From Candidatus Saccharimonadota bacterium (lineage in GTDB: Bacteria; Bacteroidota; Bacteroidia; Cytophagales; Amoebophilaceae): a stretch of DNA of 32,000 nt. Location: assembly GCF_003351905.1 (NCBI RefSeq), contig NZ_CP022339.1:300001-332000 (forward strand), written 5' to 3'. This document shows, in pieces, positions 1-32,000 of the stretch (positions within the stretch are counted from its first letter, which is position 1; each line of letters begins with the position of its first letter). The notes beneath the pieces are model-generated. The model was not told the DNA's origin. It was given only the letters and a program-made list of their open reading frames with translations, and searched no databases. The position numbers and the translations under genes are program-made.

Positions 1-104
1 TATCCCTTATTGCCTAATATAGATGGGTCACCCTGCGCATCCTCCTTACCGTAACCAAAACGATAAATCCATTTTTTGACTTGCTTTTCATCCAACATAT
101 TCCA

Positions 105-1787
105 TTACCCTATTACATCCGTAGAAAGATTTTTTAATTTTTCCCGTTGTGCTTCAATACTATCATCTTCAATTTTTTCAAACAACAAGATAGGAGGTGA
201 CAAGGGATCACCGGATTGTACGAGATGGGCCACATTCCCCCAACCTGTTGCTTTTAACCCCAACATATGCGCCATTTTATCACTTGTAACCGGTAAAAAT
301 GGTCTGATCAATAAGGTTACAGTAGCAATCAATTGCAGCGTGGTATGCAATACCGTTCCCGCTTCTTCTGGGTTGCTTTTGACCAAATGCCATGGTCTCC
401 TATCGGTTAAATATTTATTGCCTAATGTAGCGTAACTCATGCACAATTGGAGGGCTTCTTTAAATTTAAACTGCTCTATAGCATGACCTACTTCACTAAA
501 AGAAGCCGTTAAGGCAGTCAATAAAGCTTGATCTGCTGCATTAGGTGCCATATAAGGCGGCACCAAACCACCAAAATGTTGATGGACCAAACTAAACGTT
601 CTATGGACCAAATTACCTAGATTAGCGACCAACTCACGGTTATTTTTATCCTGGAAGTCTTGCCATGTAAAGTCGCTGTCTTTGTTTTCTGGCGCAATGG
701 TACAGAGCACATACCGCAATACATCTGCTGGAAAGGTTTGTAAGTACTCATGGAGCCATACCGCATGGCCACGGGAGGTAGAAAGTTTTTGGCCCTCTAA
801 ATTTAAAAATTCATTGGCTGGAACCTGTTGAGGCAAAATAAACTGACCATGCGCTTTGAGCATCACAGGGAAAATAATACAATGAAAGACAATATTATCC
901 TTGCCAAGAAAATGAACCAGCTTGGTAGCTGGATCTTTCCAAAAAGGCTCCCAATCAATCTGTTGCGCTTTTGCCCACTCTTTAGTTGCGCTAATATAGC
1001 CAATCGGTGCCTCAAACCAGACATAAAGGACCTTCCCTTTTCCTTCAGGCAGTGGCACAGGAATGCCCCAAGTTAAATCTCGTGTTACAGCACGCGGTTG
1101 CAACCCTTGGTCTAACCAACCTTTGCATTGACCATATACATTGGTTTTAAAATCTTTATGGTCTTCTAAAATCCATTTCTTAAGCCAGCTTTCATACTTA
1201 TCTAAGGGTAGATACCAATGCTTGGTTGCTTTTAAAATAGGCTTTGCACCGCTAATGGCAGAAATGGGATTTATCAACTCCTCTGGACTCAGTGTTCGGC
1301 CACATGCTTCACATTGATCTCCATAGGCATTGGGGTGATGACAGCTGGGACAGCTGCCTTTGATATAGCGATCAGATAGAAACTGCTGACCAGCCGGATC
1401 ATAGAATTGCTCCGTTTCATATACCTCAAATATGCCTTTTTGATGCAGCTCCTTAAAAAAGTCAGTCGCAGTCTCATAATGGGTAGGCGAGGAAGTTCTG
1501 GCAAAGATATCAAAGCTAATACCCAACCCCTGCAGCGATTCTTTAATCAGGGTATAGTATTTATCTACCACTTGTTGAGGCGTAACCCCCTCTTGTTGCG
1601 CACGAATCACCACGGGCACGCCATGTTCATCAGACCCACTGATAAAGACAACAGCAGCCCCTTTTTGCCTTAAATACCGAACATATATATCAGCAGGCAG
1701 ATAGGCTCCTGCTACATGGCCTAAATGAATCGGCCCATTGGCATAGGGCAGTGCAGCGGTAACCGTATAGCGTTTTGGATGCGTCAT
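105..1787 (-). CDS. metG: methionine--tRNA ligase (class I MetRS, short form without C-terminal tRNA-binding domain)
   Basis: Lies in ORF 105..1928. Has a HIGH-type motif (PIHLGHVAG), a zinc knuckle (CPSCHHPNAYGDQCEACG) and a KMSKS-type loop (GQKLSTSRG). Conserved sequence begins at MTHPKRYTVTAALPYANG, so the ATG at 1787 (or 1799) is preferred over the ORF start at 1928. Confidence 0.93.
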   Translation of the reverse strand: MTHPKRYTVTAALPYANGPIHLGHVAGAYLPADIYVRYLRQKGAAVVFISGSDEHGVPVVIRAQQEGVTPQQVVDKYYTLIKESLQGLGISFDIFARTSSPTHYETATDFFKELHQKGIFEVYETEQFYDPAGQQFLSDRYIKGSCPSCHHPNAYGDQCEACGRTLSPEELINPISAISGAKPILKATKHWYLPLDKYESWLKKWILEDHKDFKTNVYGQCKGWLDQGLQPRAVTRDLTWGIPVPLPEGKGKVLYVWFEAPIGYISATKEWAKAQQIDWEPFWKDPATKLVHFLGKDNIVFHCIIFPVMLKAHGQFILPQQVPANEFLNLEGQKLSTSRGHAVWLHEYLQTFPADVLRYVLCTIAPENKDSDFTWQDFQDKNNRELVANLGNLVHRTFSLVHQHFGGLVPPYMAPNAADQALLTALTASFSEVGHAIEQFKFKEALQLCMSYATLGNKYLTDRRPWHLVKSNPEEAGTVLHTTLQLIATVTLLIRPFLPVTSDKMAHMLGLKATGWGNVAHLVQSGDPLSPPILLFEKIEDDSIEAQREKLKNLSTDVIG

Positions 1788-2069
1788 GGGTGTAAGCATT
1801 AAGAAGGTGCGTTTTCGTACATATGCAGCATTATTAGATGTAGCAAAGATCTGCAAAAAATCTGAAATATGATTGTTAGGAGGATGATGTCTGCAACTTT
1901 TTTCTTGTTTCGGGGCTAAGGTGGTCATACAACTGAATAGATACCTGATAAAGGTGAAAAAAGTAGCTTATGGATGGTCGGTTGTGGACGTTCTGTTTCG
2001 TAATAGAACCAATAAGTAGCATAGTTTCTAAATGGATAAAGTTATACCAAAATAATCTAGCTTGATCAA

Positions 2070-2687
2070 CTAATTGGGATTATAGGTTTGTAGCCGGGTG
2101 AGTAATTTCTTGATTTCATCCGCAGTCATATTAGGATAAATGCCTAGCCTCTTGAAATTATTGCGAATAGATTGCCTGATTTTGACCATTTTTTTGTCTT
2201 TATAAAAAAGTAGGACCTTGTCATTTGCTTCGCTAACACCTGGTTTCGGTGGGGCATTAGCGAGAACAAAATAGACAAAAGTCTCAGCAGAGTCTTCTAA
2301 AGGATTAGTACTTGCATACTTTGTAAAGAATGCCCCTTTTTTGAGGAGATTTTTTTTAGTTTGAGATAATTTATCCTTAGGACAGCCTCGTATTGCTTTA
2401 TTAGAAGGTAAATCCTTGAATTCATTCAACATCAATGGTTCCGTAGGGAACAATGCATACTGAGCTAAATATAGTCCCGAATTAGCATATGTAAAATAAC
2501 AACATCGATTACGAAAATGTTTCTTTTGTTCACTATCTATCCAAAAATGAGCGAATTCATGGAGTATTGTAGCAATAAAATCGGGATAGCCCAGGTACTT
2601 CTTCTCGGAAATATTATAAATAGTATCTAGTAGGTTAAATCGTATGCCCAAGGAGAAATAGACTGAATATGGATCGGAAGTGTTCAA
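2070..2687 (-). CDS. HEXXH zinc-metallopeptidase-like protein, probably 5'-truncated at the IS256 insertion
   Basis: Carries HEXXH (ILHEFAHFWID) plus a downstream acidic motif (NPLEDSAETFVYF), a gluzincin-like layout. The only available start is TTG at 2685-2687, which lies inside the IS256 terminal repeat. Confidence 0.5.
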   Translation of the reverse strand: MNTSDPYSVYFSLGIRFNLLDTIYNISEKKYLGYPDFIATILHEFAHFWIDSEQKKHFRNRCCYFTYANSGLYLAQYALFPTEPLMLNEFKDLPSNKAIRGCPKDKLSQTKKNLLKKGAFFTKYASTNPLEDSAETFVYFVLANAPPKPGVSEANDKVLLFYKDKKMVKIRQSIRNNFKRLGIYPNMTADEIKKLLTRLQTYNPN

Positions 2688-4021
2688 TTAACTGTGTCAG
2701 TTTCGGGCTTCACGTCAACTCAGATTTGACTCTTCCAGGAAAAAAGATGTCTATCTGAGATATGGTCAGTGCCCAGTTTCTGAGCGGCATAGTCCATTTA
2801 TCCTCCATCTTCTTGATAGCGCAATATACTGATTTATACAAAGCATTGACACTGGTAAATGCCCCTTTTGTTTTGGTAAACTGTCTAATTTGTCTATGGA
2901 GGCTTTCTATTGGATTGGTCGTATAAATTAGCCTTCTGACAGGATCTGAATATTTAAAGTAACCAGACAAATGCTCCCAGTTGTTTTGCCAAGATTTGAT
3001 AACCATTGGATACTTTTCTCCCCATTTTTCTTCTAATTCCAATAGATAATGTTCTGCAACTTCCTTATTTGAAGCTTGATATACTTGCTTTAAATCAGTT
3101 AAAAAACGTTTTACATCTTTGCTAGCTACATACTTGATGGAATTGCGTATCTGGTGTACTACACAGACCTGCACCTGTGCATTGGGAAAAGCGTTATTAA
3201 TGGCTGCAGGGAAGCTTTTTAGTCCATCAACACAGGCAATAAGGATATCTTCTACACCCCTTGCCTTAAGCTCGTTGAGTACACCTAACCAGAAATTAGC
3301 TCCCTCACTTTCAGATAAATAGAAGCCTAACACTTCTTTTTTACCCTCTTGATCTATGCCTAATAAGGTATACAGACATTTACTTACACATTTCCCATCT
3401 TCTTTAACCTTAAAAAACATACCATCCATAAAAACTATGGGGTAGACCGATTGAAGAGGACGGTTACGCCATTCATTTATTACTGGCAATAAGCTATCTG
3501 TAATAGCCGATATTTCAGCAGCTGATACTTTATGATCATAGATTTCTTCAATATGAGCGGCTATAGACTTATAGCTCATACCACTAGAAAACATGCTTAA
3601 AATCTTGGTTTCCAGTTCAGGATGAAGATTTGTTTGACGCTTTTTAACTATTTGTGGATCGAAACTACCTGTTCTATCTCTAGGGGTTACCAAGTCAAAG
3701 GAACCAGAGCTTGTACGAAAAGTTTTACAACTTTTACCATTCCTTCGATTATTTACTATCCTCTCACTAGACAAATGATGGGCCATCTCACCTTCTAGAC
3801 TCGCCTCTAGAAGCTTTTTATCAGAGGGGTTAATGCCCCACCTTTGCCTGTCAATGGCTTACCTAAACGGATAGAGGACAAAATATTTGCCTCCAGAAAT
3901 TTGTAATCTACTAAACCAACGTAGTCATTCTGCATATGTTCTTCCATGTCTAAAACCTTAAATGTTTAATTATTTAAATTATAACTTTTTGCAGACTTGA
4001 CACAGTTAATCGAACACTTCC
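2676..4021 (-). mobile_element. IS256-family insertion sequence (~1.35 kb)
   Basis: Imperfect terminal inverted repeats: ggaagtgttcaattaactgtgtcag at 2676-2700 and its complement at 3996-4021 (cttgacacagttaatcgaacacttcc). They enclose a Mutator/IS256-type transposase gene. No flanking target-site duplication is visible. Confidence 0.85.
2710..3786 (-). CDS. IS256/Mutator-family transposase (main ORF; N-terminal ~46 codons lie upstream in another frame)
   Basis: The 358-aa ORF has a typical IS256 layout (SFDPQIVKKRQ..., MSYKSIAAHIEEIY, YPIVFMDGMFFKV, CVDGLKSFPAAI, CVVHQIRNS, TTNPIESLHRQIR). An upstream ATG at 3947 opens MEEHMQNDY...ALTPLIKSF*, which needs a 1-nt shift in the T5 run at 3815-3819 to join the main ORF. 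Confidence 0.88.
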   Translation of the reverse strand: MAHHLSSERIVNNRRNGKSCKTFRTSSGSFDLVTPRDRTGSFDPQIVKKRQTNLHPELETKILSMFSSGMSYKSIAAHIEEIYDHKVSAAEISAITDSLLPVINEWRNRPLQSVYPIVFMDGMFFKVKEDGKCVSKCLYTLLGIDQEGKKEVLGFYLSESEGANFWLGVLNELKARGVEDILIACVDGLKSFPAAINNAFPNAQVQVCVVHQIRNSIKYVASKDVKRFLTDLKQVYQASNKEVAEHYLLELEEKWGEKYPMVIKSWQNNWEHLSGYFKYSDPVRRLIYTTNPIESLHRQIRQFTKTKGAFTSVNALYKSVYCAIKKMEDKWTMPLRNWALTISQIDIFFPGRVKSELT

Positions 4022-4143
4022 CCAAATTACTTCCTAGATATTTTCTATTCATATTTACTCGTTAATCCATTAAATTATTTTAATGCTGATTAGCATATTA
4101 AAAATATGATCTAATCCCGAATTGACGTTCTTAATATGATTGG

Positions 4144-5397
4144 CTATTGGTTTATTACCTCTTTAAAATAACCAGACTGGTCAACTGTAAAGTGTGTATA
4201 AACAACTTCTCTAAAATTATCTTGCTCATCTTTTTGATGTACTTGAACAATTGCCTCTGTTATATTAAGTTTTGCAGCATCACAGGTTATCCCTATCAGG
4301 ATTTTTTCACTACATGAACCATATTTAATACTGTAATCTTTACTGTGTATTTGTGTTAAAGCCTCCAGCGCTGGTCTATCTATTTTTAACTCAAAGATAT
4401 AGACAGCTCTTTGGTCGTTTCTATGGTCCTCCATAACGATATCTGTGCGGCCTATGCCACTGTCGGATTCAGCACTAGTCTGCATATCATGCGTTGCATG
4501 AAAAACACCATTTAGAAATAAATATAAAGCCCTTTGAAAACTCCTCTCTGTTTTATCTAGAAAACGATAGCCTGCTTTAGCTAAGCAATCACTTCGAATA
4601 TAGTTAAGAAAGACAGACCACTTTTTATTTCTTAAAGTATTAAGAATCGAAGTGCTATATTGTTTACCTGTTTCCTCCTGGACTTCGTCCATAATCTTAA
4701 TTAAGGTTGACTTTAAAGCAGATCTTACCTCTTCATTGGGAAACTTTAAATAGTAGTCCGTTGCGTTTTTATCTTCTCGTATGTCCTCTTTAAATCCATT
4801 AGGATCTAGGGTAAGATAACCTGTTTGGTACATTAAAGGGAGTAATGGTATCTTGGAAAGAGAGCCTGCTAAATTTTCAAAATCCAGCTTATTGATTGCA
4901 AGACTGGACTTATTCCAAGCGATTGTAAACCTATTGATATCATTTCTTATTTGTTGTAGTAAGATGGCAGGATTACCAGAGTTGGACCAGTAATTACCAA
5001 ATGCTTTATCTCGAAAAAATTTCAATATAGAGTCTGGATTATACATCCGCTTGATACCCTTATTTCGACTAAAACAGTAGCCGTTATAATAATCTTTTAA
5101 CTCTTGTTTTAATTGTTCGTCTGTATAGCTTTCTCCTTTGTACCAATTTTCCCTTAGATTTATTATGACTGTATTAATATATGTGTGTTTGTCATTAAAG
5201 AATAACTTTTCAATATCCTTGTCTGTATAGCCCAACATCTCTGCATAATCCTCATGCAATGATATGTCATTAGCCGAGTTTGCCCCTGAGGTAAGTCCAG
5301 ATAGGTGAAATTTAGTTACGCCGGTGACAAAGATAAATTTGCAGTCCTTCTGACTGCCTTTTAAAACTTTAAAAAATGAACTAAGGACAGCAAGCAC
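4144..5397 (-). pseudogene. AAA-ATPase-like / PD-(D/E)XK (PDDEXK_9-type) protein, N-terminally truncated paralogue of 10400..12175
   Basis: Collinear with the C-terminal ~420 aa of the 591-aa paralogue (YNGY, NPDSIL/NPWSII, YQTGYLT/FAGYLT, ESDSGIGRTDIVM...IFELK nuclease core). It lacks the RPRRWGKT N-terminal region. Its GTG 'start' abuts an IS66 fragment at ~5430. Confidence 0.75.
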
Positions 5398-5434
5398 TCC
5401 TTCATACTTCTCTTTTTCGCAAGAGATTAATCCC

Positions 5435-6172
5435 GTGAACGAGGCCGGTCAACCTGGTCACGCAGGTGCTGCTCGTGGTAAGATGGTAGCAGATGAAGTT
5501 ATCGAGTTGTCTATTTCAGGTTCATGTTCCTGTGGTGGTCATGTAGCGATATCTTCCAAGCCTTATATTCATCAAAAAGTAGATTTACCCGATATTAAGC
5601 CGCATGTAATCAGTTATCATATGGAGCATGGTCGCTGTAGAAAATGCGGGAAACGCTACACTGCTAGACTTCCTAAGGGTGTTACCTCAGATGCCTTTGG
5701 TCCTAAAATCAAATCAGTGATAGACGCTTTGACTGGCCTTTATAAAAACTCTAAACGAGAGGTAGCTTGTATATTACAAGATATCTTTAATCTAGATATC
5801 AGTCTGGGTAGTATCTCTAATAGCGAGGCTAGGGTAGCTTCAAAATGCAAAACAGCTTACCAAGCTATAGAAGAAACCATTAAGCAAAGTAAAGTACTGC
5901 ATATAGACGAAACGGGGCACAATAATAATGGTAAACTAAATTGGGGTTGGATGTTTACTAACGCTATGGCCAGCCTCCTTAAGCTCACTACTTCCAGAAG
6001 CCGAAAAGTTTTAGAAAGTAGTGGACTGAATCCTAAAGATCACATTGTGATCAGTGATAGATACGCAGTTTACAATTACTTTCCACCCACCCATAGGCAA
6101 CTTTGTTGGTCACATATAGCTAGAGATTTTGAGAGGTTTTCCCATAGTTTCCATAGAGGTGTTAAAGTATAA
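5435..6172 (+). pseudogene. IS66-family transposase fragment (central part, truncated at both ends)
   Basis: GQPGHAG..., a zinc-finger region (CSCGG...GRCRKCGK) and a DDE core (LHIDETG...WGWMF...ISDRYAVYN...CWSHIARDF). About 75% aa identity to the copy at 9115..9945. The N-terminal coiled coil and the C-terminal third are missing. Confidence 0.85.
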
Positions 6173-6427
6173 GGTGTCATAAGGGGAATTGAAGCTGCAT
6201 TTGAATTTAAGCATGGTACTACAAGTATCAACGGTGTTCATATAGCTATTCAAGGCGTAGGAAATGTTGGTTTTCATTTAGGGAAAAAAGCTTATGAAAG
6301 AGGTGCAAAGCTAACGATATGTGATCATAATCCACTAATGATAAATAGGTGTTTAGAAGAATTTCCAGCAAAGGTAGTTAACCCAAATGACATTTATACT
6401 ATAATAATAGCTGATACAGTTCAATGA
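6173..6427 (+). pseudogene. Glu/Leu/Phe/Val dehydrogenase fragment (leucine-dehydrogenase-like NAD-binding segment, ~84 codons)
   Basis: The frame reads GVIRGIEAAFEFKHGTTSINGVHIAIQGVGNVGFHLGKKAYERGAKLTICDHNPLMINRCLEEFPAKVVNPNDIY, which includes a Rossmann GxGxxG as found in Leu/Phe dehydrogenases. It has no start codon and neither the N- nor C-terminal remainder. Confidence 0.55.
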
Positions 6428-6800
6428 ATTATAGGCATCAAGTTAAGGGTAAAACAGCATAAAAACTATGTAAAAGGTTGCGCTCTAAGGCCATTAAAAG
6501 TATAAATATCATTTGTAAAAAAGATTCTGGCATACTAAATTTAACGTACAGGTAGATTAACTTTTTAATTCCTGAGAGAGTAGACGTAAGTGTTACCACT
6601 TACGTCCCTCGTTAGAACCATCATCGTGCAAATTTCTTGCAATGGGCTCAAGACAAATCTATTCACTTAACCGGTTTATATTAGATCTAGAAAAGTCTAT
6701 GGATAACTCTCGCTTTTGGAAATGGCTTAGCTAATAGAAATAGCTGAAACTTTTTCCAGTTAAACGATTTCCTTTGACTCCTCTTCCTTTGACTCCTCCG

Positions 6801-6825
6801 GTGTGTGATTCGTATAGGTTGTTAC
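6801..6825. repeat. solo IS481-like terminal repeat (identical 25-mer also at 25420-25444)
   Basis: gtgtgtgattcgtataggttgttac is identical at 25420-25444. A 20-nt version with one mismatch sits at 6861-6880. It is preceded by a perfect 15-bp tandem duplication, ttcctttgactcctc, at 6769-6783 and 6784-6798. Confidence 0.6.
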
Positions 6826-6860
6826 ACTAAATATGTAGGATTAAGTTTCGACTTATAATA

Positions 6861-6888
6861 AGTGTGTGATTCCTATAGGTTATGTTGC
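6861..6888 (+). repeat. IS481-like left terminal repeat directly preceding the HTH fragment
   Basis: gtgtgtgattcctataggtt matches the 6801 and 25420 repeat. The transposase N-terminus starts inside or after it. Confidence 0.55.
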
Positions 6889-7057
6889 GTTTGAATTGGA
6901 TGAATTTATACAAAAAATTAGGCCATGCAGGAAAAGTATGTCAACACTATAATATTTCACGTTTTACCTTACGTAAATGGTTCAAACGTTATGAAGCGCT
7001 AGGTGAAGCAGGCTTGGTAGATTTCAGTAGTAAGCCCCATACTGCTCCTAGACAAAA
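6882..7057 (+). pseudogene. IS481-family transposase N-terminal HTH fragment
   Basis: LYKKLGHAGKVCQHYNISRFTLRKWFKRYEALGEAGLVDFSSKPHTAPRQ matches the IS481/IS3-type HTH N-terminus (GISRxTxxKWxxRYxxxGxxGLxDxSxxPH). The fragment ends where IS66 terminal sequence begins. Confidence 0.6.
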
Positions 7058-7087
7058 AATAAATGTTTCTGTTCACGTGAGTGGTTT

Positions 7088-7170
7088 TTAAGCGATTATC
7101 GCATTAAGCTGTTTGTAAGGATTTAGTTTTTGTTGTTTCCAAGTTAGATACAAAGAGATGATTTTTTCCA
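7088..7170 (-). pseudogene. IS66 transposase 3' exon (last 27 codons) downstream of group II intron 1
   Basis: Joined to 9115, the frame reads ...SERGNRF|LEKIISLYLTWKQQKLNPYKQLNAIIA*, an IS66-type C-terminus. A homologous uninterrupted tail is found at 15284-15430. Confidence 0.7.
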
Positions 7171-9114
7171 GTAGGGTCGAGAAATGGCGCGGTAGTCTTA
7201 CCCCCGTTTCCATCTCCCGCCTCGTCGAACGTAGCGAAGGGATTTCCCCTACTACGCTCTCCTAATAACTTCTTAACAAAGCCTATGGCCTATCATGCTG
7301 TGGTTGCTTTCGAAGGTTTATGATAACGTATCTGATAATCGTTATATAACTTTATCTTTTCGTATAAATCTCTTCTACTCCACCTTCCCCAGCCGAAACC
7401 TTTTCTTTTCCGAGCACGCATTAAATGTCGCCTCACTTTCTTTTCGACCCAGTGTTTAATATAGCCAAAACACCGGCGTGAATTACCAATCCTAAAGTAA
7501 TTAATCCAGCCGCGTAATATCGGGTTGATCAGTCTTATAACTCTACCAACTGGGTGCGATATGTGGTTACGGAATATTACTTTTAGTTTCGATAACAGCG
7601 CTGATCGGGCTTTCATTCTAGGCGTTTCCAGTATGCTGTTTTTGCCTCGTCTTGTCAAGACTCTTCTAAAATCGAAGCCTAGGAAACTAAAGGTGCCTCC
7701 TTGTTTTAGATCAACAAATCTAGTCTTTTCTTCATTCAAGGTTACCTTTATTTTAGACAGTTCCTGTCTTAGCCTTTTATGAATACCTAATTCTAGCCAC
7801 TTCCATTTTATGTGGTCATCAATTAGGATGAGCAAATCATCAGCCCACCTAACGTACTCCATGTGGTCGCGCCCATCGATTTGGAAGCTCACTTGTTTAG
7901 CCTTTTCTAGCATTGTATCAACCTCATTTAGGTAAATGTTGCTTAAAAGGGGTGATAAGGGGCCGCCTTGGCTTATGCCACGCTTGCCTCCTGCTTTGAC
8001 TATTAGTTTCAATAGCCCCATCACATCTCGATCATTTATACGCCTGGATACCTTTTTAAATAGTTCTGCATGACCTATCGTGTCAAAGTAAGAACTTAGG
8101 TCCACATCTATTACTTTGGTCTTTGATGTAAGGGTAGCTATTGCCACTGCCTCTATAGCTTCTGCTGCCTTGCGTTTAGGCCGGTAGCCATAAGAGCCTG
8201 GTTGAAAGTCTGCTTCAAATATGGCTTCCATTATGAGTTTTAGTGCACCCTCTACTACCCTATCTTTGATAGTGGCTATAGAAAGCTTTCTCATTTTATG
8301 GCCATTGTCCTTGGGAATCATTACATTCCTTTTCCTTGAAGGGAAGTAAGTCTTTGATTGAAGTTCTGATCTTATGTTTGCTAGAAATTCGTCCAAACCT
8401 GAAGCCTCTATCTTCTCAAAGGTTACTCCGTCTATGCCGGGTGAGCCATTGTTTTGTTTGGCTTGTTTATAGGCTGTTCTTAATGTTTCTAGTTTACATA
8501 CATGAACATAGATTCCCCAAAACCTCCATGACTTGTCAGCTTTAGCTTTGATATATATTTTCCTTCTCAGATCTTGTAATGTTATTGGAGTCTTTATCAT
8601 ACTTCCTTTACTTCACTTGTTGTTGGAAAAATGTTATTAGCAGGGTGCCTTCGCTCCACAGCCATTACGCTGCTTCATCACTACTACACACCCGTCCGCG
8701 ATCCTCTCATCTTTCGACTCACTTCCTGGTGCTGCCAGTTATAGAGTCTACTATGCTCCAGAAGTTTTCTTCCTGGGATAAGGAGGACTTCTCCAGTCAC
8801 TTAGTATGACCTTATGATCATGCTGCCACTATCACCCCGCCGAAGTGTTGAGTCGTTTCAGTTAGTTTTCGACTTAACATGCTGCCTTCACTAAGATTCC
8901 ATTAGTTCGGCCTTCGGGGCTAGGTACTTTCGAGGCTATCTATGTGTTCGCTTTCGCTGCGGCCTGATCATCTGCACTTACCCTTTAGATAAGTCTGTCA
9001 ATAGGTTTCAGCATCTTGATTTCTCGTGATACTGCTATTCGAGCTGTAGGCTGCTAACTTTTTGGCCTAGTAGGACTTCCACCTACTGGTACATACTAGT
9101 CTCTCTGGACACAC
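7171..9114 (-). mobile_element. group II intron 1 (full length, ~1.94 kb, no endonuclease domain in the IEP)
   Basis: On the minus strand the 5' end is GTGTG (9114-9110). Domain V is GAGCGTAGTAGGGGAAATCCCTTCGCTACGTTC (7259-7227). The 3' end is ...CCTAC at 7171. An RT/maturase ORF lies inside. These boundaries restore the host IS66 frame. Confidence 0.85.
7293..8600 (-). CDS. ltrA: group II intron reverse transcriptase/maturase
   Basis: 435 aa. RT blocks are present (GSPGIDGVTFEKI, RKLSIATIKDRVV, FQPGSYGYRPKR, DVDLSSYFDTI, GISQGGPLSPLLSNIYL, YVRWADDLLI) together with the maturase X motif LRGWINYF. Confidence 0.93.
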   Translation of the reverse strand: MIKTPITLQDLRRKIYIKAKADKSWRFWGIYVHVCKLETLRTAYKQAKQNNGSPGIDGVTFEKIEASGLDEFLANIRSELQSKTYFPSRKRNVMIPKDNGHKMRKLSIATIKDRVVEGALKLIMEAIFEADFQPGSYGYRPKRKAAEAIEAVAIATLTSKTKVIDVDLSSYFDTIGHAELFKKVSRRINDRDVMGLLKLIVKAGGKRGISQGGPLSPLLSNIYLNEVDTMLEKAKQVSFQIDGRDHMEYVRWADDLLILIDDHIKWKWLELGIHKRLRQELSKIKVTLNEEKTRFVDLKQGGTFSFLGFDFRRVLTRRGKNSILETPRMKARSALLSKLKVIFRNHISHPVGRVIRLINPILRGWINYFRIGNSRRCFGYIKHWVEKKVRRHLMRARKRKGFGWGRWSRRDLYEKIKLYNDYQIRYHKPSKATTA

Positions 9115-9945
9115 GGAATCTATTACCTCTTTCGGATTGTGTGAAGTAAGAATTTTTACGATATACCACGTAATGCCTAATTTGTCTCTCAGCCAAGTTA
9201 TTGGTCAATGGAACATTGACTGGATCTTGGTAAAATCTCCATAGCATAGGCTCTGCCCGCATTATATTTTTAGCCACACGACTAGCTTGTGCAGCACGTG
9301 GTATCCTGGAAATAGCTTTTAAGCCATACCAGGTCCGTTTACGCAATTTTCTAATGCGTCTTAAAAACGTAACCAACCCCATAGATTGATTCAAGAAAGA
9401 TCGATGCAAGGCAAATAGCTCGCTAGCTATTTGCTTTAAGTAAAAGCCTAATGCTTTAACATCACTGTGCCAACTATGAGCAAACCTTTCAAAATCTCTA
9501 GCTATATGTGACCAACATAATTGTCGATTAGTGCTGGGAAAATAATTATAAACTGCATATCGGTCAGTGACAACAATGTGGTCTCTAGGATTTAAGCCAC
9601 TACTTTCTAAAACTTTGCGACTTCTTGAATGGGTTAACTTAAGTAGACTAGCCATAGGGTTGGTCATCATCCAGGCCCAATTTCGTTTATCGCTATTAAA
9701 GTGGGAGGTCTCATCTATGTGTACCAATTTACTTTCTCTGATCGTTGCTTCTATAGCTTGGTAAGCTTCTTGGCACTTTGCAGCTACTCTAGCTTGGCTG
9801 TTAGATACACTACCTAAACTGATATCTACGTTAAAAATATCTTTTAATATATAAGCTACTTCCCTTTTAGAGTTTTTATAAAAGGCTGTTAAGGAACTAA
9901 TTACCGATTTGATTTTAGGGCCAAAAGTATCTCTTGTAACCCCTT
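9115..9945 (-). pseudogene. IS66-family transposase fragment (5' exon of the intron-interrupted copy; N-terminus replaced by IS3 sequence)
   Basis: Part of ORF 9083..10036. Runs from GVTRDTFGPKIK through the DDE core to LAERQIRHYVVYRKNSYFTQSERGNRF. The last 11 codons of that ORF (RVSRETSMYQ*) are read-through into the intron. Confidence 0.85.
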
Positions 9946-10275
9946 CAAGACTTTTCTTACTTAATAAATCCAAGCTCTTTGGCTTTCCCACCGCCCAATC
10001 TCGCTCAACTGTAGCCTTACCTACAGGCTTTAGCAAAGTTCATCATTTTGATGCTTAAGTGCACTAATTTCGTCTCTATACACACTAACAACCTTTGGTG
10101 GATCAAAGGCTACTGAAGCATTTTCTAAAAACTGACGTTTCCAATTTTGAATGGTTTTACTAGTTACTCCATATTTGGATGATAACTAGACTAACGTTAA
10201 CTCTTCTTTTAGTAAATCTAATACTATTTTAGTCTTTTCTTCCGAGCTAAAATTTCTAAGCTTATTTCTGCCCAT
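9946..10275 (-). pseudogene. IS3-family OrfA (HTH transposase) pseudogene
   Basis: From the ATG at 10275 the frame reads MGRNKLRNFSSEEKTKIVLDLLKEELTLV*LSSKYGVTSKTIQNWKRQFLENAS...ISALKHQNDEL. There is an in-frame TAG at codon 30 (10188-10186) and a frameshift near 10040 before the leucine-zipper tail GKATVERDWAVGKPKSLDL. Confidence 0.7.
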
Positions 10276-10326
10276 CTGATATCTATATTTTAAAACTCTA
10301 AAAATAAAATCTACAGAAAATAAAGT

Positions 10327-10361
10327 AAAAGATTTTTGTCCGATTTTTTCAGTCCATTATA
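10327..10361. repeat. IS3-family terminal inverted repeat (end of the element carrying the OrfA pseudogene)
   Basis: On the minus strand it reads TGAAAAAATCGGACAAAAATC, with the TG... start and TGGACA-like core typical of IS3 IRs. It is near-identical to 31889-31923. Confidence 0.6.
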
Positions 10362-10399
10362 AAACCCTAACCTAACATATTATGGTCTGTATTATTAGC

Positions 10400-12175
10400 C
10401 TACTCATACCCGTCTTCCTGGACATATTTATTCGTTAGCATTACTTTACCAGGATTTTTACCAACCAGATCATAACTGGCATAAGCAGCTAGAACTGATT
10501 TCCCAGAAAAAGCAATACCGACTTCTACTACTTCTTGGACATGCGGATAGTGTAATATTTCAGTATGATAGGCTTGATCTTGTATTTGCGATAAGGCAAG
10601 TTTAGCTGCAGTTTCTAGTTCTTCTTCTTTACGCACATGCTTAAATTCCAATAGGAGCGCTTTGGGGCCATCTTTAGGAATAATTAATACATCATAACGA
10701 CCTAGACCGCTCTCTCTATTGGACCGTACATAATGGGTTCTACCCAAGCTTGCCAACATAGCCAGTACAAAACCATGGTAAAATCCTTCTGATTTTCTAG
10801 AAAATTGTGTGTCAAAACAACTAGCACTTTGGCGTAAAAAAAAGCTTAGTTCTTCCACAAAAAGAGATACTGTTCCAGTTACTAAATGTTCTAAAAAAGA
10901 AGTATAAACTCCTTGGTCAACAAACTTACTGCTCAACCATTCTTTAAAGAACCTATTGTAGAGTCTACGTATTTCATTATTGGGAACCTTAACTATACAA
11001 TCGTATAAATCACTATCTAAACTCAGGTTACTTGTTTCAAAGGTTAAATAGCCAGCAAATAAGAGTAAGCTCCATAAAGCAGTTTCATTCGTACCTAACA
11101 AATCAAAAGCAAGATGCTTATCTACAGGAACCGTTAAAGCTTCTCCTTGCATTAATTGTTCGAATTGTTCTTTAAGACTTTCGTTAGAAGAAAGAATCAA
11201 CTGCTTGATTAAATCATTATTACCCGTATTAACCCAATAGACATCAAAACGACCCGATCTATTGATACAAGAAATAATAGACCATGGATTATACATCACC
11301 AAGTTGCCTACTTTATACCCATTGTACCAATTTTTTACTTCATCCATGGAAGTACTAAGATTCGTTTCTTGAAATAAAGAGGAAACTTCGGCTTCGCTAA
11401 AGCCAAAGTGACTACTATATTCTTCATCTAGCAAAGTATAGGTCTCTAGGTTATTCAACCCAGATAACATACTATCCTTTGAAACCCTTAATATACCGGT
11501 TAATACGCCTCGTTCTAGTGTAGTATTGTCTTTTAAAGCAGCACTAAACAGGTTACGCATAAATACGACCATAGCATCCAAATACGGTTGATTACCATAT
11601 GCCTTATTCAATGGTGTATCGTACTCATCTATAAGGATATACACCTTTTGGCCATGATAATTAAAAAGACAAGTACTGAGCAATTCTAAAGATTTTTCTA
11701 GCTGTCGTTGATTAGCCATCCTATTTAAAATTGCACTAAATTCATATCTTTGATCCGAATTAAGTTTATCACTTTCAAGTAAATACTCGAATAATCCATA
11801 AAGCTTCTTTATTAATAAATAAACGGAATCATATGCCCCTTGAAAACTATCTGCATTTATATCCTTAAAACTGATCATAATGACAGGGTACTTTCCTTGA
11901 TGCTCCTTAATGTATTTACCACCTTCTAGCTTACCAATCGCTAAATCATTAAATAAGCCTGTTGTACTTACCCCATTTACTTCTGAAGCAAAAAAATGGT
12001 GCAACATAGACATATTGAGCGTCTTGCCCCAACGACGAGGACGAGTAATTAGGGTAACTTCATCACCCTTGCTCAGGAAATCAACAAGCATGGATGTCTT
12101 ATCACAAAAGAGGTAATCGTTAGATACCAACTTATGAAAATTACTAACCCCTAGTGGTAATTTAGGTTTGTTCAT
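10400..12175 (-). CDS. AAA-ATPase-like N-terminal domain fused to PD-(D/E)XK nuclease (PDDEXK_9-type) protein
   Basis: 591 aa. The N-terminus is LPLGVSNFHKLVSNDYLFCDKT...ITRPRRWGKTLNMSML (Walker-A-like) with YILIDEYDTP (Walker-B-like). The C-terminus is ESGLGRYDVLIIP...ALLLEFK, a PD-(D/E)XK core. Confidence 0.85.
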   Translation of the reverse strand: MNKPKLPLGVSNFHKLVSNDYLFCDKTSMLVDFLSKGDEVTLITRPRRWGKTLNMSMLHHFFASEVNGVSTTGLFNDLAIGKLEGGKYIKEHQGKYPVIMISFKDINADSFQGAYDSVYLLIKKLYGLFEYLLESDKLNSDQRYEFSAILNRMANQRQLEKSLELLSTCLFNYHGQKVYILIDEYDTPLNKAYGNQPYLDAMVVFMRNLFSAALKDNTTLERGVLTGILRVSKDSMLSGLNNLETYTLLDEEYSSHFGFSEAEVSSLFQETNLSTSMDEVKNWYNGYKVGNLVMYNPWSIISCINRSGRFDVYWVNTGNNDLIKQLILSSNESLKEQFEQLMQGEALTVPVDKHLAFDLLGTNETALWSLLLFAGYLTFETSNLSLDSDLYDCIVKVPNNEIRRLYNRFFKEWLSSKFVDQGVYTSFLEHLVTGTVSLFVEELSFFLRQSASCFDTQFSRKSEGFYHGFVLAMLASLGRTHYVRSNRESGLGRYDVLIIPKDGPKALLLEFKHVRKEEELETAAKLALSQIQDQAYHTEILHYPHVQEVVEVGIAFSGKSVLAAYASYDLVGKNPGKVMLTNKYVQEDGYE

Positions 12176-12357
12176 ATGAGATTAATTGGATTTAGCTTTT
12201 GTATCATATAAATGTACATATAATGTAGAATTTTTCTCTGCAGTTTCCAGCTCATTTCTCCTACCAGTTGCAAATGGTTTAGCTGGTCTAAGTGATACGG
12301 CTCGTTTTCAGTTTCCTGGTTCAGATTTCCTATTTACGCTACTATCTGCTTCCTTAT

Positions 12358-12739
12358 ATGGAAAAACATTTGTTAACCACATCACAAAGAAAACCAACTA
12401 GAACATGTTCACTGAATTTGAGCGAGATAATGACCATTATTATTACGTTTCACATAATTGGTTTTAAAAATTTTAAGACTTATTATCTTCATTTACAACA
12501 GTTCCATGCTAATGAGTTTAGTAAACTAGTAAGTTACAATAGGTTCATAGAATTCATTCTAAGAGCCCTGGTTCCTTTATTTTTTTTCACACAAAATCTG
12601 CCTAAAAAAGAAACAGGCTATTACTTTATGGATTCCACGGCCATCAAGGTTTGTAATATCAAAAGAGCCTATTCTCACAAGGTTTTTAAATCAATTGCTA
12701 CTAAAGGTAAAACCAGCATCGGTTGGTTTTTGGGCTTCA
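12358..12739 (+). pseudogene. IS982-family transposase, N-terminal part interrupted by group II intron 2
   Basis: LSEIMTIIITFH..GFKNFKTYY...VSYNRFIEF...FMDSTAIKVCNIKRAYSHKVFKSIATKGKTSIGWFLGF fits the IS982 pattern up to GWFxGF(KLH). Intron sequence starts at 12740. No downstream exon is present in the window. Confidence 0.75.
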
Positions 12740-13625
12740 GTGTGCCGCAGATGTATGCAGTGGAGTTAGAAATGTAAATAACTTCTTTAAATACAGTACA
12801 GCTATGGAAGAGATGAAGGCAGGCCCTTCAGAGTCTGTTTACAGGAGCTGGCTCTAAATCACCTCAAGCGGCTGTGGTAAAAAGCCATGGTCGTGAGCGT
12901 TGAGGAAAAGATGTTGGCTTTGAATGGCATCAGATGTGAATTAAAGAGACGAACGCAAGTAAACCGTTGAAGACGTGTCGAAAAGAACTCGGATGATATC
13001 AAAACCAGCATTTTGATCCGTTCTGGGAGGAGTCCTCTAGCAACCTGTTTACTGAGAGGATGGTATCCGGCATTTAGATGGCGTGACTTTAATTTTGGCT
13101 TTTCCATGGAACTGCGGGAACCTGTCATATTCATGTTAAGGGAGACTCCCAAGGGCAAACTTGTTTCAAGGGATAGAGTACTGATGGAATATACAGGGAC
13201 GGATCAGCCCGTAGTAGTGAAGAAGTTTCTGTAATGGAAATGGAGCAAAGGGGCTGACTTATTCAACGATATTAATAGATCAACCATTGTACGATGGGAG
13301 GAACCTATGAATAAAGTAAAGTCGTATGAAATATCAAAGCATGTGGTGATGCAAGCCTATCAAAACATAAAGGCTAATGCAGGCGCAGCTGGTGTAGATG
13401 GTAAAACGATTGAAGAATTTGAAAGAAATCTTAAAGGGAATCTTTATAAGATCTGGAATCGGATGTCATCTGGGAGCTACTTTCCCCCACCTGTTAAAGC
13501 GGTACCTATACCAAAGAAACAAGGAGGAGAAAGAATACTAGGCGTTCCTACTGTAATGGATAGAATTGCCCAAGCAGTTGCTAAGATCATGTTAGAACCG
13601 AACTTGGAACCCCCTCTGGGGGTTA
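12740..13625 (+). mobile_element. group II intron 2, 3'-truncated (5' RNA domains plus first ~105 codons of the RT)
   Basis: The 5' end is GTGTGCCGCAG at 12740. A structured, ORF-poor leader of ~570 nt follows, then an RT N-terminus. RT blocks beyond RT2, domain V and the 3' end are all missing. The end coordinate is approximate. Confidence 0.65.
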
Positions 13626-13636
13626 TTAATAGGTAG
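13307..13636 (+). pseudogene. group II intron reverse transcriptase, N-terminal fragment
   Basis: ISKHVVMQAYQNIKANAGAAGVDGKTIEEFE...YFPPPVKAVPIPKKQGGERILGVPTVMDRIAQ covers RT0-RT2. It stops before the FxxxSYGFRP block. Confidence 0.8.
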
Positions 13637-13900
13637 TAACCCATTTTTAGTAGGCAAAGCAATGCTAAAAGGTGAATTTCTATTGAATTTTGTAGGCTTT
13701 TTTAACTTGATGGTATCTTCTTTTATAGAGGGTTTATGCGTATTAGGAAAGAAAAATGGTATACAAGAGATACCTACAAGCATCAAAAAAGCACATGCCT
13801 TATATCCTTGTCTTAAAGGCAAATATTCAAAACAGATAAATCCTAATGCAACAACACCCCAGAGAAACAACAGCCATTTGCCACTGGAAAACTTTTCCAT
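13592..13900 (-). CDS. hypothetical small membrane protein (two hydrophobic helices); 3' end runs into intron-2 sequence
   Basis: Supported only by the ORF and hydrophobic segments (WLLFLWGVVALGFICF, ACAFLMLVGISCIPFFF). No family was recognised. Confidence 0.25.
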   Translation of the reverse strand: MEKFSSGKWLLFLWGVVALGFICFEYLPLRQGYKACAFLMLVGISCIPFFFPNTHKPSIKEDTIKLKKPTKFNRNSPFSIALPTKNGLLPINNPQRGFQVRF

Positions 13901-13932
13901 TCTATTTTTCAGCCCATCCCCAGCAAAGAAGC

Positions 13933-14070
13933 TTATTCAACCTTAATCGTGTTTAGATCCAATAATGATTTACAAGACTCTGATAAATAATGGCTGAGAA
14001 ACTCCTGGGCAGCTATTGGATCGGCAAGGATTCTTTTAACTAGTCCATCATGTTTTAATCTTTCTGTCAT
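13933..14070 (-). pseudogene. Rpn/YhgA-like (Transposase_31, PD-(D/E)XK) N-terminal fragment, 45 codons
   Basis: MTERLKHDGLVKRILADPIAAQEFLSHYLSESCKSLLDLNTIKVE* matches the conserved Rpn N-terminus (HDxxFKxxFxDPxxAxxFLxxxLP...LDLxTL). It then stops. Confidence 0.5.
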
Positions 14071-14355
14071 AAAGATAGCTTACGAAGAAGCATTAAATAG
14101 TTGAAGATGATAAGCTACGAAATAAATAAGGAAGTCCTATTTCTGAATAAAATACTAAGTTAGTTATCCATCGGATATAAAGCTGGCTGCTTTTTTTTGA
14201 TAAGGTATACAAAAGGATATCCTTTAGAGGAACAGCTACCCTATAAGAAGAGCCTATACCCAGGAGTTCTATATTAACTATTATTTTTCTTATGTCCAGT
14301 GCAATGGTCCAGAAGTGTTCTTTGGTAAGATTTATTTCCTTAAACCAATAGAAAA

Positions 14356-14523
14356 ATGAATAAATTTAAACAATATGGTGTGGTCTGTTTATGCTTGTTA
14401 ATTCCTATAACCTCTTGGGCAAGTATAGGATCTTCTATAAAATCAGGTTTAAATAAAATGCTTCCTAACTCAGTTAAAAAGTGGATTCCTGGTCTAGCTC
14501 CAGAAGAAAAAATGGTTCATTGA
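14356..14523 (+). pseudogene. signal-peptide-bearing 5' piece of the ankyrin-repeat gene (separated from it by a homopolymer frameshift)
   Basis: MNKFKQYGVVCLCLLIPITSWASIGSS... ends 4 codons after an A6 run (14507-14512). The +1 frame is open from 14498 and reads ...WFIDNHRASLEILDKEGFTPLHWAAL into ORF 14618..15094. Confidence 0.65.
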
Positions 14524-14617
14524 TAACCACAGAGCATCATTAGAGATATTAGATAAAGAGGGCTTTACCCCTTTACATTGGGCAGCGTTAAAACTTAACG
14601 TAGAAGATAAGGGTGAG

Positions 14618-15094
14618 ATGCAGCTTTTTCACCGGTTAATTAATGCAATAGGTGATGTCAACGTAACAGATAAATCGGAACGTATCGCTCTTTATCTTGC
14701 ATCAGAAGAAAATCTCCCATTAGTAGTCAAGGTCTTGATTGAAGATGGAAGGGCTGATCCAAATAAACAAACTAATTATGGAACTGCTCCTCTTCATGTT
14801 GCATCGAAGCTAGGTTATTCAGCAGTAGTTGAATTATTACTGAGTGCTGAAAATATTGATGTCAATATAAAAAATAAATATGGCTCTACCCCCCTTCATC
14901 TAGCATCTAAATATGGGCACGAAGAGGTAGTCCAACTTTTAATTAAGAATCTAAGGACTAAGGTAGATGAAAAAGACAAAAGTGGAAAGACCGCTCTTGA
15001 CTTAGCCAGCAACCTAGAAGTAGTAAAAATCTTAAAGCGAGCCAATAGAAAACGAAAACTTTACAAAATTGAAGCCCCTAGAGCTAGGCTTTAA
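14618..15094 (+). CDS. ankyrin-repeat protein (ORF-track portion; the ANK frame is open from 14498)
   Basis: Repeated ANK consensus (GTAPLHVASKLGYSAVVELLL, GSTPLHLASKYGHEEVVQLLI, GKTALDLAS). A further GFTPLHWAAL repeat lies upstream of the annotated Met. Confidence 0.88.
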   Translation: MQLFHRLINAIGDVNVTDKSERIALYLASEENLPLVVKVLIEDGRADPNKQTNYGTAPLHVASKLGYSAVVELLLSAENIDVNIKNKYGSTPLHLASKYGHEEVVQLLIKNLRTKVDEKDKSGKTALDLASNLEVVKILKRANRKRKLYKIEAPRARL

Positions 15095-15283
15095 AATATA
15101 CTTTTCTTTCTACTTTTTTGATTTTTTAGAAATTTTTACCTATACTTGCACAATCCAGTCTGGGAACATTATCCAGACTTATACTAGCTTAGCATAAAGG
15201 GCTATGCAAAGCATAATCAGCTGCCACTTTTTAATATTTCATGATCTATAGCAAGTGGCTAATGTATCTTGATTTGTTTCCGT

Positions 15284-15430
15284 TCACGCCTGTGGCAGGA
15301 ATTTGATTTCGGTTTTGGAGTGTGTTTTTTCCTGGATTATTTTTTTGAGTTCTTTGAAAGGATTTAGGTTTTGCTGTTTTGCAGTTAGGTACAAAGAGAT
15401 AACTCGTTCTAACATACTGAAGGCATTCAA
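15284..15430 (-). pseudogene. IS66-family transposase C-terminal remnant (48 codons)
   Basis: The minus frame reads LNAFSMLERVISLYLTAKQQNLNPFKELKKIIQEKTHSKTEIKFLPQA*. It is homologous to the spliced tail RFLEKIISLYLTWKQQKLNPYKQL at 7088-7170. Nucleotide similarity covers 15358-15407 vs 7115-7163. Confidence 0.55.
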
Positions 15431-15447
15431 TTAAATTAAATTACCCA

Positions 15448-15933
15448 ATGTACCATCACTTAAATTTAGTAAGAAATAGATTTTATAACAAGGATTTATA
15501 CTCTTTTTTGTACTGTCTATTTTTGGCATGCTTTATATACGGTTGTAATAGCATAGTCAAGTCTAATTACGCAGAAGGAACACCTAACTCGCCCTATTCT
15601 GAGCGATCTTTTAATGATTCAAACCACACTACAACATTAGAATATAAAAATCCTAATCTTCATACTGCAATCGTAGAGCAGAATGTTAGTGCTATAAAAA
15701 AGTGTTTTCTTGCCCCTGATAGCATACCTGAATTGGAACCTTCCATTTTGTATACAAATCTAATTTCAATGTTAGAAATGTTAGAAACGCAAGATAACAA
15801 CGGAAATACTCCGTTTCATCTTTTATCTGTACCCAATAAAGGGTATAAAAAACTTTTTAAATGGATCATAAAATACCTAAAATACTTAGATTCTTATGTT
15901 GTATCTAAAAATAAAAAAGATATAAAGGATGGC
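15448..15933 (+). CDS. putative lipoprotein with one ANK-like motif; 3' end runs into group II intron 3
   Basis: Signal/lipobox-like LFLACFIYGCNS and the motif DNNGNTPFHLLS. The ORF-track tail VPRRPPF* is intron sequence. Confidence 0.45.
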
Positions 15934-17928
15934 GTGCCACGAAGGCCTCCTTTCTAGTGGGTGCAAGTCCCACCCTGGCAATAGGCCTGTTGGCCAGGTA
16001 GCGAGGAGTGCATCTATAAAGAGTAATTTTTGTAGATGAAGCCACTCGACGACGGCTCTGTACAAGGAGCTACGCAAACTGCGGGCCGTACGCAAGGAAC
16101 CTATATGTAGCGCCGTGAAGGTCTTACCAGAGAAATCTGGGAATTGGAGATGCTGAGCCTCTCGTCTGGTGGGCGAAAGCTGTAAAGTGACGGAAAGATA
16201 ACAGGTCAATAACCGTCACTTATCTCCCGGCGTAGCAGGGGCGGCACGTAGGAAAGAAAGGAGGAGAAACGTGGGAGATCCTGCACGGTCTTTAAGTTCC
16301 AAGAGTAAGGAAGGATATAAGGCGCAAGTCGAAGTTCGTTCCGATGCTGTGCAGGAAGTCGGGAAGATAGTAGTAGTGAAGATGGCAAGGACAACAAAAC
16401 CTTACCGGAGCGAAGGATCTTCAGTTTCGTCATGTTTTCAAAACAGGGAAAGATACCATGATTCCGCAAGGTAACCACATGGCACAAAGCGTCCGAGAAC
16501 TGCAGCGAGAACTTTATCGATCTGCTAAGTCTAATCCTAAACGCAGCTTCTACACCCTTCATGACAAAATATATAGATTGGACGTACTGGTCTGTTCATG
16601 GAAACAGGTTTGTGCAAATCACGGGGCACCAGGCATAGATGGAATAACAATAGAACAAATCAAAGAACAAGGGGAAGAAGCGTTTCTTGGACAAGTTCAA
16701 AAAGAACTGGAATCAGGAAGCTACCGAAGCAATAAGACAAAGCGCGTGGAAATACCCAAACCGAAAGGAGGAATAAGAATCTTGGGAGTGCCCACGATTA
16801 AGGACCGCTTAGTACAAACTGCAACCCGTCTTGTTATAGAGCCAATTTTTGAAGCAGACTTCCAAGAATGCTCATTTGGGTTTCGACCTAAACGATCCGC
16901 AGTCCATGCAAGTCTATCAATATATAAATGGCTTAATTACGGGCTCACCCAAGTTTTAGATATTGATTTGAAGCGATACTTTGACTCAATCCCACACGAT
17001 AAGCTTATGAAAGTCATTCAAAAGCGAATCAGTGATAGGTATGTTCTAAAGTTAATACAAGCCTGGCTTCGCTCAGGAGTCCTTAAAGGCGAAGAAGTTG
17101 CTACTCGACAAGGATCCCCTCAAGGGTCCCCCATTTCGCCCTTACTTTCTAATATATACCTGAATCTGCTAGACACAGTATGGGTCAAGCGGATGACCGA
17201 AAGGAATGGGTGGAATGCACAGATTGTCCGCTATGCGGACGATCTCGTGATAGTGTCGAATAAACCGGTAGAGAAGATTTTGGGTATTTTATGTGGGTAT
17301 CTGCAACGCTTGGGCCTTTCGATCAATGAAGAAAAGAGTCGAATGACCACGGCCGAAGAAGGTTTCAATTTCTTAGGGTATGCCTTTAAAAGGGGATACT
17401 CGCCAAGATATCAGAAACCCGTTACCCATATGTATCCTACACCTGATGCAATCAAGCGGATTATTAAGAAAGTCACGCAATTGACCTATCGGAACCGGTT
17501 GCACGAAAGTGTTGAAACTATTGTTAAAGACTTAAACGCATCCTTACTGGGGTGGACGGAGTATTACCGTCACACGGCCAGTTCTAGGAGATTTAGGAAA
17601 GTACAAGGGCATGCAAACAGGCGTCTGAGAAGATTTATCATGAAAAAGAAAGGGAGTAGGAAGAACGGGTATAAGGAACTCCCCGACGAGAAGCTCCACA
17701 AAGTGTACAAATTAGTCAATGTAGGAGCTTATCGGGTGCGATACAGATGGACGTAATGCAGACGAAGAAGACGATCCGTGCGCCGTATGAGGGAAAACCT
17801 CACGTACGGTGCGACGGGGGGGTGCTGGAAACGGGAAAGAGAGATTGGGTTATTTAGGCACGAAATCGGAAACGATGGACACGGATAAACCTGGTCCTAT
17901 ACTTCACCGCGCCAGTGCTCTACTCTAC
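15934..17928 (+). mobile_element. group II intron 3 (full length, ~2.0 kb)
   Basis: The 5' end is GTGCCACGAAGG...AGTGGGTGCAAGTCCCAC, parallel to intron 1's AGTAGGTGGAAGTCCTAC. Domain V is at ~17779-17813 (GCGCCGTATGAGGGAAAACCTCACGTACGGTGCG). The 3' terminus ACCGCGCCAGTGCTCTACTCTAC (to 17928) parallels intron 1's ACCGCGCCATTTCTCGACCCTAC. Boundaries are good to +/- a few nt. Confidence 0.8.
16458..17756 (+). CDS. ltrA: group II intron reverse transcriptase/maturase
   Basis: 432 aa. RT blocks are present (GAPGIDGITIEQI, RILGVPTIKDRLVQ, FQECSFGFRPKRS, DIDLKRYFDSIPH, GSPQGSPISPLLSNIYL, IVRYADDLVI) together with the maturase X motif LLGWTEYY. Confidence 0.93.
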   Translation: MIPQGNHMAQSVRELQRELYRSAKSNPKRSFYTLHDKIYRLDVLVCSWKQVCANHGAPGIDGITIEQIKEQGEEAFLGQVQKELESGSYRSNKTKRVEIPKPKGGIRILGVPTIKDRLVQTATRLVIEPIFEADFQECSFGFRPKRSAVHASLSIYKWLNYGLTQVLDIDLKRYFDSIPHDKLMKVIQKRISDRYVLKLIQAWLRSGVLKGEEVATRQGSPQGSPISPLLSNIYLNLLDTVWVKRMTERNGWNAQIVRYADDLVIVSNKPVEKILGILCGYLQRLGLSINEEKSRMTTAEEGFNFLGYAFKRGYSPRYQKPVTHMYPTPDAIKRIIKKVTQLTYRNRLHESVETIVKDLNASLLGWTEYYRHTASSRRFRKVQGHANRRLRRFIMKKKGSRKNGYKELPDEKLHKVYKLVNVGAYRVRYRWT

Positions 17929-18608
17929 CTTTTAAACTAGCTCGCTATGGACAGGAAAGGGGATTGAAAGCTAATTACAGCTATTATATTACAACAGATC
18001 GGCTTAAAAGGCAACAACAAAGAAGAGAAGAGCTGGTAGCTACATTAAGCAATGAAAAGAAACGGTTACACCATAGCCAGACTAATATAGATAAAGAAAG
18101 CATAGAAAGGCATATCGATTTTTTAGAAAAAGAAATAAAAATTATTGATAAAGCGTTAAATAAAACCATAACTACTGATAAGGATCTAGACGAAAAGGCT
18201 AATATACTAGAAACCATTCCAGGAATCGGGAAATGTTTAGCCACTAAATTAGTCAGTTTTTTACCTGAATTAGGTGATAGAAGCTACAGTAGTAATCAAC
18301 TATCAGCTTTAGTAGGTATAGCACCATATGCGGCTGATAGTGGGAAAAAACAGGGAAAAAGATTTATTAGGGGAGGAAGGAAAATACCACGAGATGCACT
18401 GTATATGGCTGTATTAGCAGGGAAAAAGTGGTTCCTATATTTAAAAGAATGCTATGATAGATTAGTAGGTAAATATAAGCCTAAAAAAGTGGCTATCGTA
18501 GCATGTATGAGGAAGCTCCTAGAGCTGGCGCATAAGCTTATACAACAAAAAAGAAGCTTCGTCAAAAGTATCAAAAACGAGTACAAAATGACTAAAAAAC
18601 TTGCATAG
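17929..18608 (+). pseudogene. IS110-family transposase, C-terminal (Transposase_20) half only
   Basis: LARYGQ..., LETIPGIGKCLATKLVSFLPELGD, SSNQLSALVGIAPYAADSGKKQGKRFIRGGRKIPRDALYMA, KPKKVAIVACMRKLLE. The frame is open back to the intron 3' end. The N-terminal DEDD domain is absent. Confidence 0.82.
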
Positions 18609-18618
18609 TAAGATAATA

Positions 18619-18650
18619 GCTTTTTTCTTGATAAAAAAGTGGACAAAAAA
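18619..18650. repeat. solo IS3-type terminal repeat
   Basis: gcttttttcttgataaaaaagtggacaaaaaa closely matches 31834-31864 and is the inverted counterpart of 10331-10351 and 31893-31913. Confidence 0.55.
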
Positions 18651-18678
18651 TCAAGCCCTCGGTAAAAAGTCGCTGAAA

Positions 18679-18771
18679 GTGCCATCTTCCAGATGGAAAA
18701 ACAGAAAGTACCCCTTTTGGGGGCTTCAAAGGAAACTGTTTTTCCTAATCATCTGTAAAATGCCATTTTCT
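18679..18771. repeat. nested-palindrome repeat element, copy A (~90 bp)
   Basis: About 85% identical to 25445-25533. Stems are ccagat/atctg, ggaaaaacag/ctgtttttcc, and a central cccc-tttt-gggg. Confidence 0.75.
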
Positions 18772-18992
18772 AAACCGCGACTTTTTTCAGGGGCGTTGTT
18801 CTTTTAATGTAAAAAAACAATGACTGAAACAGATACCTATCATTTTAATGGGCGTTTGCTTCCATTGCGCCCATTTAAAGCGTTCATGGCCGCCAATAAA
18901 GTTGGCACACAGCAAAGCTCAATTAAAATTATATTTTATTTGCCAGCCGACTGAATAAACACCATCAAATCCAAGCTATAAGGATTTCTATG

Positions 18993-19559
18993 CTACTTGC
19001 AGACCAATAAAAACTTTAAAGCTTCAGCGGCATTACGAGCAGCGGTAGCAGCATCCTTAGGAACATCACTCAAATTATTAATACGAAGTGCATCAGCAAC
19101 AGCACGAGCAGCGGTAGAAACAGCATTAGCACTATCCACGAACGTATTGAAAACAGACACAGAGTCAAAATCATTAGCGGCAGCAGCACGAGCGGCAGCA
19201 GCACGAGCAGCAGCAGCACGAGCAGCAGCAGCACGAGCAGCAGCAGCACGAGCAGCAGAACCAATCTTAGCAGCACGCACAGCATCATCACAAGTCTTAG
19301 CAATAATAACAGCACCATTAACAGCAGCGGTATCCGCTGCATCAGCCTGATCAAGCCTATCAGCAGCACACTTCATCTGCTGGATAAAAGCATGAATACA
19401 CTTAGGACCAGCAGAACCCTTAGAGCCACAAGCTATAGCCTTAGCAATAACACTAGGTACATCAGAATGAGCATCCTCAGTATCCATATTTTGTTTAACT
19501 ACCGTAGTACATCCACCAAATGCTAACAACCACAACGCAAAAAATTTCTTATTTTCCAT
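18993..19559 (-). CDS. alanine-rich repeat lipoprotein (hypothetical)
   Basis: Signal peptide with a lipobox-like LLAFGGC. The mature part is Ala-rich and helical-looking, with (AARAA)x5. Both antisense ORFs are repeat artefacts. Confidence 0.6.
   Translation of the reverse strand: MENKKFFALWLLAFGGCTTVVKQNMDTEDAHSDVPSVIAKAIACGSKGSAGPKCIHAFIQQMKCAADRLDQADAADTAAVNGAVIIAKTCDDAVRAAKIGSAARAAAARAAAARAAAARAAAARAAAANDFDSVSVFNTFVDSANAVSTAARAVADALRINNLSDVPKDAATAARNAAEALKFLLVCK
19180..19258. repeat. 15-bp tandem repeat, 5 full copies plus a partial one (gcagcagcacgagca)
   Basis: Direct reading gives units at 19180, 19195, 19210, 19225 and 19240. The first unit differs at its last base. It encodes AARAA on the minus strand. 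Confidence 0.9.
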
Positions 19560-19936
19560 ATCAATTCTTAATTATATAGGTTAGTGTTTAGTATTAATAA
19601 CAGCTTAGCCGGACGCCTGGGTATAGGCTCATTGGCACACCTCAAATCCAAGCAACATAGTTTAACCAGCTTCACTGAAGTAAATAGTTCTATTTAAGAG
19701 TTTAACAAAAAAATTTTACCTGTCAAAACTTTTCAATCCATGCATCAGAAGCATACTCTATTTCTATTCCATGCCTAATGGGGTTGCTTGGTGCACATTA
19801 TTTTATCGACTGATCTAAAGCAACGCATCTATAGCTTTAGCTACACCGACATTTGCGCTGCATTAGGTCCGAGGTTTTTTTAATATTTTAGTGTAATCAA
19901 ATGATCGACCTTTGTCACAAAGTATTCTTTATCCAT

Positions 19937-21016
19937 ATGTCAAACCACTGCTATTTACCCAAACCATCTATTTATAATTTAACTGAAAACGAATTAATGC
20001 TTTGGTTGGAAGCACAAGGCGAAAAACCTTTCCGTTGTACCCAAATTTGGAAGTGGCTCTACCAAAAACGAGTGAGCAGCTTTAGTGAAATGAGCGACTT
20101 AGGTTTAACGACTCGTTCTCGCTTGGATGACCATTTTTCATTGGTTTCCATGGTAGAAGATAAGGTACAATATGCAAAAGATGGCACGATCAAATGCTTA
20201 CTAAAACTGACTGATGGCAACTTAATTGAAACCGTTTTAATGGAGCATAGCTACGGCTTATCTATTTGTGTGACTACACAAGTAGGGTGTAATATTGGTT
20301 GTACTTTCTGTGCCAGTGGTCTTTTAACCAAGAAAAGAGATTTAACAGCAGGCGAAATAGTAGAACAACTGCTCCATATGCAAAAAAAATTAGATATAGC
20401 AGGGAAAAGAATTAGCCACATCGTAGTCATGGGCATCGGCGAACCATTCGATAACTATGACCACCTTTTACGCTTTATACGTATCGTTAACCACACCAAA
20501 GGCTTGGCTATTGGTGCACGCCATATTACCGTTTCTACCAGTGGACTAGATCGAAAAATAAAAGCCTTTGCACATGAAGGGCTACAGGTTAATCTTGCCC
20601 TTTCTTTGCATGCAGCCAATAACCTACTACGTACACAAATTATGAAACTCAATAAAGCCATTCCCATAGAAAAACTTATGGAAGCCATTGATTACTACTT
20701 GGCGCAAACCAACAGACGCGTAACCTTTGAATATATTCTACTTAAGGAGGTCAATGACTCAGAATCATGTGCTTTTGAGCTAGCTAATTTAATTCTAGCA
20801 CGCCATCAACGCCATCTGATTCATGTAAATCTTATTCCCTATAACCCTGTAGATGAATTGGATCATTACAAACGCAGTACCCCTAAAACCATTCATCGTT
20901 TTGTGGCCACCCTACGTGCACAGGGGATTCATGCCGTTGTGCGTGCAGAACACGGCACAGATATTGACGCCGCTTGCGGACAATTGCGCAGCAAACAACT
21001 TAAGCTAGGTACTTAA
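19937..21016 (+). CDS. rlmN: 23S rRNA/tRNA adenine-C2 methyltransferase RlmN (radical SAM)
   Basis: [16 protein letters not shown]-terminal motif, CxxxCxxC radical-SAM cluster ([12 protein letters not shown]), and C-terminal [11 protein letters not shown]. The ORF opens at 19901; the ATG at 19937 is more likely. Confidence 0.9.
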
Positions 21017-21132
21017 TTCACACAATCTACTTTTGGCATAAATGGTTGAAAAATGGTAACTTGGCTAAGCACTTGCTTAGCAAGAAATATTTAAACCAAT
21101 CGGTCCAATGTTTACAAATAAAAAACGATATA

Positions 21133-22416
21133 ATGAATAAAATAGTTGTTACAAAAGAAGAAATTTTAGCCTATCACGCGCAATTCCCTGCTGGGAAAAT
21201 AGGTACCTGTGTCACCAAACCATTCCATACTCCTCGTGACATCATTACGGGTTATACGCCTGGTGTGGGCACTATTTGTGAAACCATTGCTGCATCTAGC
21301 GAACAAGTATATCAATATACCAACAAAGGGAACTTGGTAGGTGTGGTATCGAATGGGACAGCTGTATTAGGGTATGGTGCTATTGGTCCTTTAGCTGCCA
21401 AACCGGTTATGGAAGCCAAAGCAATGATCTTAAAAAGGTTTGCTGGAGTGGATGCATTTGACATTGAAATTGACGCTACGACTCCTGAAGCAGTGATACA
21501 AGTCATTAAAGCCTTGGCACCTACTTTTGGCGCACTTAACCTAGAGGATATTAAAGCACCGGAGTGTTTCCAGATTGAAGAAACATTAATGGCCCAGTTG
21601 GATATACCAGTTATGCACGATGACCAACATGCTACTGCTATTGTGGCAGCAGCTGCTTTATTAAATGCCTTGTTAATTGTCAATAAGGATATTGCACAGG
21701 TACAGATTGTTTTTAGTGGCGCTGGCGCAGGTGCAATCGCTACTGCAAAGCTTTTAATGGCCTTAGGAGCCAACCCAGCGCATATCATTATGTGCGACCG
21801 CAAGGGGGTAATCCGTAAGGATAGAGATGATCTTGACCCTATTAAAGCACCTTTTGCGACCGACCGCGCCGTACATACCTTGCATGATGCAGTGGTTGGG
21901 TCAGATGTCTTTATAGGCCTCTCTTCCGGTAATCTATTAATGAGTCAAAGCATAGAACGCATGACCAAGGATCCTATCATTTTTGGCTTAGCCAACCCAT
22001 TGCCAGAAATTTCTTATCGGGATGTTATGGCTACTAGACCAGATGTGATCTTTGCCACGGGACGTAGCGATTACCCAAACCAAGTAAATAATTTACTTGC
22101 TTTCCCTTACGTTTTTAGAGGCGCCTTGGATGTACGTGCTTCTGCCATTAATGGCGCCATGCAACAAGCTGCTGTACAAGCTATTCAACAATTGGCACAA
22201 GAAGAAGTACCGGTTTGTGTACGCAAATACTATGGTGGAACCATCCATTTTGGTAAAGAATATCTACTCCCTAAACCGATGGATGCCCGTTTGCTTCCTA
22301 CCGTCTCTATAGCCGTTGCGCAAGCTGCTATGGATTCTGGTGTGGCTAAAAAGCCTATTCATGATTGGGATGCTTATAAAATGCAGTTATTAGAACGGGT
22401 AGGGCATCAAAACTAA
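21133..22416 (+). CDS. NAD(P)-dependent malic enzyme (short form, no PTA domain)
   Basis: VVSNGTAVLGYGAIGPLAAKPVMEAKAMILKRFAGVDAFDIEI, NLEDIKAPECFQIEE, IPVMHDDQHATAIV, GAGAGAIA. The conserved region starts at MNKIVVTKEE (ATG 21133). Confidence 0.88.
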   Translation: MNKIVVTKEEILAYHAQFPAGKIGTCVTKPFHTPRDIITGYTPGVGTICETIAASSEQVYQYTNKGNLVGVVSNGTAVLGYGAIGPLAAKPVMEAKAMILKRFAGVDAFDIEIDATTPEAVIQVIKALAPTFGALNLEDIKAPECFQIEETLMAQLDIPVMHDDQHATAIVAAAALLNALLIVNKDIAQVQIVFSGAGAGAIATAKLLMALGANPAHIIMCDRKGVIRKDRDDLDPIKAPFATDRAVHTLHDAVVGSDVFIGLSSGNLLMSQSIERMTKDPIIFGLANPLPEISYRDVMATRPDVIFATGRSDYPNQVNNLLAFPYVFRGALDVRASAINGAMQQAAVQAIQQLAQEEVPVCVRKYYGGTIHFGKEYLLPKPMDARLLPTVSIAVAQAAMDSGVAKKPIHDWDAYKMQLLERVGHQN

Positions 22417-22460
22417 TCATAGATGGCCACTACCTAGCTGAATGGATTGATTACACACTT

Positions 22461-24842
22461 ATGAAAATATCCTTAAATTGGCTCAAGTCCTATATTGATT
22501 GCACAGGCTCTGATTTGGCCGCTCTTTTAACCCAGAGGGGATTAGAGGTAGCTAATAGCTACTCTACTATCCCAGGGGGATTAGAAGGGCTTGTTATAGG
22601 GGAGGTAGTATCCTGCCTCCCCCACCCCAATGCAGATAGGTTAAAACAAACCTTAGTGGATATTGGCTTGGATAGACCATACACTATTGTTTGTGGTGCG
22701 CCTAATGTAGCAGCCGGTCAAAAGGTAGTGGTTGCACCAGTAGGTACTACCATTTATCATTATGTAGACCAAGTCCCTTTTCAAATTAAAAAACCTAAAA
22801 TTAGGGGAGTGGTATCTGAAGGCATGATTTGTGCAGAAGATGAGATGGGAATCGGCCCAACACACGATGGCATTCTAGTACTGGAGACCACATTACCTGC
22901 CGGAACCCCTGCTAAGGACTACTTTAAAGATTTATTAGATGAAATTTTAGAAATTGAGATTACACCCAATAGAGCAGATGCCTGCTCACACCTAGGTATA
23001 GCTAGGGAGCTAAAAGCTATTTTACACCTGCCTATTACCCTGCCTTCTGTGGAAGCCTTTCATCCTGTACGATCTGATCTGCCCTTAAACATAGGCAACA
23101 TAGATGCTACGCTATGTCCACGCTATACGGGGCTATTGCTTACAAACATCTCTATTCAACCCTCCCCCGCATGGCTCCGTACCAGGTTATCGAATATTGG
23201 CATCAAACCTATTAATAACGTAGTAGACGTAACCAACTGTGTATTGCATGAGTTGGGGCAACCCCTACATGCTTTTGATTATGATACCATTATTGGTTCT
23301 TCCCTTATGGTTCAGCTATGCAGACCAGCTACCCTATTTACAGGACTGGATGGCATAGAAAGAAAACTGACTGGCCATGAGCTCATGATTTGCGATGAAG
23401 CAGGCCCTATAGCGATGGCTGGCGTGCTAGGGGGATACCGCACCCGTATCACAGATGCCACACAACATATTTTCATAGAAAGCGCCTATTTTAATCCAGC
23501 CGTTATACGCCGTGCTGCACAACACCATAGCCTTAAAACAGATGCTTCTTTTCGATTTGAACGTGGCACCGATCCCAACCTCCCTCTCTATGCCTTAAAA
23601 AGAGCAGTATGCTTATTACAAGCATTGAGCCCAGCTGCAGCAGCATGCCCAATCATAGAATATTACCCCACTCCATTGGCACACTTTACCATTCCTATCA
23701 CCTATGCAGCTATTAACCGATGCTTGGGAACCAAGCTTGACCCCACCCTTATTAAACAAATCATCCAAGATTTGGAAATAGACCTTGAAGCAGAAACCGA
23801 CCAGGGTTTTACGGCCAAAGTACCACCTTACCGGGTAGATGTCACCAGAAAAGCGGATCTAATTGAAGAAATTGCACGCATATATGGCTACGACCGCATA
23901 CCCAACCAACTATCGACTGCTTACCTCGCCCCTGAAAACAGCGTCGATACAGCCTATAAAATGGCAGAAGAAATCAGTAAAGTATTGGTAGCCAATGGTT
24001 ATTATGAAATATGCACCAATTCTTTAACCAAAGAGGCTTATGGTACCATTGTACCTACTCCCAAAGCAATCTCTATTCTTAACCCACTGAGTAGTTCCAC
24101 CCATATATTACGCCCTACATTGCTTTTTAGTGGACTAGAAGTCATCGCCTATAATCTGGCACGCCGTCAGTATGACTTAAAGCTATTTGAATTGGGTACC
24201 ATCTATAGCCAAGACCATGCATCATACAACGAAGAAAAAAGACTATCCCTTTGGCTTACTGGTCAAATAGAGTCACCCAACTGGGTACGTCAACTAGGGG
24301 CTGTCACCTTACCAAATTTGAGAGCAACAATCGAGCAACTGGTAGAAAAGTTAGGCATTATAAACCTATCCTATAAAGCCATCACGCACCCATTCTATAC
24401 ACAAGGCATTCAAGGAGTATATAAAGAAAGAGTGGTCATGACATTTGGTCAGCTCCAGCCTTCTATTATAGATTATGTTTCCCAACCTGTTTTCTTTGCA
24501 GATATCCGCTGGAGTCATCTGTTACAGCTCAGTAGATCGAACAAGGTGTATACGCCTATTTCTAAATTTCCCGCTGTTACAAGAGATTTATCTTTAATAG
24601 TAGATCAAACGGTTCCATTTCAAAAGATAAAAGATCTCATTCTAAAACAGGGGCACAAAACCATTCAAAAGATCGATCTTTTCGATGTATACCCACATTT
24701 ACCAGAGGATAAAAAATCTTATGCCATTCGTTTTACCCTACAGGATAGAGAAAAGACACTAGATGACAAAAGTATTGACCCAATCATGCATCAGCTGATT
24801 CAAACTTTTGAACGTGATTTAAATGGCATTATTAGAAGATAA
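22461..24842 (+). CDS. pheT: phenylalanine--tRNA ligase beta subunit
   Basis: 793 aa. N-terminus MKISLNWLKSYI, a tRNA-binding OB region (HPNADRLK...VCGAPN), B3/4 and B5 regions, and the FDVY...SYAIRFTLQ C-terminal anticodon-binding domain. Confidence 0.93.
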   Translation: MKISLNWLKSYIDCTGSDLAALLTQRGLEVANSYSTIPGGLEGLVIGEVVSCLPHPNADRLKQTLVDIGLDRPYTIVCGAPNVAAGQKVVVAPVGTTIYHYVDQVPFQIKKPKIRGVVSEGMICAEDEMGIGPTHDGILVLETTLPAGTPAKDYFKDLLDEILEIEITPNRADACSHLGIARELKAILHLPITLPSVEAFHPVRSDLPLNIGNIDATLCPRYTGLLLTNISIQPSPAWLRTRLSNIGIKPINNVVDVTNCVLHELGQPLHAFDYDTIIGSSLMVQLCRPATLFTGLDGIERKLTGHELMICDEAGPIAMAGVLGGYRTRITDATQHIFIESAYFNPAVIRRAAQHHSLKTDASFRFERGTDPNLPLYALKRAVCLLQALSPAAAACPIIEYYPTPLAHFTIPITYAAINRCLGTKLDPTLIKQIIQDLEIDLEAETDQGFTAKVPPYRVDVTRKADLIEEIARIYGYDRIPNQLSTAYLAPENSVDTAYKMAEEISKVLVANGYYEICTNSLTKEAYGTIVPTPKAISILNPLSSSTHILRPTLLFSGLEVIAYNLARRQYDLKLFELGTIYSQDHASYNEEKRLSLWLTGQIESPNWVRQLGAVTLPNLRATIEQLVEKLGIINLSYKAITHPFYTQGIQGVYKERVVMTFGQLQPSIIDYVSQPVFFADIRWSHLLQLSRSNKVYTPISKFPAVTRDLSLIVDQTVPFQKIKDLILKQGHKTIQKIDLFDVYPHLPEDKKSYAIRFTLQDREKTLDDKSIDPIMHQLIQTFERDLNGIIRR

Positions 24843-25101
24843 CCAACGCCTTATCATAGAGCGCTTTGAAAAAATGCTTATGGAGCTATTACAAGCCCAT
24901 ACTGACTACCAAAGACAAATCATTGCATTAACAGAAGAAAATAAAAGATTAAAGGCGCTATTAGAGGCATCAACAACAGACCTTAGTAGGTCCACTGCCC
25001 AAAACCATACAGTCCATTCATCTGACCCTCATTTAGTAGATCAAATTAATAAGTATATCCAGGAGATCGATCTCTGTTTAGCCTACTTTGAACAAGTATA
25101 A
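24823..25101 (+). CDS. small coiled-coil protein upstream of zapA (hypothetical, possibly division-associated)
   Basis: 92-aa ORF with heptad-like sequence (QRQIIALTEENKRLKALLE). It overlaps the pheT stop by 20 nt and ends 5 nt before zapA. Confidence 0.5.
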   Translation: MALLEDNQRLIIERFEKMLMELLQAHTDYQRQIIALTEENKRLKALLEASTTDLSRSTAQNHTVHSSDPHLVDQINKYIQEIDLCLAYFEQV

Positions 25102-25106
25102 AAAAG

Positions 25107-25406
25107 ATGGAAACACTCTCTATAAAAATTAAAATCAGTGACCGCATTTATCCGATGCAAGTGCAACCGGAGGACGAAACCTTTGTAAGAACGGCAAGTA
25201 AAATGTTAGCAGAACGGATTAGAGGGTATCAAAAAAAACTAGGTATACAAGATCAGCAAGATCTATTGGCTATGGTAGCATTTGATTGCCTGGTAGCCTA
25301 TTTAAGGGTGCAAGAAGCAGAGAAAACCCAAACGAACGCGTTGATACAAAAGATAGCAAGTTGGAGCGATGATATAGCCAAAAGCGGTTCGGCTGTGTCC
25401 ATTTAA
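25107..25406 (+). CDS. zapA: cell division protein ZapA
   Basis: LSIKIKISDRIYPMQVQPEDETFVRTASKMLAERIRGYQKK...QDLLAMVAFDCLV follows the ZapA pattern. Confidence 0.8.
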   Translation: METLSIKIKISDRIYPMQVQPEDETFVRTASKMLAERIRGYQKKLGIQDQQDLLAMVAFDCLVAYLRVQEAEKTQTNALIQKIASWSDDIAKSGSAVSI

Positions 25407-25419
25407 GTATGTAAATAAT

Positions 25420-25444
25420 GTGTGTGATTCGTATAGGTTGTTAC
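25420..25444. repeat. solo IS481-like terminal repeat (identical to 6801-6825)
   Basis: 25/25 identity with gtgtgtgattcgtataggttgttac. No transposase is adjacent. Confidence 0.6.
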
Positions 25445-25533
25445 GTGGCATCTGGCAGATAGAAAAACAGAAAGCGCCCCCTTCGGGGGCTTAAAAGGAA
25501 ACTGTTTTTCCAAATCATCTGTATGATGCCACT
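25445..25533. repeat. nested-palindrome repeat element, copy B (89 bp), between the convergent zapA and symporter-fusion genes
   Basis: Stems are gtggcatc/gatgccac, cagat/atctg, gaaaaacag/ctgtttttc, and a central gccccc-ttc-gggggc. It may act as a bidirectional terminator. Confidence 0.8.
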
Positions 25534-25535
25534 TG

Positions 25536-28500
25536 CTACACCGCGGCCTTTTGATGGTAGATCTCCAATGCCTGTTTAGCTGCTTGTGACAAGGCTTCTG
25601 CTATTTCACTACCCAAATATTGCTTGGCCAGCACCACATCTACAATCAGGGTTTCATAAGCCATATATTTTACCTCCTCTAATAGGGTATACCCAAAGGC
25701 ATGACGTAGGTCATACAACCGTTCGGCCAGTTTAATAAAAAGAACAGAAAGCTGTACGTGATCTTCTTTAATTGCTTCCTTTAATCGATTCTGAACATAA
25801 AGCAAAGAAGGATGATCTAAGGATTGGCGCTTATCTACCCCTACCACATTCAACACACAGGCATAGACCCCTAAATTATAATGTTCCTTAACATAAGAAA
25901 GCGGTAAACAAGTATGACGCACCAACTCATAAAGCAAAGCAGCATAAATTACCTTAGGTGAATGAAACGCCCATTCTATTACCAATTCGGCAATACCTAT
26001 CACACGTATATAAAACAATTGGCCAGAGGCATGGCGCTTCAAGCCAAAGTGTTGCCTGAGTAATAAAAGCAGATTGGAAATCATACCTACATCAATAGGA
26101 TCCACTTTACAAGAGGACCTACAGACATAATCATGGAACTGCATTAAGGCCATCATTGCATCTGCCTGTTCCTTAGGTGTAACAGGGGCTGCTGAAGTCA
26201 AGCAATCTATAGGTAGCCTAGCCATCATCTTATCACGAATTTCTGTGACATCAATAGGCAGTACCAGTAACATAGTGCATGGCTTACCATCAGCAGGATA
26301 TTCTACATATCCATAGTGGGCATAAACTATACTGGCTATAGTCTCTTGCTGTAAATCGATAGATGGGCGCACTGCCTGCTTCCCTTCTGACCCCATAGTG
26401 CCTACTTGATCACTATACAAAGGCTTTACCTTCGGCAACGCCTCAGAAGAAATGGAAACATTACGTACTACCCACCCAATAGCCTGAAAAAGCATCCAAT
26501 CAGGCACGCTACTATCTATAGCATCTGCGCGTTTAAATTGCAAAGCCGTGGCATGCAATTGAATGCTTACAATCGGTGAGATAGAGCCATCTAACCTACC
26601 ACTCACCCGTAAAACTGCCTGTACCAATGAATAGACTACTTGATGGACATCACATACCATATGGGAAGCTAACACACCACTAGGATCGACCGTTTGTTCT
26701 ACCAATAACCTAGGCGGATCAGCTACCTCCTGGGACAGGGTAGACTCTAGTTTGTTAATCAATTGGTCTAAACTAATCTTATCAGGCTGTAACAAGGCAT
26801 GCGCTTTGGCTTGCTCCTTCTTACTGAAATAAGCCACCCAATCATAGAGCTTATTGATAATACTCTGGAAGTCTTGCTTACAAAGGGGCATATTGCTATC
26901 TAAAAAGGAGATAGCTTCCTCCATTTTATGGACTGCTTTTCCTAAAATAGATCCATATCTCCTAGATAGACCCAAACCAATAGGAGAGGCCATAGCTGCG
27001 TCATAAAGTGCTTCTTTGTGTTTTTGGGATGCACGCATTTGTGCGCTATCTTTTAAATAACCTACTTGGTCAAAGCAAGCGTTGATTTTACCTTTCAGGT
27101 AAATAAAAATACCCAAAATAAGTAACCCAAATCCCAAACAAAGCAGCAACAACAACGCTACACCTAAGGGCGATAGCATCAATAGGAATGGCTTGGTACA
27201 ATATATAGCGCTACAATAGATTGTCATACACAACGTAACCATTACAAAGCTAACACCCAGATATAAAGGAAACACCAACAAGGTAACCGCCAAGTGGGCC
27301 AAAGACAAACCTACATTCAACAAAAGTGGGGTACCCTGCCACCAATGCCAAATTGCATTGATAGGCAAGCAAAAAGATAAGCCTATAACCCAGATCAAAC
27401 CCAATAACCAACCGGGCATAGATTTTGGTATTGCTGGCAGAAATGTTTTATACCCTAAAAAGCAAGCGCCTACTAAAAGTTGTGCCATAAGCCAACCACC
27501 ATGATCCATAATAGAGGCTATACAATAGACCAATAAATTAGTGAGGACTATATAAATCCCCGTATAGGTCAATGCAACATGGCTGGGTTGAAGCTTCGCC
27601 AAGGTAGCTTTGATATCTATCAAACCATTTTTAATGGCTTCTTTTTGCGCGCGCTGCTTACGCACATGTACTTGTTTCATTTGTATACATGTACGATCTG
27701 GGCCTATCCAACCTGTATTTTCCGGCTGCTTGAATAGATAGTGGGCCACCATCATGGCTAGACCATTGGCTACCATACAAATAAAAGAACCATTGATAGC
27801 CGTTTTGGGTTCAATCCACTGATTCCAAGCTAGAATAGATACGATGCCTGTACCCATACCAATCAAAGCGGTACGAGCAGTACCCCGAAAGCCCAACACA
27901 GCCAAGATAAAAGGAGCGGTTGCAATGGGAAGCGAAAAATCTAAACTTAATTTGAGCAAATTCAATAGATCATTGCAATAAAAAGTCAATACCATAGCCA
28001 ATACACCTATGCCTATACTCGTCCACATGGCCAACCGGAGCTGGTGCGCATAAGGTGCTTTCTCTGGACCTCGTATACTCTGCAACATATCATGACTAAT
28101 CATCACTGCACAAGCGTTTAGCTTAGAATCAGCTGTGGACATCGCCATAGCCAACAAACTGATACAAACCATGCCTTTAAAAACAGGAGGAACATGCGCC
28201 ATGATATACCCCCAAATAGCCGTCACGGGTAAGTCTGGTGCAGCTACAAAAACAAATAGGCCAATGAGCATGATCAATAAGGTGATGACAAAGCTGAAAA
28301 TTGTGGCATATAAAAACACCTTGCCAGCTTGCATCGTACTAGAAGACATATAGACGCGCTGTAGAGTTGGAGGCTCTATGTAACCCATTAAAAAACTTAA
28401 CAAAAGCAAACACATCGCCACTAGATTCATATCAAAATGCAATACTGTACGCAATTGAAATTTTTCCTGGCTTTGTAAAAAAGGAATGATTTCTGTAACG

Positions 28501-29117
28501 GATTTACCGGTGCTTTTAAGCATAAACCATGCTAAAATAGGAATAATGATGGCAAAAGTGATAAATTGTAATACATCTGTAAAAGCAACTGCACGAATGC
28601 CTCCAAAACTAGAATAACCTATCAAGATTACAGTCACCACAACCGTAATCGCTTTGGGATGCACGGAATCTAAACAGAGACTAATGGCCAAGGACATGGC
28701 ACTGATTTGCATCGCAATCGTAGCAATCGCATCGCAAATACCAGATAACGCTGTAATGATTCGGGCATATTTTCCATATACGCTACCCATCGTTTCTGGC
28801 ATAGAAAGATGACCCATAAACCGACCCATGTATAAGGCCAACTTACTGATAATATAGAGATCAAACCCAGCCAAAAGATCCAAGATGATCCAATAAAGGC
28901 CAAGTTGATGCACCTGCTGTACATTGCGCATCAAACCTCCTTCTCCATAAGCAGTAGCCAATACAGTGGCCACCAAAGTAGCGGTAGCAAACTGCCTATT
29001 GCCTACAGCATATTGCTGAAGGGAAGTAATCTTTCGACTAAAATAAATACCAACCACTAAAGTCAATAATAGAAAAGAAACCACCATAAAAAGGGGTATA
29101 TCTAAAAAAGATGCCAT
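25536..29117 (-). CDS. sodium:solute symporter (SSF) fused to additional TM helices, a degenerate histidine-kinase-like region and a degenerate RelA/SpoT-type HD domain
   Basis: Uninterrupted 1198-aa ORF. The ATG at 29117 is preferred over the TTG at 29132. There is an SSF core (GGIRAVAFTDVLQF and others), a second hydrophobic block, then cytoplasmic motifs described in the findings. Confidence 0.8.
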   Translation of the reverse strand: MASFLDIPLFMVVSFLLLTLVVGIYFSRKITSLQQYAVGNRQFATATLVATVLATAYGEGGLMRNVQQVHQLGLYWIILDLLAGFDLYIISKLALYMGRFMGHLSMPETMGSVYGKYARIITALSGICDAIATIAMQISAMSLAISLCLDSVHPKAITVVVTVILIGYSSFGGIRAVAFTDVLQFITFAIIIPILAWFMLKSTGKSVTEIIPFLQSQEKFQLRTVLHFDMNLVAMCLLLLSFLMGYIEPPTLQRVYMSSSTMQAGKVFLYATIFSFVITLLIMLIGLFVFVAAPDLPVTAIWGYIMAHVPPVFKGMVCISLLAMAMSTADSKLNACAVMISHDMLQSIRGPEKAPYAHQLRLAMWTSIGIGVLAMVLTFYCNDLLNLLKLSLDFSLPIATAPFILAVLGFRGTARTALIGMGTGIVSILAWNQWIEPKTAINGSFICMVANGLAMMVAHYLFKQPENTGWIGPDRTCIQMKQVHVRKQRAQKEAIKNGLIDIKATLAKLQPSHVALTYTGIYIVLTNLLVYCIASIMDHGGWLMAQLLVGACFLGYKTFLPAIPKSMPGWLLGLIWVIGLSFCLPINAIWHWWQGTPLLLNVGLSLAHLAVTLLVFPLYLGVSFVMVTLCMTIYCSAIYCTKPFLLMLSPLGVALLLLLCLGFGLLILGIFIYLKGKINACFDQVGYLKDSAQMRASQKHKEALYDAAMASPIGLGLSRRYGSILGKAVHKMEEAISFLDSNMPLCKQDFQSIINKLYDWVAYFSKKEQAKAHALLQPDKISLDQLINKLESTLSQEVADPPRLLVEQTVDPSGVLASHMVCDVHQVVYSLVQAVLRVSGRLDGSISPIVSIQLHATALQFKRADAIDSSVPDWMLFQAIGWVVRNVSISSEALPKVKPLYSDQVGTMGSEGKQAVRPSIDLQQETIASIVYAHYGYVEYPADGKPCTMLLVLPIDVTEIRDKMMARLPIDCLTSAAPVTPKEQADAMMALMQFHDYVCRSSCKVDPIDVGMISNLLLLLRQHFGLKRHASGQLFYIRVIGIAELVIEWAFHSPKVIYAALLYELVRHTCLPLSYVKEHYNLGVYACVLNVVGVDKRQSLDHPSLLYVQNRLKEAIKEDHVQLSVLFIKLAERLYDLRHAFGYTLLEEVKYMAYETLIVDVVLAKQYLGSEIAEALSQAAKQALEIYHQKAAV

Positions 29118-29137
29118 AGCTAAATACGTCAATTAAT

Positions 29138-29210
29138 TACAAATTAGTACACTGAAATAAGTTATATACAAATTATAAGTACTAATTTGTACCCATGCAA
29201 AAATTTGTAC
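29138..29210. promoter_or_regulatory. cluster of four TACAAATT-type half-sites (two direct, two inverted) upstream of the symporter-fusion gene
   Basis: tacaaattagtac at 29138-29150; tacaaatta at 29167-29175, facing taatttgta at 29183-29191 (perfect 9-bp palindrome arms, 7-nt spacer); aaatttgtac at 29201-29210. Confidence 0.45.
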
Positions 29211-29604
29211 ATTTTTGATAAAAAATGAAATAAATAATTCTTTTATGTAATATTATATCTAACATATGGCATAAAAAATGTCTATTAATGGCCTAATAAA
29301 AGGATATTGATACAGGTTAATAAAAAAATACCGATTCGATTTTGTATGCAACATTACACAACCATTTCATTATGGCTTTTTATAAAAAGTTTCGATTCAT
29401 GCTTAGTTTTTTTTAGCTTTGGATTCAAGTACCGAATAGGGATATAGATAAAATATTTTGGTTGGTTTGTAGGGCGTGTGGTTCACACGCAAAACAGATA
29501 TAAGCCTTCCGTTGGGCACAGCAGATACGAACTTAAAGCAAAAGCGTAAATACAGATAGCGCATGTGGCCATTGGTAGGCCACGCGCAAGTAGACATAGC
29601 AGTA

Positions 29605-30342
29605 ATGGAACTCAATCAATTTAAAATTAAGCATATAGGCTCTACCATGCTTACACCTAGTGTAGCACAGCTAACCTTTATACGTTCTGATCAACTGCCT
29701 TTTGGATTTATACCGGGCCAATTTATTACCTTTTTGTTGCCACATGCGTCTGGTAAAACCATACCGCGTAGCTATAGCCTAGCCAATAGTCCAGGGGATA
29801 AATTAGACATTGCCATTGCACCTGTTGCGGGTGGATTCGCTACGAGCATCCTTTTTAATTTAAAAATCGGGGATGAGTTGCACTGTGTGGGGCCTAAAGG
29901 TAGGCTCATCCTGCAAACAGTAGAAGGTCCCTCCCAGTATATATTGGTAGCGACTGGAACAGGTGTAGCCCCCTATCGTTCTATGTTGCCTGCCATTGCC
30001 CAACGACTAGAAGCAGATGCCAAGCTAAAGGTAACGTTACTATTGGGTGTACGTTATGCCAACGACCTACTCTATGCGGAAGATTTTATTGCTTTTGCGC
30101 AAAAATATGAAAGGTTTCATTTTCGTGGCTATCTGAGTAGAGCAGATGTATTGACCGCACCTTATCACTATGCTGGATATGTGCAATCGGCCTTTGAAGC
30201 GCTTAACTTAAACCCCATGACTGATTTGGTATACCTCTGCGGTAACCCATATATGATTGATGATAGCATTGAAAAATTGCAAACAATGGGGTTTAACCCA
30301 CAACGCATCAAACGTGAAAAATATATCTCTCGTGGCGTGTAA
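29605..30342 (+). CDS. ferredoxin-NADP reductase-like FAD/NAD(P)-binding oxidoreductase
   Basis: RSYSLAN (RxYS FAD motif) and GTGVAPYRSM (NAD(P)-binding GTGxAP). The C-terminus is LCGNPYMIDD. The ATG at 29605 is preferred over the ORF start at 29563. Confidence 0.8.
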   Translation: MELNQFKIKHIGSTMLTPSVAQLTFIRSDQLPFGFIPGQFITFLLPHASGKTIPRSYSLANSPGDKLDIAIAPVAGGFATSILFNLKIGDELHCVGPKGRLILQTVEGPSQYILVATGTGVAPYRSMLPAIAQRLEADAKLKVTLLLGVRYANDLLYAEDFIAFAQKYERFHFRGYLSRADVLTAPYHYAGYVQSAFEALNLNPMTDLVYLCGNPYMIDDSIEKLQTMGFNPQRIKREKYISRGV

Positions 30343-30395
30343 AAAAATAGCATCTATTCCATCTGTAGGTTGAGGACCCCTAAAATTATAGTACC

Positions 30396-31025
30396 GTGTT
30401 GCGTTTTAGATTTTTAAAAGTTTCAGTAACGATCGATCTGAGTTATTGGATCTTTTTATTGTTGGTAATGGGTAGTATAGGCGGACGATATACTGAAAGC
30501 TTACTATGGTCTAGTATCTTTACTTTTAGTATACTTATACATGAATATGGCCATGCATTAACTGCTCTTTTTTTTGGTGCGACACCTACTGTTGTACTGC
30601 AAGCTTTGGGTGGAAGAACCATCTTTAATGAATCACAGCTAACGGACAAACAAAAATTTTTCATTACCCTTGCAGGACCGCTGTTTCAAGGATTACTGAC
30701 ATTAGTGGCTTATCTATTGCTGCAATGTAATATGGTAAGTGGCTACTTATTGAACTATTTGCTCTCCGTGACGATGTATATCAATAGTAGATGGTTGTTA
30801 TTGAATTTAATACCTATTGCACCACTGGATGGTGGCTGGCTGGTGCGTTATATTCTAGAAAAAAAATTTGGTCATAAAGGGTATGTAGCTAGTCTGATCA
30901 TCGGGCTGACCGCTGCTGCTATTGCGATTCCTTGCTTTTACCTTCAAGGATACCATTGGTTCTTTATCATGCAGCTCTTTATATGTGGATGGCATTACTG
31001 TAAACGCTTGGAACAAGAATGGTAA
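30396..31025 (+). CDS. M50-family (site-2 protease-like) membrane metallopeptidase
   Basis: HEYGHALTALFFGA (HEXXH in a TM helix) and NLIPIAPLDGG (the NxxPxxxLDG motif). The protein is polytopic and hydrophobic. GTG start. Confidence 0.8.
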   Translation: MLRFRFLKVSVTIDLSYWIFLLLVMGSIGGRYTESLLWSSIFTFSILIHEYGHALTALFFGATPTVVLQALGGRTIFNESQLTDKQKFFITLAGPLFQGLLTLVAYLLLQCNMVSGYLLNYLLSVTMYINSRWLLLNLIPIAPLDGGWLVRYILEKKFGHKGYVASLIIGLTAAAIAIPCFYLQGYHWFFIMQLFICGWHYCKRLEQEW

Positions 31026-31044
31026 CACGACAAAATCTGATCGT

Positions 31045-31794
31045 ATGAAATGGAAATTTGGTTTGTTGGACAAAGAACAGCTAGCAGTGATGGGGCTGGT
31101 GCTGATGGCAATGGCTTGCAAAAGAAAGGCACCTAGATATGAGCCAAAGCTTCCTGGAGGTCAAGAAAATATATCCAACTCCATAATGGAAGCAAGTTGG
31201 ACCCAGGGACCTCAAAGTAGACCCAAAGACGCGCAAGCAGTAGATGAGGATTGGTATACCAAATTGAAAATCACACCAGAGGGAAAAATGCTGTTAAAGC
31301 ATAGTAGGGATCAGGACCTCAAGCCCTTATATATAGCGCCAGATGAAGATCCAGATGCACAAAATGACTGGCATACACGCATAGAAGCCAGCCTAACGAC
31401 AGCAAACCATAAAGATAGCGGCCCATTGCGTAACCTGCCTGATGCATTACTGGTTAATTTTCCAAGAGCGCAAGGGGATGATCCTTGGGACAAACGTATA
31501 TTAATGGACATAGCCTCTATAACCATTAGCGCCAACCCAGTAGCCCCCAACTCGGAAAGACATACTTTTGCTTTAACCGCATTTGTAGCGGAGATGCCAA
31601 AAAATCGCGGTAAAAGGCTTTTAATTGTTTACGTAAAAAAGGATCAGGAATGGTATTTTTATAAAAATAATGATCCGCAAGCCGAGGATGCTACTTGCAA
31701 GCAGGATAGCAATAAAAAGCATCTTTCTACTATAAACGCGATGCGTTTCGCATCAGAGGCAGGTATCCTCTTTTTGTACCAAAAAATTAGATAG
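31045..31794 (+). CDS. hypothetical exported/lipoprotein-like protein with weak resemblance to the C-terminal half of USP-type deubiquitinases
   Basis: The ATG at 31045 gives MKWKFGLL...VMGLVLMAMAC (a signal-like sequence). The longer ORF-track start overlaps the M50 gene. The C-terminal pattern is FALTAFVAE...WYFYKNND...GILFLYQKI. Confidence 0.5.
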   Translation: MKWKFGLLDKEQLAVMGLVLMAMACKRKAPRYEPKLPGGQENISNSIMEASWTQGPQSRPKDAQAVDEDWYTKLKITPEGKMLLKHSRDQDLKPLYIAPDEDPDAQNDWHTRIEASLTTANHKDSGPLRNLPDALLVNFPRAQGDDPWDKRILMDIASITISANPVAPNSERHTFALTAFVAEMPKNRGKRLLIVYVKKDQEWYFYKNNDPQAEDATCKQDSNKKHLSTINAMRFASEAGILFLYQKIR

Positions 31795-31833
31795 TATCTG
31801 TTCACATTACTGGTTAATGATGAAGGTTATCCC

Positions 31834-31923
31834 GCTTTTTGCTTGATAAAAAGTGGACAAAAAACCATGGCACTGAGCACATACAATTAAAAGACTTTTG
31901 TCCAATTTTTTCAGGCCACTATA
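31834..31923. mobile_element. miniature IS3-derived element (two terminal inverted repeats with ~28 bp between, no ORF)
   Basis: The left arm cttgataaaaagtggacaaaaaa (31842-31864) faces the right arm gacttttgtccaattttttca (31893-31913). The arms match the solo repeat at 18619-18650 and the IS3 end at 10331-10351. Confidence 0.6.
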
Positions 31924-32000
31924 GATATATATTATTCGATATCAATGTTTTTTTTATGTTTTTTATATACGCTCATAAACTGTCGCATTCTTTTCTGTTG

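Follow-up and report, generated by a model that had tools for sequence, protein, structure and literature searches.

RmInt1 of Sinorhizobium meliloti has its natural homing site in the transposase gene of ISRm2011-2, where it lies in the sense orientation. Its intron-encoded protein (IEP) consists of RT and maturase only, without an endonuclease, and the intron spreads with and between copies of the IS, with occasional ectopic insertions. Wolbachia and other facultative endosymbionts also carry group II introns, and such introns have been noted in Cardinium cOegib (PMC9769881). The locus described here belongs to Cardinium cSfur, an insect symbiont with a genome of 1,103,593 bp, and contains three group II introns (I1, I2 and I3) within 11 kb of decayed DNA, recognized by Rfam models together with RT/maturase ORFs. 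All coordinates refer to the window, the whole 32,000-nt stretch of DNA that was analysed, unless marked as genome positions.

The cSfur introns share with RmInt1 an endonuclease-less IEP, a sense site in an IS transposase gene and occasional ectopic insertion, but their host families are IS66, IS982 and IS110, their IEPs are only distantly related to that of RmInt1, and I3 differs further in its GCGUG start and the CGC triad of its D5. As in Wolbachia, other facultative endosymbionts and cOegib, several intron lineages and many ISs occur together in a reduced, host-restricted genome, where most are decayed and lie inside mobile DNA. Introns in transposase genes are a familiar pattern, and the window is an ordinary case of a known kind. 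Matches to Rfam (at the gathering threshold) and Pfam (run on ORFs) bear out the original prediction of three introns placed in the sense orientation in or beside transposase genes, and we consider it highly probable that all three are true bacterial group II introns, that they represent three separate lineages, and that each occupies a site in a cSfur transposase gene that is specific to its lineage.

The best solved-structure matches for IEP1 and IEP3 are the GsI-IIC RT (6.5e-40 and 8.6e-62, respectively) and the Eubacterium rectale group IIC RNP (PDB 6AR1, 7UIM); as the PDB covers three intron classes only, the closest structure does not amount to a class assignment. The likeness includes a compact size of about 430 aa, the RT and X domains, and no En domain: Pfam gave no HNH or D/En endonuclease match in the IEPs of I1 (435 aa) or I3 (432 aa), as in endonuclease-minus lineages (e.g. 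classes C, D, E, F). I3 also resembles group IIC introns in its CGC triad and its short (about 4 nt) conserved 5′-exon match, whereas the insertion points of group IIC introns directly follow terminator or attC hairpins and lack IBS2, and I3 is found within protein-coding DNA, at a conserved codon that is accompanied by GAY at -13..-11. The CGC triad and the best PDB match to IIC RTs point I3 toward group IIC, which is suggestive only.

Introns I1 and I2 in IS66 and IS982

I1 is a full-length intron of 1,944 nt (7171..9114, minus strand). Its group-II-D1D4-6 (RF02005) match at 9079..8825 scores 81.7 bits (threshold 49), and its ends, GUGUG at 9114 and ..CCCUAC at 7171, are those of the homologues in other Cardinium genomes, which align precisely from the first to the last base. 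A D5-like hairpin, beginning GAGCGUAGU, lies at about 7227-7259; D5 and D6 were read by eye only, and RF00029 found no match to them in I1 even at E<=1. The intron occurs once in the cSfur genome and encodes IEP1 (7293..8600, minus strand; RVT_1 3.5e-27, GIIM 1.7e-19), with RT and maturase (X) domains and an RT motif that reads WADD in place of YADD, so that the protein may be inactive.

The exons of I1 belong to an IS66 transposase. Exon 1 (9115..10036, minus strand) is N-terminally truncated and carries a DDE_Tnp_IS66 match (1e-30) within the ORF 10036..9083; upstream of it is an IS3-like orfA remnant with stop codons. Exon 2 (7088..7170, minus strand) encodes LEKIISLYLTWKQQKLNPYKQLNAIIA followed by a stop and is in frame with exon 1 once I1 is removed, the predicted splice joining ..RGNRF to LEKIISL... 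The empty site is represented by uninterrupted IS66 paralogues at genome positions 165683 and 487727, which read ..DRFLKRVISL... I1 is complete with an intact ORF, yet its host IS66 has decayed.

I2 is a dead, truncated remnant of a group II intron. The 5′ part of an IS982-family transposase (12292..12739, plus strand; DDE_Tnp_1_3, IS982-type, 2.1e-15, in the ORF 12292-12777) ends at GWFLGF plus the first base of a K codon and is followed by the 5′ stump of the intron (12740..~13625, plus strand), which comprises D1-D3 and about 104 RT codons. The group-II-D1D4-2 match at 12815-12934 (plus strand) scores 105.5 bits; in the RT ORF (13307-~13620), likeness to other IEPs by tblastn ends at about residue 104. 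Neither D5/D6 (Rfam) nor GIIM (Pfam) was found in I2, and the 3′ part of the intron is missing together with the rest of IS982. An uninterrupted IS982 paralogue reads GWFYGFKLH across the site, and a second, internally deleted I2-type copy is found at genome position 231421, where it interrupts an 81%-identical IS982 at the same point. The predicted locations of both introns were therefore confirmed: for I1, by Rfam, Pfam, the in-frame junction and the empty paralogues, and for I2, by the paralogue, Rfam and tblastn, including its start at 12740 and its 3′ truncation.

Intron I3 and its insertion sites

I3 is full length (1,997 nt; 15932..17928, plus strand), with matches to group-II-D1D4-4 (RF02003) at 15955-16095 (87.4 bits) and to Intron_gpII (RF00029, D5/D6) at 17778-17928 (45.7 bits), both on the plus strand. 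It starts with GCGUGCC and terminates with ..CUCUAC, and an alignment of six family sequences contains 38 covarying pairs. Its protein, IEP3 (16458..17756, plus strand; RVT_1 3.1e-37, GIIM 1.5e-14), combines an RT bearing YADD with a maturase domain. The intron had been placed directly upstream of an IS110 C-terminal half, which the Transposase_20 match supports, with a start at 15934 that proved to be 2 nt too late. We place the start at 15932 because only that boundary restores the IS110 reading frame: the predicted splice from 15932 yields an intact 325-aa IS110 ORF, and the one from 15934 breaks the frame. The later start is also ruled out by the empty IS110 site and by the homologues, which align from G[C/U]G[C/U]GCC. 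At the 5′ end U2 is thus replaced by C, and the homologue columns carry either the canonical GUGUG (two homologues) or GCGCG. A conserved CGUC loop is a candidate for EBS1 in the modelled fold. A simple complementarity scan had proposed CUUAUC (pairing with GAUAAG at -13..-8) or CAUCUA for the EBS/IBS pairing, and both were rejected, as the consensus fold puts them inside conserved helices.

Downstream of I3 is an IS110 3′ half of what we call type B (17929..18619, plus strand; Transposase_20 1.1e-14), running from FKLARYGQERG.. to a stop at 18608, with the C-terminal domain match at 17964-18608. The last ~30 nt of this half and the flank beyond it are a very abundant short genomic repeat. The upstream exon (15448..15931, plus strand) is of another kind: it comprises codons 1-161 of a lipoprotein-like ORF, cut at ..KKDIKD and ending GATATAAAGGATG. 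Pfam found no match in this ORF, whose N-terminus resembles Cardinium proteins of 330-600 aa, with paralogue matches restricted to that N-terminus. Only the last 4-6 nt of the flank are common with the other five I3 copies of the genome, and these last bases mimic the IS110 homing site. The 5′ exon of the window copy is an ectopic lookalike site in an ORF of the lipoprotein/ankyrin family, not IS110. A search of 47 relatives for an uninterrupted orthologue of this ORF returned only N-terminal paralogue matches, and no independent assembly containing the junction between the ORF and I3 is on record.

The homing site itself is defined by five different IS110 genes, two from cSfur and three from Caedibacter/Paracaedibacteraceae, in all of which the I3 lineage is inserted at position 98 of the Pfam PF01548 profile. 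GAY at -13..-11 together with GATG at -4..-1 is present in 7/7 sites of the lineage, a motif with a frequency of 1.5e-4 per genome position. Judged from these sequences, the I3 lineage appears to target the stretch of IS110 genes that encodes the K(T/N)D..DA catalytic motif. The host genes were recognized by Pfam on chosen flanks; in tblastn of the IS110 halves against all 56 related loci, short and divergent flanks limited the recovery of IS110 to two (L021, L039). The expectation that each intron keeps to one IS family holds for I1 in IS66, I2 in IS982 and the five IS110 genes of the I3 lineage, but not for the ectopic sites of that lineage, which are the lipoprotein ORF and an RluA-like gene of Caedibacter.

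Multiple copies of I3 and their chimeric loci

The cSfur assembly contains six full, near-identical copies of I3, so the claim that the introns are not recent copies stands between the three introns but fails within I3. Identical sequence of 722 bp follows all six copies. Three copies in type-B IS110 have the entire IS in common (about 650 bp upstream in addition to the 722 bp downstream), two of these three lie within a duplication identical over >3 kb, and the IS110 ends abut a repeat of dozens of copies, a typical IS110 target. We regard the chances as evenly balanced that I3 multiplied mainly through transposition or segmental duplication of its carrier IS110 and not through retrohoming of the intron. 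Carriage has to accommodate three unrelated 5′ junctions, with type-A IS110, type-B IS110 and the lipoprotein ORF, which need at least three separate insertions, or two plus recombination, and several different sites are occupied in the Caedibacter relatives too.

The type-A 5′ half has a type-A 3′ half as its natural partner, as seen in an intron-less IS110 copy at genome positions 571237-570247. Both type-A 5′ halves with I3 nevertheless continue into a type-B 3′ half (5′-A–I3–3′-B, n=2), and two type-A 3′ halves are orphans, one at genome position 1052049 with 221 nt of intron only and one at 119339 with no intron. The published assembly was built from Illumina short reads only, with SOAPdenovo2 (k = 67), SSPACE and GapFiller, and linkage over long range around I3 is uncertain for that reason. 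Gap filling could therefore have produced the 100% identity between copies of I3, the single kind of IS110 3′ half found behind three kinds of 5′ flank, the chimeras and the orphan halves, and the arrangement of lipoprotein ORF, I3 and IS110 in the window may be an artefact as well. The true genome would then hold ordinary 5′-A–I3–3′-A and 5′-B–I3–3′-B loci, together with one straightforward ectopic insertion followed by its own 3′ exon. Such an artefact is a serious possibility, although its chances fall short of even: the 2.7-kb repeat is beyond the resolution of such reads and the orphan type-A 3′ halves equal the chimeras in number, but scaffolding drew on mate-pair libraries up to 40 kb, every 5′ junction fits within one read length and must therefore be real, and a junction of I3 with the 3′ part of the lipoprotein gene is absent throughout the cSfur assembly.

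The chimeric loci may also be real, with recombination between direct 2-kb intron copies having deleted the intervening DNA and the introns acting as deletion substrates, which we consider possible but rather doubtful. The joining of both type-A 5′ halves to a type-B 3′ half despite their natural partner is consistent with such deletions, as are the lack of reciprocal 5′-B–I3–3′-A products in the assembly and the fact that the lipoprotein ORF breaks off precisely where the intron starts, next to a sequence that fits the homing motif. Mis-assembly predicts the same pattern, however, and it would take a coincidence for three independent deletions all to have spared the type-B 3′ half.

Lineages, origin and proposed mechanism

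A retron, DGR or other non-intron identity of the RTs, with transposases nearby by chance, has practically no probability left, as the proteins contain the GIIM maturase domain, intron RNA domains lie on both sides of the ORFs, the exons join precisely and without a frameshift, and nothing was found in its support, retron and Drt RTs being far weaker PDB matches to the IEPs. The original prediction had named a failure of covariance models to detect intron RNA as the finding that would speak against group II introns; these models did detect the RNA domains around the RTs. The three RTs were also correctly held to be distinct lineages. IEP1 and IEP3 are 33.6% identical, the IEP2 fragment is 40% identical to IEP3 and 36% to IEP1, the three introns match three different Rfam D1-D4 families, and their distributions in relatives differ.

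Fragments of I1 are present in 11/16 other Cardinium genomes, in at least two of which (G022 and G017) I1 lies within the same IS66 flank. Relatives of I2 with about 70% identity occur in 8/16, and an I2-type intron is found in the same IS982 flank in two genomes (G017 and G019) as well as in the second cSfur copy mentioned above. I1 and I2 have long resided in the Amoebophilaceae. In 47 related genomes of this family, I3 went undetected at the DNA level. Its closest match, with 83% DNA identity, is carried by an alphaproteobacterium, Candidatus Caedibacter acanthamoebae (CP008936-CP008939); IEP3 is 84-85% identical to the IEPs of this species (85%) and of a Paracaedibacteraceae MAG. The introns of these Alphaproteobacteria are inserted at the codon of IS110 DEDD domains that I3 also occupies in cSfur, a member of the Bacteroidota, share its GCGYG-type start (canonical GUGUG in the MAG) and include one ectopic insertion. 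The host IS110 genes of the two phyla have no DNA similarity, which suggests that the intron was transferred independently of its IS. I3 thus appears to have been imported recently across phyla, with its nearest relative in Caedibacter. Since I1 and I2 recur in other Cardinium genomes and I3 was not found in the 47 relatives but is close to Caedibacter, the proposal that mobile DNA of this reduced 1.1-Mb genome was colonised repeatedly is a fair reading of these different histories.

As known for the family, excised intron RNA and its own protein would reverse-splice into DNA matching the exon-binding sequences, after which a DNA copy would be made. Priming by DNA ends of the replication fork is probable for I1 and I3 because their proteins have no endonuclease domain. 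Insertion in the sense orientation would permit removal of the intron from the transposase transcript, so the IS would stay usable and carry the intron along. Splicing and retrohoming are indicated indirectly, by the exons that join in frame and by the several insertion sites. The I3 lineage would home to the catalytic-motif codons of IS110-family recombinases; the window copy would have entered a lookalike site in the lipoprotein/ankyrin-family gene, and its IS110 3′ half would stem from homologous recombination between introns, with deletion, or from mis-joining in the assembly. The full picture, in which I3 is a cross-phylum, endonuclease-less lineage that parasitises IS110 ("bridge RNA") recombinase genes through K(T/N)D..DA DNA, tolerates a GC 5′ splice site and has copies that fuse halves of IS110 and host genes by recombination, leading to deletions in a shrinking genome, is tentative and on balance unlikely to hold in all its parts.

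These results correct the annotation of the published cSfur genome, whose paper (PMC6147030) mentions no introns and gives six homologous genes as horizontally acquired "transposases"; from the matching number we infer that these are the six I3/IS110 loci. Among the papers searched, nothing specific was found on an IS110-homing intron or the I3 lineage. The introns are parasites on parasites, with one site and one transposase family per lineage, and the reduced genome retains old retroelement layers (I1 and I2) beside a recent import (I3). The link of I3 to Caedibacter is a concrete instance of gene flow between unrelated intracellular bacteria, and its IS110 site is a natural case of an intron tracking a catalytic motif, which may hold some minor interest given the present use of IS110 recombinases as tools. 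Knowledge of how group II introns work is unchanged.

A genome-wide count, which the original prediction had proposed, gave at least five intron lineages in cSfur, all in the sense orientation in transposase-type genes (IS66, IS982, IS110, IS256 and Rpn/YhgA), with one copy of I1 and six of I3. The two lineages outside the window are I4 in IS256 and I5 in an Rpn/YhgA gene, and the IEP of I5 carries HNH, unlike those of I1 and I3. The window also holds a weak trace of another group II intron at 6575..6651 (minus strand), where no RT adjoins and a D5/D6-like sequence matches RF00029 with 26.6 bits, below the 40-bit threshold, at E 0.0017 in a whole-genome search.

Introns and transposase genes of the 7-18 kb island

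An Rfam scan of the window at gathering threshold returned four group II intron matches between 7 and 18 kb and no other family, namely D1D4-6 at 9079..8825 (-), D1D4-2 at 12815-12934 (+), D1D4-4 at 15955-16095 (+), and a D5/D6 model match at 17778-17928 (+). Domain searches of the ORFs found intron-encoded proteins (IEPs) with RVT_1 + GIIM, that is, reverse transcriptase (RT) and maturase domains, in intron I1 (435 aa, 8600..7293 (-)) and intron I3 (432 aa, 16458-17756 (+)), along with ORFs carrying an IS66 DDE domain (10036..9083 (-)), an IS982-type DDE_Tnp_1_3 domain (12292-12777 (+)), and an IS110 C-terminal domain (17964-18608 (+)). The intron matches, the RVT_1/GIIM ORFs and the neighboring transposase pieces confirm that three introns lie in or beside transposase genes, as originally predicted, and that this is no chance pattern.

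I1 starts with GUGUG at 9114 and finishes with CCCUAC at 7171 on the minus strand, and I1 copies of other Cardinium genomes have alignment limits exactly at these two positions. Its excision joins SERGNRF and LEKIISLYL in frame, and IS66 paralogues of the same genome without the intron read DRFLKRVISLYL and NKFLEEVLS. The Rfam D5/D6 model gave no score at I1, and its D5/D6, including a D5-like hairpin at ~7227-7259, is a by-eye reading of the sequence. The ORF is intact, but its RT motif is WADD (7820-7850 (-)) in place of the YADD usual for group II RTs, and the RT may be inactive. I1 occurs once in the Cardinium cSfur genome, in an IS66 that has lost its N-terminus. Of 16 other Cardinium genomes, 11 contain fragments of it, two with the same IS66 flank, and fragments also occur elsewhere in the family, in other genera. 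An IS3-type orfA-like frame with internal stops (10040-10280 (-)) immediately precedes the truncated IS66.

I2 also starts with GUGUG, at 12740, directly after GWFLGF and one base of the next codon, and an IS982 paralogue without the intron reads GWFYGFKLH, which bears out the predicted insertion at the conserved GWFxGF↓KLH position (↓, intron site). Only D1-D3 and ~104 RT codons remain, with IEP similarity stopping near 13620. A second, internally deleted I2-type copy at genome position 231421 occupies the corresponding site in an IS982 paralogue (81% identity). Of 16 other Cardinium genomes, 8 contain relatives with ~70% identity, two of them with the same IS982 flank.

Two further IS66 fragments, a zf-IS66 plus DDE N-terminal part (5435-6172 (+)) and a C-terminal piece (15322-15400 (-)) with 76% identity to exon 2 of the I1 host, bring the IS66 remnants of the island to at least three. 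A weak D5/D6-like remnant of one more group II intron, without adjoining RT, scored 26.6 bits, below threshold, at 6575-6651 (-). Amid the IS remnants lie a 591-aa AAA-ATPase_like + PDDEXK_9 protein and a shorter paralogue without the ATPase part (10400-12175 (-) and 4144-5397 (-)).

The 5′ end and target site of I3

The assembly contains six full copies of I3, of which five are identical and the sixth carries one mismatch, as well as a 3′ fragment of 221 nt. The start of the window copy had been placed at 15934, but four lines of evidence move it 2 nt earlier, to 15932 (GCGUGCC). First, an IS110 paralogue without the intron reads GTAGATGCGCAACTT (KVDAQL), and occupied sites read GATG↓GCGTGCC at the 5′ end and CTCTAC↓CCAAACTT at the 3′ end. 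Second, the alignment of the closest homologues begins at G[C/U]G[C/U]GCCACGAAGG, with the canonical GUGUG in these columns in one Paracaedibacteraceae MAG and one Bacillota MAG. Third, at loci of type B, one of two IS110 genes that host I3 in cSfur, splicing from 15932 restores an intact 325-aa IS110 ORF, and a start at 15934 puts the exons out of frame. Fourth, I4, an intron in IS256, likewise starts with GCGUGCC once the exon frame is respected (IS256 split at VIH↓QIRNS). The consensus fold of a six-sequence I3 alignment has 38 covarying pairs, and the D5 triad in the Rfam alignment is CGC.

In cSfur, I3 follows the 5′ halves of two unrelated IS110 genes, one designated type A (KTDKVD↓A) and the other type B (KTDKHD↓A). 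Three more IS110 genes (KNDxxD↓A) are interrupted by the intron on the chromosome and plasmids of Caedibacter acanthamoebae and in a related MAG. In these five hosts the Pfam DEDD_Tnp_IS110 match stops at profile position 98 or at most one residue away. Common to the seven known sites are GAY at -13..-11, GATG at -4..-1, and C at +1; two of the sites are ectopic, one in a Caedibacter RluA-like pseudouridine synthase gene and the other that of the window copy, whose upstream flank corresponds to codons 1-161 of a lipoprotein-like ORF and ends in KKDIKD. Because this flank agrees with the type-B homing site in 14 of 19 positions, a match as good as that between types A and B, and because the GAY-N6-GATG motif is rare (1.5e-4 per genome position), we conclude from the sequence that the 5′ junction represents a genuine ectopic insertion rather than a random deletion end.

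IS110 halves behind I3 and the genome assembly

Downstream of I3, all six copies share an identical 722 bp made up of the type-B IS110 3′ half and the first part of an abundant repeat. An intron-less copy at genome 571237-570247 shows that the type-A 5′ half naturally pairs with another 3′ half, that of type A; orphan type-A 3′ halves lie at 1052049 (after 221 nt of intron) and 119339. Deletions via homologous recombination between intron copies fit the uniform 3′ halves, and so does assembly mis-joining. As the genome was assembled from Illumina reads with SOAPdenovo2, SSPACE, and GapFiller, we give no preference to the biological explanation, and complete (100%) identity among I3 copies is weak evidence of recent activity.

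The ~34 nt adjoining the right end of the IS110 (18620-18653) and ~40 nt adjoining the type-B left end belong to a short repeat that gives more than 80 BLAST matches across the genome, and the IS110 seems to have inserted in a MITE-like repeat. The type-B loci at genome 582078-584742 and 857325-859989 share over 3 kb of identical sequence outside the IS, which reflects either a large duplicated segment or a region collapsed/duplicated during assembly.

Intron lineages in cSfur and its relatives

The nesting of introns in IS elements is a classic pattern in bacteria, for which RmInt1 in ISRm2011-2 is the textbook case, and the introns of the island are an ordinary, if neat, example of this known kind. 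Group IIC RTs were the best solved-structure matches for the IEPs of I1 and I3, which implies no class assignment. Our literature search found no description of an IS110-homing intron lineage. For another Cardinium, cOegib, the presence of group II introns has been noted (PMC9769881). The cSfur genome paper does not mention them and gives six homologous genes as horizontally acquired transposases (PMC6147030), a number that matches, by equality alone, the six I3/IS110 loci. The finding of the original prediction is correct and its interpretation sound; our additions are a correction of the I3 boundary by 2 nt, which gives a GC-type 5′ end, the ectopic I3 junction in the window, the Caedibacter link, and the assembly caveat.

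At least five intron lineages are present in cSfur, every one sense-oriented in transposase-type genes: I1 in IS66, I2 in IS982, I3 in IS110, I4 in an IS256/Mutator transposase (locus L076, genome 805388-~807420 (-), intact 435-aa IEP with a YCDD motif), and I5 (RVT_N + RT + X + HNH, ORF broken) in Rpn/YhgA. At the DNA level, I3 was not found in 47 relatives; compared with Caedibacter and Paracaedibacteraceae introns, it shows 84-85% IEP identity and 83% DNA identity, with dissimilar IS110 host genes. Lineage counts and distributions in relatives thus support the proposed repeated colonization of mobile DNA, and the sequence comparisons indicate that I1 and I2 are old residents and I3 is a recent cross-phylum import. 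The 224-340 kb segment contains nine of the ~14 intron loci in the genome. Another cluster, of three introns within 12 kb, is located 72-75 kb before the window (genome 224602-236655) and comprises I5 in Rpn/YhgA, a remnant of I2 type in IS982, and an I3 copy inserted in IS110.

What the first reader, a model, noticed from the sequence alone, without database searches (positions are those of the whole stretch)
25536..29132. Symporter fused to a pseudo-kinase and a pseudo-(p)ppGpp-hydrolase domain
The first ~480 aa are a standard sodium:solute symporter core. The ORF continues without a stop into about six more hydrophobic helices. A cytoplasmic region follows (DNA roughly 26250-26750) whose layout is collinear with a DHp/HATPase_c sensor-kinase module. 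Its N-box Asn and glycine boxes are replaced (VCDVHQVVYSLVQAVLRV; WVVRNVSISSEALPKV; SIDLQQETIASIVYAHYGYVEYPADGKPCTMLLVLP). The last ~200 aa (DNA ~25540-26160) are collinear with the RelA/SpoT HD hydrolase domain. AALLYELVRHT (about 25912-25945) stands where the family has AALLHDvvEDT, so the His-Asp metal dyad has become Tyr-Glu. IKLAERLYDLRHA (about 25702-25745) stands where the family has IKLADRLHNMRTL. SSF-histidine-kinase fusions (CbrA type) are known, but I do not know of an SSF + dead kinase + dead HD architecture. Both enzymatic modules look inactive. That suggests a transceptor or scaffold that couples solute transport to nucleotide or alarmone sensing rather than to catalysis.
Basis: partly seen in the sequence, partly recalled or inferred. 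Interest (0 to 1): 0.8.

Follow-up and report, generated by a model that had tools for sequence, protein, structure and literature searches.

The report
Symporter with dead kinase and hydrolase
An insect endosymbiont (Cardinium) gene encodes a sodium/solute transporter fused to a histidine-kinase core and a (p)ppGpp-hydrolase domain that have both lost their catalytic residues yet are strongly conserved, so the transporter probably keeps two former enzymes as a regulatory tail.

Summary
Window 25536-29132 (-) is one intact 1198-aa ORF, 100% identical to a protein of the Cardinium endosymbiont of Sogatella furcifera.

**Architecture**
- SSF symporter core.
- Six extra TM helices.
- A DHp/CA-like module without the H-box His, N-box Asn, G1 or G2.
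- A RelA/SpoT-type HD domain whose Mn2+ ligands and ED dyad are replaced (H..HD..ED..D to R..YE..RH..E).

**Evidence**
- Profile, profile-profile and fold searches all support both homologies.
- A sister family (~930 aa) has the same SSF+6TM fused to a real HisKA/HATPase_c.
- Relatives, including Amoebophilus Aasi_0939, keep an intact HD.
- All 87 full-length Cardinium-type proteins examined carry the same replacement set.

**Not decay**
- The pseudo-HD is the most conserved domain among paralogues (65% identity, against 55% for SSF).
- Its dN/dS is 0.05-0.14.
- The family has 3-12 copies per Cardinium genome and is reported as highly expressed.

**Interpretation**
It is most likely a working importer with a non-catalytic dimerising and regulatory tail. 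Whether that tail binds an alarmone or another nucleotide is untested.

**Novelty**
The SSF+HD architecture is already in databases and mentioned in passing in papers. I found no description of the double pseudoenzyme nature or the kinase ancestry. I rate it a new variant of a known kind.

The parts
25536..29132 (-). Whole gene: 1198-aa ORF plus stop codon. The TTG at 29132 is the first possible start. The ATG at 29117 is the likely true start and gives the 1193-aa NCBI protein.
27735..29132 (-). Sodium:solute symporter (SSF/SLC5, LeuT-fold) core, residues 1-466. The Na2-site Ser/Thr pair S332/T333 is conserved.
   Evidence: Pfam SSF E=3.5e-15. TIGR00813 E=2.8e-18, below its cutoff. SiaT 5nv9 by sequence. 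Foldseek to SiaT 5nva: TM 0.85, rmsd 3.2 A. S332/T333 are nearly invariant.
27582..27734 (-). Basic cytoplasmic connector with an amphipathic helix, residues 467-517.
   Evidence: AF2 secondary structure shows helix 480-513. The sequence is KQVHVRKQRAQKEAIK.
27093..27581 (-). Six additional transmembrane helices, residues 518-~680. The same six are found in the sister SSF-6TM-histidine-kinase family.
   Evidence: hydropathy; AF2 helices; collinear BLASTP P0112 vs P0278
26796..27092 (-). Long helix continuing from the last TM (to residue 714), followed by a DHp-like helical hairpin (726-742 and 749-779). There is no conserved phospho-acceptor His.
   Evidence: AF2; profile hits to the DHp of ThkA, AdeS and ZraS; hhalign places the kinase H-box opposite non-conserved residues; alignment
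26223..26783 (-). CA (HATPase_c)-like alpha/beta domain, residues 784-970. The N-box Asn is Gln (SLVQAV), and the G1 and G2 boxes are absent. The conserved CD828 motif, AHYGY (938-942) and P959 correspond to the kinase 'D..N-box helix', 'HGG' and 'LP' positions.
   Evidence: no Pfam HATPase_c hit
25542..26177 (-). Pseudo-hydrolase domain of the RelA/SpoT (RSH, HD_4) type, residues 986-1197.
   Evidence: Pfam HD_4 E=7e-5; clade profile vs Rel structures E=3e-13; Foldseek 6s2u
25995..26012 (-). YIRVIG (1041-1046). R1043 replaces the first Mn2+-ligand His (the position of RelSeq His53; the intact relatives read YLHPIA).
25911..25937 (-). LLYELVRHT (1066-1074). Y1068-E1069 replace the HD dyad, and R1072-H1073 replace the catalytic ED pair (relatives read LLHDTVEDT).
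25707..25733 (-). KLAERLYDL (1134-1142). E1137 replaces the fourth Mn2+-ligand Asp, and Y1140-D1141 replace His-Asn (relatives read KLADRLHNM). This motif is diagnostic of the Cardinium-type clade.

Best explanation
The gene encodes a working Na+/solute-symporter-type importer of an obligate intracellular bacterium. It carries a selectively maintained but non-catalytic cytoplasmic tail made of two former enzymes.

Shown here:
- The domain order is SSF core, six extra TM helices, a long helix continuous with the last TM, a DHp-like hairpin, a CA-like domain, and an RSH-type HD fold.
- The kinase-like part descends from, or is sister to, the real kinase core of an SSF-6TM-HisKA-HATPase_c family. 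It has lost the H-box His, N-box Asn, G1 and G2.
- The HD part has lost all four Mn2+ ligands and the ED dyad. Relatives, including Amoebophilus Aasi_0939, keep them.
- The replacement residues (R1043, Y1068, E1137, R1138, Y1140, D1141) are fixed across all 87 full-length Cardinium-type proteins examined.
- The pseudo-HD is the slowest-evolving part of the protein.

Inferred:
- The protein dimerises through the DHp-like hairpin, as histidine kinases do.
- The TM-to-DHp helix couples the state of the transporter and 6TM domain to the tail, or the reverse.
- In relatives with an intact HD, this coupling links solute transport to (p)ppGpp hydrolysis.
- In Cardinium the tail no longer catalyses anything. 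It serves as a shared binding and regulatory handle for a small phosphorylated ligand or a protein partner. That handle would control a battery of paralogous importers (at least five copies in this genome) whose transport domains have diverged, probably towards different host metabolites.
For: Domain identities.

Catalytic residue loss:
- All 87 Cardinium-type sequences have the signature R-Y-x-x-x-E-R-Y-D (two have H for the second Y and one has W for the R), against H-H-D-E-D-D-R-H-N in the 13 intact relatives.
- No conserved H-box, N, G1 or G2 residues are present.

Selection:
- Mean pairwise identity among the 87 proteins is 0.65 for the pseudo-HD, 0.55 for SSF and 0.34 for the extra TM helices.
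- Paralogues are 75-81% identical in the pseudo-HD but 55-65% in SSF, whichever genome they come from. This argues against within-genome gene conversion.
- dN/dS is 0.05-0.14 for the pseudo-HD, 0.11-0.16 for SSF and 0.21-0.30 for the kinase-like module.

Transporter probably functional: the Na2-site S332/T333 pair is nearly invariant.

Expansion and expression:
- There are 3-12 loci per Cardinium genome.
- Amoebophilus has 19 putative sodium/solute symporters that are regulated across its life cycle (PMC8831229).

A continuous helix from the last TM to residue 714 leads into the hairpin.

The new pocket gains two Arg (H to R at 1043, E to R at 1072) where the enzyme holds Mn2+ and acidic residues. 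That is compatible with metal-free binding of a phosphate-bearing ligand; this last point is inference.
Against: - No experiment or ligand-binding evidence exists for any member of the family.
- The DHp-like hairpin and the last TM helix are only moderately confident in the model (pLDDT 53-75), and no dimer was modelled.
- Foldseek TM-scores to kinases are modest (0.39-0.51 normalised to the target).
- Strong conservation could equally reflect a purely structural or assembly role.
- I could not establish whether this Cardinium still makes (p)ppGpp.
- Catalytic HD residues have also eroded, in different ways, in several other lineages of the family. That fits simple relaxation of the catalytic requirement as well as it fits a new function.
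Confidence: 0.6

Rival explanations
1. Plain nutrient importer. The tail is a structural relic needed only for folding, membrane insertion, oligomerisation or stability. It senses nothing and signals nothing.
For: Both catalytic sites are gone. HD catalytic residues have eroded independently in other lineages. The literature treats these proteins simply as symporters.
Against: The pseudo-HD is more conserved than the transporter itself. Its former active-site positions carry a fixed new residue set over sequences down to about 32% identity. A mere scaffold would not be expected to fix the pocket residues.
Confidence: 0.2
2. Partner-recruiting pseudokinase. As with RetS-GacS or DivL, the DHp/CA-like module acts by heteromerising with another protein: a paralogue, a real kinase, or another regulator. 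The pseudo-HD is part of that interface.
For: The fold search returns the pseudokinases RetS (6dk7, 7n0e) and DivL (4q20) among the best matches. Many paralogues share nearly identical tails in one cell.
Against: No partner is indicated by gene neighbourhood. The flanking genes are housekeeping and differ between orthologous loci on one side. The ranking of RetS and DivL reflects the common kinase fold and is not a specific similarity.
Confidence: 0.1
3. The HD domain is still an enzyme that uses different, metal-independent or altered chemistry on another substrate.
For: The replacement residues are invariant and polar or charged (R, Y, E, R, Y, D), which is what a remodelled active site would also look like.
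Against: All four metal ligands and the ED pair, which in RSH hydrolases bind Mn2+ and are implicated in catalysis, are replaced. By established knowledge, mutating single residues of this set abolishes hydrolysis in RelSeq and in SAH proteins (for example the D54A mutant of ATfaRel; PMC7229694).
Confidence: 0.05
4. Decaying pseudogene or an assembly/frameshift fusion of separate genes.
For: Cardinium genomes are rich in IS elements and gene fragments. Truncated copies of this family do exist (for example P0057, P0067, P0295; PMC12039267).
Against: The reading frame is intact. Full-length collinear homologues occur in many independent assemblies. dN/dS is 0.16-0.21 overall. Synteny is conserved. 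Expression of the family has been reported.
Confidence: 0.01

Closest known systems
SLC5/STAC sensor kinases CbrA and CrbS (Pseudomonas, Vibrio): 'transceptors' that fuse an SSF transporter to a histidine kinase
   Same: An N-terminal SSF/SLC5 transporter domain is fused in one polypeptide to a DHp/CA-type cytoplasmic module. The idea that the transporter state is relayed to a cytoplasmic signalling domain is also shared (PMC7096432, PMC7918813, PMC13022988).
   Different: CbrA and CrbS use a STAC domain (and PAS) as connector and have active kinases that phosphorylate response regulators. Here the connector is six extra TM helices, the kinase motifs are all lost, and an RSH-type HD domain follows. 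The SSS review does not mention any HD or SpoT fusion.
Unnamed SSF-6TM-HisKA-HATPase_c family (~930 aa; P0275, P0278, P0280, P0282, P0283, P0285-P0287, P0292; some from Rickettsiaceae MAGs)
   Same: It shares the same SSF core and the same six extra TM helices. Alignment is collinear through the whole kinase core (32% identity over 931 columns, E=4e-131; hhalign probability 93%).
   Different: These proteins keep the H-box (HEAHTP), N-box (NLIINA), G1 (DEGIGIP) and G2 (GGRGVGL) and end after the CA domain, with no HD domain.
Intact-HD members of the same family, e.g. Amoebophilus asiaticus Aasi_0939 (P0297); their HD was filed as 'rickSpo[H]' small alarmone hydrolases by Atkinson et al. 2011
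   Same: The architecture is identical: SSF, 6TM, kinase-like module, HD. Identity over the full length is 26-28%.
   Different: They keep GEPFYLHP, LLHD(T/I)VEDT and KLADR(L/M)HN, so they are predicted to be active (p)ppGpp hydrolases. The window protein has R, YE..RH and E..YD at those positions.
The catalytically inactive N-terminal HD (pseudo-hydrolase) domain of E. coli RelA
   Same: It is an RSH-family HD fold that has lost hydrolase catalytic residues but is retained as a structural and regulatory domain (established knowledge; Atkinson 2011, PMC3153485, describes RelA as a monofunctional synthetase with a divergent HD).
   Different: RelA's pseudo-HD sits next to an active synthetase on a ribosome-binding protein. 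Here there is no synthetase domain, and the pseudo-HD is tethered to a membrane transporter.
Pseudo-histidine kinases RetS and DivL
   Same: They have a DHp-CA fold that works without canonical autophosphorylation chemistry, and they are among the best structural matches.
   Different: They retain most ATP-binding-fold motifs and act on known partners (GacS; DivK/CckA). Here the G1 and G2 boxes are absent altogether and no partner is known.
KimA-type LeuT-fold transporters gated by a nucleotide second messenger (c-di-AMP)
   Same: This is a functional analogy only. A LeuT-fold transporter has a cytoplasmic domain that binds a signalling nucleotide and controls transport. KimA (8b70) appears among the structural matches of the transporter part.
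   Different: The transporter family, the cytoplasmic domain and the ligand all differ, and there is no homology between the tails.

Membership tests
Sodium:solute symporter family (SSF/SLC5, Pfam PF00474, TC 2.A.21) | Significant match to the family profile over the whole core | tested here: met
   PF00474 matches residues 41-429 over profile positions 1-406 of 406, 56.2 bits against a cutoff of 22.8. TIGR00813 gives E=2.8e-18 but falls below its strict cutoff.
Sodium:solute symporter family (SSF/SLC5, Pfam PF00474, TC 2.A.21) | LeuT-type fold of the core | tested here: met
   The full-length AF2 model (pLDDT 83.6) superposes on SiaT 5nva with TM 0.85 (target-normalised) and rmsd 3.2 A over 477 columns. 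CHT1, SGLT1/2, NIS and vSGLT follow.
Sodium:solute symporter family (SSF/SLC5, Pfam PF00474, TC 2.A.21) | Na2-site Ser/Thr pair in the helix carrying the (A)xxS(S/T) motif | tested here: met
   The query AMAMST aligns to the SiaT AAAQSS segment. S332 and T333 are at least 90% conserved across the family. The assignment of the SiaT residues to the Na2 site is from memory of Wahlgren et al. 2018.
Sodium:solute symporter family (SSF/SLC5, Pfam PF00474, TC 2.A.21) | Na+-coupled solute transport | not testable with these tools
   The substrate is unknown. Database names such as 'PutP' and 'glucose cotransporter' are generic.
Sensor histidine kinase core (HisKA PF00512 + HATPase_c PF02518) | Match to the Pfam HisKA / HATPase_c profiles | tested here: not met
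   No hit for the protein at E<=10, nor for any of the 16 family members' middle regions.
Sensor histidine kinase core (HisKA PF00512 + HATPase_c PF02518) | DHp helical hairpin followed by a Bergerat-fold alpha/beta domain, homologous to kinases | tested here: met
   Family profile vs PDB: ThkA 8.7e-6, AdeS 2e-3, ZraS 5e-3. Foldseek: ZraS, CckA, HK853, RetS and DivL at E 1e-6 to 1e-5, probability 1.00. hhalign vs real SSF-kinase cores: probability 93%, E=3.5e-7, 223 columns. Collinear BLASTP.
Sensor histidine kinase core (HisKA PF00512 + HATPase_c PF02518) | Conserved phospho-acceptor His in the H-box | tested here: not met
   The kinase H-box aligns to a non-conserved, low-confidence segment (around residues 715-735). 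H733 of this protein is D or G in its closest paralogues.
Sensor histidine kinase core (HisKA PF00512 + HATPase_c PF02518) | ATP-binding N-box Asn, G1 (DxGxG) and G2 (GxGxG) boxes | tested here: not met
   The N-box position is Gln (SLVQAV). G1 and G2 are replaced by unrelated sequence in every member. Some intact-HD relatives still have the N-box Asn, but none has G1 or G2.
RelA/SpoT-homologue (RSH) hydrolases / small alarmone hydrolases (HD_4 PF13328) | Match to the HD_4 profile above the curated cutoff | tested here: not met
   23.0 bits against a cutoff of 27.2 (E=7e-5) for this protein. Most paralogues carry a precomputed PF13328 hit. The clade-only profile hits Rel hydrolase domains at E=3e-13. 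Homology is therefore secure even though this copy is below the threshold.
RelA/SpoT-homologue (RSH) hydrolases / small alarmone hydrolases (HD_4 PF13328) | All-helical HD fold of the Rel/Mesh1 hydrolase domain | tested here: met
   Foldseek to T. thermophilus Rel 6s2u: E=2e-4, rmsd 3.9 A over 209 columns. The helical secondary structure is well predicted except for an insert at 1101-1123.
RelA/SpoT-homologue (RSH) hydrolases / small alarmone hydrolases (HD_4 PF13328) | Mn2+ ligands H...HD...D (RelSeq H53, H77, D78, D144) | tested here: not met
   R1043, Y1068, E1069 and E1137 occupy these positions by alignment to Rel structures and to intact relatives. The RelSeq residue numbers are from memory of Hogg et al. 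2004.
RelA/SpoT-homologue (RSH) hydrolases / small alarmone hydrolases (HD_4 PF13328) | Catalytic ED pair and the DRLHN motif | tested here: not met
   ED is replaced by R1072-H1073, and DRLHN by ERLYD.
SLC5/STAC sensor kinases (CbrA/CrbS type) | STAC domain linking SLC5 to the signalling domains | tested here: inconclusive
   Pfam found no domain between SSF and HD_4. The model shows six TM helices there instead of a soluble four-helix bundle. I did not check whether the Pfam copy holds a STAC model.
SLC5/STAC sensor kinases (CbrA/CrbS type) | Active kinase with a cognate response regulator | tested here: not met
   Kinase motifs are absent. No response-regulator gene is adjacent.

The most novel reading that the evidence does not exclude
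The pseudo-HD is a dedicated, non-hydrolysing receptor for (p)ppGpp or a related phosphorylated nucleotide. It is built into every member of a battery of 3-19 host-metabolite importers in Amoebophilaceae symbionts. One cytoplasmic alarmone signal would then gate all nutrient uptake at once. The family would record a stepwise conversion from kinase-transceptor, to transporter-tethered alarmone hydrolase, to transporter-embedded alarmone sensor.
Probability: 0.2. Interest if true: 0.8.

Novelty: new variant of a known kind. Interest (0 to 1): 0.6.

Why it matters
Transporter-sensor fusions ('transceptors') are rare, and only the CbrA/CrbS type has been studied. This family shows a second route. 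An SSF-kinase lineage swapped phosphotransfer for an alarmone-hydrolase output. Then, in Cardinium, it lost that chemistry as well while keeping the domain under the strongest constraint in the protein.

These genes are among the most expanded and most highly expressed in Cardinium and Amoebophilus. Both are uncultivable symbionts that import nearly all their metabolites. The function of these genes is explicitly stated as unknown in the literature.

If the tail is a regulatory input, it points to how such symbionts coordinate nutrient uptake with their physiological state. It would also offer a clean natural pair, intact in Amoebophilus and dead in Cardinium, for studying how an enzyme becomes a pseudoenzyme.

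It also corrects annotation. Papers and databases call these proteins 'spoT / bifunctional (p)ppGpp synthase-hydrolase' or 'PutP'. The Cardinium copies have no synthetase domain and no hydrolase active site.

Tried and rejected
- **Pfam and NCBIfam on the single protein:** no kinase domain was found. Only family profiles and structure revealed it.
- **The search for related loci with the divergent alignments A2 and A4:** The pseudo-HD alignment A3 worked.
- **Does Cardinium still have a (p)ppGpp synthetase or long RSH?** I could not answer this.
  - Literature searches gave only mis-annotations of this same family.
  - The supplementary tables of Jimmy et al. 2020 are not held.
  - The tools cannot scan one named genome.
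- **'Free-living' label, rejected:** I first labelled the intact-HD relatives 'free-living Bacteroidota' and now reject that label.
  - One contig carries an ATP/ADP translocase, and another carries ankyrin and contractile-injection genes.
  - The 'Roseivirga sp.' record is only 1.45 Mb.
  - Amoebophilus itself belongs to the intact group.
- **Gene conversion, rejected:** I considered it as the cause of the high pseudo-HD identity. Paralogues from other genomes are just as similar in that domain, and dS there is not reduced.
- **Second copy or fragments in the window:** none found.
- **NJ tree:** it is crude (BLOSUM distances, no support values). I use it only to say that the Cardinium-type clade groups together.

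Full report
**1. The observation**

The ORF listing finds a single 1198-aa ORF at 25536..29132 on the minus strand.
- It is 100% identical to a 1193-aa 'Sodium:solute symporter family protein' of the Cardinium endosymbiont of Sogatella furcifera, on a 1.10-Mb record. The window is therefore a piece of that Bacteroidota endosymbiont's chromosome.
- The five extra residues come from a TTG directly after an upstream stop. The ATG at 29117 is the likely start.
- About 90 homologues from independent assemblies align over 96-100% of the length.
- The closest homologue from another assembly (P0003) sits next to the same FNR-like oxidoreductase and M50 peptidase genes.
- The long ORF is therefore real and not a frameshift or assembly artefact.

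**2. The transporter part**

- Pfam SSF covers residues 41-429 (E=3.5e-15).
- The best solved relative by sequence is the sialic-acid symporter SiaT.
- A full-length AlphaFold2 model (mean pLDDT 83.6, pTM 0.73) superposes on SiaT with TM 0.85 and rmsd 3.2 A. CHT1, SGLT1/2, NIS and vSGLT follow.
- The Ser/Thr pair that aligns to the SiaT SS pair (S332/T333) is nearly invariant in the family. Assigning that pair to the Na2 site is from my memory of the SiaT paper.
- After a basic connector (467-517), the model and the hydropathy profile show six more TM helices (518-~680). The last one continues as one long helix to residue 714.

**3. The middle module (about 700-970)**

Single-sequence Pfam scans find no HisKA or HATPase_c, either in this protein or in any of 16 family members, even at E<=10. 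Four other lines of evidence show that it is a histidine-kinase core.

(a) A profile of the module hits solved kinases: ThkA at 8.7e-6, AdeS at 2e-3 and ZraS at 5e-3. The alignments run from the DHp through the N-box helix.

(b) An AF2 model of residues 690-1198 (pLDDT 74) has a helical hairpin followed by an alpha/beta domain.
- Foldseek returns only DHp-CA structures at the top: ZraS, CckA, HK853, RetS and DivL, at E 1e-6 to 1e-5 with probability 1.00.
- TM-scores are modest (0.39-0.51), as expected when the hairpin and the globular domain are oriented differently.

(c) The nearest relatives of the SSF domain outside the family are ~930-aa proteins.
- They have the same SSF core, the same six TM helices and a genuine HisKA+HATPase_c.
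- hhalign of my module against their kinase cores gives probability 93%, E=3.5e-7, over 223 columns.

(d) One BLASTP alignment between an intact-HD family member (P0112) and such a kinase (P0278) runs without a break from residue 20 to 926. It has 32% identity and E=4e-131, and ends exactly at AHYG / AHNG.

In these alignments the kinase motifs face unrelated, non-conserved residues:
- the H-box (HEAHTP);
- the N-box Asn (NLIINA), which faces SLVQAV here;
- G1 (DEGIGIP);
- G2 (GGRGVGL).

What survives is structural: D828, the AHYGY motif (H939 and G941 are invariant) at the kinase 'HGG' position, and P959 at the kinase 'LP' position. 'Pseudo-kinase' is a fair name.

The module is rare. A profile search of 1.84 billion representatives finds only 337 proteins at E<=1e-3. 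All full-length hits have the same ~1150-aa layout, and the shorter hits I inspected were N-truncated fragments.

**4. The C-terminal domain (986-1197)**

- Pfam HD_4 matches at E=7e-5, just under the curated cutoff.
- A profile made only from Cardinium-type sequences hits the hydrolase domains of B. subtilis Rel (3e-13), RelSeq (1.6e-10), other long RSHs and Mesh1.
- The model matches T. thermophilus Rel (rmsd 3.9 A over 209 columns).
- Relatives at 26-28% identity read GEPFYLHP, LLHDTVEDT and KLADR(L/M)HNMRT. That is the full RSH hydrolase signature.
- The window protein reads GQLFYIRV, LLYELVRHT and KLAERLYDLRH.
- By alignment, R1043, Y1068, E1069 and E1137 stand at the four Mn2+-ligand positions, and R1072-H1073 stand at the catalytic ED pair. 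The equivalence to RelSeq H53/H77/D78/D144 and E81/D82 is from memory of the RelSeq structure paper.
- The dichotomy is clean. All 87 full-length Cardinium-type sequences examined carry R-Y-x-x-x-E-R-Y-D, with H for the second Y in two and W for the R in one. All 13 relatives in that set carry H-H-D-E-D-D-R-H-N.

**5. This is not decay**

| Measure | pseudo-HD | SSF core | kinase-like module | extra TM helices | source |
|---|---|---|---|---|---|
| Mean pairwise identity, 87 Cardinium-type proteins | 0.65 | 0.55 | 0.40-0.49 | 0.34 | |
| Identity of this protein to paralogues | 0.75-0.81 | 0.55-0.65 | - | - | |
| dN/dS, this gene and its two closest homologues (one a positional orthologue) | 0.05-0.14 | 0.11-0.16 | 0.21-0.30 | 0.21-0.27 | |

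- The paralogue figures hold whether the paralogue is in the same genome or another one. Together with an unreduced dS in that domain, this argues against gene conversion.
- The former active-site positions are themselves invariant over sequences down to about 32% identity.
- The diagnostic motif [IV]KL[AT]ER[LW]YD occurs at 62 loci in GTDB species genomes. All are in Cardinium (3-12 per genome), apart from one Amoebophilaceae MAG.
- This genome has at least five copies: P0001, P0011, P0017, P0031 and the truncated P0057.
- Published transcriptomes report 12 putative sodium-solute symporters in Cardinium cEper1. [quoted passage not shown]
- Amoebophilus asiaticus has 19 such genes that are regulated during the infection cycle, 'function currently unknown' (PMC8831229).

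**6. Evolutionary frame**

- Amoebophilus asiaticus Aasi_0939 (P0297) has the same architecture with an intact HD.
- Atkinson et al. 2011 counted 15 RSH proteins in Amoebophilus as 'Rel[HS] + rickSpo[H] expansion' (PMC3153485). That genome therefore has a long Rel alongside many of these hydrolase domains.
- Other intact-HD carriers also look host-associated. One contig has an ATP/ADP translocase, another has ankyrin and contractile-injection genes, and the 'Roseivirga sp.' record is only 1.45 Mb. I do not call them free-living.
- In a crude NJ tree of the SSF+6TM region, rooted on the kinase family, the Cardinium-type proteins form one clade nested among intact-HD proteins.
- A few other members show different, partial erosion of the HD motifs (P0179, P0153, P0183, P0198, P0199, P0200).
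- The most economical history has three stages:
  1. an SSF-6TM-kinase;
  2. loss of the kinase motifs and gain of an RSH hydrolase;
  3. in the Cardinium lineage and some Amoebophilaceae MAGs, loss of the hydrolase site with fixation of a new residue set.

**7. How it most likely works**

Shown:
- the domain order;
- both homologies;
- both losses of catalytic residues;
- purifying selection on every domain, strongest on the pseudo-HD;
- the expansion into paralogues with divergent transport domains and near-uniform tails.

Inferred:
- The protein dimerises through the DHp-like hairpin.
- The continuous helix from the last TM couples the membrane domain to the tail.
- In intact-HD relatives this coupling ties solute transport to (p)ppGpp hydrolysis.
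- In Cardinium the tail is a non-catalytic regulatory handle common to a set of importers.
- In the old pocket, Mn2+ ligands and acidic residues have been replaced by two arginines, tyrosines and a His or Tyr. This suits metal-free binding of a phosphorylated ligand, but I have no evidence of binding.

The main rival is that the tail is only structural. I could not determine whether this Cardinium still synthesises (p)ppGpp, and that question decides whether an alarmone can be the ligand.

**8. Comparison with what is known**

- The closest studied systems are the SLC5/STAC kinases CbrA and CrbS (PMC7096432, PMC7918813, PMC13022988). They share the idea of a transporter fused to a kinase-type module. 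They have active kinases and a STAC connector, and they lack an HD domain.
- The closest precedent for a dead RSH hydrolase domain is the N-terminal domain of RelA.
- The closest precedents for dead kinases are RetS and DivL.
- The SSF+HD_4 architecture is precomputed in databases. [quoted passage not shown]
- I found no description of the kinase-derived module, of the loss of the hydrolase site, or of its conservation. The SSS-family review does not mention such fusions.
- I therefore rate it a new variant of a known kind, with interest 0.6. It is a well-supported and unusual double-pseudoenzyme transporter in biologically important symbionts. Its mechanism is still inferred, and the bare architecture is already on record.

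Noticed in passing
window 7293-8600 (-) and 16458-17756 (+): Two different group II intron reverse-transcriptase/maturase ORFs (RVT_1 + GIIM). The second lies in a stretch where G+C rises to 0.457 (16-18 kb). I did not look for the intron RNA domains.
   Followed up: no
window 2710-3786 (-), 5435-6172 (+), 9083-10036 (-), 12292-12777 (+), 17964-18608 (+): A dense set of transposase genes and fragments (IS256/Mutator, two IS66 pieces, DDE_Tnp_1_3, IS110) occupies the first 19 kb. This is typical of Cardinium genomes.
   Followed up: no
window 10400-12175 (-) and 4144-5397 (-): An AAA-ATPase_like + PDDEXK_9 (DUF1703-type) protein and a second PDDEXK_9-only ORF. This family is reported as expanded in Cardinium cPpe (24 copies) and proposed as MITE-like fragments in cTPut (PMC6232779, PMC12039267).
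   Followed up: no
window 14618-15094 (+): A small ankyrin-repeat protein (158 aa). This is a class of candidate host-interaction effectors in Cardinium and Amoebophilus.
   Followed up: no
window 30396-31025 (+) and 30922-31794 (+): The M50-peptidase ORF overlaps by about 100 nt a 290-aa ORF that I did not scan against any library. An 88-aa antisense ORF (30855-31121) is also listed. The start of the downstream ORF may be mis-set.
   Followed up: no
proteins P0275, P0278, P0280, P0282, P0283, P0285-P0287, P0292: An apparently undescribed family of ~930-aa SSF + six-TM + genuine HisKA/HATPase_c sensor kinases without STAC. Some come from Rickettsiaceae MAGs. P0290 also carries a receiver domain. 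P0281, from a 'Rickettsia endosymbiont of Glossina', has only the SSF hit. The family's presence in unrelated intracellular bacteria hints at lateral transfer.
   Followed up: partly
proteins P0179, P0153, P0183, P0198, P0199, P0200: Outside the Cardinium clade, isolated family members show different partial losses of the HD catalytic residues (for example H to R/N, HD to YG/HN/KD, DRLHN to SRLHD/ERLHI/NCLYN). The hydrolase site seems to have eroded several times independently.
   Followed up: partly
L066 5475-6917 (+), directly upstream of the P0109 gene: A stand-alone 480-aa SSF gene lies in tandem immediately upstream of the 1151-aa fusion gene. The same contig also carries an ATP/ADP translocase (TLC) gene.
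   Followed up: no
L067 10479-15200 (-): Next to the intact-HD family member P0122 lie a 1573-aa contractile-injection-system tape-measure protein (CIS_TMP) and an ankyrin protein. This suggests an Amoebophilaceae-like symbiont with a T6SS-iv/AFP-type system.
   Followed up: no
window residues 1101-1123 of the target protein (DNA about 25764-25832): The pseudo-HD of most Cardinium-type proteins has an insert (DKRQSLDHPSLLYVQNRLKEAIKE...) in place of the shorter segment in intact relatives. It is the only low-confidence part of the domain in the model (pLDDT about 40).
   Followed up: no
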